DNA of 52,954 bases, from the sequence record SRR20825006_2797; one strand, given 5' to 3'. The translations under genes were made by a program, and so were the position numbers. Under the pieces are notes generated by a model. That model was not told the origin of the DNA, did not search any database, and was given only the letters and a program-made list of their open reading frames with translations. Position 1 is the first letter of the stretch. Each line of letters opens with the position of its first letter. This document shows positions 1 to 52,954 of the stretch, piece by piece.

Positions 1-1078
1 GGCCAAGCCGGTCGAACAGGGCGGTGAGTTGGGTTTCATTCAATGTCTTTGGAGCGCCTATATCCCGGGATACACGACGGCGGATCATGTGGAGATATGC
101 GGGTGCTATACGAGTCTCCCGGCGCGCCATCGTAATCAAGCCTGCGGAGTTGTCAGCCAGCGCCTGTTTTCCAAGCGCAATGGCGCGTCCTTCCTTCACA
201 GGTGGCCCAAATCGTATGAGCGCGGCCCAGCCCAGCAGGAAAGCGGCCGCCAACGCAGTCAACGTCGCGCCGATAAAGGGGATGTCGAAAATCATCTGCA
301 GCAGATTCTCGGACCGAACGAAACCATGGAGAGTCGCATCAAATATAATCGGCTCGTCGTAATCATTACGAAGAAAGTCGATCATCTGAGTCGCAAAGCG
401 AGCGTTCTCAAACTGCGACAAACCGAAAGTGTTGATCATGTCGGGGTCGGACAGAACATACATGTCCGCATCGGGCGCCCAGGCGAGCAGGATCCCATCC
501 TGTGTCTCAACAATCGGCGTAAGCGAGTCTCCGCGTAACACTTGCATCTTCACGTCTGGTTTGAGCGCGATTGATCCGAAGGGGGTTGAGGTTTCACTTG
601 GCACATCGATACGTCCGATTTCCGCATCGATAGCTATCGTCTCCAGTAAGTCGTTCAGGACGCGCGCATTCATGAAGCGCGTATCCTTTTGATGGGTCTT
701 GTTAAGAGGATCAGTCATGCCGGTCCATTTCGGCAGGACGAGCAAAGTAGTCCGCTGTGGCTCGAAGTCTTCGAGCGCCTTTGCTGCACCCCATTGGGGG
801 AGTGTTAAGACGAGTAGGCCCCAATCACTGTCTTCAAGCGTGCGCTCCAGCCGGGAGACTTCCGCCGGATAGCCTTGTTCCTGAAGGAGTTGCACGAAGC
901 CATTATAACCGAGCGCCGAGGTTGAGAACGGGTGCGCACCGGCCACATTCCGGTCCCGCAATTCGGGTGCCCAGCCTGCGAGCACCATGATTGCCCCAAA
1001 GGAAAAAAGCGCCACTGCCAGCAATATGCCGACGATCTTGCCACTGAACGGGGAGTCGACGTGAGAACGATCCTTCAT
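1..1078 (-). CDS. DUF4350-like membrane protein (3' end outside window)
   Basis: Read manually because it is not in the ORF track. The ATG at 1078 overlaps the upstream stop (ATGA) and the frame is open to the window edge: MKDRSHVDSPFSGKIVGILLAVALFSFGAIMVLAGW...SALGYNGF...LSDPDMINTFGL...IFDATLHG...WAALIRFGPP. This is the usual partner of DUF4129 in MoxR/DUF58 clusters. Confidence 0.7.
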   Translation of the reverse strand, partial: MKDRSHVDSPFSGKIVGILLAVALFSFGAIMVLAGWAPELRDRNVAGAHPFSTSALGYNGFVQLLQEQGYPAEVSRLERTLEDSDWGLLVLTLPQWGAAKALEDFEPQRTTLLVLPKWTGMTDPLNKTHQKDTRFMNARVLNDLLETIAIDAEIGRIDVPSETSTPFGSIALKPDVKMQVLRGDSLTPIVETQDGILLAWAPDADMYVLSDPDMINTFGLSQFENARFATQMIDFLRNDYDEPIIFDATLHGFVRSENLLQMIFDIPFIGATLTALAAAFLLGWAALIRFGPPVKEGRAIALGKQALADNSAGLITMARRETRIAPAYLHMIRRRVSRDIGAPKTLNETQLTALFDRLG

Positions 1079-1866
1079 GTCCACTGCTCCCCAAATGCGA
1101 AGTCTTCGTAGGAAGCCCGCGCCATATGCCAGCCGCTTTCGTCGACATCCCGGCCGCCGAAGAAACTACGTTCGACGATGGCGATGATCGGGCTGAGAGC
1201 GGTCCGCGCGCGATCTGGCAGGAAGCCAAGCTTGCCGATCTCACGTGCCGTGAGTGAGCGAGGCACGCCGATCTCGATGCGCGTCTGAATGTCCTCGATT
1301 GACCGGAACAAGAGTAAGTGCACGGCCTCCGCGAATTTTCCTGCGCGGGCAAGCGCATCGGCCTCTTCCAGTAGGGAGCGGGCGACGGATTCTGCCGGGC
1401 GGAAGTCCGGGATGACATCGTCGCCGACTTTGTCGGCTTTGCTGCCATCTTTGCCAAACCGGATACGCAGCGCCTCTCCGAAAAGGAAGTACAACACGCC
1501 CAAAATCAAGGCGGCGATAGCTACATAGAAAATGAGCGTTAGAAGCGGGCCCAAATGACTAAGGAACTCAAACAATCCTCGTAGCCAGTTAGGCGGAGGA
1601 GAGGGCGGATCGAACTCGACAGGATCGGCTTCCGGTCGTTCGAGCTGGAGGGTCGATTTTCTAAGATAGTCCCGATGCGCCTGTTCAAGTGTTTCAAGGT
1701 CTGTTTCGGGATGGTGGGTGACCTCGCCCCAATCATTCGAGTCGGGAGTCTCGATTGGGGCGTCCAACGTGAGGTCGTCATAGTCGTCGCCTGTCTGCGC
1801 CCCCGCAGGGACGGTGAGACAGGCTGCGATCAGCAAGGCGGCGCTTAGGCGTCCCGTCAGGCTCAA
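1075..1866 (-). CDS. DUF4129 domain membrane protein
   Basis: Signal peptide, one TM helix, and C-terminal 'ADALARAGKFAEAVHLLL...SLTAREI...VERSFFGGR'. Confidence 0.75.
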   Translation of the reverse strand: MSLTGRLSAALLIAACLTVPAGAQTGDDYDDLTLDAPIETPDSNDWGEVTHHPETDLETLEQAHRDYLRKSTLQLERPEADPVEFDPPSPPPNWLRGLFEFLSHLGPLLTLIFYVAIAALILGVLYFLFGEALRIRFGKDGSKADKVGDDVIPDFRPAESVARSLLEEADALARAGKFAEAVHLLLFRSIEDIQTRIEIGVPRSLTAREIGKLGFLPDRARTALSPIIAIVERSFFGGRDVDESGWHMARASYEDFAFGEQWT

Positions 1867-2010
1867 TGACTGTCTCCCTCATGGCAGCGGCCCCGTCCAC
1901 CGCCTTGACTGCTCCGACTATTTCAGAGGTTGGTGTCAGCTTCAACGCCCTATTGCGAAGTGCCTGCATCCAGCCGATATAGCCCGCTCAAGGCACAGAT
2001 GAGGCAGAAT

Positions 2011-2478
2011 ATGGACAGGGCAGAACGCTACAAGGAATTGAAGGCGGAAATTGATAGCGTTGTTGCGGGAGAAACATCGATCACTGCGCGTTATGCGACA
2101 GCGTCCTGTATCCTGTCACAGGCCTTTTCACCCCGCTTTTTCTGGACGGGATTCTACATGGTTGACCCCCTGAAGGAGTCCGAACTGGTTGTTGGGCCGT
2201 ATCAGGGCACGCTTGGTTGTCTGCGCATCCCCTTTGGCAAAGGGGTCTGCGGGCATGTGGCGGCGACGCGCGCGCCGATCATTGTTCCGGATGTTCATGA
2301 ATTTCCCGGGCACATCGCATGTGACTCAGCGAGCAATTCTGAAGTTGTCGTTCCGGTGTTCGACGCAAATGGCGATCTCGCTGCCGTACTGGATGTCGAC
2401 TCGACAGAACTGAATGCTTTTGACGCTGTCGACCAGGCGGGCCTAGTCGCTATTTGCGAAACGCTCCTCACCGCCTAG
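2011..2478 (+). CDS. msrC: GAF-domain free methionine-R-sulfoxide reductase (fRMsr)
   Basis: WTGFY, GPYQGTLGCLRIPFGKGVCG and HIACDSASNSE motifs carry the three conserved Cys. A GAGG RBS precedes ATG 2011. Confidence 0.85.
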   Translation: MDRAERYKELKAEIDSVVAGETSITARYATASCILSQAFSPRFFWTGFYMVDPLKESELVVGPYQGTLGCLRIPFGKGVCGHVAATRAPIIVPDVHEFPGHIACDSASNSEVVVPVFDANGDLAAVLDVDSTELNAFDAVDQAGLVAICETLLTA

Positions 2479-4233
2479 CCCGGCGGCTGTCGATAGAAGT
2501 GCGGTATTCTCGATCAGCTCAAACGGTGTTTTTGATCGCTTGATGGCGTCGATCCGCAAATTGAGATTGTCTTCCAGTATGTCGAGTTTGCGCGCGCGAA
2601 GGCCGCTGATGCGTTTGATTTCATGGTCCAATTCCAGCCAGATATCGGCGTCAGGATCATAAGCTGGCCACTCAGGCAGGTCTTTGCCATTGGGGTCACC
2701 CGTCTTGGCGAAATTGGTCCAGTATGAAATCATGTTGTCAGTCAGGATTTCATCGTCATCAGCTGCCGGAAGGAAGCCGTTGTGGCTATCGAAGACAAAC
2801 GCGATCTCGGCCCCGTGATATGCACCGAGCGTTTGAGACTTTCCTGGCGGCGTCCGGCTGAATTGGTAGAGCCAGGTTGGCTGGCCAGCAGCGACATTGG
2901 CTTTGGCCAGAAAACGCGTATGGACGCCGAACAAGTCATCGCCCAGCATTTTTTCGGCGCCCCGATCCCACGTTTCCAAGGATGTCATGCCGTAGAGGGC
3001 TTGTAGCGCTTTCGATGAGTTCACACCAAACACGCCTTCCAGCATCGCTTCGCGTTGTGTGATGGAACCAGAGATGTTCGGCAGTAGGGCTGTCGGCGAT
3101 TTGCGCTGACTGTAAAATAGAGTGCCTTCATCAGCATTATAGCCTGCAAGGACTGGAACCCGATTGGCGCCACCGTCCCGAATAGCTTCGCCGATTGGCA
3201 CGGGCAGGACGTTACCATCCACTGTCGGCAAGAAGTACTTGACCAAATCCTGCCTCAACAGAACACGGTCGATGATCGCCCCCGACGGGATGGCGCGAAG
3301 CCGGTCTGCGGTAGCGGTGCCATCGGCCAGCGATGAAAGGAACTCGACACCGACTTCTTCGGAGCTTTGCACATTGGGCAATGGCGAGTGGGACAGGTGA
3401 AGCGCATTGTAACTGCTGACGCCACTCTGCAAGATGGCCTTGTCATACAGGCCGTCAGCAAGAGGCGTTGCCATCAGCTCACTGACAGATTGAGCGCCTG
3501 CGCTTTCGCCAAATATGGTGACATTGTTTGGATTGCCGCCGAAGCGCGCAATATTCATTTGAACCCAGCGGAGTGCTGCGACCTGGTCCAACAGGCCGTA
3601 ATTGCCGGATGTTCCGGCTTCTTCGGTCAGGGCAGGGTGCGCCATGTAGCCGAATGGTCCGAGCCGGTAGTTGATTGTGACCAGAACGACGCCTTTATCC
3701 ACAAGGCCATTTGCCTGGTAATATGACGCCGAACCCGCCCCAGCCTGATGAGAGCCGCCGTGAATCCATACCATTACCGGCTGTAGCCGAGGCTTGCCGC
3801 GATTTGCCGTTCGGACATTCAGGAACAGGCAGTCCTCGGCTTCAGCGGGCTCAGGCTGGGCAGCGAGGTATTGCCTGGCGGCCAATCGTTTCCACCAGGG
3901 CAAGCCGTTACCATCGATGATACGGTCGACAACCTCATTCATATGTCCGCGGGGTTGCAGGCATTGCGGGCCGAATTCCCTCGCATCCCGGGTAATGGCA
4001 CCCCATTGCGGCGGGGAAGTTGGCGCTGACCAACGACGGGCGCTGGCATAGGGAATCCCATTGAAAACCTGGATTTCCGGATTGTCTGGATCAACACCGC
4101 CCTGGATCTCGCCTTGATCGATCCGCAGGGGCTCAGTCAACGCCATAGGCGGCTCAGGCTGGTTCAGACGGAACCAGCCCCAAGCGCCAAAGCCCAGCAG
4201 GGCGAAGAAAAGGACAATACTCAGTCGCTTCAT
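2443..4233 (-). CDS. Carboxylesterase type B (alpha/beta hydrolase) with N-terminal anchor or signal
   Basis: EDCLFLNV, WIHGG, GNYGLLDQ, nucleophile motif FGESAG, and the His region AYHGAEI. Confidence 0.9.
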   Translation of the reverse strand: MKRLSIVLFFALLGFGAWGWFRLNQPEPPMALTEPLRIDQGEIQGGVDPDNPEIQVFNGIPYASARRWSAPTSPPQWGAITRDAREFGPQCLQPRGHMNEVVDRIIDGNGLPWWKRLAARQYLAAQPEPAEAEDCLFLNVRTANRGKPRLQPVMVWIHGGSHQAGAGSASYYQANGLVDKGVVLVTINYRLGPFGYMAHPALTEEAGTSGNYGLLDQVAALRWVQMNIARFGGNPNNVTIFGESAGAQSVSELMATPLADGLYDKAILQSGVSSYNALHLSHSPLPNVQSSEEVGVEFLSSLADGTATADRLRAIPSGAIIDRVLLRQDLVKYFLPTVDGNVLPVPIGEAIRDGGANRVPVLAGYNADEGTLFYSQRKSPTALLPNISGSITQREAMLEGVFGVNSSKALQALYGMTSLETWDRGAEKMLGDDLFGVHTRFLAKANVAAGQPTWLYQFSRTPPGKSQTLGAYHGAEIAFVFDSHNGFLPAADDDEILTDNMISYWTNFAKTGDPNGKDLPEWPAYDPDADIWLELDHEIKRISGLRARKLDILEDNLNLRIDAIKRSKTPFELIENTALLSTAAGLGGEERFANSD

Positions 4234-4301
4234 GAAACGAGACCCCTGCTCGTTGAGAGCAAACGCTATACCACTTGTCCGTGAAAGTCACTTCCCCAGC
4301 A

Positions 4302-5417
4302 TCAAACCGGACTGATATCTCGTAAAGCATTTTCCGTAGCTTTTACAAGGTCTTCACTGGGCTCTATTCCGCACGCCAAGCGGACGAATCCGTCGGCGAC
4401 GTGGTCTCCCCAGCGGACTCGGCACTCAGCAGAGGTGTGAACACCTCCAAAGCTCGTGGCGGGCACTATTAGTGGATTGTTATCAATAAACTTTTCTGCG
4501 CTTGCGCGATCTTTTAACGTGAAGCTCACGATCGGACCAAAGTCTCGCATCTGGCGAGACGCAACTGCGTGGCTCGCGTCTCGCGGGAGACCGGGATACC
4601 GGACGGTCTGCACAGAGGGGTGCGATAATAGGTGATTTGCCAGAATTAGAGCATTCTGGTTTGCCCGCGAAACGCGCAATTCCAGGGTCTCAAGCCCGCG
4701 ATGCAGCAGATACGCGTCGAACGGGCTTACCGTGGCGCCGCCCAAACGACGGTAGCCACGCACCTGATTCATCAGGGATGTGTCCCGACTTGCTACATGT
4801 CCGCAGAGAACATCTGAATGGCCCGCCATGGCCTTTGTGTCAGCCATCACGACCATATCCGCCCCAAGATCGAGAGGTTGCTGGCACAGGGGTGTTGCAG
4901 TCGTGTTATCAGCCACCAGCAAGGCTCCGGCTGATTTTGCCCGATCAGCCACAGCCGCGATGTCGCAAACTTCGAGGCCCGGATTTGACGGTGTTTCAAT
5001 CATTACGAGCCGGCAGCCCGACAGGTCGGCATCCGCCATCCGGGCGGTAGGACAAGTCTCGACGGTTATGCCCCGGGGTGCGAAGTGTTCATTCAACAGG
5101 GCTCGAACATTGTAGTAGCCGTCTGCATGCACCAGAACCTTGTCTCCCGGGCGCAGCACTGTGTGAAACATTGCGGCGATAGCGGCCATGCCGGATGGGA
5201 ACAGCACCGTCTCGGCATTTTCCAGAATGCCTATCTCCGCTTCGACACTTTCGACTGTTGGATTTCCATTGCGCGCATAGAAATGGCTGCCGTCCGGATC
5301 TCCTGGCAACAGGAATGTCGTACTCGCCATGATAGGAAGCGATACTGGTGCACCCTTGGAAAGGTTGCGGGCGCGGTGGTGCAGCAATTCTGAGATGGGA
5401 GACGGTTTTTTCGTCAC
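4302..5417 (-). CDS. PLP-dependent trans-sulfuration enzyme (cystathionine gamma-lyase family)
   Basis: YARNGNPT, SGMAAI, ETPSNP, DNT, PLP-Lys motif DTKAMAGHSD and TSFGG. The GTG start at 5417 is inferred. Confidence 0.85.
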   Translation of the reverse strand: MTKKPSPISELLHHRARNLSKGAPVSLPIMASTTFLLPGDPDGSHFYARNGNPTVESVEAEIGILENAETVLFPSGMAAIAAMFHTVLRPGDKVLVHADGYYNVRALLNEHFAPRGITVETCPTARMADADLSGCRLVMIETPSNPGLEVCDIAAVADRAKSAGALLVADNTTATPLCQQPLDLGADMVVMADTKAMAGHSDVLCGHVASRDTSLMNQVRGYRRLGGATVSPFDAYLLHRGLETLELRVSRANQNALILANHLLSHPSVQTVRYPGLPRDASHAVASRQMRDFGPIVSFTLKDRASAEKFIDNNPLIVPATSFGGVHTSAECRVRWGDHVADGFVRLACGIEPSEDLVKATENALRDISPV

Positions 5418-5518
5418 GGATAATATGCCTCGCAGTGGGATTCGCGCTGACTCTGCGTTGAGCCGAGCCACAAGAAAACAGAATTTCGTTCTTCAGGCGC
5501 AGTCTTGTACCCGAGTTG

Positions 5519-6511
5519 CTAAACGTTTGTTGAAAGGATGCTTGCGTTTGGTCCAATCCACTCAGCAAGTTTGTCTCGCGCGACAACATCCAGATCTTTC
5601 CAGGCATCGCCCAAGGTTTGCAGGCATCTTGCCTGATACTTGAATACGCCCTGTTCATAGCGCCCGCGCTCTATTTCAAGCGAAAACCTGTCTGATCCGG
5701 AATTGAGCGCATCAAGATTGGCTTTCAGGAATGGCAAATAGGTTTCCCCTGCTATTGCGAGAAGGTCGTGGACCACCGGGCTGATACTATCAGACCAGTT
5801 ACCTTCGATACCGCTCGCATCATCGGCGTGATCAATCCAGCGATACAAGTACGGTGTGTCCGCTCGCAGCCAGGTCATGGGAGTGGGGTCAACACTCATG
5901 ACTTTCAACTGACCGTAAAAGCCAAGATCCGCGAGCGAAATGCGATCTCCGAACAAGAAGCGTGTTGGCCCGGTTGCCATCGCCTCCAGAACTTTGCAGA
6001 TGCGCTTCCAGCTGGCCTCTATCAGAGGGGCAGTCTGGGGTGTGCAGCCAACAAGAGTCATGCGGCTGATTTGCCGTTCACGGATGGTGGCAGCAGCTTC
6101 TTCCACGCCAAGGCGACTTGTGTTGGGAAGCGTGTCATAGATCAGCCAATTGGCGCACCATTCAGCATCCAGGTCATATGCCCATCTGTAATGGAACATG
6201 GCTTTCATGAACCATTCGTCGGCCATGTCCTCAAGCAACAGGCAGGCAAACCGGGCAACCGGATCGGGTGGCAAGAGGTCTCGGCCTTCGCCTTCGAGTG
6301 ACAGCAAGAAGGGGGTTGAATCATTCACCCAGCTGCCGTCAGGCTGGCGGATGACAGGGATCACGGGTGCCCGCACATTTGGCATGACGCTTTGTCGGTC
6401 GTCGGCTGTCATACCGGTCCAGGTATGGACAAGGCGTTTGGCCCGCAGGGCGGCGCGCACTTTCATGGAATAGGGCGAGCCGAGCGCGCCAAAGATTTCG
6501 TAGCGGCTCAC
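5519..6511 (-). CDS. Glutathione S-transferase family protein
   Basis: GSPYSMKVR N-terminus, IPVI..PDG...DST, and FLFGDRISLADLGFYGQL. The GTG start overlaps the DUF1330 stop. Confidence 0.75.
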   Translation of the reverse strand: MSRYEIFGALGSPYSMKVRAALRAKRLVHTWTGMTADDRQSVMPNVRAPVIPVIRQPDGSWVNDSTPFLLSLEGEGRDLLPPDPVARFACLLLEDMADEWFMKAMFHYRWAYDLDAEWCANWLIYDTLPNTSRLGVEEAAATIRERQISRMTLVGCTPQTAPLIEASWKRICKVLEAMATGPTRFLFGDRISLADLGFYGQLKVMSVDPTPMTWLRADTPYLYRWIDHADDASGIEGNWSDSISPVVHDLLAIAGETYLPFLKANLDALNSGSDRFSLEIERGRYEQGVFKYQARCLQTLGDAWKDLDVVARDKLAEWIGPNASILSTNV

Positions 6512-6936
6512 AGCTTTCTCCCGTTTATCCAAGTGGGACGGGTCACGATCAATTCCTGGCAAAGCAGGCCTGCCTCGCGATGGCGAGACATGGATTTGTA
6601 GTCCGGATGGTTGAGCGTAGCGATGAAAGCCTGTCGATCTGGGAACTGGTTGACCAGCACGCCATCCCAATCGCCCTGACCGATGAAATAGCGTTCGGTC
6701 GATGCAAGGAGCAATGTGGAGCCGCCGACCTTTTTTGCCGCGAAAGTGAAGGCTTCGGAGTAACGAATATAGGCGTCTTCCCCGCTGATCTCTTCGCCAA
6801 ATTCGGGGTCATCCGGCTGATACTCAGCTTTAACTCGAAACTTCAGCAAATTTACCTGGGTAATGGGGCCATCGTTCGGGTCGTCACGAAACGCCCTGAA
6901 TTGGTCGGCAGTAGGCTGGAAGGCAGGCATGGGCAT
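6508..6936 (-). CDS. DUF1330 family protein
   Basis: GPITQVNLLKFR...SGEDAYIRY...WDGVLVNQFPDRQAF...PDY...HREAGL. Confidence 0.7.
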   Translation of the reverse strand: MPMPAFQPTADQFRAFRDDPNDGPITQVNLLKFRVKAEYQPDDPEFGEEISGEDAYIRYSEAFTFAAKKVGGSTLLLASTERYFIGQGDWDGVLVNQFPDRQAFIATLNHPDYKSMSRHREAGLLCQELIVTRPTWINGRKL

Positions 6937-6940
6937 TTCC

Positions 6941-7501
6941 TCACGGTCGTTTTTCGGGATGTTTCCCGAAATACCGCTCGGTGTAAAACAGTGCCGCCGC
7001 GTGAAGGCCGTGTTGAGTCTCGAAAGCTTCGTATTCCAGGAAGTCTTTGTAAGGCATCTCGACGACCTCGATTTTCTCGTTTGCGTCAAGAGACTGAGCA
7101 TCTGTCTTCTGGCAGCCCGTGGCCAAAAAATAATGAAGCTGATTATTCTGGGTTGCCGGGTTCGGATAACAGGTGCCAACGGGGATCAACTCGCGCGCCA
7201 TGTAGCCGGTCTCCTCGCGTAATTCCCGCCGGGCTGCTATTTCCGGATCGGATTCTCCGGGATCCAGGACGCCGCCGGGTACGCCCAAGAGGACGATCTC
7301 GCCGGCGTGCCGATACTCGCGGACCAGCACAATATTGCCTTCGTCAGTGATCGGGATAATCGTGGCCCAATCTGTGAATTCCAACACATGATAGGCGGGC
7401 ACTACATGGCCGTCTTCACGTTGGCAGACATCCGTGCGCACCGAAAGAAAGTCGTCTTTGTAGGTTTGACGGCTTTCCAGGATTTTCCAGGGTTTGATCA
7501 T
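6941..7501 (-). CDS. NUDIX hydrolase (ADP-ribose pyrophosphatase-like)
   Basis: Nudix box GGVLDPGESDPEIAARRELREETGY. Confidence 0.9.
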   Translation of the reverse strand: MIKPWKILESRQTYKDDFLSVRTDVCQREDGHVVPAYHVLEFTDWATIIPITDEGNIVLVREYRHAGEIVLLGVPGGVLDPGESDPEIAARRELREETGYMARELIPVGTCYPNPATQNNQLHYFLATGCQKTDAQSLDANEKIEVVEMPYKDFLEYEAFETQHGLHAAALFYTERYFGKHPEKRP

Positions 7502-9717
7502 TCTGATGGTCTCTTCAGTTTGCGGTCCAAAAAGGCCATACGCGTTTGCATCAGGTGGCGTTGCAGCGCTTCTCCCCGAATGCCGTGGCGTTGGCCCGGA
7601 TAGGTCATTAATTCAAACGGTTTGCCCAATTCCTGAAGTCTGGCCATCAGTCGTGTGGCATTGTCGAAGGTGACGTTGTCATCTGCCATGCCGTGAATGA
7701 GGAGGAGGGGGGTCGAAAGCGCGTCGAGGTTTGGAAAAACACTGGAGGCTTCATAGCCGCCTGGGTTGTTTTGTGGTGTCCCCATATACCGCTCCGTGTA
7801 GAATGTATCATAGAGGCTCCAGTCTGCAACCGCAGCTCCCGCGACAGCGCACGCGAATGTATCAGCTGGCGCTTGCAGAATGGTCATCAGTGTCATGTAT
7901 CCGCCATAGGACCAGCCCTGAATGGCAATTCTGCCGGGATCGACAAATGGTTGTGTCTTGAGCCAGTCCACGCCCATCATCTGGTCGCTGACCTCATGCA
8001 GGCCCGTGCGGTGATGGATCACGTCCTCAAACTTCTTGCCGCGATTCCAGCTGCCTCGATTGTCGAGCCTGAAGATGAGGTATCCCTGACGGGCGAGATG
8101 TTGATCTGACAGACTCCCCCAACTGCGCGTGACAGTTTGGACATGTGGCCCGCCATACACTTCCACAATAACCGGGTAGCATTTCCTAGCATTGAAACCG
8201 GGCGGTTTCAGTAGGGAATAGTGTAGAATCTGACCGTCATCGGCGGACAGGACTCCGAACTCTGGTGTGACGTGATCCGGCAGAAAGGAGTGATATGGAT
8301 GGTCTGCGTCGAGCGCATTCTCCGAAATCCAGGAAATCAAACTGCCGTCAGAAGCATACAGACCCGTTTGAGGGGGGTGGCTTGGGGATGATGATGTTCC
8401 GACAAAGGATCGCCCGTCTGGCGCCATGGCAATGGACCATGTTTGGCCTATGGAGGTGATGCGCTCGACCTCTGGAGGAGTTGCTGAGCCAGAAGTCGCT
8501 GGCTTGGCGCGATAGAGGTGGCACTCAAGCGAAGTATCCAGAAACCCTGTGAAGAGTATTTCGGACATGTCGGCTTTTACATGCTGCAGCTTGTCGACAA
8601 CCCAGTCACCGCCAATCAGTTGTCTGGGGTGGGTTGTCGAAGGCGGTAACAAGCTAATTTGGCGGTAACCACGAGATTCTTCCGTGAGAACAATGCCTGT
8701 ATCCCCCAAGCTCACGAAATCTGAAGACAGATTGATCCAATTGGGTTGCTCATCAAGCTGAGCGACGGTGGCCTCATAAAGGCGCAACCCTTTCTCGGAA
8801 TGCTTGTAGGCCATGAATTGGACCATTTCGAGCTGTGTCTGAGCCCGATTGACGCGCTGGACGTAGAGGCTGCTCTCAGTCCAATTGACCCGCGCGAGAT
8901 ATTGGTCGGTTGCGTGTCCCCAGTCGTTGCGCCGCCATCCAATCTCCGTGACAATGCCGGTTTCCACCTCCAGAACGAATAGGTCCACAATGGCGTTGGG
9001 GCGACCCGCGCGAGGATAGCGCTGCTCAATAACGGCAACATTTTCTGCGGCGATATCAAAGCGTGGAACGATGTCCACGGATGTCTCATCCACACGCGTA
9101 TAGGCGATGTACTTATCGTCCGGGCTCCACCAATTTCCGGTGTATCGGCTCATCTCTTCCTGTGCGACAAATTCGGCGACGCCATACGACAGTGATTTTG
9201 ACGGCTCGGCCGGGGGAGAGGCGCGTTTCTCGTCGCCCGTCGCAAGATCAACTATCCAGAGCGCCCCGTCGCGAATGAAGCTGGCATACGTGCCTTTGGG
9301 TGAAATGCGGGCATCATAGTCAAAGGCATCGGTATCGGTTAGTTGCCGAACTTGCGGACTGTCTTCAGTAAGGGTGACCAAGTGCAGGTTTCCCCCTAGT
9401 GGGACGAGTATCGTCGTGGCTGTACCCCATGAGTAGTCGAGGATGCCTGTTCTCCCCGCAATTCGCTTGCGCTCGCGTTGGGCTATTTCTTCCTCTGAGA
9501 GAACGATTTCTTCTGGTTCAAGCAATAGGGAATCCACAAGGAGGGACGGCGCGCCTGTCTCAACGTCGAATTGCCAGAGATCGTGTCTTTGCTGGTCGTC
9601 GGGCCGAGGCTTGAGGAAGGTCACCCGTGCAGCATCGGGAGAGTACTTGATGCCCAGTGTTGTTTGGCCAGTTAGGGAAGGCGACGCAAAGAGGCGATCC
9701 AGGGTCAATTCTGTCAT
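7498..9717 (-). CDS. S9B dipeptidyl peptidase IV family protein
   Basis: Beta-propeller region with AEFVAQEEM, plus YGGP, GWSYGG, HGMADDNV and YPGQRH catalytic motifs. Start at MTELT follows an AGGA RBS. Confidence 0.9.
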   Translation of the reverse strand: MTELTLDRLFASPSLTGQTTLGIKYSPDAARVTFLKPRPDDQQRHDLWQFDVETGAPSLLVDSLLLEPEEIVLSEEEIAQRERKRIAGRTGILDYSWGTATTILVPLGGNLHLVTLTEDSPQVRQLTDTDAFDYDARISPKGTYASFIRDGALWIVDLATGDEKRASPPAEPSKSLSYGVAEFVAQEEMSRYTGNWWSPDDKYIAYTRVDETSVDIVPRFDIAAENVAVIEQRYPRAGRPNAIVDLFVLEVETGIVTEIGWRRNDWGHATDQYLARVNWTESSLYVQRVNRAQTQLEMVQFMAYKHSEKGLRLYEATVAQLDEQPNWINLSSDFVSLGDTGIVLTEESRGYRQISLLPPSTTHPRQLIGGDWVVDKLQHVKADMSEILFTGFLDTSLECHLYRAKPATSGSATPPEVERITSIGQTWSIAMAPDGRSFVGTSSSPSHPPQTGLYASDGSLISWISENALDADHPYHSFLPDHVTPEFGVLSADDGQILHYSLLKPPGFNARKCYPVIVEVYGGPHVQTVTRSWGSLSDQHLARQGYLIFRLDNRGSWNRGKKFEDVIHHRTGLHEVSDQMMGVDWLKTQPFVDPGRIAIQGWSYGGYMTLMTILQAPADTFACAVAGAAVADWSLYDTFYTERYMGTPQNNPGGYEASSVFPNLDALSTPLLLIHGMADDNVTFDNATRLMARLQELGKPFELMTYPGQRHGIRGEALQRHLMQTRMAFLDRKLKRPSE

Positions 9718-9921
9718 GGATGGATGGTGTCCTGAGGAAAGTTTTTTTTGAGATTGATCGAAGTGTGCCCTGAGTATTCGTGTTCGCCACTCATGCATGC
9801 AGATTCAGTGACTATCGGACAGCTAACCAATCGCCAAAACTAAACACTTGTTTCAACTTTTGTGAGGCAAAAACTGCCAAAAGTCGCTATGCAAGTAGTG
9901 GTTTATGCATATCGTGCACTT

Positions 9922-10548
9922 ATGGCGGAAGGGGATGTTCTGTTCGAACAAGCGGTCGCCTTGCTACTCGATAGCGAGGGCGGAGAGAGCTTGATGAAAT
10001 CCGCGGCGTTGATGCGCCGGGCTGCGGACTCCGGACATGCTGCGGCTGCCAACAATTTCGGCGCCATGCTACATCATGGGCGGGGCGTCCATCAGGACTT
10101 TGCCGCTGCCAGAGCATATTATGCACAGGCGGCGGAGGCTGACCTGCCACCCGCATTGTTCAATCTGGGGTTCATGAAGTTACGAGGCCTTGGTGGCGAG
10201 CGTAACGAGACGGATGCGCGCCGTTTGTTTGAGCAGGCCGCGCATATGGGCGAAGTGAACGCGATGACATACCTCGGCGTCATGATGATGACCGGCGCTG
10301 GTGGCCCTAAAGAGTTCAAAACCGCGCAATCGTGGTGGGACAAGGGCGCAGAGCTCGGCGACAATCGCTGCGCATTCAACCTCGGAATTGCTCATGCAGG
10401 TGGGCATGGCCAGGACCAGCCCGACTTTGTCGAAGCTTGGCGCTGGTTCAGTCGGGCTCAGGATATGGGAAATCAAAGTGCTGAAACCGAGCTCGAGCGT
10501 CTCGCAAGTGTGCTGACCGACGACGAGCGCAAACGCATCGAAGGCTAA
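9922..10548 (+). CDS. Sel1-like repeat protein
   Basis: Repeated 'A..N(L/F)G.M...G.G...D...A..(Y/W)..AA..G' units. Confidence 0.85.
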   Translation: MAEGDVLFEQAVALLLDSEGGESLMKSAALMRRAADSGHAAAANNFGAMLHHGRGVHQDFAAARAYYAQAAEADLPPALFNLGFMKLRGLGGERNETDARRLFEQAAHMGEVNAMTYLGVMMMTGAGGPKEFKTAQSWWDKGAELGDNRCAFNLGIAHAGGHGQDQPDFVEAWRWFSRAQDMGNQSAETELERLASVLTDDERKRIEG

Positions 10549-10697
10549 TCGACAATTTGGTAGAAGAGGAGGTTTCTGGCTGAGCGAGGTTTGCCAGAGA
10601 TGTTTCTCAGAACAGGTTGCGCTTACCCGCTTGATTTTCGGCCACGTCCGCGTAACTGAGGCGACATATTCCCCCAAAGTTTCAGGAGACGCTTTCA

Positions 10698-12362
10698 ATG
10701 GCCGGTCCCCAAATCGTATTCCAAATGCAAGGCCTGACCAAGGCATATGCCGGTGGCAAGAAGGTGTTCGAGAACATTCACCTGAATTTCCTGCCGGATG
10801 CCAAGATCGGTGTCGTCGGTGTCAACGGGTCTGGTAAGTCCACGCTGCTGCGTATCATGGCGGGCGAAGACAAGGACTTTCAAGGCGAAGCCTGGGCGGC
10901 CGAGGGCGTGAAAGTCGGTTACCTGCCGCAAGAGCCGAAACTCGACCCCAAACTTAGCGTGTTCGACAATGTCGCTTCAAAATGCCCTGAAAAGCAGATG
11001 CTGGACGAGTTCAACACCATTTCAGAAAAGCTTGGCGAAGACTATTCCGACGAGTTGATGGAGCAGATGACGGCGCTGCAAGAGAAGATCGATGCGGCTG
11101 ACGCATGGGACATCGACTCCAAGATTTCGATGGCGATGAACGCGCTGCGCTGCCCCGATGATGACGCGGATGTGGAAAGCCTGTCCGGCGGCGAGGTTCG
11201 CCGTGTCGCGATCTGCCAGCTGCTTCTTTCAAAGCCCGACATGATCCTGATGGATGAACCGACCAACCACCTCGACGCCGAAACCGTTGCGTGGCTGCAG
11301 AATTATCTGATCAACTTCCAGGGCTGTGTGATCCTCGTGACCCACGACCGATACTTCCTTGATGATATTACCAGCTGGATCCTCGAACTCGACCGTGGCC
11401 GCGGTGTTCCCTTCCAGGGCAACTATTCCGGCTGGGTTGAGCAAAAGGCCAAGCGGATGGAGCAGGAGGCGCGTGAAGAGTCCGGTCGCAAGCGCACCCT
11501 GGCGAAGGAACTTGAGTGGGTTCGTTCTGGTCAGAAGGCGCGTCAGGCAAAATCCAAGGCGCGTATCAACGCCTATGAGGAAATGGCATCGCAGGCTGAG
11601 CGCGAGAAGGTCATGACCGCACAAATCCGGATTCCCCCCGGCCCGCGCCTTGGTGGAGTCGTTCTGGAGGCGGAAGGGTTGCGAAAGGCATTCGGCGACA
11701 ATCTCCTGATCGAAAATCTGGACTTCAAATTGCCTCCTGGTGGTATTGTTGGTGTCATCGGCCCGAATGGTGCGGGTAAATCGACCTTGTTCAAAATGAT
11801 CCTTGAGCAGGAGAAGCCAGACCAGGGTAGCCTGCGCATCGGTGATACGGTGAAGATTGGCTATGTTGACCAGAGTCGCGACAAACTCGATTCCGACAAG
11901 AATGTCTGGGAGGAAATCTCCGGGGGGACGGATGTCATCGATTTGGGTGGTGTTGAAGTCATGTCGCGCGCATATGTTGGCGCGTTCAACTTCAAGGGCA
12001 CAGATCAACAGAAAAAAGTCGGGCTCCTATCTGGTGGTGAGCGTAATCGTGTCCATCTCGCCAAGATGCTCAAAGGTAGCCACAATTTGCTTCTGCTAGA
12101 TGAACCGACCAACGATCTCGACGTGGAAACCTTGCAGGCGCTCGAAGAAGGTCTCGACAATTTCCCCGGCTGCGCGGTGATCATTTCGCACGATCGCTGG
12201 TTCCTGGACCGTATGGCAACGCACATTCTCGCATTCGAGGGCGATTCCCATGTTGAATGGTTCGAAGGCGACTTTTCTTCCTACCTTGAAGACAAGAAGC
12301 GCCGCTTAGGTGAGGATGCCGTCAATCCCAAGCGTCTGAAGTTCAAGAAATTTGCCCGCTGA
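10698..12362 (+). CDS. ettA: Energy-dependent translational throttle protein EttA (ABC-F)
   Basis: Two ABC domains (GVNGSGKST, GPNGAGKST, LSGGE, DEPTN), linker KARQAKSKARI, and C-terminal HVEWFEG. Confidence 0.95.
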   Translation: MAGPQIVFQMQGLTKAYAGGKKVFENIHLNFLPDAKIGVVGVNGSGKSTLLRIMAGEDKDFQGEAWAAEGVKVGYLPQEPKLDPKLSVFDNVASKCPEKQMLDEFNTISEKLGEDYSDELMEQMTALQEKIDAADAWDIDSKISMAMNALRCPDDDADVESLSGGEVRRVAICQLLLSKPDMILMDEPTNHLDAETVAWLQNYLINFQGCVILVTHDRYFLDDITSWILELDRGRGVPFQGNYSGWVEQKAKRMEQEAREESGRKRTLAKELEWVRSGQKARQAKSKARINAYEEMASQAEREKVMTAQIRIPPGPRLGGVVLEAEGLRKAFGDNLLIENLDFKLPPGGIVGVIGPNGAGKSTLFKMILEQEKPDQGSLRIGDTVKIGYVDQSRDKLDSDKNVWEEISGGTDVIDLGGVEVMSRAYVGAFNFKGTDQQKKVGLLSGGERNRVHLAKMLKGSHNLLLLDEPTNDLDVETLQALEEGLDNFPGCAVIISHDRWFLDRMATHILAFEGDSHVEWFEGDFSSYLEDKKRRLGEDAVNPKRLKFKKFAR

Positions 12363-12375
12363 TTGGCAAGATTTT

Positions 12376-12405
12376 CGGCCCGCTGGAAGTCGGGCCGTAC
12401 TTGTT
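12376..12405 (+). terminator. Possible intrinsic terminator of ettA
   Basis: 7-bp stem cggcccg/cgggccg followed by tacttgtt. Confidence 0.4.
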
Positions 12406-12498
12406 GGCCCAAACTAAAAATGAATTGTCATCGCATTACTGATGAGCGTTTGCTTTGCGGGTAGTGAGAAGTGTGATCGAATTTTGGTATAAATTCGA

Positions 12499-12524
12499 AT
12501 TTCGTTAGCATTGGTTAACGAAAT
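12499..12524. promoter_or_regulatory. Palindromic operator-like site upstream of the sulfotransferase
   Basis: Perfect inverted repeat ATTTCGTTA-N8-TAACGAAAT in AT-rich intergenic DNA. It contains TTAACCAA on the minus strand. Confidence 0.5.
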
Positions 12525-12643
12525 GCTTGCGCGTTGTCATTCCTTTGCCGATAAGAGGCTCACCCTTTGAAGGGTGGGGACAGAATGTGCGTATATGCTC
12601 GAATTGGGCATTTGTGCCCATGACAATGCGGGAATGTTCGACG

Positions 12644-13507
12644 ATGATCCAAACCGGCGAACCAGGGGACAAGACTGCGGCTGACGCAATCGTCATTGGG
12701 GCGATGCGAGCTGGCACGACCGCCCTGTACCGAGTATTCCTTGAAAGCGGTCTAGTGGCCGTGCCGGAATGCAAGGAAACTGACTTTTATCTGTCCAAAG
12801 AAAATTTTGCGCGAGGCCTCGGCTGGTATCGCAAACAGTTTGGCAATTCGGACCTTCCTTGGGTGGATTTTTGTCCGAACTATACAAAGCGGGACATGTT
12901 TCCAGGCGCACCAGCGCGGACTTATGAAAATGCTCCGAACTCGAAGCTGATCTTTATCGCCCGGGATCCCGTTGCGCGGGCCGAGTCCCAATACAAGCAT
13001 ACATTCATGCATTCAGCATCTCTCGCTGAGCCGGCTGATGTGTTCGACACACATGAGGGTGAGCACATACTTATGGTTAGCAAATATGCTTACCAGTTGG
13101 AGCCCTACTTTGAGTACTGGTCTAAAGACGACATTTTAATCGTAGATTTCAACGATCTGCTTGCCAACTCTTCCTCCGTGTTCAGGCGGATCGCAGAGCA
13201 TATCGGTCTGGCACCTTCGGCCGTCGAACATTTGAGCAATCTGCCCGAGGCAAATTCGGGAGAGGAAATTCGCAAAATGCCTCGTTGGTGGGGGCAAATG
13301 CGAGATACAGGTATGGGGAGATACGTCCGTTCGCGCACGCCGCGAGTCCTCATCGACTCCCTGCGCGCAGCGGTCAAAACGAGGAAACCCGTCGAAGTTC
13401 CAGAATTCGACGACAGGATTCGTTCTAATCTGGCGCAGAAGCTGAAAACTGATGCGAGTCGCTTTCGGGAGCTGACTGGAAAACCGTTCCGCAGCTGGAG
13501 CGTGTAA
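12644..13507 (+). CDS. PAPS-dependent sulfotransferase family protein
   Basis: 5'-PSB-like IGAMRAGTTALY, KETDFY, and 3'-PB-like IARDPVARAESQY. Start codon uncertain. Confidence 0.8.
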   Translation: MIQTGEPGDKTAADAIVIGAMRAGTTALYRVFLESGLVAVPECKETDFYLSKENFARGLGWYRKQFGNSDLPWVDFCPNYTKRDMFPGAPARTYENAPNSKLIFIARDPVARAESQYKHTFMHSASLAEPADVFDTHEGEHILMVSKYAYQLEPYFEYWSKDDILIVDFNDLLANSSSVFRRIAEHIGLAPSAVEHLSNLPEANSGEEIRKMPRWWGQMRDTGMGRYVRSRTPRVLIDSLRAAVKTRKPVEVPEFDDRIRSNLAQKLKTDASRFRELTGKPFRSWSV

Positions 13508-13516
13508 GCCACACGT

Positions 13517-13552
13517 AAAAAAGCCCCCAACCAGCCGTCTGGTGGGGGCTAT
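13517..13552. terminator. Bidirectional intrinsic terminator
   Basis: AAAAA-agccccc(a)accag-ccgt-ctggtgggggct between convergent genes. The A-run gives a U-tail on the minus strand. Confidence 0.75.
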
Positions 13553-13576
13553 TGGTCTTTGGCTGATTTCAGACGA

Positions 13577-14206
13577 CTAGCTTCGCTTCTCGGTTTCCAG
13601 CTTCCGCTTCATGCTTTCGATCTTGTCAATCAAGGCCTCGGCCGAGCCGTTCGAGCGGTCTAGCAAAGCGAGGAATTGGGCGCGCTGTTCGATTGCGAGC
13701 CAGATCAAATTACCGTCCAGATTCAGGGCAACGTCTACGACCTGATACTTGCCGTCGCGGGTCAGAACGCGCCACCGCACATCCATGTCTTTGCCGTCCT
13801 GACGCTTAATGACCGTGTTGACGATCGAATCGGTCGCAGATCGATCCACCGAATCCTTTACGATCACGGCTTCTCCGCGATAGGCGTCGAGTTCATTCTC
13901 ATAAACTGCGAGTGCATACTCCCGAAAAACTTTCCGGTAGCGAGCTAACTCATCTTCGCTGAAGCGGCGCGCATACTTGCCAATGGCAAAGTTGGACACC
14001 GCAGTCATGTCGGTGAACTCATCCATGTAAGTATTGAATTTTTCTGTGCGCTCTTCTGAGTCCAGGGACGGATCGTTCAGCGATGCCAATACGTCACTGG
14101 CATTCTCCTGAACATAGGATTCTGTCTTTGCGTCTGCCTGGCTGGTTGGGGCAAGCATCAATACTGCAGCGCCAGCCAATGCAAAATATCGGTAGTAGCG
14201 TTTCAC
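13577..14206 (-). CDS. mlaC: MlaC/Ttg2D phospholipid-binding periplasmic protein
   Basis: Signal peptide, FAIGKY, VRWRV...YQVVDV and QRAQF motifs, adjacent to vacJ. Confidence 0.8.
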   Translation of the reverse strand: MKRYYRYFALAGAAVLMLAPTSQADAKTESYVQENASDVLASLNDPSLDSEERTEKFNTYMDEFTDMTAVSNFAIGKYARRFSEDELARYRKVFREYALAVYENELDAYRGEAVIVKDSVDRSATDSIVNTVIKRQDGKDMDVRWRVLTRDGKYQVVDVALNLDGNLIWLAIEQRAQFLALLDRSNGSAEALIDKIESMKRKLETEKRS

Positions 14207-14241
14207 ATTTCGCTCCTGTTGGTGGTCATCACGCCCCGGAC

Positions 14242-14997
14242 CTACTCTTCAAATTCGTCAAAATCAGGGAGATCCTCGTAAGCATCTTCCTCGTCTATGC
14301 GACCATTACGTATTTCTGCCTGACGCTGGGATGAATAAAGTCTCCGCAAAGCGATGTAGGGCTCTGGCTGAGCATTCAGTTGCTCCAGCGCATCATCGAG
14401 GGCGACGCGGGCATTCAGCCCTCCGAGAATTCCACGACTCATTTCGATGTGATCGTCGAGGTCGGGATTGTTATCGAACTCTGTCCAGACAAGCGGATCC
14501 AGCGCACGATCCACACCGCTACCGAACAGGTCACGCGGCGTTGTTGGACCCATGAGGGGCAGGATCAGGAAGGGGCCGCTGTCGACACCCCACACAGCAA
14601 GGGTTTGTCCAAAATCCTCATTGTGCTTCTCAATACCGGTATACTCAGCAACGTCCCAAAGTCCGGCGATACCCAGCGTCGAGTTCAGAAAAAATCGAGC
14701 GAACGTTTCGCTAGCGCGATCACTCTCGCCCTGCAGGACATCGTTCACAAAGATCACTGGAGACTTCAAGTTGTGAAGGAAGTCGCTCAGTCGGTCGCGA
14801 CCGTACTCGGGGGTCACCGTCTCATACAAGTCTGCTGCGGGGCCGAGCGCATACTTGTCTACGCCACTATTGAAGGCGAACATCTGACGGTTGAAGCCTT
14901 CGTAAGGATCGGGAACGGTGCCGGATTCAAGGTTTTGTGTGGACGCACAGGCTCCTAGCCCCATGGCAAGAACCGCAGCAAAGAGTCGCTGTGTCAT
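14242..14997 (-). CDS. mlaA: MlaA/VacJ lipoprotein
   Basis: Lipobox LGAC, DPYEGFNRQMFAFN, RFFLNSTLGIAGLWDVA and EDFGQTLAVWGVDSGPFLILPLMGPTTPRD. Confidence 0.92.
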   Translation of the reverse strand: MTQRLFAAVLAMGLGACASTQNLESGTVPDPYEGFNRQMFAFNSGVDKYALGPAADLYETVTPEYGRDRLSDFLHNLKSPVIFVNDVLQGESDRASETFARFFLNSTLGIAGLWDVAEYTGIEKHNEDFGQTLAVWGVDSGPFLILPLMGPTTPRDLFGSGVDRALDPLVWTEFDNNPDLDDHIEMSRGILGGLNARVALDDALEQLNAQPEPYIALRRLYSSQRQAEIRNGRIDEEDAYEDLPDFDEFEE

Positions 14998-15114
14998 GTG
15001 TGGATAACCCCGTTGTGGAAGCCGGTAGATGGTAGTTAAGCGCTGGCGCTTCAACTCTCAATCTCTACCGAAACACGCATAGGTGATATTTCTGTAAAGC
15101 TGTGTTGCAAAAAC

Positions 15115-15134
15115 ATATAAATCAATGTTTATAT
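15115..15134. promoter_or_regulatory. SahR-type operator (20-bp palindrome)
   Basis: Perfect inverted repeat ATATAAA-tcaatg-TTTATAT, 6 bp before the ArsR-methyltransferase start. Confidence 0.75.
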
Positions 15135-15140
15135 CATTAA

Positions 15141-16118
15141 ATGACTTCACGGCTGTCATCCATGATTGAGGCTCTGCGCGCAGCAGGGGAGCCCACTCGT
15201 TTGAGGGTGTTGGCCCTGTTGCGCCAGCGCGACCTGTCGGTCGGGGAACTGGTGCAGGTATTGGAGCAGTCCCAGCCTCGCCTGTCTCACCACCTGAAGG
15301 CGCTCACGGCTGCAGGTTTGGTTGAGCGTTTGCCTGAAGGTTCATTTGTCTTCTACCGCGCTTCAACCGGGTCGTATGGAAAAGCATTTCTGGATTCCTT
15401 GTTTGCGCAACTGGATCGAGACGAGCCGGAACTGGCTCGTGATGCAGCACGTCTGGACGAAGTGAGCGCTGCGCGTGCGGAATCAGCTGAAGCTTACTTC
15501 TCAAACATCGCTGAGACGTGGGACCGTTTGCGGTCTCTTCACTATCCCAACGATCTGATCGAGGGGGCTCTAGTCGAGCTCGCGGGGATGGGACCATTTG
15601 GGCGCGTCCTGGATTTCGGAACCGGTACTGGACGTATGCTGAGCCTATTTGCACCGTTGGCCGAGGAAGCAGAGGGCATTGACCTAAGTCATCATATGCT
15701 CACTGTCGCGCGGGCAAATCTGGAACAGCAAGGCGTGCATGGTGCCCGCGTGCGTCAGGGGAACGTGACAGCTGTACCGTTTGACGACAACTCTGCTGAT
15801 TTGGTGATCATTCATCAGGTTCTTCACTATATGGACGCGCCAAATCGGGCGATCGCGGAGGCTAGCCGTGTGCTGAAGCCCGGCGGCCAGCTCCTGATCG
15901 TGGATTTCGCACCGCATGATCTGGAGTTTTTGCGCGCCGAGTATGGCCATCACCGGTTGGGTATGGCGCACGAAGCTATGGCTGTGTGGTCTGCCGATGT
16001 GGGCCTCGACCTCTTCGAGCCGCGTTCCTTTGCGCCTCCCGAAGGTGAACAGGATGGTCTCACCGTAAATATCTGGAAGGCGGTCAAGTCCGCCAAACCC
16101 AAGGAGCATGTCGCATGA
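15141..16118 (+). CDS. sahR: ArsR HTH plus SAM-methyltransferase-fold regulator (SahR)
   Basis: ArsR HTH (EPTRLRVL..LSVGEL..SQPRLSHHLK) fused to VLDFGTGTG. It is the first gene of the metF-metH operon. Confidence 0.85.
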   Translation: MTSRLSSMIEALRAAGEPTRLRVLALLRQRDLSVGELVQVLEQSQPRLSHHLKALTAAGLVERLPEGSFVFYRASTGSYGKAFLDSLFAQLDRDEPELARDAARLDEVSAARAESAEAYFSNIAETWDRLRSLHYPNDLIEGALVELAGMGPFGRVLDFGTGTGRMLSLFAPLAEEAEGIDLSHHMLTVARANLEQQGVHGARVRQGNVTAVPFDDNSADLVIIHQVLHYMDAPNRAIAEASRVLKPGGQLLIVDFAPHDLEFLRAEYGHHRLGMAHEAMAVWSADVGLDLFEPRSFAPPEGEQDGLTVNIWKAVKSAKPKEHVA

Positions 16119-17023
16119 GCTCGCTCGTTACCCCTCGGCAGGCAGGCTCGCCGTCTGTTTCATTCGAGTTTTTTCCGCCCAAATCCGAAGCGATGGCTGA
16201 TCGCCTGTGGGAAACGGTTGAGCGCCTCGAGCCGATGACTCCGAATTTTGTTTCCGTCACTTATGGCGCCGGGGGATCTACGCGTGAGCGCACCCACGAC
16301 ACTGTTCGCCGGATTGCTCAACAGACCCATTTGCGACCGGCTGGTCACTTGACGTGCGTCAGTGCAACCAAGGATGAAGTGTTGTCCGTTGCGGAAGATT
16401 ACTGGGACGCTGGGGTAAGGCATATTGTTGCCCTTCGCGGTGATCCACCGAGTGGCATGGGCGAGAAATTCGAACAGCACCCCGGTGGGTTCAGGGATTC
16501 AATCGATTTGATTGAAGGCATTCGTGCCCATCGGCCCGATCTCGGTCGCTGCTTCGAGATTTCTGTGTCCTGTTATCCTGAGCTTCATCCTGAGAGTCAG
16601 GGGTGGGACGCCGAAATCGCGTTTCTGAAAGCAAAGCAAGATGCAGGTGCGGATCGAGCAATCACGCAATTCTTCTTCGAGCCGGAAATCTACCTGAATT
16701 TTCTGGAAAAGGCTCGTGCAGGTGGTGTTACCATGCCCATTGTGCCGGGCATCATGCTGCAACCGAATTTCAAGGGCTTGAAGCGTATTTCTAAACTGTG
16801 TGGCGCATCACTGCCGACCTGGCTGCATGAGCTCTATCAGGGCCTTGAGGAGGATCAGGAAACGCGGGAACTAGTAACAGCTAATGTTGCGGCGGACCTT
16901 TGTCGGAAATTGTCCGATGAGGGGGTCTCCGATTTCCATTTTTACACGCTGAACCGGGCTGGGTTGGCTTTGTCCACCTGTCGCCTGCTCGGACTGAAAC
17001 CCAAACCAGTTGAGGCCGCTTGA
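16115..17023 (+). CDS. metF: 5,10-methylenetetrahydrofolate reductase
   Basis: SFEFFPPK, VTYGAGGS, ALRGD, ITQFFF and HFYTLN. Confidence 0.95.
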   Translation: MSSLVTPRQAGSPSVSFEFFPPKSEAMADRLWETVERLEPMTPNFVSVTYGAGGSTRERTHDTVRRIAQQTHLRPAGHLTCVSATKDEVLSVAEDYWDAGVRHIVALRGDPPSGMGEKFEQHPGGFRDSIDLIEGIRAHRPDLGRCFEISVSCYPELHPESQGWDAEIAFLKAKQDAGADRAITQFFFEPEIYLNFLEKARAGGVTMPIVPGIMLQPNFKGLKRISKLCGASLPTWLHELYQGLEEDQETRELVTANVAADLCRKLSDEGVSDFHFYTLNRAGLALSTCRLLGLKPKPVEAA

Positions 17024-17026
17024 GCC

Positions 17027-18100
17027 ATGAACAGACAAGATCGCATCAGCGCCCTGAAGGCAGCCGCCAAGGAACGAATTCTCATTCTCGATGGATCGTG
17101 GGGGGTCATGATTCAGAGGCGCGGCCTGGAGGAGGGAGATTACCGAGGGACTCGGTTCAGCGAGTCTGATTATCCCGGCCAGATGAAAGGAAACAATGAT
17201 ATTTTGTGCCTGACGCGGCCGGATATCGTGACCGACCTGCATGATGCCTATTATGGAGCAGGTGCCGACATTTCCGAGACCAACACGTTCAGCGCAACGG
17301 TCATCGCGCAGGATGACTACAAGCTGGACCCGCAATCTGTCTGGGACATCAATCTGGAAGGGGCGAAGCTCGGCCGGGCTGCGGCCGATGCGTGGACGGC
17401 GAAGACGCCGGACAAGCCGAGGTTCCTGGCGGGCTCCATCGGGCCTCTAAACAAGATGTTGTCCATGTCATCGGATGTAAACGATCCAGGCGCTCGGTCT
17501 GTGACCTTTGATGAGGTCTATGAAGCCTATCGCCAACAAATCCGTGCGCTGAACGAGGGTGGGGTCGATCTCTACCTGATTGAGACGATTACAGACACTC
17601 TGAATTGCAAGGCGGCGATAAAGGCGATCATGGACCTTGAAGAAGAGGGCATGGACCAACTGCCCATCTGGATTTCCGGCACGATTACTGACCGGTCTGG
17701 TCGTACACTGTCCGGCCAGACGGTCGAGGCGTTCTGGAACTCGGTACGTCACGCGAAGCCTTTTGCTATCGGATTCAATTGTGCGCTTGGCGCTGACTTG
17801 ATGAGGCCGCACATTGCGGCTCTGTCACGCGTAGCGGACACGCTTGTCGCTGCCTATCCGAATGCTGGTCTGCCGAATGAAATGGGCCAGTATGATGAGC
17901 AACCTGAAGAAACATCCGGTTCTGTAGGTGGTTGGGCGAAGGATGGTCTTGTGAACATTCTGGGTGGTTGTTGTGGTACCACCCCGGAACATATCGCGGC
18001 GATCGCCAACGCAGTCGACAGCATAAAGCCACGTGACCCGGCGCCGAGCAAACACACGATGCGCCTGTCGGGGCTGGAGCCATTCGAGGTGGCCTCATGA
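17027..18100 (+). CDS. metH: Methionine synthase, N-terminal homocysteine-binding module (split MetH)
   Basis: ILDGSWG, ETNTF, GFNCALG, YPNAGLPN and Zn ligands GGCCGT. It ends at RLSGLEPF, the normal inter-domain junction. Confidence 0.9.
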   Translation: MNRQDRISALKAAAKERILILDGSWGVMIQRRGLEEGDYRGTRFSESDYPGQMKGNNDILCLTRPDIVTDLHDAYYGAGADISETNTFSATVIAQDDYKLDPQSVWDINLEGAKLGRAAADAWTAKTPDKPRFLAGSIGPLNKMLSMSSDVNDPGARSVTFDEVYEAYRQQIRALNEGGVDLYLIETITDTLNCKAAIKAIMDLEEEGMDQLPIWISGTITDRSGRTLSGQTVEAFWNSVRHAKPFAIGFNCALGADLMRPHIAALSRVADTLVAAYPNAGLPNEMGQYDEQPEETSGSVGGWAKDGLVNILGGCCGTTPEHIAAIANAVDSIKPRDPAPSKHTMRLSGLEPFEVAS

Positions 18101-18525
18101 CGGCCAGAGCCGTGGAGGTCGGAGACCTTTTCGTTTTCTATGGACTGCTCAAGCTGGGCGCGGCCGGGCAACCCGCCGATCTGCCGCTGGACAGTGCGGG
18201 TGTCTTCGGGGCGCCCTGCCGCTTTCGAGGGCGGATGATCGATCTTGGAGGTTTTCCGGGCGTCATCGAGGGTAATGAGCTTTGCCGTGGTATTCGCTGG
18301 CGGATCGGCGATACAGCGATCATGTCAGCAATGGATGCCTTCGAGGACGTAACCAACGACCCGGTGACCAGTCTATACTTGCGTAAACGAATTTCCCTGT
18401 TGGATGACACCGGGGCTGAGTCAGGCGAAACCGCCTGGATTTATTGGTATAATCGTCCTGCAGACGGGTTTCCCTCTGTGGTCGATGGCAACTGGCCGCT
18501 AGACGCCGGGAAAACGAGAAAATGA
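18097..18525 (+). CDS. Gamma-glutamylcyclotransferase (AIG2-like) family protein
   Basis: [22 protein letters not shown] and AWIYWY motifs. ATGA overlaps at both ends. Confidence 0.75.
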
Positions 18526-21155
18526 CAATTGCAGCTTCCCAATCTTTTGTGAACATTGGTGAACGTACCAATGTGACAGGTTCTGCGCGTTTCCGGAAAA
18601 TGATCACCGAAGGTCGTTACGCGGATGCCGTTGAGGTCGCGCGACAGCAGGTCGAGAGCGGCGCGCAGGTGATCGACGTAAACATGGATGAAGGCATGCT
18701 GGATGGCGCCGAGGCCATGCGCACCTTTCTGAACCTGATCGCCGCCGAGCCGGACATTGCCCGTGTCCCGGTCATGATCGACTCTTCCAAATGGGAGGTG
18801 ATCGAGGCTGGCCTGAAATGTGTTCAAGGCAAGGCGATCGTCAACTCCATTTCCATGAAGGAAGGCGAAGAGACGTTCCGGAAGCAGGCGCGAGCCTGCC
18901 TCGCTTACGGCGCGGCCGTCGTGGTTATGGCGTTTGATGAAGTGGGTCAGGCCGACACCAAAGACCGCAAGGTCGAGATCTGCCAACGTGCTTTCAGAAT
19001 TCTCACTGAAGAAGTCGGGTTCCCCGCTGAAGACATCATCTTTGACCCGAATGTCTTTGCCGTCGCAACGGGCATAGAAGAACATAACAATTACGCGGTC
19101 GACTTCATTGAGGCGACGCGCGAAATTCGCAAAACATGCCCGGGATGTCATATATCCGGTGGGCTCTCGAATGTCTCATTCAGCTTCCGAGGCAATGAGC
19201 CCGTTCGGCGCGCCATGCATTCTGTCTTCCTCTATCATGCCATTCCGGCAGGCATGGATATGGGCATCGTCAATGCCGGCCAGCTCGATATCTATGATGA
19301 TATCGAGGCTGACCTGCGCGAGCGCGTCGAAGACGTGATTCTGAACCGCCGCGAGGATGCCACTGAACGGCTGATCGAGATAGCTGAAGGCTTCAAGGGC
19401 CAGAAAGGAAAGACGGCCGAGAAGGATCTGTCCTGGCGCGAGGCGCCTGTCGCGAAGCGGCTCGAATACGCGCTCGTGCACGGCATTACCGAATACATTG
19501 ATGCGGATACCGAGGAAGCGCGCCAATCGGTCGAGCGTCCGCTGCATGTCATCGAAGGCCCCCTGATGGACGGGATGAATGTCGTTGGCGACCTGTTCGG
19601 CTCTGGCAAGATGTTCCTGCCGCAAGTGGTGAAGTCCGCGCGCGTCATGAAACAGGCTGTCGCTTGGCTCGAACCTTACATGGAGGAGGAGAAGCAGCGC
19701 CTCGGCACTGTGGATGTTTCGAATGGTAAGGTTCTGATGGCGACTGTGAAGGGAGATGTTCACGACATCGGCAAGAATATTGTGGGCGTGGTTCTGGCCT
19801 GCAACGGTTATGAGATCCTGGATCTTGGTGTCATGGTGGCCGCAGAAACCATTCTGGATACGGCCGAAAAAGAGGGTGTCGATATCATCGGGCTTTCAGG
19901 CCTGATTACACCAAGTCTTGATGAGATGGTCTATGTTGCTTCCGAAATGGAACGGCGTGGTATGAAACAGCCACTCCTGATTGGTGGTGCTACGACCAGT
20001 CCCGCTCATACGGCGGTCAAGATTGATCCGGTCATCCGAACAGCCCCCGTTGTGCATGTGTCCGATGCGAGCCGTGCCGTCGGCGTCGTCAGCACGCTAT
20101 TGAGCGAAGACGACAAACCGGCCTTTGTAACGCAGACCAAAGCACGCTATGAGCGGATGCGCGAAGCGCGCGCGGGCGGTCCGCCGAAACCGCGACTGCC
20201 GATAGGTCAGGCGCGCGAGGCTAGGCTCAAACTAGATTGGAAAACTTACACGCCGCCACAGCCAACGTTTGAGGGCGTGCGGACTTTTGAAGATTTCGAT
20301 CTCGCGACGTTGGCGCGCTATATCGATTGGACTCCCTATTTTTCGGCATGGGACCTGGCGGGTCAGTATCCCCAGATATTGGAAGACAAGATTGTCGGCG
20401 AGGCTGCGACCGGCCTTTGGAATGACACTCAAGCCATGATGCAACAACTCGTCGGGGAAGCGTGGTTGAAGCCGAAAGCTGTGGTGGGCTTCTGGAGGGC
20501 AAATTCTGATGGCGATGATATTTGCCTCGATTCAGGGGATGTCTTTCATACGCTTCGCCAGCAAATGGTGAAGGATAATTCCCGCGCCAACTTCGCATTG
20601 TCCGACTTTGTTGCACCGGAAGGCGATGACTGGATCGGTGGATTCTGCGTTACTTCAGGTCCGCATGCGGAGGAAATTGCGCAAGACTTCATTAAGAGAG
20701 GCGACGATTATTCCTCCATTATGGTCAAGGCGCTGGCTGACCGGTTTGCAGAGGCGATGGCGGAATACATGCATGAGCGTGTTCGCAAGGAGTTGTGGGC
20801 TTATGCTCCCGATGAAGACCTGTCCAATCCTGAACTGATCAAGGAGAAGTATCGCGGCATCAGGCCGGCTCCCGGCTATCCGAGCCAGCCGGAACACACC
20901 GAGAAGGAAACCCTGTTCCGCCTGCTCGAACCTGAGGCGCGCATTGGCGTTTCGCTGACCAGCAGCTTCGCCATGACGCCTGCAGCCAGTGTTTCGGGAC
21001 TCTACTTCGCGCATCCCGACAGCGTATATTTTGCGGTTGGACGTATCGAAAAAGACCAGGTCGAGGATTACGCGCGGCGCAAGGGGTGGGAGACGCGCAA
21101 GGCGGAGCGTTGGCTTGCGCCGATTCTCAATTATGATCCGTTTGCTGTCGACTAA
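18522..21155 (+). CDS. metH: Methionine synthase, pterin-binding, cobalamin-binding and reactivation modules
   Basis: [28 protein letters not shown]12 motif [17 protein letters not shown] and RPAPGYP. Confidence 0.95.
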
Positions 21156-21991
21156 TCGGTGAGGTAGGGGGTGGCTTCGACCAGTTCGAAGCCGGGCGTT
21201 TCCTGCGCGAAGTGGCGCAGCCAATAGTTGTGTCCTGATCCGTATACGATGAGGATCCGGTCTCCTGGTTCTGCAATTTCGGTGATGTTCGCGAAGATTT
21301 CGGCATTGCGAGCATACCAGCCATAGTTCAGAACGGCACCCGCAGCATCTTCGATATCCGACATGTCGAGCAGGCCATAGTAAAAGTCTGAATGCATGGT
21401 GCGGATCACAGCCGGGTCATTCTGTCGGACCAGCAATTCTGCGATGGGGGTTGAGGCCTGGTCTTGCATGAGGACTTCGGCTTGGGTCTTAATTGTGTCG
21501 ATCAGACTGGTGATCTTGTCTTCCCGGCCCGTGCGTGCAGCAAAGGCTTCCACCCGATCGAAGGGAAAGTAGGCGATTTCACCATCCTGAGTGTCGACTG
21601 CGTAGACCCGGTCAATTCCGGTCTCGTGCGCGATGCGGTAGCCGATCTGGACCCTCTCGTTGCGCTTTCGGGTCAAATCCTCGGGGACGAAGTCCACAAA
21701 GTTCGGGTCGAGCGCATCATCGGTCTGGCGGATGCGCTCCAGGGCGATGGCGGTGGGGCGAAACGCGGTCAGCCGCTCGGCCAGGTCTTGCAGTTCCGCC
21801 TGGCGGTGCGGCGCCAACACATCATCTGCATCCGTGTTCACCAGATCCAGGCCCGGATTTTCGAAATGATAGGTGCCGAGCACCATGACCTGGACAGGTT
21901 CGACCCGATCTTCGGTGGGCGGCGTTTCGGCTTGTGACAGGGGCACGGCGCAGGCGGCCAGGACAGACAGGGCCAAGAGGGCTGATTTCAT
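21152..21991 (-). CDS. Secreted DUF5694-like protein
   Basis: Signal peptide [38 protein letters not shown] and [17 protein letters not shown] upstream. Confidence 0.7.
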
Positions 21992-22149
21992 GCTCGATTT
22001 CTCCTTTTGCATAGGAAGATGCATCGACTTGGTCGATTGGATGCACGCACATGAAGTTTTTGTGTATTGAGCGGGGGAAAAACAGATCGGCTGGCATACC
22101 CGAAGGGACTCGTATAGGACCGGTGTCAACCTTGTCATAGGAGGGCGGA

Positions 22150-23574
22150 ATGACTGAAAATCGGCTAATTGGTGAGAACGCAAAGATTGTCGCAACACTC
22201 GGTCCCGGCAGTCGCTCGCCGAAGGAAGTTCTGGCATTGGCCTATGCAGGCGTTGACGTCTTCCGCTTGAACTTCAGCCATGGCGAGTACAGTGCACACA
22301 AAGATGCCCTGGATGCTGTGCGCGCCGCTGAAAAAGAAACGGGTCGTCCCCTCGCTACGCTGGGAGACCTGCAGGGGCCCAAAGTACGCGTCGGATCGCT
22401 GCCGGGTGGAGAGCTGCGACTGCGGTATCAGAAGGAATATGCGGTCGTTGCCGCTGAGACGACCGAGGCGGAAGATACCATTCCAGTACCGCACGCCGAG
22501 ATTGTCGAAATCCTCGAAGAAGGCGACGTTATCCTGGTGGATGACGGCAAGCTGATGTTCACCGTAACTCAGGCAGGCAGCAAGCCGATGGTGCGAGCTG
22601 ACGTGCCTGGCAAGTTGACCGACAAGAAGGGCTTCACGGTTCGCGGCAAGGCCCTGCCGGTGCGAGCATTGACCGACAAAGACCGCGCCGACCTTGATTT
22701 CGCGCTCGAGATTGGCGTTGATCTCGTCGCATTGTCCTTTGTGCAGACAGTTGAAGACATCGAAGAAGTGAAGGCCATCATTGCTGGTCGGGCACCGCTT
22801 GTCGCCAAACTCGAAAAGCCTGCCGCCATTTCAAACCTGGAGCCTATTGTTGCCGCGGCCGACGCTGTGATGGTCGCGCGAGGGGATCTCGGTGTTGAGT
22901 ATGCGCCTGAAGACGTGCCTGTCATCCAGCGCCGGATCGTACGTTGTGCTCGCGGACTGGGCCGGCCGGTAATCGTGGCGACGCAGATGTTGGAATCCAT
23001 GATTGAGAATGCCGCCCCGACCCGCGCCGAAGCTTCCGATGTGGCCACGGCCATCTATCAAGGCGCAGACGCAGTCATGCTGTCAGGTGAGACCGCAGTC
23101 GGACGCCATCCCGCCACCACGGTGGCCATCATGTCCCGGATCATCCGTGCCACAGAGGGCGCTGAGGATTATCGGCGGTCGCTGGAACAGTTTTCGGGTG
23201 ACATACCTGCGCAAAGCGCAATCGATGTTGTTGCAGAGACGGCCCAGGGTATGGCCGAGGCGGAAGGTGCGACAGCGCTGGCCCTACGTACTGGCGCTTT
23301 TGATCGGCTCGCCCGTTTTGCCAGAGTCCGAGGAACGGCACCGATTCTTTACGGGTCATTGGACGATCAGCGCTTGCGCACGGCCTGTCTGCTCTGGGGC
23401 GTGCATCCGCAAAGGCTGAATGCCGGGGCTGACTACTGGTATCGCGACCTGATGGATGCAGCGGGACTTGAGGGTCGCGTGGCCTATGCCCGATGGGCCG
23501 GCGATGCAGAAAGGTTCGCGTGGGAAGTTGGTGTCGGAAAAGGCCAGAACGGTGAGAAAATTACCGGCGTATGA
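22150..23574 (+). CDS. pyk: Pyruvate kinase
   Basis: KIVATLGP, RLNFSHG, DLQGPK, KLEKP, MVARGDLGVE, ATQMLESM and MLSGETA. Confidence 0.93.
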   Translation: MTENRLIGENAKIVATLGPGSRSPKEVLALAYAGVDVFRLNFSHGEYSAHKDALDAVRAAEKETGRPLATLGDLQGPKVRVGSLPGGELRLRYQKEYAVVAAETTEAEDTIPVPHAEIVEILEEGDVILVDDGKLMFTVTQAGSKPMVRADVPGKLTDKKGFTVRGKALPVRALTDKDRADLDFALEIGVDLVALSFVQTVEDIEEVKAIIAGRAPLVAKLEKPAAISNLEPIVAAADAVMVARGDLGVEYAPEDVPVIQRRIVRCARGLGRPVIVATQMLESMIENAAPTRAEASDVATAIYQGADAVMLSGETAVGRHPATTVAIMSRIIRATEGAEDYRRSLEQFSGDIPAQSAIDVVAETAQGMAEAEGATALALRTGAFDRLARFARVRGTAPILYGSLDDQRLRTACLLWGVHPQRLNAGADYWYRDLMDAAGLEGRVAYARWAGDAERFAWEVGVGKGQNGEKITGV

Positions 23575-24097
23575 TCAATTGGCTTTGCTTGAACTCGTAT
23601 GAATAGAGTTCGCCAAGATAGGTCATACCCAAGAGCGATTGTTCGAGCCCGTCCTTGAGGATCATGGCATCGACACGTTCGATTTCGACTTGGCCTATGC
23701 GAATATTATCCAGCGTGACGGCAGCGCCATATGTGATGCCGCCAGCCGTACGAATTTCCCATTTGTAGTCCAGCGTTTCCGGTTTCAAACCAATCCGCTG
23801 AGCATCACGAAAGGTCAAGGCGACGGTGCTGGCTCCGGTATCGACCATGAACTTGACCGCTGTTCCATGCACTTCGGCGCGGGTCCAGTAATGGCCATCT
23901 GACTCGCGATCGATAATGGCGGCATCCGCAAAGTTTACCGATGTGCGCTTCTCGGACGGGGCCGGTGCCGGATCCGGTTGCATTGTGGCAATCTCTGCCT
24001 GATGCTGCTCCAGCCTAGGGACGAGAAAGAAAGCGACAGTTGCGGAAATCAGCACAGCTGCGCCAAATCCGGATACGAGGGTCTTTCCTATGGACAT
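23561..24097 (-). CDS. Clan AA aspartic protease (TIGR02281-like)
   Basis: DGHY, FMVDTGAS, SLLGM and an N-terminal TM helix. Confidence 0.88.
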   Translation of the reverse strand: MSIGKTLVSGFGAAVLISATVAFFLVPRLEQHQAEIATMQPDPAPAPSEKRTSVNFADAAIIDRESDGHYWTRAEVHGTAVKFMVDTGASTVALTFRDAQRIGLKPETLDYKWEIRTAGGITYGAAVTLDNIRIGQVEIERVDAMILKDGLEQSLLGMTYLGELYSYEFKQSQLIIRR

Positions 24098-24106
24098 CGA
24101 GAAATC

Positions 24107-24301
24107 CTAGCGTTTGCCGAGCGCTTCAAGCCGGGTGATCCGCTCAGGCAATTCGGCCATTATCTTCTCGCGTCCGTCTGGTCCCAGTCTTACCCAACTT
24201 CCGATTTCCTTAAGTGACCGTGCACAACCGAGACAGAGTCCTGTAGAGGCGTCTACAGCGCACACTTTGATGCAAGGGGATTTTATGGGTTGAGTGGTCA
24301 T
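24107..24301 (-). CDS. DUF1289 family Cys-rich protein
   Basis: SPCIKVC.....LCLGCARSLKEI..W. Confidence 0.85.
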   Translation of the reverse strand: MTTQPIKSPCIKVCAVDASTGLCLGCARSLKEIGSWVRLGPDGREKIMAELPERITRLEALGKR

Positions 24302-24411
24302 GTATTTAGGTTAGTCAGCTCACGAGAGGACACAAGTATCTCATAAACGAGGTAACAAAACCTTGTCGCAGTTAACATGTGTTGTCTGCTATAAGATGAA
24401 ATCGATTTCAA

Positions 24412-25443
24412 ATGCATTGGGAGCAACCTGCTTTGAGTGAGCCGGCACAACAAACTTCACCATTGGCGGATGCCAGGTCTCTAATTAAGGCGTCGGTGGA
24501 TGTGGATCCGGCCCCTGGCCAGAAAGTGCGTGCGGCATTGCTCGAAATGGGCCGTGAGGGAGATTTCGGTCGTCTCGGCAAGGCCGCAGAATGGCTTGCT
24601 AATTGGCAGCATCGCTTTCCTCCACGTATCGAAAACCCGGTGTTGGCAGTGTTCGCCAGTTCACACGGCCTTCAGTCAGAGGGTGTCTCGCTCTCAAGTC
24701 AGACGGATACGCGCGCACATGTTGATGCACTGCGGGAAGGCAAGGCGCCGCTGTCGGCAATAGCAACACAGGCCGGAGCCGCCATACGCGTGTTCGATCT
24801 TGCCATCGACAAGCCAACTCCAAGTATTGCGGAGGAGCCGGCCATGACCGAGCGGGAATGTGCCGCGACCATCGCATACGGGTTTGAGGCCACCGAGGAA
24901 AAGCCGGATCTGCTCGCGCTTGCCGTCTCCGGAGCAGGGGTCGGCACCGCCGCCGCGGCTGTCGCGTGCGCATTGTATGGCGGAGCGCCGGATTACTGGG
25001 TCAGGCCGGACAATCAATCCACGGCCAATTTGGTAGAGCGGCGAGTGGACGTCGTATCGCGCGCGCTGGCTTTGCATCGGGGGCATCTGGCTGATCCGTT
25101 ACAAGCTCTCAGATATCTTGGCGGTCGGGAATTGGCGGCCTGTGTCGGCGCAATCATTGCGGCGCGGCATCAGGGAATCCCGGTGGTTCTGGATGGATTT
25201 GCAACCACTATCGCCGCCGCGGTTGTGCATTCAATCGAACCAAAGGCCATCAGTCACTGCATAGCATCGCACGTGACACGGCGACCAGCTCATGAGGCGG
25301 CAGTCGAGCGGTTGGGCCTGCAACCCCTCCTTCAACTCGAGTTTCAAACCGGGGGCGGACTGGGTTCCGCTACGGCAATTGGGTTGCTCAAGACAGCGTG
25401 TGCCCCTTTCATTGCTGAGCCTTCAGCGGCAAATGCGACCTGA
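24412..25443 (+). CDS. CobT-like nicotinate-nucleotide:DMB phosphoribosyltransferase homologue with a degenerate active site
   Basis: FGRL, VFASSHG, GGRELAACVG and VVLDGF are retained. The canonical GE(M/L)G..NTT and RLGEG(S/T)G motifs appear as AVSGAGVGT and QTGGGLG. Confidence 0.75.
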   Translation: MHWEQPALSEPAQQTSPLADARSLIKASVDVDPAPGQKVRAALLEMGREGDFGRLGKAAEWLANWQHRFPPRIENPVLAVFASSHGLQSEGVSLSSQTDTRAHVDALREGKAPLSAIATQAGAAIRVFDLAIDKPTPSIAEEPAMTERECAATIAYGFEATEEKPDLLALAVSGAGVGTAAAAVACALYGGAPDYWVRPDNQSTANLVERRVDVVSRALALHRGHLADPLQALRYLGGRELAACVGAIIAARHQGIPVVLDGFATTIAAAVVHSIEPKAISHCIASHVTRRPAHEAAVERLGLQPLLQLEFQTGGGLGSATAIGLLKTACAPFIAEPSAANAT

Positions 25444-25456
25444 CGCGACGAGAACC

Positions 25457-25477
25457 TGACGTTTACGCTCACGTCAC
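25457..25477. promoter_or_regulatory. LiuR-like (MerR family) operator upstream of the acyl-CoA dehydrogenases
   Basis: TGACGT-TTACGCTC-ACGTCA inverted repeat resembling the LiuR TT(T/G)ACGTnnACGT(A/C)AA box. Confidence 0.55.
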
Positions 25478-25552
25478 CTTGCCTTTAGCCGAAAATGGCT
25501 GAATTAGAGGGGATAAGTACGATGCGCATCAAGCGCACAGTGAGGAGCCGTC

Positions 25553-26749
25553 ATGAATCTCGATTTTTCGCCGGAAGAGATTACCTTCCGCAATGAGGTC
25601 CGCGAATTCATTCGCGAAAACTATCCGAAAGAACTTGAGGGTATCGGGTCGCGTGAGGATCTTACGCGCGAAGAATTCCTCGCCTGGCACAAAGTGCTCG
25701 GTAAAAAGGGGTGGTCAACACCTGCATGGCCTGAAAAATACGGCGGCACCGGCTGGACCTCTACCCAGCGCTATATCTGGTCGGAAGAGAATGCTCGCGT
25801 TGATGCGTTGATGCCTCTGCCATTCGGTGTGTCGATGGTTGCGCCAGTTATCTACACATTCGGCAATGAAGAGCAGAAGGCTCGTCACCTGCCAGGCATT
25901 CGGTCCGGCGAAGTGTGGTGGTGCCAAGGCTATTCCGAGCCAGGCGCAGGTTCTGACCTTGCAAGCCTCAAGACGACAGCGGTTCGCGACGGCGACCATT
26001 ATGTTCTGAATGGCCAGAAGACCTGGACCACGCTGGCGCAGCACGCGGATTGGGGATTCTTCCTCTGCCGTACGGACCCGACGGCGAAGAAACCTCAAGA
26101 AGGCATCAGCTTCATCCTTGTCGACATGAACACGCCGGGCATCGAAGTGAAGCCGATCAAGTTGATCGATGGTACGCATGAAGTGAACGAGACGTGGCTG
26201 ACGGATGTCCGCGTTCCGGTTGAAAACCTCGTCGGCACGGAAAATGAAGGCTGGACCTACGCGAAATTCCTGCTTGCTCATGAGCGCTCCGGTATCGCTG
26301 GCGTTGCGCGCTCCAAGCGGGGCGTTGAACGCTTGCGCAGTATCGCGTCAGAAGAGCTGGTTGATGGTCAGCCATTGCTTCAATCGCAAGATTTTGCGCG
26401 CAAGATCAGCCAGCTCGAAATCGACCTGACCGCTTTGGAATTCACTGAACTTCGCACGCTGGCTTCCGAGGCAGCAGGCAAAGGCCCCGGGCCCGAAAGT
26501 TCGATCCTGAAAGTGAAGGGAACCGAGATTCAGCAGCGCTTGACCGAGCTTACGCTCGAGGCCGTTGGAAACTATGGTGCTCCGTATGGCTATGGCATGG
26601 AAAATACGGGGAATGACGGATTTGGCGTCGGTCCCGACCATGCGAACTTTGCGGCTGAAACGTATTTCAACATGCGCAAGACATCGATCTACGGTGGATC
26701 CAACGAGATCCAGCGCAACATTATTTCAAAGATGATCCTCGGCCTTTAG
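25553..26749 (+). CDS. Acyl-CoA dehydrogenase, PimC-like large subunit
   Basis: WCQGYSEPGAGSDLASL, NGQKTWT and catalytic IYGGSNEIQ. Confidence 0.88.
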   Translation: MNLDFSPEEITFRNEVREFIRENYPKELEGIGSREDLTREEFLAWHKVLGKKGWSTPAWPEKYGGTGWTSTQRYIWSEENARVDALMPLPFGVSMVAPVIYTFGNEEQKARHLPGIRSGEVWWCQGYSEPGAGSDLASLKTTAVRDGDHYVLNGQKTWTTLAQHADWGFFLCRTDPTAKKPQEGISFILVDMNTPGIEVKPIKLIDGTHEVNETWLTDVRVPVENLVGTENEGWTYAKFLLAHERSGIAGVARSKRGVERLRSIASEELVDGQPLLQSQDFARKISQLEIDLTALEFTELRTLASEAAGKGPGPESSILKVKGTEIQQRLTELTLEAVGNYGAPYGYGMENTGNDGFGVGPDHANFAAETYFNMRKTSIYGGSNEIQRNIISKMILGL

Positions 26750-26775
26750 GGCGCACGAGGCAGGGAGGATAGAAG

Positions 26776-27930
26776 ATGGACTTCAATTTCACCGAAGAGC
26801 AGAACATGATCCGCGACAGCCTCTCGAGGCTGATCCGCGAGCAGTATGATTTCGACACGCGCCGCAAGGTGGTCGAGTCCGAAGCGGGCTGGCGTCCTGA
26901 AATGTGGGCACAGTTTGCTGAGCTTGGTCTCTTGATGGCACCGTTCAGCGAAGAAGATGGCGGCCTTGGTGGCGGCCCGATTGATGCGATGGTCGTCATG
27001 GAAGAGTTCGGCAAGGGCCTCGTGGTCGAGCCTTACGTGCCGAGCGTTGTTTGCGGTGGTGGTTTCCTCAAGCGCGGCACGGATGCGCAAAAGGAAGAAT
27101 ACCTTAGCGGCATCATGTCGGGCGAGAACATCTTTGCATTCGCCTACGCAGAACCGCGCGGTCGCTATAATCTGGCCGATCTTGAGACGACCGCCAAGAA
27201 AGACGGCGCCGGCTTTGTCCTGAATGGGCACAAGGCCGTGGTCATTGGGGCGCCTTGGGCAACCCACTTCGTTGTGACAGCGCGCACGTCAGGTGATCGC
27301 CGTGACAGCAATGGCGTTTCAGTCTTCGTCGTTGCCAAGGATGCGCAGGGCGTAAGTACCCGCGATTATCCGACGGTCGATGGTCGCCGCGCGTCGGAAG
27401 TCTACTTCGAGAACGTCGCGGTTGGCGCAGAAGCGGTGATTGGCGAAGTCGACAATGGTCTGCCGTTGATCGAAACCGTTACCGACGAGGCCATCGCCGC
27501 GATCTGTGCCGAAGCCTGCGGCGCCATGAAGGTGGCGCACGCCATGACGGTCGAATATTCACGCCAGCGTAAGCAGTTTGGCGTTCCGATTGGCAAGTTC
27601 CAGGTGCTGCAGCACCGCATGGTCGATATGTTCATGGAGCATGAGCAGTCGATTTCCATGACCTACATGGCCACGCTCAAGCTTGATGAAGACGAAGTCA
27701 CGCGCAAGAAGGCGGCATCCGCTGCCAAGGTGCGCATCGGTCAAGCCGGTCGCTTCATTGGTCAGGAAGCCGTGCAGATCCATGGCGGCATGGGCATGAC
27801 AGACGAACTGGCTGTCGGACACTATTTCAAACGCCTGACGATGATCGATTCCGAGTTCGGCAATATCGATCACCATCTGAAGCGGTACACCGGACTGACA
27901 GAGATGGAACTTCCGGCAGCGGCGGAATAG
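26776..27930 (+). CDS. Acyl-CoA dehydrogenase, PimD-like small subunit
   Basis: RKQFGVPIGKFQVLQHR and QIHGGMG. It lacks the catalytic Glu motif, as expected for the partner subunit of a heteromeric ACAD. Confidence 0.85.
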   Translation: MDFNFTEEQNMIRDSLSRLIREQYDFDTRRKVVESEAGWRPEMWAQFAELGLLMAPFSEEDGGLGGGPIDAMVVMEEFGKGLVVEPYVPSVVCGGGFLKRGTDAQKEEYLSGIMSGENIFAFAYAEPRGRYNLADLETTAKKDGAGFVLNGHKAVVIGAPWATHFVVTARTSGDRRDSNGVSVFVVAKDAQGVSTRDYPTVDGRRASEVYFENVAVGAEAVIGEVDNGLPLIETVTDEAIAAICAEACGAMKVAHAMTVEYSRQRKQFGVPIGKFQVLQHRMVDMFMEHEQSISMTYMATLKLDEDEVTRKKAASAAKVRIGQAGRFIGQEAVQIHGGMGMTDELAVGHYFKRLTMIDSEFGNIDHHLKRYTGLTEMELPAAAE

Positions 27931-28018
27931 ACATCAGAGTCCAGTAACTGTGCAGGCTGAATATTGGGCCTACGGGCTTTTTAATAATTAATATTCTGCC
28001 GAATTAGTCTGACGAGAC

Positions 28019-28058
28019 GGCCCGGGACGCGAAGACAGCGTCCCGGGCCTCTTCTTAT
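28019..28058 (+). terminator. Strong hairpin, probable terminator
   Basis: Perfect 12-bp stem ggcccgggacgc-gaagaca-gcgtcccgggcc followed by tcttcttat. Confidence 0.6.
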
Positions 28059-28285
28059 GTCTTGATTAATTGAGAAATTATTGCCGACAATCCGCCTCTC
28101 GGTCTTGCGGGCCGCTGAAACCTTCCAATAATTCGCTCGAATTTGCCTAACTTTGATTACTTGACTGACACCGTATTCCCCTATGAAGCCCTCACTCTTT
28201 GTAAGAAAAGTGGTATGGGTCTTGCTTTGGGACCTTTGGTAAACATGGCGGTTCGAGCAACCGGAATACATAATCCAGGGAAGAG

Positions 28286-29584
28286 GTGGAAATGTTGTAT
28301 ACTAAGCGGGTTAGCCTTGCAGGAGTCGCGACAGGCGCTCTGATTGCGGCGATGTCTGGGACGGCGTATGCGCAGTCGAGCGACTTTTACAGTCGGGACA
28401 AGTATGAGGCGGTTTCAGACCGCCGTCAGCCCGAATATGATCCGGAGCCCATCCGGCTCGGAGCATTTACGGTAAATTCCAGTCTGTTCGCTGGCCTTGG
28501 TTATACCGACAATGCGTTGGGAACAAGCGACAACGAAGAATCTGATGTCATCGCCCGCATCGGTGCTGATATTGCGGCTCGTACAAACTGGAGCGTGCAC
28601 GAAGTGGCCGCTTCCGTGTCTGTCAGCCGTGACGAGTACCAGGATTTCAGTGACCAGTCAGCCAATGACGTCAATACGCGGCTGCGGGGCCGTCTGGACG
28701 TCACGCGCGACGTCGCACTTGGCGGCGCGGTCTTCTACCAGCAATCTACGGATCAGCGGTCCGACCCATCGAACACATCCGGACTGGGCGAGCCGATCGA
28801 GTATACCCGCGCAGGCGTCGAGCTGAGTGCCAATTATACAAATGACCGTATTCGCTGGACGAACTCTGTGACATTTGCGGAAGTCGACTATGACGACACG
28901 GTCTCCCTTGACGGCACGCCGATCGATCAGGACTTCCGTGACCGGTCTGACACGCTCTTCAATTCGCGCCTCAGCTATGCGATTTCGCCGAACGTGGCTG
29001 TTTTTGGCCAAGGCATGATCCAACAGCGTGAGTACGATAATCTGATCGTCGTCGATGGTGCGGAACGGTCCAGGGATTCAGATTCCTACACTGTTTACGG
29101 TGGTGTGGACTTCGAACTGAACACGTTGATCCGCGGTGACGTGGCCATTGGCTACCTGAGCGAAGAAAAGGATGACACTTTCTACGAAGACACTGACGGT
29201 CTGGCCGTCGATGCGAATGTAGAATGGTTCCCGACCCGTCTCACCACTGTGAGCTTCAATGGTGCACGCCGAACAGTCGATAGCGGCATTCGGACCAGCG
29301 CGAGCTCCATTCAAACGACGCTAGGCGCCCGTGTTGATCACGAACTGTACCGCAATATCATCCTGTCAGGATATGGCGAGCTCACCAGCTATGAATACGA
29401 TGAGACCGACAGGGATGACGACATCACCGAATTCGGTGTGATCGGTACGTACAAAATGAACAAGCGGGTGCACCTGAACGCCTTCGCACGTCGCGTTGAT
29501 CGTGACCGGAGTGGTACGGCGTTTGCGGCCGATGAGAGCTTCTCTGCGAACCTTCTCGGTATTTCGGTTCGTATCCACCCTTAA
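28286..29584 (+). CDS. Outer-membrane beta-barrel protein of polysaccharide loci (BBP2-like)
   Basis: Signal peptide ending AYA, alternating amphipathic strands, and a position directly upstream of wzc. Confidence 0.75.
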   Translation: MEMLYTKRVSLAGVATGALIAAMSGTAYAQSSDFYSRDKYEAVSDRRQPEYDPEPIRLGAFTVNSSLFAGLGYTDNALGTSDNEESDVIARIGADIAARTNWSVHEVAASVSVSRDEYQDFSDQSANDVNTRLRGRLDVTRDVALGGAVFYQQSTDQRSDPSNTSGLGEPIEYTRAGVELSANYTNDRIRWTNSVTFAEVDYDDTVSLDGTPIDQDFRDRSDTLFNSRLSYAISPNVAVFGQGMIQQREYDNLIVVDGAERSRDSDSYTVYGGVDFELNTLIRGDVAIGYLSEEKDDTFYEDTDGLAVDANVEWFPTRLTTVSFNGARRTVDSGIRTSASSIQTTLGARVDHELYRNIILSGYGELTSYEYDETDRDDDITEFGVIGTYKMNKRVHLNAFARRVDRDRSGTAFAADESFSANLLGISVRIHP

Positions 29585-29593
29585 TTTCCATAC

Positions 29594-29623
29594 CAGGCGA
29601 CCGACCATCCGGCCGGTCGCCTG
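29594..29623. other. Intercistronic hairpin
   Basis: 10-bp stem caggcgaccg/cggtcgcctg with no U-tail. Confidence 0.5.
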
Positions 29624-29656
29624 AAAGCTTCCAACCCCAACGCGCGGTATATTATC

Positions 29657-32053
29657 TTGACCAAGACATTCAGTTTTGAACTTCCGTCCCAGGTTCCCGC
29701 AGAAGCGGAGACCGAAGGCAACAACATGCCGACAGATCTGAAGTCGCTGTTGGGGGCTGTGTACCGGCGCTTCTGGCTGATTGCGCTGAGCTTCCTCTCG
29801 GTCTTCACGCTGGTCGCGTACATGACGTTCAACCAGACGCCGCTCTATCAATCGAGTTCTGTGGTCCAGCTGGATACTGAGCAGCAAAACGTGATCGACC
29901 TGGGCAGTGTTCTCAGTGGTTTGGCGGTCAGCACGGCGGTGATCGACACCGAAGTCATGATCATGAAGTCAAAGTCACTTCTGACGAAGGTTGCCGTCAA
30001 ACAGAAGCTCATCGAGGATCCTGAGTTCAACTGGACACTGCGCGAGCGAAAGACCAGCGCACTGGGCAAGCTGAAGAACCAGGTCAAATCACTGGTCGGC
30101 ATGGATACGCGCGTGGTCGACCCGTTTGAAGGCATGAGTGTCGATGAGCGCGAGAGCGCCATTCTGGATAGCGTCGTCGGCACGTTGATGGGGCGTGTTG
30201 GTGTTTCGCGTATCGGCACCACCTATCTTATCAACGTTGAGGTCACGAGCACCTCGCCAGAAACATCTGCCCGTCTCGCCAATGCCATCGCAGATCAGTA
30301 TCGGGTTCAACAGCTTGAAACGAAGCTGGACGCCACACGGCGCGCTACCGAATGGTTGTCTGATCGTGTGTTTGCCCTTCGTGAGGAAGTTGAGGAAAAG
30401 GAAAACCGCGTTGCCAAATTCATTGCCGACAACGACATGGAAACGGCGATGGGTAACACGCTCACCGAGCAGAACATTGCCTATCTGACCACGCAGAAAA
30501 CACAGGCTGAAGTCGAGCTGAACCGTGTCCGGTCACGCTTTGACAGTATGCGCCGGCAGATCAATAGCGGCGCTGGCGTGGATGGGATTTCCGAAGTTCT
30601 GGAATCTCCTCTTATCACGAGCTTGAAACAACAGCTCTCTACTGTCCGCGGCCGGGTGGGTGACCTCGAAACCCGTCTCGGGCCGCAGCACCCTGAACTG
30701 ATTGGTGCGCGCGCTGAACAGGCGGATATCGAGCGTCAGATCCAGAACGAAATGACCCGGATCGCCACTAATCTCGAAAACGAAGTTCGTGTTCGTCAGG
30801 ACCAGGTTAGCCGGCTCCAGTCACAAATCAGCAACTCGAACTCCAAGCTCCGCGGCAACAGCCTCGCAATGGTGCGCCTGCGCGAGCTTGAGCGCGATGC
30901 TGAAACCAGCCGCGTATTGTATGAAGAGTTCATTGCGCGATCCAAGGAGACCCGGGAGCAGGATGGTCTTGTCCAGCCGGATGCCGTGATCCTGTCCAAT
31001 GCATCGGTGCCAAAGTTTCCAAGTTCACCTCGTACCACACTGAACCTCTTGATTGGTGCGATACTTGGCTGTTTGCTCGGTGGCGCTCTCGCCATCATGG
31101 CCGAAATGTTCGATATGAAGATTTCGTCTTCGGAAGACATTGAAAAGAAGCTTGCTCAGAATGCCCTCGGCACGGTGCCACTGATCCGCACCGGCAATGC
31201 CCTTGGCTTCGCTCAAACCAATCCTGCCGATTATCTCATAGAAAACCCGTTATCAGCGTTTGCCGAAAGTATTCGCTATCTGCGAGCAGCAATCGCTTTC
31301 TCGGACTTGGACAGCGAAACGAAGACCGTAGCGATCACTTCGTCCCTGCCGGATGAAGGCAAGACAAGCCTGACGCTCGCGCTCGGTCGTATGTCGGCCA
31401 TGTCGGGTGCACGGACACTGGTCATTGATGGCGATTTCCGCCGCCGCCAGTTGACTGACGCAGCTGGCTTGAAGCCTGAGATCGGTTTCATTGAGTATCT
31501 CTTCGGCGCAGGACAGCTTTCTGATGCGATCTCCAAGGACCCCAAGAGCATGCTGGATATTCTGCCGCTGTCTCTGACGGGCCATACGCCACATGACGTG
31601 TTCGGGACGCGCGCCTTTGACGATCTTCTGGTTCGCTTGCGCTCCATGTACGATCTCATCCTGATCGATACGGGGCCACTGCTGCTGATGGCTGAGGCGC
31701 GGGTTGTTGCAGGCAAGACGGACAAGGCCATTCTGGTTGTGCGCTGGCGTCACACGAACCGCTCAGCAGCGCGTCAGTCGTTGGCACTCTTGCGATCCTT
31801 CAAGGCCGACCTGCTGGGTGTTACGCTAAACATGGTGAACCTCAACCGCCGCCGCCACTACAGCGACCCGGGTGCAGGATATGATGCCTATCGTAAGTAC
31901 TATCAAATGGAGACGAAGCCTTCTCTGTTCAGCTTCATGCGCCGGGATCCGAACAAGCCCAAGAAGGGCGAAATTCGCCCTACAGCGATCCAGACCCCGC
32001 CGAGCCTCGCGGAGCACAGCACAGAGTCTCCTGAAAAAGTTGACGCAAACTAA
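29657..32053 (+). CDS. wzc: Polysaccharide co-polymerase / tyrosine autokinase (Wzc/ExoP-like)
   Basis: Two TM helices flank a coiled-coil periplasmic domain. Walker A SSLPDEGKT, A' LVIDGDFRR, B ILIDTGP, and Tyr cluster YDAYRKYY. Confidence 0.9.
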   Translation: MTKTFSFELPSQVPAEAETEGNNMPTDLKSLLGAVYRRFWLIALSFLSVFTLVAYMTFNQTPLYQSSSVVQLDTEQQNVIDLGSVLSGLAVSTAVIDTEVMIMKSKSLLTKVAVKQKLIEDPEFNWTLRERKTSALGKLKNQVKSLVGMDTRVVDPFEGMSVDERESAILDSVVGTLMGRVGVSRIGTTYLINVEVTSTSPETSARLANAIADQYRVQQLETKLDATRRATEWLSDRVFALREEVEEKENRVAKFIADNDMETAMGNTLTEQNIAYLTTQKTQAEVELNRVRSRFDSMRRQINSGAGVDGISEVLESPLITSLKQQLSTVRGRVGDLETRLGPQHPELIGARAEQADIERQIQNEMTRIATNLENEVRVRQDQVSRLQSQISNSNSKLRGNSLAMVRLRELERDAETSRVLYEEFIARSKETREQDGLVQPDAVILSNASVPKFPSSPRTTLNLLIGAILGCLLGGALAIMAEMFDMKISSSEDIEKKLAQNALGTVPLIRTGNALGFAQTNPADYLIENPLSAFAESIRYLRAAIAFSDLDSETKTVAITSSLPDEGKTSLTLALGRMSAMSGARTLVIDGDFRRRQLTDAAGLKPEIGFIEYLFGAGQLSDAISKDPKSMLDILPLSLTGHTPHDVFGTRAFDDLLVRLRSMYDLILIDTGPLLLMAEARVVAGKTDKAILVVRWRHTNRSAARQSLALLRSFKADLLGVTLNMVNLNRRRHYSDPGAGYDAYRKYYQMETKPSLFSFMRRDPNKPKKGEIRPTAIQTPPSLAEHSTESPEKVDAN

Positions 32054-32112
32054 GGTGTGAGACGGAGCGATCATGCGATGATCGCTTCGCTTACCCTGAA
32101 TTGGATCGAGCG

Positions 32113-33258
32113 ATGACGACAATTGCATTCTTCGGACATGATGCGGCAGATGCCGCTGTGCGCCGACGTGTGAAGTCGTTCGTCGGCGACGGAATGGATG
32201 TTGTTGGCTTCATGATGCGCCGCCGTGATGTCTCTCCGGAATGGAAAAATGTCGATCTTGGCAAGACGCGTGATGGCGCCTTCCTCCAGCGGATCAAGCA
32301 GGTGTTTGCTGGCGCGCGGAAGGCGGCTGAGCAACGTGAGTTATTAGCTGCAGCTGACGTCATATATGCGCGAAATCTCGACATGCTGGCGTGTGCGTTC
32401 CTGGCAAAGCGCCATACAGGACTGAAGACGCCCGTCATCTACGAGAGCCTCGATGTGCATCGCTTGCTGACGCGCTCCGATTTTGTGGGTCGGATATTTC
32501 GTGGCCTCGAACGCGCTCTGCTGAAGCGGACACGGGCGCTTGTTGTGAGTTCTCCCGGCTTCTTGCGGAACCATTTCGAACTTCACTACGGGGGCGACTT
32601 CACGGCCTATGTCGTAGAGAACCGTTTAAGTGCTGACAGTAACTTTGGCCCACGGCCGGATACTGCGCTCCCGGTGGAGATTCTGGAAGACCGAAAACTT
32701 GTACTCGGCTGGGTCGGCATGTTGCGGTGCCAGCGTTCGCTGGACCTGCTATGCGCTCTGGCTGACGCGTATCCCGATACATTGGAAATTAGGCTACATG
32801 GAATCCCGGCACGCACCGAAATTCCTGTGTTCGAACCCGAGATTGAGCGTCGACCAAACATGACCTTCTTTGGAAAGTTCCGGTCACCAGAGGATCTATC
32901 CAGCATTTATGCCTCGCTGGATGTGGTCTGGGCAGGGGACTTCATGGAGGCTGGGTACAATTCGGTCTGGCTGTTGCCGAACCGGATCTATGAGGGAGGC
33001 TATTACGCGACGCCCTCGATCGCGCCGGCCGGTACAGAGACAGCAGCCTGGATCGCACGGAATGACTGCGGGTTCGTGATTGAGGAGCCCCTTGAGCGCT
33101 CGCTGTCGAAACTGGTGGGACATTTGTTGACAGATCGCCGGGAGATTGCCGCTTACGCCATGCGTCTTGCAAGCTTGCCAGAAGACCTGTTCGTGCAGCC
33201 GGCTGGATTTATGCGCGACATGATCTCGACCAGTCTTGGCCAGGAGGCTGTCGCATGA
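32113..33258 (+). CDS. GT-B glycosyltransferase, ExoL-like
   Basis: FFGHDAADAAVRRRV, YARNLDML, YESLDVHR and NSVWLLPNRIYEG. Confidence 0.75.
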   Translation: MTTIAFFGHDAADAAVRRRVKSFVGDGMDVVGFMMRRRDVSPEWKNVDLGKTRDGAFLQRIKQVFAGARKAAEQRELLAAADVIYARNLDMLACAFLAKRHTGLKTPVIYESLDVHRLLTRSDFVGRIFRGLERALLKRTRALVVSSPGFLRNHFELHYGGDFTAYVVENRLSADSNFGPRPDTALPVEILEDRKLVLGWVGMLRCQRSLDLLCALADAYPDTLEIRLHGIPARTEIPVFEPEIERRPNMTFFGKFRSPEDLSSIYASLDVVWAGDFMEAGYNSVWLLPNRIYEGGYYATPSIAPAGTETAAWIARNDCGFVIEEPLERSLSKLVGHLLTDRREIAAYAMRLASLPEDLFVQPAGFMRDMISTSLGQEAVA

Positions 33259-34556
33259 ACATTGTAAGTCGTATTCCGACTGACCGCGATTCATCTCTTG
33301 TCATGGCCAAAGTCTATGAGGAGCCGCGGAAAATCCCATACTGGGAGCAGGCGCTTATCTCGGTTTGGTTCCTGAATTCATTCGTGCCACTGCCGCTTGA
33401 AACTCCACTACGCTATCTGATGGTTTTGTGGTTTCTGTGGCTTCTCGCCTTGCATAAGGAGCAGGTCATTCCGATCGTGCTCAAGGCGTGGCCTCTTTTC
33501 CTCCTGCCGATATTCGGTTTCATTTCGATTCTGTGGTCACCCTATATGGGGGCAGCCATCCGGAGCGGCGCACTTTACCTTCTAACCCCTCTGGTCGCTG
33601 TCATTATCATTACGCGATTTGATATCACCACTATCCTGCGATGCATGTTCTTCGCAGGTGTGATGGCGATCATTGTGTGTATTCCATTCTATGATTCAAT
33701 GCCCTCCGGCGGGCCGTATCCGCAAAAGAACTATTTCGCCCAGCAAATGTTGTTCGTCGCATTGCTCAGCTTCATGACATTGTTGAATGAAAAGTCATGG
33801 CCTTGGACACGGCTATTGGCCGCGCTCATTTTCCCAGTAGCTTTGATCTTTATGCTACGGGCGCCGTCGGCAACGGCACTCGTGTTTGCCGGTGTCGGGA
33901 TCATCGGCCTGTTTCTAGTCAAGTTCGCGTGGCAATCCATTAGCAAGGTGCGCCACTTGCGATCCATCATATTCATTGCTGGCGTCAGCGTGTTTTTGAT
34001 AGGCGCCATGATTGTGCTGAACCAGACTCACCAAGACTATGTGGCGGACTTCCTGGGCGCGCTAGGTAAGGATACGACTTTCACTGGGCGAACTCATATC
34101 TGGTCTGCTGGGCGCTTGGCAGCGGAAGAGCACCCAATTATCGGTTTGGGGCTTGAGGGATTTTGGAACCCGTCAAATGGCGCGGCACAATCGATCAATG
34201 AAATGGATTTCAAGCCATACGGGACAAAGCTGACCTTCCACAATGCGTATCTCGAAGTGCGCGTGCATCTCGGATACATCGGTCTCGGACTTTACCTGTT
34301 GATGTGGGCGTGGTGCGGTTATCGTCTGCTAATGCAGTTCTTCCGGGATTCGTCTTTGGAGATGTCTGCGCTGCTCGTCTTCGGCGCGATCGTATTCATT
34401 TCGACGTTTACGGAGTCTTTGGCGTGGGCGAGTTTCAACACCCCCCTTAACTTGCTGTATCTTGGCGCCTTGGCGACACTATCGCCGGTGCGTCGCACAT
34501 ACGTAGGGAAGGCGCCCGTGTACCTGAGTTCCAGTCCGGGCTACGCCAAGGCGTAG
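33255..34556 (+). CDS. Wzy polymerase / O-antigen ligase family (ExoQ-like)
   Basis: Multi-TM protein with KN, LGKDTTFTGRTHIW, PIIGLG...FW and FHNAYLE...LGYIGL. Confidence 0.85.
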   Translation: MNIVSRIPTDRDSSLVMAKVYEEPRKIPYWEQALISVWFLNSFVPLPLETPLRYLMVLWFLWLLALHKEQVIPIVLKAWPLFLLPIFGFISILWSPYMGAAIRSGALYLLTPLVAVIIITRFDITTILRCMFFAGVMAIIVCIPFYDSMPSGGPYPQKNYFAQQMLFVALLSFMTLLNEKSWPWTRLLAALIFPVALIFMLRAPSATALVFAGVGIIGLFLVKFAWQSISKVRHLRSIIFIAGVSVFLIGAMIVLNQTHQDYVADFLGALGKDTTFTGRTHIWSAGRLAAEEHPIIGLGLEGFWNPSNGAAQSINEMDFKPYGTKLTFHNAYLEVRVHLGYIGLGLYLLMWAWCGYRLLMQFFRDSSLEMSALLVFGAIVFISTFTESLAWASFNTPLNLLYLGALATLSPVRRTYVGKAPVYLSSSPGYAKA

Positions 34557-34586
34557 CGATCAGGTAACCACTTTTTAGGGGCTGTA

Positions 34587-34757
34587 TTACAACAGGGCGC
34601 CGATGGCGAAAATGATACCTGCCCACAGCGAAGCGCTAAGACCAACGATCAACGTGATGCGCAGCCAGACGGGCCATTTGCCGAAATTCTCGATATCGGT
34701 CTGGACGTCGCTCTGATAGTGGCGAATTGTGGTGGGCTCTGCAGCCAGATGCATCAT
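34587..34757 (-). CDS. Small membrane peptide (about 56 aa; HfiA-like architecture)
   Basis: AAGGA RBS 8 nt before ATG 34757 (alternative start at 34796). C-terminal KWPVWLRITLIVGLSASLWAGIIFAIGALL. Confidence 0.6.
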   Translation of the reverse strand: MMHLAAEPTTIRHYQSDVQTDIENFGKWPVWLRITLIVGLSASLWAGIIFAIGALL

Positions 34758-34819
34758 GGATGTATTCCTTGCCAGAGACGAATTCGCATTGCGCATACTT
34801 CTTTTTTGGCGACCAACTA

Positions 34820-34834
34820 TTAAAGGTGACTTAA
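34820..34834. promoter_or_regulatory. CtrA-binding box
   Basis: TTAA-AGGTGAC-TTAA is an exact TTAA-N7-TTAA. A half-site TTAACCAT also lies at 34984-34991. Confidence 0.65.
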
Positions 34835-35156
34835 ACCGACACGTGATTTCACCCATAATCATTGACTCAGTCTCGACGTCGAATCCGGCATCAATGTGGT
34901 TGGTTTGGGACGGTATCCCGCCGTTACTGGGGATTTGAGCAGGCTGACGAAACACCAACAGGCTGCAATGGGCGACCGGTATATTAACCATCTGCGCAGA
35001 TAGCTGAATTCTCTAGGAATTTTCTATCGTTTGTTGAGCATTGCAGGACAGTAATCTTACCGCTCGCCGGTACTGCAATTGGTAAAATCTGCCCTTTCAG
35101 GCACCATCCTTGCAAGGTTAAAAGCCGAATCCAGCTTTTGAGTGCGTTCAGCTTCC

Positions 35157-36689
35157 ATGGGAACAGCAGCCATTTCTTCCGACGAAATTCCCTCGAGCCC
35201 ATCGCAAGGCCTGATGAGGTCTGCTGGCAAAGCCGCCATCTGGGTAGCTTTCAGTAAGTGGTTGGGCTTGCTGAGCGGTCTGGTGTCGCTTGTTGTGGTC
35301 GCTCGGTTGCTCACGCCAGAGGATTTTGGCGTCTACGGGTTTCTTTTGATTGTACTTGTCATCCCGGAAGTCTTTTCGAGCGACAGTCTCAACGAGGTTC
35401 TCATTCAGAGGACCGATTTGAAAACAGAACATTCCAACTCAGTCTTTCTGTCCTCGCTGTGCTTCGCAGCCCTGTTTTTTGGACTGATCCAACTCAGTGC
35501 TCCCTACATTGCGGTGCTCTTTGATGTGCCGCCCTTGGTCGACTACCTGCGGGTCATGTCGTTGGTTCTGTTCATGGGCGCGCTGAGTGCGGTTCCAGCT
35601 GCCTTGCTACAGCGACATATGCAGTTTCGCGAAATTACCATTGTGGATGTCGAGGGTTACATCGTTGGCGCAATTGTCGGCGTAAGTTGCGCGATCCTGT
35701 TTCAGAATGCCTGGGCGCTGGTCGCGATGGAAATGTCCCGTCGTTTCGCGAGGATGCTGGCTTTCCTGTATTTTGCCAAATGGTGGCCGTCTTTTCGGAC
35801 AAATCTGATTGAGTTCAAGTCCTTGCTCCGATTCAAGATGGCATCAATCGGATTGAGGCTGGTAGCAGCAGGGGATTTGGGTCTGCCGCGATTGTTTGTA
35901 GGTTTGTTTCTCGGGCCGGCGGCGCTCGGTATGTTCAATCTTGCCATGCGGATACAGAATCAGGCGATGCAGGCGCTCGTGTCGCCGTTTGGTGCAGTTG
36001 CATTCCCGGTAGCGTCTAAAACTCAGAACGATCTTCCGACGCTCTACAAGACGATGTCTACCGCGATCTGGCTCGCCGGATTTATTGCGTATCCGGCATT
36101 CATCGGTGCTGCCGCTGCCGCTCCGGTCATTGTGCCGGTCGTGTTTGGTGACCAGTGGAATGATGCGATCATCGCGATTCAGATTTCCATGTTGATGGGT
36201 ATTCGCCTTCCGTCTTCCGCGTTCAATGGCGGGGTGCTTCGCGGTGTCGGACGACCGGGCCTTTTGCTGAAGGTCAGTGTTTTCGCGCTGCTGGTTCTTC
36301 TGGTGATGCTGCCTTTCGCATCGCGGGTGAGTTTGGAGGCCGTAATGATCGCCTTGGCTTTCCAGAAATTCCTCGGTTGGTTCCTCAGCAGTTGGGCCGT
36401 TTACCGTGCTGTGAAATTCCCTATCACCCGTCAAATTCTTGCGGGGTCGTCGGTTTTAATTGCCGCACTCGTAATGGGCGGCGGGATATGGTGGGCCGCT
36501 GGCCACCTTCCTGATGACTGGTCCGACCTCACCAGGGTTGCGGCGATCATCGGGCTCGGAATAGCGCTCTACGTCGCAGGCCTTTTGATTGCGGCCCCCG
36601 CAATGGCGAAGCGCGGCATGTCGTCTATGGTAATGCTGCTGAAAGGGGACCGGAAGATGGCGATCGCGAATCTCCGGAAAGTGTCATGA
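35157..36689 (+). CDS. Wzx flippase 1 (WzxC/ExoT-like)
   Basis: VARLLTPEDFG, ALLQRHMQFR, LGPAALGMFN, with many TM helices. Confidence 0.88.
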   Translation: MGTAAISSDEIPSSPSQGLMRSAGKAAIWVAFSKWLGLLSGLVSLVVVARLLTPEDFGVYGFLLIVLVIPEVFSSDSLNEVLIQRTDLKTEHSNSVFLSSLCFAALFFGLIQLSAPYIAVLFDVPPLVDYLRVMSLVLFMGALSAVPAALLQRHMQFREITIVDVEGYIVGAIVGVSCAILFQNAWALVAMEMSRRFARMLAFLYFAKWWPSFRTNLIEFKSLLRFKMASIGLRLVAAGDLGLPRLFVGLFLGPAALGMFNLAMRIQNQAMQALVSPFGAVAFPVASKTQNDLPTLYKTMSTAIWLAGFIAYPAFIGAAAAAPVIVPVVFGDQWNDAIIAIQISMLMGIRLPSSAFNGGVLRGVGRPGLLLKVSVFALLVLLVMLPFASRVSLEAVMIALAFQKFLGWFLSSWAVYRAVKFPITRQILAGSSVLIAALVMGGGIWWAAGHLPDDWSDLTRVAAIIGLGIALYVAGLLIAAPAMAKRGMSSMVMLLKGDRKMAIANLRKVS

Positions 36690-36728
36690 AAATCTATTCG
36701 GACACTGAATATTTTCAAGGGTGTAGAT

Positions 36729-37715
36729 ATGGAGGCAAGACCAATGCTTGATGAAAACAAGATTGCGATTGTTATTCCCCTCTACAATGACGCTCCCAAT
36801 ATTGAACGTGCCATTCGTAGCGCCGTCGAACAGAAGGTTCCGGACACTGTTGCGGTTGAGGTGATCGTCGTGGACGATTGTTCTTCAGACGAGGGACCAG
36901 AGATCGCCAAGCGAATGGCGCGGACAATTCCGAACCTTACATTTGTCCAACAGTCTCAGAATTCCGGGCCGTCGGCCGCTCGAAATTGCGCGATACGGCA
37001 AACAAATGCGGCCTGGTTCACGCCGCTTGATAGTGATGATTTCATGTTGCCGACGCGCATTGCCGGCCTGCTGGACGAAGCGCGCGCGAGAGATCTCGAC
37101 TGGGTGGCAGACAATCTCCTGATGAGTTCCGAGGACACTCCGGAAGAGGTCGAGCGTGTCTTGTGGCCCGATAAGCCGGAAGGGGCCGTCCGGTTGACGA
37201 CTGAGTTGTTCGTCAAACAATCCTACGATGTAGACATTGAGCGGTCGGAACTCGGCTTCATCAAGCCCCTGATCAATCGGCGCTGTCTTGGCGACGCCTC
37301 GCGACCTTACAGAGACCAGTTGAGGTTCGGCGAAGACTTTGAATTGTATACGCGGTTACTGATGTCAGGTGCCAAGGCGGATCTTGTCGATCCCGAGGGC
37401 TATTACCTTGTTCGCCGGAGAGGATCAGCTTCCCATTCCCAGTCGGGCAGGGATCATCAGCGCTTGGTTGAAATCAGTCGGGAAATGCTGAATTATCCGA
37501 GCCTGACGCGTACGGACCGGCGCGCGCTTCTGGGTCACTTGAGATACTCGGAAAGAGAGCTGGCCTGGTGGACAATGATCGAGGCTGTTCGCGAAAGAAA
37601 TCCAGCCAAAGCCATCAGAGCTCTGGTGATTTCACCATTGGCAACGCTTCACGTCATCGGGAATCTTGCAAGACAGGCCGGCGCGCGCGTGAGTTCACGA
37701 ACTCCGACAGCGTAA
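36729..37715 (+). CDS. GT2 glycosyltransferase (ExoO/ExoU-like)
   Basis: IVIPLYN, VVDDCSSD, NSGPSAARN, LDSDD, LGFIKP and LRFGEDFELY. Confidence 0.88.
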   Translation: MEARPMLDENKIAIVIPLYNDAPNIERAIRSAVEQKVPDTVAVEVIVVDDCSSDEGPEIAKRMARTIPNLTFVQQSQNSGPSAARNCAIRQTNAAWFTPLDSDDFMLPTRIAGLLDEARARDLDWVADNLLMSSEDTPEEVERVLWPDKPEGAVRLTTELFVKQSYDVDIERSELGFIKPLINRRCLGDASRPYRDQLRFGEDFELYTRLLMSGAKADLVDPEGYYLVRRRGSASHSQSGRDHQRLVEISREMLNYPSLTRTDRRALLGHLRYSERELAWWTMIEAVRERNPAKAIRALVISPLATLHVIGNLARQAGARVSSRTPTA

Positions 37716-37913
37716 AAATTAAGTAACATCTCCGAGAAGTCGTTGTTTTCAAAGGCTTGGTAAATAGAGATTCAACCAAATTCCATGTATGGTGAATAGT
37801 GCCTGGAAACTCGCGCATTCGTGCGAACCGGTGGGCACAAGATCAGCGAGACGGTGCATGTCTGCTTGATAGAGCGCTGACGTGACGACGTCTCGCACGG
37901 AAGAGGTGGATGC

Positions 37914-39662
37914 GTGTCCAATCAAAGACCGAACCAGTTGGGTCATGAAGAAACCCTGATCGAGACGGCGCGGAAATCCCGCAGGGCTATTCTCGCAGTC
38001 GGGGGCTTCAGTGTTGCCCTTAATGTGTTGATGCTGGCAGGTCCGCTTTACATGCTGCAGGTTTACGACCGGGTGCTGGTCAGTGGTTCCCTGCAAACGC
38101 TGATCGCGCTTACAGCTTTAATCGCCGTATTGTTCATTGGATACGCGCTTATTGATGCGATCCGGTCGTCGATGCTGGTTCATGTGGCTGCCCGGATTGA
38201 GCGTGAAATGGCCCCTTTGGTTTTCGATGCCATTCATCGTCGGTCACTCCAGGATTCAGGTGCCAAGGACGGTCGGGCAATGAAAGACCTGGCGGAACTT
38301 CGGCAATTCATGGCTGGCCCGACGGTCAAGGCGGCTTTTGACCTGCCACTGGCGCCACTCTATTTTTTGATCCTCTTCCTCATGCACTGGACGCTCGGTG
38401 TACTGGCCCTGATTGGTTCAGCCGTGATTTTTGCGCTGGCTCTATATACTCAAAAGGCAAGCGAAGCCTCGTTGCTCACCTCTGGTGAAGTCAGTAATAC
38501 GGGCGCTGTCTTCGCCCAGAATGCGTGGCGCAGTTCTGAATCGGTTCACGCGCTGGGTATGCAAAAGACTGTCCGTGACAAATGGGTTGATGCCACCACC
38601 GAAGCGGATGCCACAGCTATTCGAGCATCTGACACAATCAATACCGCCGCCGCCGCCACACGTGCTTTCCGGATGTTTTTGCAATCCGCCTTGCTTGGTG
38701 CGGGCGCCGTGCTCGCCATTGCTGGTGTTGCAACGCCAGGTGTGATCATCGCAGGCTCTATCATCGGCGCGCGGGCCATTACTCCAATTGAGCAAATAGT
38801 TTCGCAATGGCGTTCGATTGTTCGTGCCAGGGCCGCGCGAAAACGGCTTGCGTCTTTAACGGGCGCTACCGAGCAGAAGGCAGCGCCGATGACCCTTCCG
38901 GCCATCACCGGAAAGCTGTTGGTAGAGAATGTATTCGCAGCCTTGCCAGGCCAGCAAAAACCTTTTCTTCAAGCAATCTCGTTCTCGGTTGAGCCGGGCG
39001 AGATTGTCGGTGTGATCGGAGCGAGTGGCTCGGGCAAGACGACCTTGGCCCGGGTGTTGACCGGAGTCTGGCCCTATGCGCTTGGCGCAGTGCGACTTGA
39101 TGGTGCCGAGATCAAGGAGTACCAGCCGGACCAGTTGGGACAACAGCTTGGCTACTTGCCGCAGGCGGTCGAACTTTTACCCGGTACCATCAGTGAGAAT
39201 ATTGCCCGCCTTCGTCCAAACGCCGACCCAGAAAAAATCGTGGCTGCGGCCAAACGTGCGAACGCCCACGACATGATCCAGTCTTTTGCAGATGGCTATA
39301 ACACTGAGTTGGGTATTGGTGGCGAACGTCTTTCGGCCGGTCAACGCCAACGTATTGGGTTGGCGCGCGCCTTGTTCTCTGATCCCAAGCTGGTGATCCT
39401 GGATGAGCCGAATGCCAATCTCGACCATGAGGGCGATGAGGCGCTGAATGACACACTCAAGCTGCTCAAGGATGAGAAGGTGGCTGTTGTGATCATCGGA
39501 CACCGCCCAACCACGCTGCGCCATGTCGACAAAATAGTGTTGATGCATGAGGGTAAAGTGCAGGCACTCGGACCGCGAGATGAAATTCTGTCGAAGGTTC
39601 TGAGAACTCAGAAGCGGTCTGCTACCGGCATCAAGCTGATAGAGAAGGGCAAGACGCAATGA
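37914..39662 (+). CDS. Type I secretion ABC permease/ATPase (PrtD/RsaD family)
   Basis: LYMLQVYDRVL, GASGSGKTTL, GYLPQ, LSAGQRQRIGLARA and LDEPNANLD. No C39 domain. Confidence 0.92.
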   Translation: MSNQRPNQLGHEETLIETARKSRRAILAVGGFSVALNVLMLAGPLYMLQVYDRVLVSGSLQTLIALTALIAVLFIGYALIDAIRSSMLVHVAARIEREMAPLVFDAIHRRSLQDSGAKDGRAMKDLAELRQFMAGPTVKAAFDLPLAPLYFLILFLMHWTLGVLALIGSAVIFALALYTQKASEASLLTSGEVSNTGAVFAQNAWRSSESVHALGMQKTVRDKWVDATTEADATAIRASDTINTAAAATRAFRMFLQSALLGAGAVLAIAGVATPGVIIAGSIIGARAITPIEQIVSQWRSIVRARAARKRLASLTGATEQKAAPMTLPAITGKLLVENVFAALPGQQKPFLQAISFSVEPGEIVGVIGASGSGKTTLARVLTGVWPYALGAVRLDGAEIKEYQPDQLGQQLGYLPQAVELLPGTISENIARLRPNADPEKIVAAAKRANAHDMIQSFADGYNTELGIGGERLSAGQRQRIGLARALFSDPKLVILDEPNANLDHEGDEALNDTLKLLKDEKVAVVIIGHRPTTLRHVDKIVLMHEGKVQALGPRDEILSKVLRTQKRSATGIKLIEKGKTQ

Positions 39663-41002
39663 CCACGGGTCCGATCGTATTTGAGGACAGCGACCGTCTG
39701 ACGCTGATCGACCTCGGCCTGCGTAGACTCATGGTGCAGGGCCTGGTGGTGGTTGGTGTGTTGTTTGGTGGCTTGTTCATCTGGTCAGCAGTGGTGCCAC
39801 TTGAAAGCGCGGTGGTCGCGCCGGGTACAGTGCAGGTTTCGGGTGCCAACAAGACGGTCCAGCATTTGGAAGGTGGGATCGTAAAGGAGATCCTGGTCGC
39901 GGATGGAGATACTGTTGAAATCGGCCAGCCACTGATCCGCCTGGATACTTCAGGTGTTGCGGCCTCTCTTGCCAGCCTTGAGGCCCAATTGTTCACCCTG
40001 GCAGGAGAAGAGGCGAGGTTGCTGTCGGAGCGGGAGGGACGTGACGTCGTTGTCCGGACCCCCACAATCGAATTTCTGGAAACTCTAGAGGACGGCAAGC
40101 GACGCGTGGCGCGCGTTATTGCAACTCAGCAGGCCATCTTGGATACGCGTACTCAAGCACTCGAAACCGATGTCCAATTGCTCTCATACAAAATAGATCA
40201 ACAGGGTGAACGCGTTGCGGGTCTGAAAGACCTCATGAGTTCGAATTCCCAACAGATATTGATCCTTGAAGACGAGCTTAACGGGCTTGAGGCATTGTTC
40301 GAAAGAGGGCACGCGCCAAAGAGCCGAATGCTGGCGCTAAAGCGCGAGAAGGAACGTCTTGCTGGCCAACAAGCATCTCATAGAGCGGAGATCGCTCAGA
40401 TACGTACGGCGATGGCGGAAGGCCAGCTGCAGATATCGAGATTGGAAACCGATACGCGTGAGACTGTGCTGACTCAGTTGAAAGAGATCCAGTTGGGTAT
40501 TGAAGACCTTATGGAGCGTCGCCAGTACGCGGCTGACCAATTGGCTCGTACTGAAATTGTTGCGCCTTATGCAGGGCAGGTTTTTGGTGTGAATGTGCAT
40601 GCGGTCAATGGCGTGATTGGTGCGGGCGCGCCTTTGCTATCCATCGTCCCGGATGACGAGGAGTTGGTGATGATCGTCCGAATATCCCCAAGCGAAATCG
40701 ACCGGGTGCAGAATGGGGATTCTGTGCGGATACGCTTTCCCTCGCTCAATGCGTCTCGTACGCCCGAAGTCAGAGGCGCTCTGAAGACCGTGTCGGCTGA
40801 TGTCCTGGTCGAACAGGATGGCATCGCGCCGTATTACCGCGCTGTCGTCGAGCTGACTGAGCAGGAGAAAGAGCGCGTCGGCACCGAGCTGACGCCCGGT
40901 ATGCAAGCGAACGCCATGATCCAGACAGGTCAGCGCACGGCTCTGTCATACTTGACCAAGCCACTTGCAGACTTCACGGCCGTATCGTTCAAAGAAGAAT
41001 AG
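39659..41002 (+). CDS. Type I secretion membrane fusion protein (HlyD/PrtE family)
   Basis: TVQHLEGGIVKEILVADGD, coiled coil, and LTPGM...TGQRTALSYLTKPL. Confidence 0.92.
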   Translation: MTTGPIVFEDSDRLTLIDLGLRRLMVQGLVVVGVLFGGLFIWSAVVPLESAVVAPGTVQVSGANKTVQHLEGGIVKEILVADGDTVEIGQPLIRLDTSGVAASLASLEAQLFTLAGEEARLLSEREGRDVVVRTPTIEFLETLEDGKRRVARVIATQQAILDTRTQALETDVQLLSYKIDQQGERVAGLKDLMSSNSQQILILEDELNGLEALFERGHAPKSRMLALKREKERLAGQQASHRAEIAQIRTAMAEGQLQISRLETDTRETVLTQLKEIQLGIEDLMERRQYAADQLARTEIVAPYAGQVFGVNVHAVNGVIGAGAPLLSIVPDDEELVMIVRISPSEIDRVQNGDSVRIRFPSLNASRTPEVRGALKTVSADVLVEQDGIAPYYRAVVELTEQEKERVGTELTPGMQANAMIQTGQRTALSYLTKPLADFTAVSFKEE

Positions 41003-41011
41003 GCGAGCATT

Positions 41012-42241
41012 TCAGGGCGTCTCGACAGCGGGCCGGGTGTTTGCCGCCGACAGTTCTGCGGTCTTGTCAGCCGATTGAATTTGCTTGGAATATTTTCTTC
41101 CGAGGTCCTGCAGCGGGCGTTCGAGATAGTGATAGCTCAGCGTTGCAAGCGGAATGGTCACTGCCAGCGTCAAGGCTGCAATGAACGCCATCATGGCAAG
41201 TGCAGAGACAGGTGAAGGATCGGCACCAAGCATCGGCCCAAGCAATTCTGCGAATGCGAACAAGATGATGAAATGCAAGAGGTACAGCCCGTAGGAGATA
41301 TCTCCGAGGAAGACGAGCTTCTTGGAGGCCAGCCAGCCTTCACTACGACCATAAAAAGTTATGGTGACAAGAAATGTTGCGGCAAGAGATACGACCAGAA
41401 CAGAAGACGGGTCCACGTGAACCCATGGCCGGAAAATCCGCTGGACGAACATGCCAGCGAAAAGTGCACCGGCAATGAGAAGGTAGCGAAACCATTTCGG
41501 AAACCGAAAATATAGGTCGGCGACCATGCGTCCATAGTTCGGTATCAGAGCACCCAGAAAGAATGCGATCAGATAGACATTCACATGGCCGATGTGCAGC
41601 GGTGCGTACATTAGTGCCACCAGCACAACAAGCGTAGCGGCTATAAGGGCCGGCCGACGCGTCAGAACGACAAACAAAGGCATCAAAAATGATGCAATGA
41701 TCTCTGTCCGGATGGTCCACGCCGGAGAGTTCAGGCTATTGGAGTAGCCGACGGCATTGAGAAGCGTTTCTATGAGACCGGGGTCCTGGTTGAAATATCC
41801 ATTCATCCAATTCGTGGCCCCAGCCGTGGGCGCATCACTGAAATACAGCCAGTGCATGGCCGCAGCAAACAATGTCACCGCGATCAGTAGCGGATACAGG
41901 CGAAAGAGACGTCGAACATAATAGCCAGCCAGATGAGCAAGTCCTTTGCCCTTCGACCGGCGCAGGGAAAGCGTGAGAACTGTCCCGCTCAACACGAAGA
42001 AGAGAACAACTGCGGCAGGTCCGTTGAAAAATCCGATCAGGCCGTGAACCAGCATATGGAACGGTTCAGAAAAATTGAGACCGTGCCGTTGCGGTGTATC
42101 CAGTCCAGAAACCTTGAACAACAGGAATGCATGATAAATCACGACGAAAGAGGCGGCAGTGCCTCTCAGGCTCGCAAGACTGTTTGAGAACGTCACCTGC
42201 TCAGACGAAGAAGGATTTGGGAGAATTGGTTGTGAAGTCAT
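41012..42241 (-). CDS. Acyltransferase-3 (OafA/ExoZ-like) membrane O-acyltransferase
   Basis: SLRGTAA..V...H, AVVLFFVLSG, RRLFRLYP, WTIRTE, LGDISYGLYLLH and YLERP. Confidence 0.88.
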   Translation of the reverse strand: MTSQPILPNPSSSEQVTFSNSLASLRGTAASFVVIYHAFLLFKVSGLDTPQRHGLNFSEPFHMLVHGLIGFFNGPAAVVLFFVLSGTVLTLSLRRSKGKGLAHLAGYYVRRLFRLYPLLIAVTLFAAAMHWLYFSDAPTAGATNWMNGYFNQDPGLIETLLNAVGYSNSLNSPAWTIRTEIIASFLMPLFVVLTRRPALIAATLVVLVALMYAPLHIGHVNVYLIAFFLGALIPNYGRMVADLYFRFPKWFRYLLIAGALFAGMFVQRIFRPWVHVDPSSVLVVSLAATFLVTITFYGRSEGWLASKKLVFLGDISYGLYLLHFIILFAFAELLGPMLGADPSPVSALAMMAFIAALTLAVTIPLATLSYHYLERPLQDLGRKYSKQIQSADKTAELSAANTRPAVETP

Positions 42242-42304
42242 AACGCAAATCTTTTCAAGGTATTGTGCAAGCACCGCATGAGCGCCAGCATACAGGTGCC
42301 TGCC

Positions 42305-42748
42305 CTAGGCAAACTCGGCATATGGATTGAAGCAAGCCGTCATGGAGCCGAGATAGGTCGTGGGTTCAGTGGCGGGCTCATCAAGCAACGTATAGTCGGT
42401 GCGCACGATAAAGGCGGTGAGCAGGGCGCGTTCGAAATCGGCTTGATGATCAGACAATTTCGGAATTCCGCCCCCGGATACAGTTGATCCGAGCCCAATC
42501 AATTCCAGTCCGCGCAGCGTGGCCGACTTGATGAAGGAAGGTGCAGCCTCAGCCTCCCGAAAGTCTCGTACGAAGGTCTCAAATTCCGCTTTGTCCATTT
42601 TGAACGGACCGACCAGCCGTCTCAGCGTGCGCCGGATATGCCCCTGATCGGTCGTCAGCAGAACCGTGCCAGCCCCAGCTGCTGCCGCTACGCCAACGCC
42701 GCCTAAAATCATGGCCCGGCGAGAAAGTGAGAGTCTGTTCCGGGTCAT
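42305..42748 (-). CDS. Tat-signal small protein, putative hitchhiker subunit of the GMC dehydrogenase
   Basis: Twin-arginine signal LSRRAMIL. Its start overlaps the GMC stop (ATGA). Confidence 0.6.
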   Translation of the reverse strand: MTRNRLSLSRRAMILGGVGVAAAAGAGTVLLTTDQGHIRRTLRRLVGPFKMDKAEFETFVRDFREAEAAPSFIKSATLRGLELIGLGSTVSGGGIPKLSDHQADFERALLTAFIVRTDYTLLDEPATEPTTYLGSMTACFNPYAEFA

Positions 42749-44205
42749 ATGGTCACCTTCGCAGTCAGCTTTTCAGCTGCCCTCAAGCTGAGAGCGGCAA
42801 CGGTCAGGCTGGGGTTGCCGGTTCCACATGTTGGGAACACAGACGAGCCGACCACAATGAGATTTCGGTATTTGTGGTGAATGAGATCTCCATCCACCAC
42901 GGAGCTTGCCGGATCGGACCCCATGCGCATCGTGCTTTGCAGATGCGACTCCGTCCGGCGTATCCGGCGGAACACAACCTCTTCTACGGGTAGGGGTTGA
43001 AGGATCTCGTCCAAACCGTCGATGGCTGCCTGCAAACCTTTCTTGGCGTAGTCGCTGGCGCCCATGAAGTGAACGATTGGCTCTCCGTTCTCGCCGAGTT
43101 CGACGCGATTTCCGTCTTCAAGCATCTCTTCGACAACGATAGAGATTGGAAGCGTCTGCCGCCATTTCGAGCGCTCTGTCCGAAGGCCAAACTTCCAACG
43201 ATTTTCAAAGTAGATAAGCGCTGCGCCGCGATCGGCGCGGAAGTCGCCATCTGCGAAACTATAGTCCAAGCCAGTCGTGATAGTGGAACCGTCGAAATTC
43301 TCCATACCATCCAGCAGGATTTCTAGATCAGCCCCATAAGTCTCGTTTAGGCCGGCACCGGTCAGCGCATCGGCCATTCCAGATGCCTGCATGATAGCAG
43401 GGCTATGAATGGCATTTGCGCCGAGTACAAACACGTCTCCGGTAACCGAGAATGTCTTTCCCGCGGACTCGAAACTCGCGCTCTTTACCGTATTATTCGT
43501 CGAGTCAAAGCTGGTGACGCGGCTGTTCAGGATCACCGTCACGCGATGGTCGTTATACACATCCATCAGGCCGTTCTGGGCCGTGAACTTCGCATCGGCC
43601 GGGCAAATCATGCATCGCAAGGAGGCGCAGCAGGGGCCGCGTCCTTCCGTGGCAACTCGGGCACGAGCAGTGGGAATAATAAAGTGTGTGTCGGGTCGCG
43701 CCGCCTTCATCACCTGATCGGGCGTAGAAGGATGATGCGGTGGTTGTGGAAACGGTTTCGAACGTGGCGCGATGCCGTGCATGTCCGGATCGCCTGAAAC
43801 CGACATGATGGTTTCTGCATCGCAATAGTAGGGTTCCAGCTCATCATAGCTGACAGGCCAGTCCTGGCCGACGCCGTACTTGGACTTCAGCCGGAAATCA
43901 TTTGGCAGAAATCTGGGCGATTGGGCGAACCAGCAATTCGTCCCGCCACCAAACCCGATGGTGAAGTTCCACGGCTTGTCGCTGTCGGAATGATAAGTCG
44001 TTGCCCGGTCGATCGAGCTGTTCCGGTTTTCGTTCACTTGCCACGAATGGGCATTATAATCGCCGCGTTCGATGACGAGCACTCGACCGGTTATTGTCTC
44101 CAGTAATTTCGACAGAAAGAAACCGGAGCCAAAGCCGGAGCCGACCACGACAAAGTCGTAATGCTGTGAATTCACAGTTTCCGGCTGTGCCAGATTTTTT
44201 AGCAT
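42745..44205 (-). CDS. GMC family FAD oxidoreductase with Cys-rich Fe-S motif
   Basis: VVVGSGFG, GFGGGTNCW, DWPVSYDELEPYY, CCASLRCMICP, HLQSTMRMG, and NPSLTVAALSLR. Confidence 0.88.
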   Translation of the reverse strand: MLKNLAQPETVNSQHYDFVVVGSGFGSGFFLSKLLETITGRVLVIERGDYNAHSWQVNENRNSSIDRATTYHSDSDKPWNFTIGFGGGTNCWFAQSPRFLPNDFRLKSKYGVGQDWPVSYDELEPYYCDAETIMSVSGDPDMHGIAPRSKPFPQPPHHPSTPDQVMKAARPDTHFIIPTARARVATEGRGPCCASLRCMICPADAKFTAQNGLMDVYNDHRVTVILNSRVTSFDSTNNTVKSASFESAGKTFSVTGDVFVLGANAIHSPAIMQASGMADALTGAGLNETYGADLEILLDGMENFDGSTITTGLDYSFADGDFRADRGAALIYFENRWKFGLRTERSKWRQTLPISIVVEEMLEDGNRVELGENGEPIVHFMGASDYAKKGLQAAIDGLDEILQPLPVEEVVFRRIRRTESHLQSTMRMGSDPASSVVDGDLIHHKYRNLIVVGSSVFPTCGTGNPSLTVAALSLRAAEKLTAKVTI

Positions 44206-44634
44206 GACCCCACCTTTGATCCCCATTCATGCAGCGCTGCAGCATGGGTCTGAAAAGAGACCCGATAGCGCCGGTATTCTTTATTCATCTGGCGCTATAT
44301 TTGCAATTCGCATGCTAGAGGGGATCGTCCCCAAATAGTCAGGCTCTCCATCTAACATTTCTACACGGGGGCGTCTCCCGAAACCCGGGCGTGTTCGCGC
44401 CGGAAACTTGGGACATGACCGAAAAAGGGGAATTGAGGCAAGGTAAGCGCCATGGGTGCACAACAAGCGAGCATTCCAATGACAAGCGCAATGAAAATCA
44501 ACCGGATCAAATTATCAAAATCTAGATAGAGATCCGGCAGTGACGTCCTTGTACTATTAACCAGCCAGAATTTCGCACTGTAGCAGCCTGCAACAGTATT
44601 GAGAACGAGCCAGAGAAAGCCTCCATTCCAGAAC

Positions 44635-46170
44635 ATGTCCAAGAACGACACGCCTCCCGAGGATGACGACCTCAACAATATCAATACGACTGCGGCGGGC
44701 CTTGCGAGTGGAGCTGCGATCACCGGCGTCGCTCAGGGCTTTCGAGTTGTGCTGGGGTTTGTTCAGGGTATCGTCTTGGCGCGCCTGTTGCTGCCGGCTG
44801 ACTTCGGTCTCGTTGCCATGGTTGCGCCCGCCGTCGCCTTCGCGGCCATGGTCAAGGAACTCGGTCTGAACCAGGCGACGGTACAGCGAGACCAGATATC
44901 GCAGCAGATTGTGAGCAATCTTTTCTGGCTCAGCGTTTCGATGAGCATTTTGCTGGCCGTCATCATGGCGGCGTGTGCGCCTTTGCTTGCCGATTTCTAT
45001 GGAGAGCCTGAAGTCCAGGCGCTCGCGGTCGCGTATGCTGCAACGATCGTGGTCTGGGGCCTGCAATCCCAGCCGGCCGCCTTGTTGGCTCGCAAGCTCG
45101 CGTTCAAGACCATCGCGATCATCGAGGTCGTTTCGTTGCTCGCCGGGTTCATTGTCGCGGTCGCAACCGCCTATCTGACCCGAAGCTATTGGGCGCTCTT
45201 CTACGGCACGATTGTTACGGCGGCTGTTTCCACACTCGCCAGCTGGATGGCCAGCAAGTTCAAGCCGATGAAAATAGGCAGTGCGGAAGGCATGAGGGAG
45301 ATGATCGGGTTCGGCTCCAGTATCGCCGGATTTGACCTTCTCAATTTTGCCTCACGAAATGCCGACAATATTCTAATCGCGCGCTTTCATGATGCGGTCG
45401 AACTCGGTCTTTATGACCGGGCCTACAAGCTTCTGCTCTTCCCATTGCAGAAAATTACTTATCCGCTCTCCAGGGTGATGGTGCCGTTCCTTTCTCGTAA
45501 TGTGAACCAGCCTGAGCGCTACAAGCGTGCTTACTTTGTGGCCGTCACCATTATTCTTGTTGCCGCGCAGCCGGGCGTTCTGGTCGGCATACTGTTCGCC
45601 GACGAAATTTTCCTCGTCCTGCTGGGCAAGGAGTGGGTGCCGGCGGCGCCAGTTTTCATGTGGCTCGGAATTGCTGGTCTTGTTCAGGTTATGACCTCGA
45701 CCATGGGTTGGCTGTTCGTCAGCCAGGGGCGAGGTAAGCACTATCTCATGGTCGGCGCCGTTACTGCCGTGATTTCCATAACCTCCTTCGTTGTGGGATT
45801 GCCCCAAGGGGCCGTAGGCGTGGCTGCGGCGTATGCCATTGGCGATCTAGTGTTCAAGACGCCTTATGTCTGGTTCATGGCATCCCGCAATGGGACCGTC
45901 AGGTTCGGAGATTTCGTGCGTCTGCTCATGCCGCACCTGTTGGCGTTGGCAGTCGCAGCTGCTGCACTTTATTTCACGGGGCAGTCGTTCCAGCAGATCG
46001 GCTTTCTACAAATTGGCCTGCTTTTGGCGCTCTCTTATGGCATATACCTTGCTGTTCTGACCTTGTTCAAAGAAAAGGTTTCGATGGCGCGAGAACTGCT
46101 TGAAATGGTCTGGAACAGCATTCAGTCCAAGCGACAGGCTCGAGCGGCTCAAAAGGGAATGCAGGAATGA
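44635..46170 (+). CDS. Wzx flippase 2 (WzxC-like)
   Basis: LARLLLPADFGLVAM, NADNILI and LGLYDRAYKL. Confidence 0.88.
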   Translation: MSKNDTPPEDDDLNNINTTAAGLASGAAITGVAQGFRVVLGFVQGIVLARLLLPADFGLVAMVAPAVAFAAMVKELGLNQATVQRDQISQQIVSNLFWLSVSMSILLAVIMAACAPLLADFYGEPEVQALAVAYAATIVVWGLQSQPAALLARKLAFKTIAIIEVVSLLAGFIVAVATAYLTRSYWALFYGTIVTAAVSTLASWMASKFKPMKIGSAEGMREMIGFGSSIAGFDLLNFASRNADNILIARFHDAVELGLYDRAYKLLLFPLQKITYPLSRVMVPFLSRNVNQPERYKRAYFVAVTIILVAAQPGVLVGILFADEIFLVLLGKEWVPAAPVFMWLGIAGLVQVMTSTMGWLFVSQGRGKHYLMVGAVTAVISITSFVVGLPQGAVGVAAAYAIGDLVFKTPYVWFMASRNGTVRFGDFVRLLMPHLLALAVAAAALYFTGQSFQQIGFLQIGLLLALSYGIYLAVLTLFKEKVSMARELLEMVWNSIQSKRQARAAQKGMQE

Positions 46171-47186
46171 ACTATCGCTCTCTCGCAGATATGTATGACG
46201 CTATAACGATGGGGCTTGGCCGGTTGCCGGACAACATCGATCTAATCGTGGGCGTTCCGCGCAGCGGCTTGATTCCGGCGAACTTCCTTGGCCTTTTGCT
46301 GAACCTGCCCATCACGGATGTTGAAGGTTTGATTGAGGGGCGCGTCATGGCTTCGGGACGCACGCGTCGCGGTGCGGCGGTGAACAAGACCTTCGCCGAG
46401 ATGAAGAATGTGCTGGTGATTGATGACAGCGTGTTCCACGGCAATTCCATTCGCGCTGTAAAGGAGCGGCTGGATGTCGAACTTGAAGGATACAATCTGA
46501 CGTATTGCGCCGTTTTCGGTCCCAAGATGACGCACCCGGATATCGACATTGTTCTGGACGCTGTACCCCAGCCGCGAATTTTTCAATGGAACCTCTTCCA
46601 CCACGGCCTGCTTAAGGAATGCTGCATCGATATTGATGGCGTCCTTTGCCTGGACCCCACGGCCCAGCAAAATGATGACGGCGACCGCTATCGCGAATTT
46701 ATCCTCAACGCGATACCGCTGAATCGTCCGACAAAGCCATTAGGCCATCTGGTAACGAGCCGACTTGAAAAGTATCGCCCGGAAACGGAAGCTTGGCTCG
46801 AGAAGTGGGGCATCCAGTACGAGTCGCTCAACATGCTAGACCTGCCAAACAAGGAGGCCCGCCAGAAAGCAAAGGCGCATGGGTCGTTCAAGGCGGAAGT
46901 CTATCGCAACAAGAACAGCATTATGTTCATTGAAAGCGAACACGACCAAGCGGTTGAAATCGCCCGTCTATCTGGCAAGCCAGCGCTATGCATTGAGACG
47001 CAGCAAATGCATATGCCTGCCAGCGGTGATCTGCGCACAATTCAGCAATCCATGAAAGGGTTGCCTCGGCGGATTGTGCTTCAGAAGACGCCCTTGTCAA
47101 ACAAACAGTCGATGAAGAATTTTGTTCGTTCAATTGTGGGCGACAGAGGATACGCGCTCATGAAGAAGGCGTCGGGTAGATCCTGA
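46167..47186 (+). CDS. Type I phosphoribosyltransferase fused to a HAD-like phosphatase
   Basis: IVGVPRSG and PRPP loop VLVIDDSVFHG. C-terminal DIDGVL, VTSR, FKAEVY and FIES. Coupled to wzx2 by ATGA. Confidence 0.75.
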   Translation: MNYRSLADMYDAITMGLGRLPDNIDLIVGVPRSGLIPANFLGLLLNLPITDVEGLIEGRVMASGRTRRGAAVNKTFAEMKNVLVIDDSVFHGNSIRAVKERLDVELEGYNLTYCAVFGPKMTHPDIDIVLDAVPQPRIFQWNLFHHGLLKECCIDIDGVLCLDPTAQQNDDGDRYREFILNAIPLNRPTKPLGHLVTSRLEKYRPETEAWLEKWGIQYESLNMLDLPNKEARQKAKAHGSFKAEVYRNKNSIMFIESEHDQAVEIARLSGKPALCIETQQMHMPASGDLRTIQQSMKGLPRRIVLQKTPLSNKQSMKNFVRSIVGDRGYALMKKASGRS

Positions 47187-47412
47187 CGCAAATCCCTTCG
47201 TTAGCGTTATCGTTTCAGAGTTTTTTTAAGATGAATACGGACTAATACTTATTTCGCTGAAGCGATCAGTAGTAATTATCAATAAAAAACTAGTCTGACC
47301 GGGCCGGTTTTCCATTCCGATAAACTCTTCGGCGTGTTAAATGGTCGTAATGTATATTTCTGTTTCCGGGTGGAGGAACGCTGCTTCGGAGACCTAGTGG
47401 GGTGACAATAAA

Positions 47413-49125
47413 ATGGCAGGGCTACGGTGGGCAACACTCGGGCATAGATCCAACCTATCCGACGATGACAATCTGACACCAATCATCAAGTTTGGGACAA
47501 TCGGCATCATTGTGCTGGCAAGCTTGTTGCTGGTTCCGATTTTCAACTTCATTGCCAATTATTCGGCCGCTTGGCACCCTGAACGCGCGCTTGCGATTTA
47601 CATTGCAATCGCAGTTTGCTGCGCGCTGGCTGCCATCATCAAGTATGATGATGTGCCAAAGTATCTTCGGATAATCATCAAGGGTCTCGCCCTCTTCCTC
47701 GGCTTTTACAGCCTGTGGTTGGGCGCGGATTTTTCGAGTGTAAACGAGAACGTTCAGAGCGGCGCTGGAAACTTTATTGTTGTCGTTCCATTCATTGTTT
47801 TCGCCGCCACGATTGCCGCCATGTTTCGGCCATCCCTGGCGCTGTTACCTCCCTTGTATCTATTGATCCACAAGGACCTGACACGGGTTCTGTCTGGCGC
47901 GAAGGAACTCGGTCGCAATGATTATGCGCCGCTTGTGGAAGTGCTTGTCTTCACGGCCGGCGCGGTTGTGGCGCTTGGCCTGTTCGTAAAAGCGGTAGAG
48001 ATCGCCAAGCGGAAGCAGATTATCCCGGAGCGCTTTCACACGGGTATTCAGCAGGGCATCACCGCGTTGCCACTCATCATTCTTTGCATGGCGGTCGGCG
48101 CTCATCTGGGCAACTACTTCATGTCTGGCTTGGCGAAGATTCACCTTGATGGAGGTGTCTTTGCTTGGGTTTCTGACAATCCAACCAGTTCTCTGATGTT
48201 GGCTGGCTATAATGTCGGTGCCGCACCAGGGGCGTATGCGCCCGGGCTTTTCGGTTTTGCATATTCAGTTCTTCGCGCAGTCGAGCCGTATCTCAACGTC
48301 GTAACATTGGCGGCGCAGTTCTTGTGCTTCCTCGCTTTTTTGCGCGTGCGAACCATGTTGGCCTTCACCGTCTTCTTCGACATGATGCACATCGCAATCT
48401 TTCTGCTGACCGGCGCGTTGTTCGTTCCCTGGATTTTGTTGAACAGCCTTCTCGCATCGGCTTTTGTCGCGATGAAGATGGATCGACTTCCCAAGGAGGC
48501 GATCATTGCTGGCGTACTTGTCACGATCATGGGACATACAGTTTTCTACAATGCACGCCTTGGTTGGTATGATAGCCGGGAATTGCGAGATTCCTATTTC
48601 ACCGCGATCACCGATACAGGTGAAGAGTACCGGGTCCCCAATAGCTTCTTCCGGCAGTCTTCTTATCTCATGTACACACGTAACTTTGGATATCGCGAGC
48701 ATCGCGGACCGTCTCGTCACGTGCCGACGTCGCAATGGGGGCAGATTGGCATCGGCGTTCACTCGGACGAAATCGCCAATTACGATATCATGAAAGCTAC
48801 CAAGACTTGCTCCTATCATTCACCGTACGAAAATGATGCGTCTATCGTCGATTTTGATGCCGGAGCCGCGTCGAGCTTCATCGGCTCTCATCACCAGATG
48901 ATGCTGCAGCAGAAAATTAAATCGGGCAAAATGCCGTCTTACCACCTATATCCTCACCATCATTATTCCATGCCGGTGAGATACAAGGGGTTTGAAGCGT
49001 TGAATCTGGAAAACATCGCAGGCTATCGTTACAATGTCGAAACGGTGTGTCTCGACTGGCAAGATGGCGCATTCAAGCGAGATGTTCTGGTGAGCACAAA
49101 AACCGACATCATTCCGGTAAACTAG
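47413..49125 (+). CDS. HTTM-like polytopic membrane protein
   Basis: About 10 TM helices, NYFMSGLAK...W, FDMMHIAIFLLTGALF, and a soluble C-terminal domain. Confidence 0.55.
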   Translation: MAGLRWATLGHRSNLSDDDNLTPIIKFGTIGIIVLASLLLVPIFNFIANYSAAWHPERALAIYIAIAVCCALAAIIKYDDVPKYLRIIIKGLALFLGFYSLWLGADFSSVNENVQSGAGNFIVVVPFIVFAATIAAMFRPSLALLPPLYLLIHKDLTRVLSGAKELGRNDYAPLVEVLVFTAGAVVALGLFVKAVEIAKRKQIIPERFHTGIQQGITALPLIILCMAVGAHLGNYFMSGLAKIHLDGGVFAWVSDNPTSSLMLAGYNVGAAPGAYAPGLFGFAYSVLRAVEPYLNVVTLAAQFLCFLAFLRVRTMLAFTVFFDMMHIAIFLLTGALFVPWILLNSLLASAFVAMKMDRLPKEAIIAGVLVTIMGHTVFYNARLGWYDSRELRDSYFTAITDTGEEYRVPNSFFRQSSYLMYTRNFGYREHRGPSRHVPTSQWGQIGIGVHSDEIANYDIMKATKTCSYHSPYENDASIVDFDAGAASSFIGSHHQMMLQQKIKSGKMPSYHLYPHHHYSMPVRYKGFEALNLENIAGYRYNVETVCLDWQDGAFKRDVLVSTKTDIIPVN

Positions 49126-49136
49126 CGGCGATCAAA

Positions 49137-49523
49137 ATGACTGAAAATGTAATCGTCTATGATGGTGAATGTCCATTTTGTAGCCAGTATGTGAAGATGC
49201 TGCGGATACGCGAGTCGGTGGGGACCGTCCGTCTGATAGATGCCCGGTCGTCCGATGAAACGGCTATCTTCGCCCGCAGCAAGTACGATATGGATCAGGG
49301 TATGGCCGCGCGCATCAGTGGCGAATGGTATTATGGGGATGATTGCATCCACATATTGTCGATGATCAGCAGTCCTGTGACAGTGTTCAACAAGTTGAAC
49401 GGCTGGGTATTTCGTAGCCCCAAGCGAGCACGCGTGCTTTATCCCGTTATGCGGAGCAGTCGCAATCTCGTTTTGCGTTTGCTGGGCCGGCGGAAGATCG
49501 GACAATCACTCTCGGAAACCTGA
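49137..49523 (+). CDS. DCC1-like thiol-disulfide oxidoreductase (DUF393)
   Basis: IVYDGECPFC (DxxCxxC), WYYGDD and RNLVLRLLGR. Confidence 0.85.
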   Translation: MTENVIVYDGECPFCSQYVKMLRIRESVGTVRLIDARSSDETAIFARSKYDMDQGMAARISGEWYYGDDCIHILSMISSPVTVFNKLNGWVFRSPKRARVLYPVMRSSRNLVLRLLGRRKIGQSLSET

Positions 49524-49564
49524 GACCCGCAGAGCTGGTTTCTTTCACCCAACTGTCGTGTCTA

Positions 49565-50665
49565 TCAGTTCGCTATCGCAGCTGCTTCTGGTTCGGCGGC
49601 AAAAGCTGCCTTCGCGCGGTTGCACGCATCCAGAAGCGTGTCGATCTGGTGATCTTTGTTCAGGATATCGCGCTTGGAATAATCACGCGTTTGTTGTTGC
49701 ATGGCCGCATAGAAACCTTGGTCATCCCAAAGCTTCCTCACCGCCGACACCCAGTCATCGATTGTTGCGTCCGGGCTGATTAGGATACCGCCCTCGCCAA
49801 CAGATTCCGACAAGCCTCCAATTTTTGTGGCGACGCACGGAATGCCAGAGAAGTGAGCTTCTGATGCAATGCGCCCCCAGGCTTCCTGCCATTGGCTCGG
49901 GATGAGGAGGATCTTGGTTCTGGAATAGACTTTGCGCATATCATTGGTGCGCGGCTTCAGAGTCACATTTCCGCATTTTCGTGCCCACTCGACATTCTGT
50001 TTGCTGACATCTTCGGGAAGTGGCCAGCCTTCAACAAACTCGAACGGAATATCAGGGCAGCGTTCAGCGATCTGGAACGCAATATCGCGCCCTTTCTTGG
50101 GGTGCGGATTAATAAAGGAGACGACCTCTGGTGCATGATCGCAGATATAGCGCTCGGCCATGAACATGGGCGGAATGGGTACCGCGTCTATGCCATACTT
50201 TTCCTTGTAAGCATCCGCAGTAAATTGGGAATTCGCAACATAGATTGTCGAAGCCGGGAGGTCGGCAGGGCTGGCTTCATACTTGTGGAATTCCACGTCT
50301 CGGACGTAGACTACGAGTGGAATGCCAAACTGGGCGAAATGCTTTGCGGTCTTGAAGGGCTTGCCCGCTGTGACAATCAATACGTCCGGCTTGGCTTGTT
50401 TCAGAACCGCGTCACCTTCTTCCCAGACAAACCATTTTCGATAAACAGGATACCCGGGCAGCTTGTCGCGCGTATACTTCATAGGCGTCAACTTGAGCGC
50501 AGCCCGTACAAGGTAACCGAGCCGGTCTTTGTGGTAGAGGCCGGACAGTACTGAGACTTCATGACCGCGTTTGATGATTTCCAGCGACAATTCATGCGTA
50601 CTGGATTGTGATCCGCCTGCAATTTGCGGCGTATGCGGATGAGCAGTGACGAACAATAGGTTCAT
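49565..50665 (-). CDS. GT4 glycosyltransferase
   Basis: GGSQSSTHEL, ANSQFTA and EAWGRIASEA (EX7E). Confidence 0.88.
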   Translation of the reverse strand: MNLLFVTAHPHTPQIAGGSQSSTHELSLEIIKRGHEVSVLSGLYHKDRLGYLVRAALKLTPMKYTRDKLPGYPVYRKWFVWEEGDAVLKQAKPDVLIVTAGKPFKTAKHFAQFGIPLVVYVRDVEFHKYEASPADLPASTIYVANSQFTADAYKEKYGIDAVPIPPMFMAERYICDHAPEVVSFINPHPKKGRDIAFQIAERCPDIPFEFVEGWPLPEDVSKQNVEWARKCGNVTLKPRTNDMRKVYSRTKILLIPSQWQEAWGRIASEAHFSGIPCVATKIGGLSESVGEGGILISPDATIDDWVSAVRKLWDDQGFYAAMQQQTRDYSKRDILNKDHQIDTLLDACNRAKAAFAAEPEAAAIAN

Positions 50666-50690
50666 GGTGTGTCCTGTTCGGTAGGGCGGG

Positions 50691-51761
50691 TTACTGGTCG
50701 GCCAGGGACGTTGCACGTCCGAGCACCGCTTCCAGTGTATCGAGTTGATGATCGCGTTGCAGGGCAGGGCGCGCTGCATAGTCTAGTGAGGCCTGGACCA
50801 GTTGATCGTAATGAGCCTTATCGGTCCACAATCTCTTCAGGGCGCTTGACCAGGTTTCTTCAGGCTCTGACAAATCGATCAAAACCCCGCCGGGTCCTAC
50901 AGATTCTGGCAATCCGCCTTGGGCCGATGCTACAACAGGAATTCCGTTGATATGAGCCTCAGCCGAAATGCGTCCAAAAGCCTCTTCCCATCGACTTGGG
51001 GCCAGCACAATCTTGGCTTCGGCATAGACCTGCTTCATGTCCTGGGTCCGGGCCTGAACCCGAACGTTTGGAAGAGTCGCCAGCGCGGAGTTGAGTTCGT
51101 CGAGGTCTTCCTTGGATAGGGTCCAGGTCATCTGGAACGTGAACGGGATCTCGGGACAGGCGCGGGCGCAATTCAGCGCGATGTCGAGTCCTTTGTGCTT
51201 GTGCGGATTCACAAACAGGACAGACTCACGCCGCGTTTCCGTCTGGTACATTTCTGGACGAATGAGAGGATAGATGATTTCCGACTTCACGCCGAATGCG
51301 TCATCGAACTTTCGCGCCGTGAATTCGGAATTTGCAATAAACTGGCAATCTGAAAACTCTTTGAGGTCTCCCCCCAAATCTTCGAATTCTACATTTCGCA
51401 GGTAGAAAACCAGCGGTACATTCCGGGATTTGAAGCCTTTCGCCAGCCGGGCTGGAAACCCTGACTGTAGAATCACGACGTCGGGTTTGAATGCGTCCAC
51501 GACTTCGGATGTTGAATCCACAGGGTGCCAAGCACGATAAGTGGTGTAGCCGCACACGTCATCGCTGACGATCGTTCCAGACTTCACTTTCAACATTGTA
51601 CGATGACGTAAGCCGAGCCAACCGTCTCCGGTCAGGCCTGAAAATACGCTGACGTTGTGCCCTCGAGCTCGCAATTCCAGAACGAGTTCATGCGTGCTGG
51701 ATTGGGCGCCGCCCGCAATCTGCGGAATATAGGGGTGTGCGCTCGCAATGAGTATTCGCAT
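50691..51761 (-). CDS. GT4 glycosyltransferase (paralog of the adjacent gene)
   Basis: GGAQSSTHEL, ANSEFTA and EAFGRISAEA. Confidence 0.88.
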   Translation of the reverse strand: MRILIASAHPYIPQIAGGAQSSTHELVLELRARGHNVSVFSGLTGDGWLGLRHRTMLKVKSGTIVSDDVCGYTTYRAWHPVDSTSEVVDAFKPDVVILQSGFPARLAKGFKSRNVPLVFYLRNVEFEDLGGDLKEFSDCQFIANSEFTARKFDDAFGVKSEIIYPLIRPEMYQTETRRESVLFVNPHKHKGLDIALNCARACPEIPFTFQMTWTLSKEDLDELNSALATLPNVRVQARTQDMKQVYAEAKIVLAPSRWEEAFGRISAEAHINGIPVVASAQGGLPESVGPGGVLIDLSEPEETWSSALKRLWTDKAHYDQLVQASLDYAARPALQRDHQLDTLEAVLGRATSLADQ

Positions 51762-51804
51762 ATCGTGCTCTCGACTGTGCCAGACGAAATGATGAGTGCA
51801 CGAT

Positions 51805-52954
51805 TTACGCCAGAACTTCACCCGTCAATACATTTGCGACGGTCTCGGCAAGTTCTTCGGCGATCAGACCAAATCCTTCCACATTGAAGTGGATTCCATC
51901 GTCCATTTGCTCATCGACATCCGTGGTCGTCGCCCCGATATAAACGTTGTCGTAAAGTGATGCGATGTAGGCTTGGGCATCCCGGATAGCTGACAGCGCG
52001 CCTTCGGGGCCATCGAGCCAGGGGCCCAGCTCCGGAAAGTCACCCAATTCCTGAATGAAGACGGGGATGTCTGCGCCATACCGGTTCCAGAGGTACTCGA
52101 ACACGCTCGTCGTAGCGTCGATCAGAGCGTCGACAATTGAAGAAGTGTTGCTTCCATCAATCGCGCGCGCATCATCTTCGCCTTGTGCCCAGATAATGGC
52201 GTCGAGATCCTCGCCCGCATTGAGGGCTGCATCTATCTTTGAAACCGCGGTTAGCAGCGCTGGCCCCGGGGAATCTGTATCCACATTCCACCAATAACTA
52301 TTGGCATCGGCCAGCGGGTTGGAGCCGCTGCCGCCTTTGGCGGCGTTGATCAGCGTGGTGTCACCATTGAGATAAGCCTCGATGGAGTCCTCGAACACAA
52401 CCGATCCGATATCGCCTGGGCTCTCGTCATCCTTATGGCGATAGAAGTATCGCTCGGCGTTCGACTGACCGGTGAAGGCGATATAATCGTAATCTTCCGG
52501 GTTGAGTGTGTGAGAAATTGGGGCGATTGAATCGTCTTCGACGATTTCAATCCAGTCGATCCGGGCCTTCTCGCCTGAATCATAGACCGCTTCCACGGAG
52601 ATTTGGTCGCCGGTTTCGAGAGCGACCGAAGCTTCATGAACATTGAACACATCATTATCTGCATCTGCCAGCCAGCTTGTGACGATCTGGCCGTTTACTT
52701 TGATCTGATAGGCCGAGACTCCGTCGCTCTCATCAAGATGGGACAGGCGAACCAGATAGTCGCCGTCAGCACCTGTGAACTGTCCCTCGGCGACGCTGGT
52801 TGTTGCGCTATCCTCCGCGCGTATAACGGCGTCGTTCGAAGCGGTCGAACGGGATTCAGTGATGAACCCATCAGTGAGGACCAAGTCTTCTGCTTCTGTG
52901 CGGCCAAGTCCAATATCCGCAGCTGGAGGTGGCGGCGGAGGCGGCAGCAAGGAC
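51805..52954 (-). CDS. C-terminal part of an acidic modular protein: poly-Pro linker, CBM-like domain and SASA/SGNH acetylesterase (5' end outside window)
   Basis: The frame is open at the window edge. PPPPPPP, then an EAED...beta-sandwich...ARIDWIEI module, then FTGQSNA, WAQGEDDA and DGIHF. Confidence 0.75.
   Translation of the reverse strand, partial: SLLPPPPPPPAADIGLGRTEAEDLVLTDGFITESRSTASNDAVIRAEDSATTSVAEGQFTGADGDYLVRLSHLDESDGVSAYQIKVNGQIVTSWLADADNDVFNVHEASVALETGDQISVEAVYDSGEKARIDWIEIVEDDSIAPISHTLNPEDYDYIAFTGQSNAERYFYRHKDDESPGDIGSVVFEDSIEAYLNGDTTLINAAKGGSGSNPLADANSYWWNVDTDSPGPALLTAVSKIDAALNAGEDLDAIIWAQGEDDARAIDGSNTSSIVDALIDATTSVFEYLWNRYGADIPVFIQELGDFPELGPWLDGPEGALSAIRDAQAYIASLYDNVYIGATTTDVDEQMDDGIHFNVEGFGLIAEELAETVANVLTGEVLA

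Follow-up and report, generated by a model that had tools for sequence, protein, structure and literature searches.

How is ribofuranose installed in bacterial glycans? An explanation has come only recently, and for the gPRT-PRP/CriT-CrpP enzymes only, and a gene next to a polysaccharide flippase of Hyphomonas sp. L-53-1-40 raises the question of whether another enzyme does the same. The window, by which we mean the whole stretch of DNA analyzed (52,954 nt, SRR20825006_2797), encodes a protein with a type I phosphoribosyltransferase (PRT) domain and a HAD phosphatase domain, hereafter PRT-HAD. In a first-pass annotation the protein was proposed to ribosylate the polysaccharide repeat unit before flipping. 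In our analysis the best explanation is that PRT-HAD probably carries out a PRPP-dependent transfer of ribofuranose-5-phosphate and then its dephosphorylation, at the cytoplasmic side. If this is true, PRT-HAD represents a second, far more compact solution built on the textbook PRT fold.

Domain structure of the PRT-HAD protein

The open reading frame is a real, conserved gene: 3680 database proteins match its product at E<=1e-3 (6761 candidates scored). Its ATG (46167-46169) shares the letters ATGA with the TGA of the Wzx2 open reading frame, bearing out the start/stop overlap described in the first-pass annotation, and the motifs listed there are all found in the translation: IVGVPRSGLIP (residues 27-37) and VLVIDDSVFHG (82-92) of a PRTase, and CIDIDGVLC (153-161), VTSR (196-199), K242 and FIESE (254-258) of a HAD enzyme. 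The proposed two-domain make-up also holds beyond the motifs, as both folds were matched in an AF2 model of the protein (mean pLDDT 90.4, pTM 0.83). No TM-like segment was found, the peak 19-residue hydropathy being 1.46, and the protein is predicted to be soluble and cytoplasmic. Conservation of individual residues was counted over 143 diverse representatives sharing 34-51% identity with the Hyphomonas protein (P0001).

Table 1 Features of the PRT-HAD gene and its neighbors in the window.
Feature	Position	Strand	Basis or remark
PRT-HAD fusion gene, candidate ribofuranosyltransferase/5-phosphatase	46167..47186	+	339 aa
Type I phosphoribosyltransferase domain, residues 1-146	46167..46604	+	fold match, profile match, conservation
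Capless HAD phosphatase domain, residues 147-283	46605..47015	+	fold match, profile match, conservation
C-terminal basic helical tail, residues 289-335, lower pLDDT	47031..47171	+	secondary structure and pLDDT blocks
Wzx2, MOP/Wzx flippase, upstream translationally coupled gene	44599..46170	+	PF13440 1.3e-72; NF007773 MOP flippase
GMC-type FAD sugar dehydrogenase, catalytic subunit	42745..44226	-	PF05199; candidate oxidase of the added ribose
Small subunit, twin-arginine signal LSRRAMILGG	42305..42748	-	presumed Tat hitch-hiker partner of the dehydrogenase
Polytopic membrane protein, 570 aa	47413-49125	+	TM-like segments; no Pfam match
DCC1-like thiol-disulfide oxidoreductase, overlaps the polytopic membrane protein gene	49047-49523	+	
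Two GT4 glycosyltransferase genes	49565-50779 and 50691-51821	-	homologues of the GT4 flanking PRT-HAD elsewhere

Judging from the model, the PRT half is structurally closest to the xanthine-guanine PRTs. Residues 1-161 matched H. pylori XGHPRT (7kl6_A) with VIA Z 14.8 and an rmsd of 3.0 over 133 aligned residues, the same structure was matched by profile at 7e-5 with the motifs aligned, and other PRTs matched at Z 8-14, the five-stranded alpha/beta PRT core being present. GVPRSG aligns with aRGGl of the purine PRTs and VLVIDDSVFHG with their vLvvDDvaDTGeT, and the aromatic F-x-W motif, part of the stretch F139-Q-W141-N142 that occupies the hood position, aligns with their hood. The PPi loop G29-P-R32-S33-G34 is highly conserved among the 143 representatives (R32 in 137, S33 in 138, G34 in all 143), and so are the PRPP motif D86-D87-S88...G92 (Asp or Glu at position 86 in 141, D87 in 141, G92 in 140), D127 (139 of 143) and W141 (142 of 143). 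In the 5-phosphate loop, only G92 and S88 are kept from the canonical D-T-G-x-T and the Thr residues are lost. The Pfam model PF00156 scores 24.0 bits on PRT-HAD, under its gathering cut-off of 26.3, and was found in 80 of 80 relatives at E<=1, with a best value of 2.3e-10.

The HAD half resembles the phosphatases of polynucleotide kinase-phosphatases: residues 146-279 matched the T4 Pnkp 3'-phosphatase (5uj0_B) with VIA Z 12.7 and an rmsd of 3.2 over 119 aligned residues, Pnkp1 (4xrp_A) was matched with VIA Z 12.5 and by profile at E 0.014, and further HADs followed at Z 8-9.5. Its catalytic motifs are D155-x-D157 (motif I), T197 (II), K242 (III) and E256 (IV, with Glu in place of Asp), present in 138 and 141, 135, 143 and 139 of the 143 representatives, respectively. 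No Pfam or NCBIfam model matched this half, and among 80 relatives HAD_SAK_2 was the sole HAD model matched (5 of 80, best E 0.14, not significant). In the relatives the protein ends around profile position 286, or other domains take the place of the tail that follows the HAD domain in the Hyphomonas protein; this tail might serve for docking to the membrane or to a partner.

These features suggest a sequence of reactions. The PRT domain would bind PRPP and, in an inverting transfer, attach ribofuranose-5-phosphate to one of the hydroxyls of the repeat unit carried on undecaprenyl-PP, so that the Ribf-5-P becomes beta-linked; the capless HAD domain would then strip the 5-phosphate by an aspartyl-phosphate mechanism using D155 and D157, and the co-translated Wzx2 would flip the finished unit. 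We infer the flipping by Wzx2 because the adjacency of the two genes is conserved and a natural fusion of them exists. A less certain fourth step may follow after flipping, in which the Tat-exported FAD dehydrogenase encoded nearby would act in the periplasm and turn the C5-OH that dephosphorylation has freed on the ribose into a carboxylate. Its product would be beta-D-riburonic acid, the residue that ends the side chain of the Mesorhizobium loti exopolysaccharide (EPS).

Polysaccharide loci and natural fusions

PRT-HAD was found in Wzx/Wzy-type polysaccharide loci across many genera. To count its neighbors we searched 80 loci by tblastn with the proteins of the window and took a neighbor as present when a single segment covered 50% or more of the query; the counted genomes are kin. 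The most conserved neighbor was the Wzx2 homologue, present within the flanks of 76 of the 80 loci. The name wzx2 is apt in Hyphomonas because another Wzx, the first of the window, lies at 35142-36689. The GT4 and the GMC dehydrogenase each had a homologue in 63 of the 80 loci, and the GT4 homologues share 42-51% identity outside Hyphomonas; the GT4 pair may build the acceptor. The gene order with strands is Wzx+ PRT-HAD+ GT4- small- GMC- in Mesorhizobium and GMC+ small+ PRT-HAD+ Wzx- in Sinorhizobium, and annotated Paracoccus and Bosea plasmids carry Wzx, PRT-HAD and glycosyltransferases (GTs). In the Mesorhizobium loci, the Wzx beside PRT-HAD is the sole one there and occupies the exoT position.

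The two genes directly downstream of PRT-HAD are distributed differently. The 570-aa membrane protein was found in two of the 80 loci, both from Hyphomonas, and the DCC1-like gene in eight, including all six Sinorhizobium/Ensifer loci, and the membership of either gene in the module is uncertain. A protein atlas placed the membrane protein among unnamed clusters with weak leads to lipase maturation factor and MauE (score 0.85). It was considered as the GT-C enzyme of a route with a lipid-linked donor (see below) and dropped because it is confined to the two Hyphomonas loci.

At 50% identity the family falls into 2784 clusters, of which 1530 reach E<=1e-30, and its public label is "phosphoribosyltransferase" alone, with the GO term 'nucleoside metabolic process'. 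One characterized member would allow thousands of genes to be re-annotated and a glycosyltransferase family to be added, and glycoengineers would gain a small PRPP-dependent ribosylation module. The occurrence is sporadic (10 of 401 sampled Pseudomonadota genomes). Ten long relatives were scanned for additional domains, and seven of them contain a GT domain (GT4 in three, GT2 in two, GT8 and GT28-C in one each), one of the GT4 fusions having an FkbM methyltransferase domain as well; the remaining three showed Wzx (PF13440, in P0171), a methyltransferase only, and nothing extra. In the GT fusions the PRT and HAD domains stay together as a single unit. The proposal that the sugar is added before flipping is thus supported from several sides: the soluble nature predicted for the protein, the conserved PRPP/PPi and HAD DxD residues, the Wzx/Wzy loci, and the fusions to GTs and Wzx.

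Known ribosylation systems and alternative explanations

The established route to beta-Ribf consists of a PRPP-dependent gPRT and a HAD-type PRP, with known members in Klebsiella O4/O7 (ORF5/ORF7), T. composti (7shg), Salmonella (STM0726), H. influenzae (Bcs3) and C. jejuni (Cj1432), and the literature agrees with the way in which this precedent, including the CriT/CrpP of Haemophilus Bcs3, had been described in the first-pass annotation. The chemistry proposed for PRT-HAD is the same, with PRPP as the donor, beta-Ribf-5-P placed on a glycan and a HAD enzyme removing the 5-phosphate, and the two systems also have in common two domains, polysaccharide loci and frequent fusion to other GT modules. 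They differ in domain order, as the PRT precedes the HAD domain in our protein whereas PRP/CrpP precedes gPRT/CriT in the known enzymes. The transferases differ as well: PRT-HAD has a canonical type I PRT of compact size, whereas gPRT/CriT has been described as a GT fold of a new kind, containing helical bundles and only resembling PRTases. Unlike that of the gPRT-PRP/CriT-CrpP enzymes, the HAD domain of PRT-HAD is capless and Pnkp-like, and the known enzymes mostly belong to ABC-transporter pathways whereas PRT-HAD adjoins Wzx. Neither 7shg nor Bcs3 was among the 42 profile matches (E<=10) or the best 50 fold matches, which leaves room for a weak relation.

The suggestion of a different architecture stands with respect to the compact classical fold and the reversed domain order, but its novelty is less than implied, since the chemistry is known from gPRT-PRP/CriT-CrpP and a gene of similar description, wbaM, is genetically tied to beta-Ribf; should it belong to the family, wbaM would be the one genetic precedent there. 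According to a review, wbaM of E. coli O183 is 'a putative phosphoribosyltransferase gene' whose part in transferring D-Ribf onto D-GlcpA is confirmed; the Ribf-(beta1-4)-GlcA side branch depends on it, and the difference between S. boydii 6 and 10 is an IS in wbaM. WbaM (S. boydii 10/E. coli O183) resembles PRT-HAD by description only, namely a putative phosphoribosyltransferase of a Wzx/Wzy O-antigen cluster that yields a terminal beta-Ribf on GlcA, and differs in that O183 has no reported oxidase partner and its residue stays ribose. A blastn search (distant) with the PRT-HAD gene found no match in 5,426 E. coli genomes, and when a profile built from 13 low-GC relatives was searched against the protein database, none of its best 120 matches bore the name of E. 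coli or Shigella. The protein atlas gave clusters at family level only. PRT-HAD had no match in K-12 either, as expected of a strain without Ribf. When 10 low-GC representatives were looked up, the sole name returned was 'orotate phosphoribosyltransferase', and 400 sampled genomes of another class gave four matches, every one in high-GC loci.

Three other functions can be considered for PRT-HAD. One is the synthesis of a lipid-linked donor: the PRT domain would phosphoribosylate undecaprenyl phosphate, the HAD domain would remove the 5-phosphate, the Wzx2-type flippase would export Und-P-Ribf and a membrane GT would add the ribose in the periplasm. PRT-HAD would then be a soluble counterpart of the three-component pentofuranose system (C. 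youngae ORF15 PPPRS-PRP, MATE flippase, GT136), which, like the mycobacterial DPPR/DPA pathway, draws its ribose ultimately from PRPP and has a 5-phosphatase (a PRP phosphatase in the three-component system), a MOP-superfamily flippase and redox tailoring of the pentose. The constancy of the Wzx-type partner, even fused in P0171, the second Wzx and adjoining polytopic membrane protein of the Hyphomonas window, and a Rhizobium homologue near a UbiA/GtrA/FAD-oxidoreductase/SDR/GT87 cluster speak for it too. We nevertheless regard this route as improbable. Both of these systems rely on a UbiA-type membrane synthase, the type of the known polyprenyl-P phosphoribose synthases, and on a GT-C, whereas PRT-HAD has no membrane segment and no GT-C-like neighbor is conserved, given how rare the 570-aa protein is; the tailoring enzymes also differ, being DprE1/E2-type epimerases there and a Tat-exported GMC dehydrogenase here. 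Furthermore, the Mesorhizobium loci have that single Wzx at the exoT position, and seven of the ten fusions join cytoplasmic Leloir-type GT domains. The glycans linked to such genes bear beta-Ribf or RibfA, which fits one inversion from alpha-PRPP and therefore counts against a lipid route, since that route yields alpha linkages.

Another possibility is that the HAD half alone is catalytic, as a sugar- or lipid-phosphate phosphatase in precursor supply, and that the PRT half is a regulatory ligand binder like PyrR or PurR. PyrR, PurR and a ppGpp-binding protein are indeed among the structural matches, PRT folds have often been recruited as sensors, and the canonical 5-phosphate loop is degenerate. 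Nevertheless, 137 or more of the 143 distant relatives retain every one of these elements: the R-S-G of the PPi loop, the acidic pair, D127, and the F/W of the hood. This conservation fits catalysis better than sensing, and the two domains are inseparable in the GT fusions; if WbaM belongs to this family, the loss of wbaM, which removes exactly one Ribf, argues against such a role as well, and we consider it very unlikely. Least convincing is a glycan-unrelated nucleobase PRT with a 5'-nucleotidase making a nucleoside or nucleoside-like small molecule from a base and PRPP, which has the purine PRTs as best sequence and structure matches, the aligned hood F-x-W and the public GO term on its side and is nonetheless highly improbable in view of the constant polysaccharide-locus setting in many genera, small plasmids included, the fusions to GTs and Wzx, the sporadic occurrence, which is not that of a salvage enzyme, and the five other, ordinary PF00156 proteins above the cut-off in the nearest genome, by which salvage is already covered. 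Two-step ribosylation at the cytoplasmic side remains the explanation that we favor.

The GMC dehydrogenase pair and a possible route to riburonic acid

A Tat-exported GMC dehydrogenase and its small subunit accompany PRT-HAD in at least five named genera, which is a new observation. The small-subunit gene overlaps the GMC gene by 4 bases, its RR motif is present in 35 of 35 cluster members, and the Cys motif CCASLRCMICP of the GMC protein is kept in 47 of 47. Among solved structures, the GMC protein comes closest to FAD glucose dehydrogenase (6a2u_B, 1.2e-44) and to the large subunit of fructose dehydrogenase (7w2j_A, 2e-36); for the small subunit, neither a solved relative (E<=1) nor a match in Pfam or NCBIfam was found. 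The periplasmic FAD sugar dehydrogenase complexes of B. cepacia (FAD-GDH, 6a2u) and Gluconobacter (7w2j) have a 3Fe-4S cluster and a Tat hitch-hiker subunit. The GMC pair resembles them in its catalytic subunit, Cys-rich motif and small Tat-signal subunit; it differs in having no adjacent cytochrome c subunit gene and in its proposed substrate, the C5-OH of a polymer-bound ribofuranoside, whereas those complexes act on free sugar.

When up to three candidates per genome were scored in the 401 sampled Pseudomonadota genomes, all five in which a close orthologue of GMC was found (55-97% identity) had PRT-HAD at a distance of 2-4 kb. Among the 391 genomes lacking PRT-HAD there was no such orthologue, the best identity there being 39%. 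The GMC gene was absent from all six Paracoccus loci, two of which are short contigs, from three of the 54 Mesorhizobium loci, and from two more Mesorhizobium-like genomes. In loci of the M. loti group, the exo cluster contains the GMC/PRT-HAD pair, which is placed between Wzx at the exoT position and a GH16 gene (exoK-like), and adjoins GT4 and UDP-glucose dehydrogenase genes.

Reviews state that the EPS of M. loti R7A ends in a terminal beta-D-riburonic acid; the loci that we compared are those of other members of the M. loti group. The joint travel of GMC and PRT-HAD, together with this residue, suggests a pathway from ribose to riburonic acid. We therefore tentatively propose, at somewhat less than even confidence, that PRT-HAD, Wzx and the Tat-exported GMC/small-subunit pair form a portable cassette making beta-D-riburonic acid on polysaccharides. 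The solved GMC relatives speak against the riburonic step, as they oxidize anomeric or secondary hydroxyls rather than turning a primary alcohol into an acid, and so does the absence of GMC from the Paracoccus, Mesorhizobium and Mesorhizobium-like cases given above. The literature passages on riburonic acid do not discuss its biosynthesis, and a literature search for a Mesorhizobium phosphoribosyltransferase tied to exopolysaccharide or exoU found nothing relevant. Riburonic acid is known in only a handful of polymers, and a plant receptor perceives one of these as a symbiosis signal. If the cassette has this function, riburonic acid would for the first time have a biosynthetic route, genes could be named for the terminal sugar of the M. 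loti EPS that is read by the Lotus receptor EPR3, and riburonic acid would be predicted in polymers of Hyphomonas, Sinorhizobium and Bradyrhizobium, a pathway that the link to GMC makes directly testable.

Fold and predicted chemistry of the PRT-HAD protein

The first-pass annotation had described a type I phosphoribosyltransferase (PRT) joined to a HAD phosphatase, with a start overlapping the wzx2 stop, and this was borne out: all the quoted motifs were found in the translation, and the ATG shares four bases (ATGA) with the TGA of the upstream gene, which encodes a Wzx/MOP flippase (PF13440, 1.3e-72; NF007773 MOP flippase). The Pfam match to PF00156 lies below threshold (24.0 bits vs 26.3, residues 21-102) and NCBIfam models gave nothing useful for the protein. 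The AF2 model, built with 80 relatives as input, is confident (pLDDT 90.4, pTM 0.83), and comparison with about 48,000 representative PDB chains confirmed both domains. Residues 1-161 resemble xanthine-guanine-type PRTs (7kl6_A, Z 14.8, rmsd 3.0, 133 aligned; 4z1o_A, Z 13.8), and residues 146-280 the HAD phosphatase domains of T4 Pnkp (5uj0_B, Z 12.7, rmsd 3.2, 119 aligned) and Pnkp1 (4xrp_A, Z 12.5); re-examined Foldseek matches agree. The family profile matched solved proteins at the sequence level (7kl6_A 7e-5, 4z1o_A 1.2e-4, Pnkp1 0.014), and profile alignments placed GVPRSG onto the aRGGl PPi loop of purine PRTs, IDDS...G onto the DDvaDTG PRPP motif, and F-Q-W onto the F-P-W hood. The C-terminal ~50 residues form basic helices modelled with lower confidence, and no membrane segment was found in the protein.

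Features of the window around the PRT-HAD gene
Feature	Coordinates	Strand	Content
Retropepsin-like ORF	23561-24097		178 aa, PF13975 (7.2e-24)
First polysaccharide block	28286-37715		beta-barrel porin, Wzz/tyrosine-kinase protein, GT4, Wzy, Wzx1, GT2
Wzy	33255-34556		
Wzx1	35142-36689		flippase
Type I secretion pair	37914-41002		PrtD-type ABC permease/ATPase (TIGR01842, 6.5e-194), HlyD adaptor
Second block	41012 to window end		acyltransferase_3, 147-aa protein, GMC, Wzx2, PRT-HAD, 570-aa membrane protein, DCC1-like, two GT4s, SASA-like esterase
acyltransferase_3	41012-42274		
Small subunit	42305-42748	-	147 aa
GMC	42745-44226	-	FAD sugar dehydrogenase
Wzx2	44599-46170	+	flippase
PRT-HAD	46167-47186	+	339 aa
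Membrane protein and DCC1-like pair	47413-49523		
SASA-like	51805-52950		sialate O-acetylesterase family

Type I PRTs invert at C1 of alpha-PRPP, and DxD HAD phosphatases act through an aspartyl-phosphate intermediate. Because of these two chemistries, the simplest reading, which we consider likely, is a cytoplasmic, PRPP-dependent transfer of ribofuranose 5-phosphate followed by dephosphorylation: the PRT domain would move beta-Ribf-5-P onto a lipid-linked repeat unit, the HAD domain would then take off the 5-phosphate, and the ribosylated unit would finally be flipped. A capless HAD would fit such a polymer-bound substrate.

The same chemistry has been proven for the gPRT-PRP (7shg) and Bcs3 CriT-CrpP enzymes. 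In PRT-HAD, by contrast, the two domains stand in the opposite order, the PRT fold is canonical and the HAD is Pnkp-like and capless; the enzyme would be a distinct architectural variant of the known chemistry. Structure prediction and comparison with the gPRT/PRP enzymes, proposed earlier as a check, yielded XGPRT-like and Pnkp-like folds but no link to 7shg or Bcs3, either by sequence profile or among the top-ranked fold matches. This type of protein has probably already been glimpsed genetically as WbaM, a putative phosphoribosyltransferase of E. coli O183 and S. boydii 10 and a candidate family member. A review credits wbaM of E. coli O183 with a confirmed role in adding D-Ribf to D-GlcpA, and published passages give an IS in wbaM as the difference between S. 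boydii 6 and 10.

Conserved partners, fusions and alternative readings

A scan of species-representative genomes gave at least 600 pattern matches; 583 of those listed carry a gene for a relative, and the analysis went on with the best 80 loci (54 from Mesorhizobium, the rest from Paracoccus, Sinorhizobium/Ensifer, Hyphomicrobium, Hyphomonas, Bradyrhizobium, Salinarimonas and MAGs). When the window proteins were compared with these loci by tblastn (E<=1e-8, at least half of the query in one segment), homologues were found for Wzx2 in 76/80 and for GMC and each GT4 in 63/80, as well as for GT2 (67/80) and Wzz/PTK (52/80), both of which are generic families. That the gene order around PRT-HAD varies by genus speaks for the association itself being under selection, rather than a single operon simply having been inherited. 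Annotated plasmids show a similar context. On the mobilizable plasmid pMARC4 of Paracoccus marcusii (15,289 bp), PRT-HAD is accompanied by genes for two acyltransferases, a PAP2 phosphatase, a Wzx-like protein, two GTs and a nucleotide-sugar dehydrogenase, with little else beyond replication, toxin-antitoxin and mobilisation genes; the set has the look of a mobile module for converting surface polysaccharides. On a Bosea plasmid, Wzx and PRT-HAD lie within an EPS cluster.

Seven of the ten long relatives scanned contain a GT domain (GT4 in three, GT2 in two, GT8 and GT28-C), one GT4 fusion having an extra FkbM methyltransferase domain; the others are a Wzx fusion, one with a methyltransferase only and one with nothing further. 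The 799-aa metagenomic representative P0171 has an N-terminal PRT-HAD module followed by Wzx (PF13440, residues 342-633). A route through a lipid-linked donor, like the three-component pentofuranose system, would agree with Wzx being the constant partner of PRT-HAD, yet we consider it improbable: the enzyme is soluble and fused to Leloir-type GTs, a conserved GT-C is absent from the neighbourhood, and the configuration in linked glycans is beta.

Among 143 representatives spanning both domains (34-51% identity to the query), the putative catalytic residues G29, P31, R32, S33, G34, D87, G92, D127, F139, W141 and N142 are near-invariant in the PRT half, and D155, D157, G158, T197, R199, K242, E256 and S257 in the HAD half; position 86 is acidic in 141/143. 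A PRT domain that is regulatory, leaving HAD alone catalytic, is very unlikely given this conservation of its catalytic residues. Two-step ribosylation before flipping by a different architecture, as the first-pass annotation had supposed, is supported at the sequence level by these residues, the Wzx loci and the GT and Wzx fusions, and PRT-HAD would be a cytoplasmic glycan-building module.

The family comprises 3680 proteins at E<=1e-3 (6761 candidates scored in a 90%-clustered database, where named relatives carry generic labels such as "phosphoribosyltransferase"); a profile search of 1.84 billion representatives clustered at 50% identity retrieved 2784 proteins at E<=1e-3, of which 2318 pass 1e-10 and 1530 pass 1e-30. 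Members are also present in Clostridia and Desulfitobacterium, and occurrence is sporadic (10/401 sampled Pseudomonadota genomes, 4/400 genomes of another class). This distribution, the polysaccharide-locus context and the five ordinary PRTs already in the nearest genome make a nucleobase-salvage role the least probable reading of all. PGAP puts the GO term 'nucleoside metabolic process' on family members at three loci (L081 on pMARC4, L082 and L084); if the glycan role is right, this label is probably a systematic mis-annotation.

A probably exported dehydrogenase and the riburonic acid of Mesorhizobium loti

The GMC gene overlaps by 4 bases that of the small subunit, which carries an N-terminal twin-arginine signal (LSRRAMILGG); an RR motif lies within the first 60 residues in 35/35 members of its cluster. 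Among solved proteins, GMC is closest to the FAD glucose dehydrogenase catalytic subunit (6a2u_B, 1.2e-44) and its fructose dehydrogenase counterpart (7w2j_A, 2e-36), and the CCxxxxCxxCP motif is found in 47/47 orthologues. Five genomes of the 401-genome Pseudomonadota sample have a close GMC orthologue (55-97% identity), and PRT-HAD lies 2-4 kb away in 5/5, four of which are one genus; the 391 genomes lacking PRT-HAD contain none, the best reaching 39% identity with at most three candidates scored per genome. Five PRT-HAD genomes are without GMC, an absence confirmed locally in two Mesorhizobium-like genomes. Among the 80 loci, GMC is found in Mesorhizobium (51/54), Sinorhizobium (5/5), Ensifer (1/1), Hyphomonas (2/2), Bradyrhizobium (1/1) and Hyphomicrobium (1/3), and in 0/6 Paracoccus loci, two of them short contigs. 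The association of this dehydrogenase with PRT-HAD is new in this analysis.

Loci of the M. loti group start with exoP-like, galU (exoN-like), three GT2s, GT4-like, Wzx and PRT-HAD, and continue with GT4, the small subunit, GMC, UDP-glucose dehydrogenase, GH16 (exoK-like) and GT2. We take UDP-Glc dehydrogenase, GT4, PRT-HAD and GMC with its small subunit to be the genes beyond the succinoglycan-type set of the S. meliloti exo cluster. From work by Muszynski et al. in 2016, RibfA is said to be linked 1-4 to alpha-GlcA. The gene order agrees with the published M. loti exo order, given in a review passage as exoQFYXUKTLAMONP. According to review passages, the EPS of M. loti R7A is an octasaccharide that bears O-acetyl groups, consists of Glc, Gal, GlcA and D-riburonic acid (5:1:1:1) and ends in beta-D-riburonic acid, and the truncated exoU EPS is missing the terminal riburonic and glucuronic acids; the passages on riburonic acid hold no discussion of its biosynthesis, which primary papers may treat.

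The extra genes would account for the GlcA-RibfA terminus: UDP-Glc dehydrogenase and GT4 would supply GlcA, PRT-HAD would add Ribf, and GMC with its small subunit would oxidise it. Because C5 oxidation needs the 5-phosphate removed, the HAD step would have a second rationale. PRT-HAD, Wzx, GMC and the small subunit could be a portable cassette making beta-D-riburonic acid on polysaccharides, a proposal we hold tentatively, with slightly less than even confidence.

Layout of the window and further observations

About 25 kb hold two Wzx genes but a single recognisable Wzy, which suggests either that two polysaccharide loci adjoin here or that one locus has acquired a cassette for a side branch. 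The type I secretion pair lies between the two blocks, and no substrate gene for it was identified. The contig ends shortly past the window and truncates the cluster. The SASA-like and acyltransferase_3 genes bordering the second block have homologues in Hyphomonas loci only (2/80) and hint that the polymer may be O-acylated and de-acylated.

The 570-aa polytopic membrane protein matches no known family, and its gene overlaps that of the DCC1-like thiol-disulfide oxidoreductase; a DCC1-like gene lies 4-5 kb from PRT-HAD in 6/6 Sinorhizobium/Ensifer loci, adjoining a different 496-aa protein without a Pfam match. For the 570-aa protein, the protein atlas gave weak leads to lipase maturation factor and MauE (score 0.85), and an electron-transfer partner here for the cytochrome-less dehydrogenase is pure speculation.

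At L082 (Rhizobium sp. Kim5, pRetKim5c, 672-16147), the surroundings of a longer (439-aa) PRT-HAD homologue resemble the decaprenyl-P-ribose to arabinose pathway in layout: UbiA prenyltransferase, GtrA, FAD-binding oxidoreductase, SDR and GT87 genes lie a few genes away, and a 758-aa glycosyltransferase and a type VI secretion cluster follow. The remaining genes of the window are housekeeping, and the retropepsin-like aspartyl protease ORF lies between those for pyruvate kinase and a CobT-like DBI_PRT protein.
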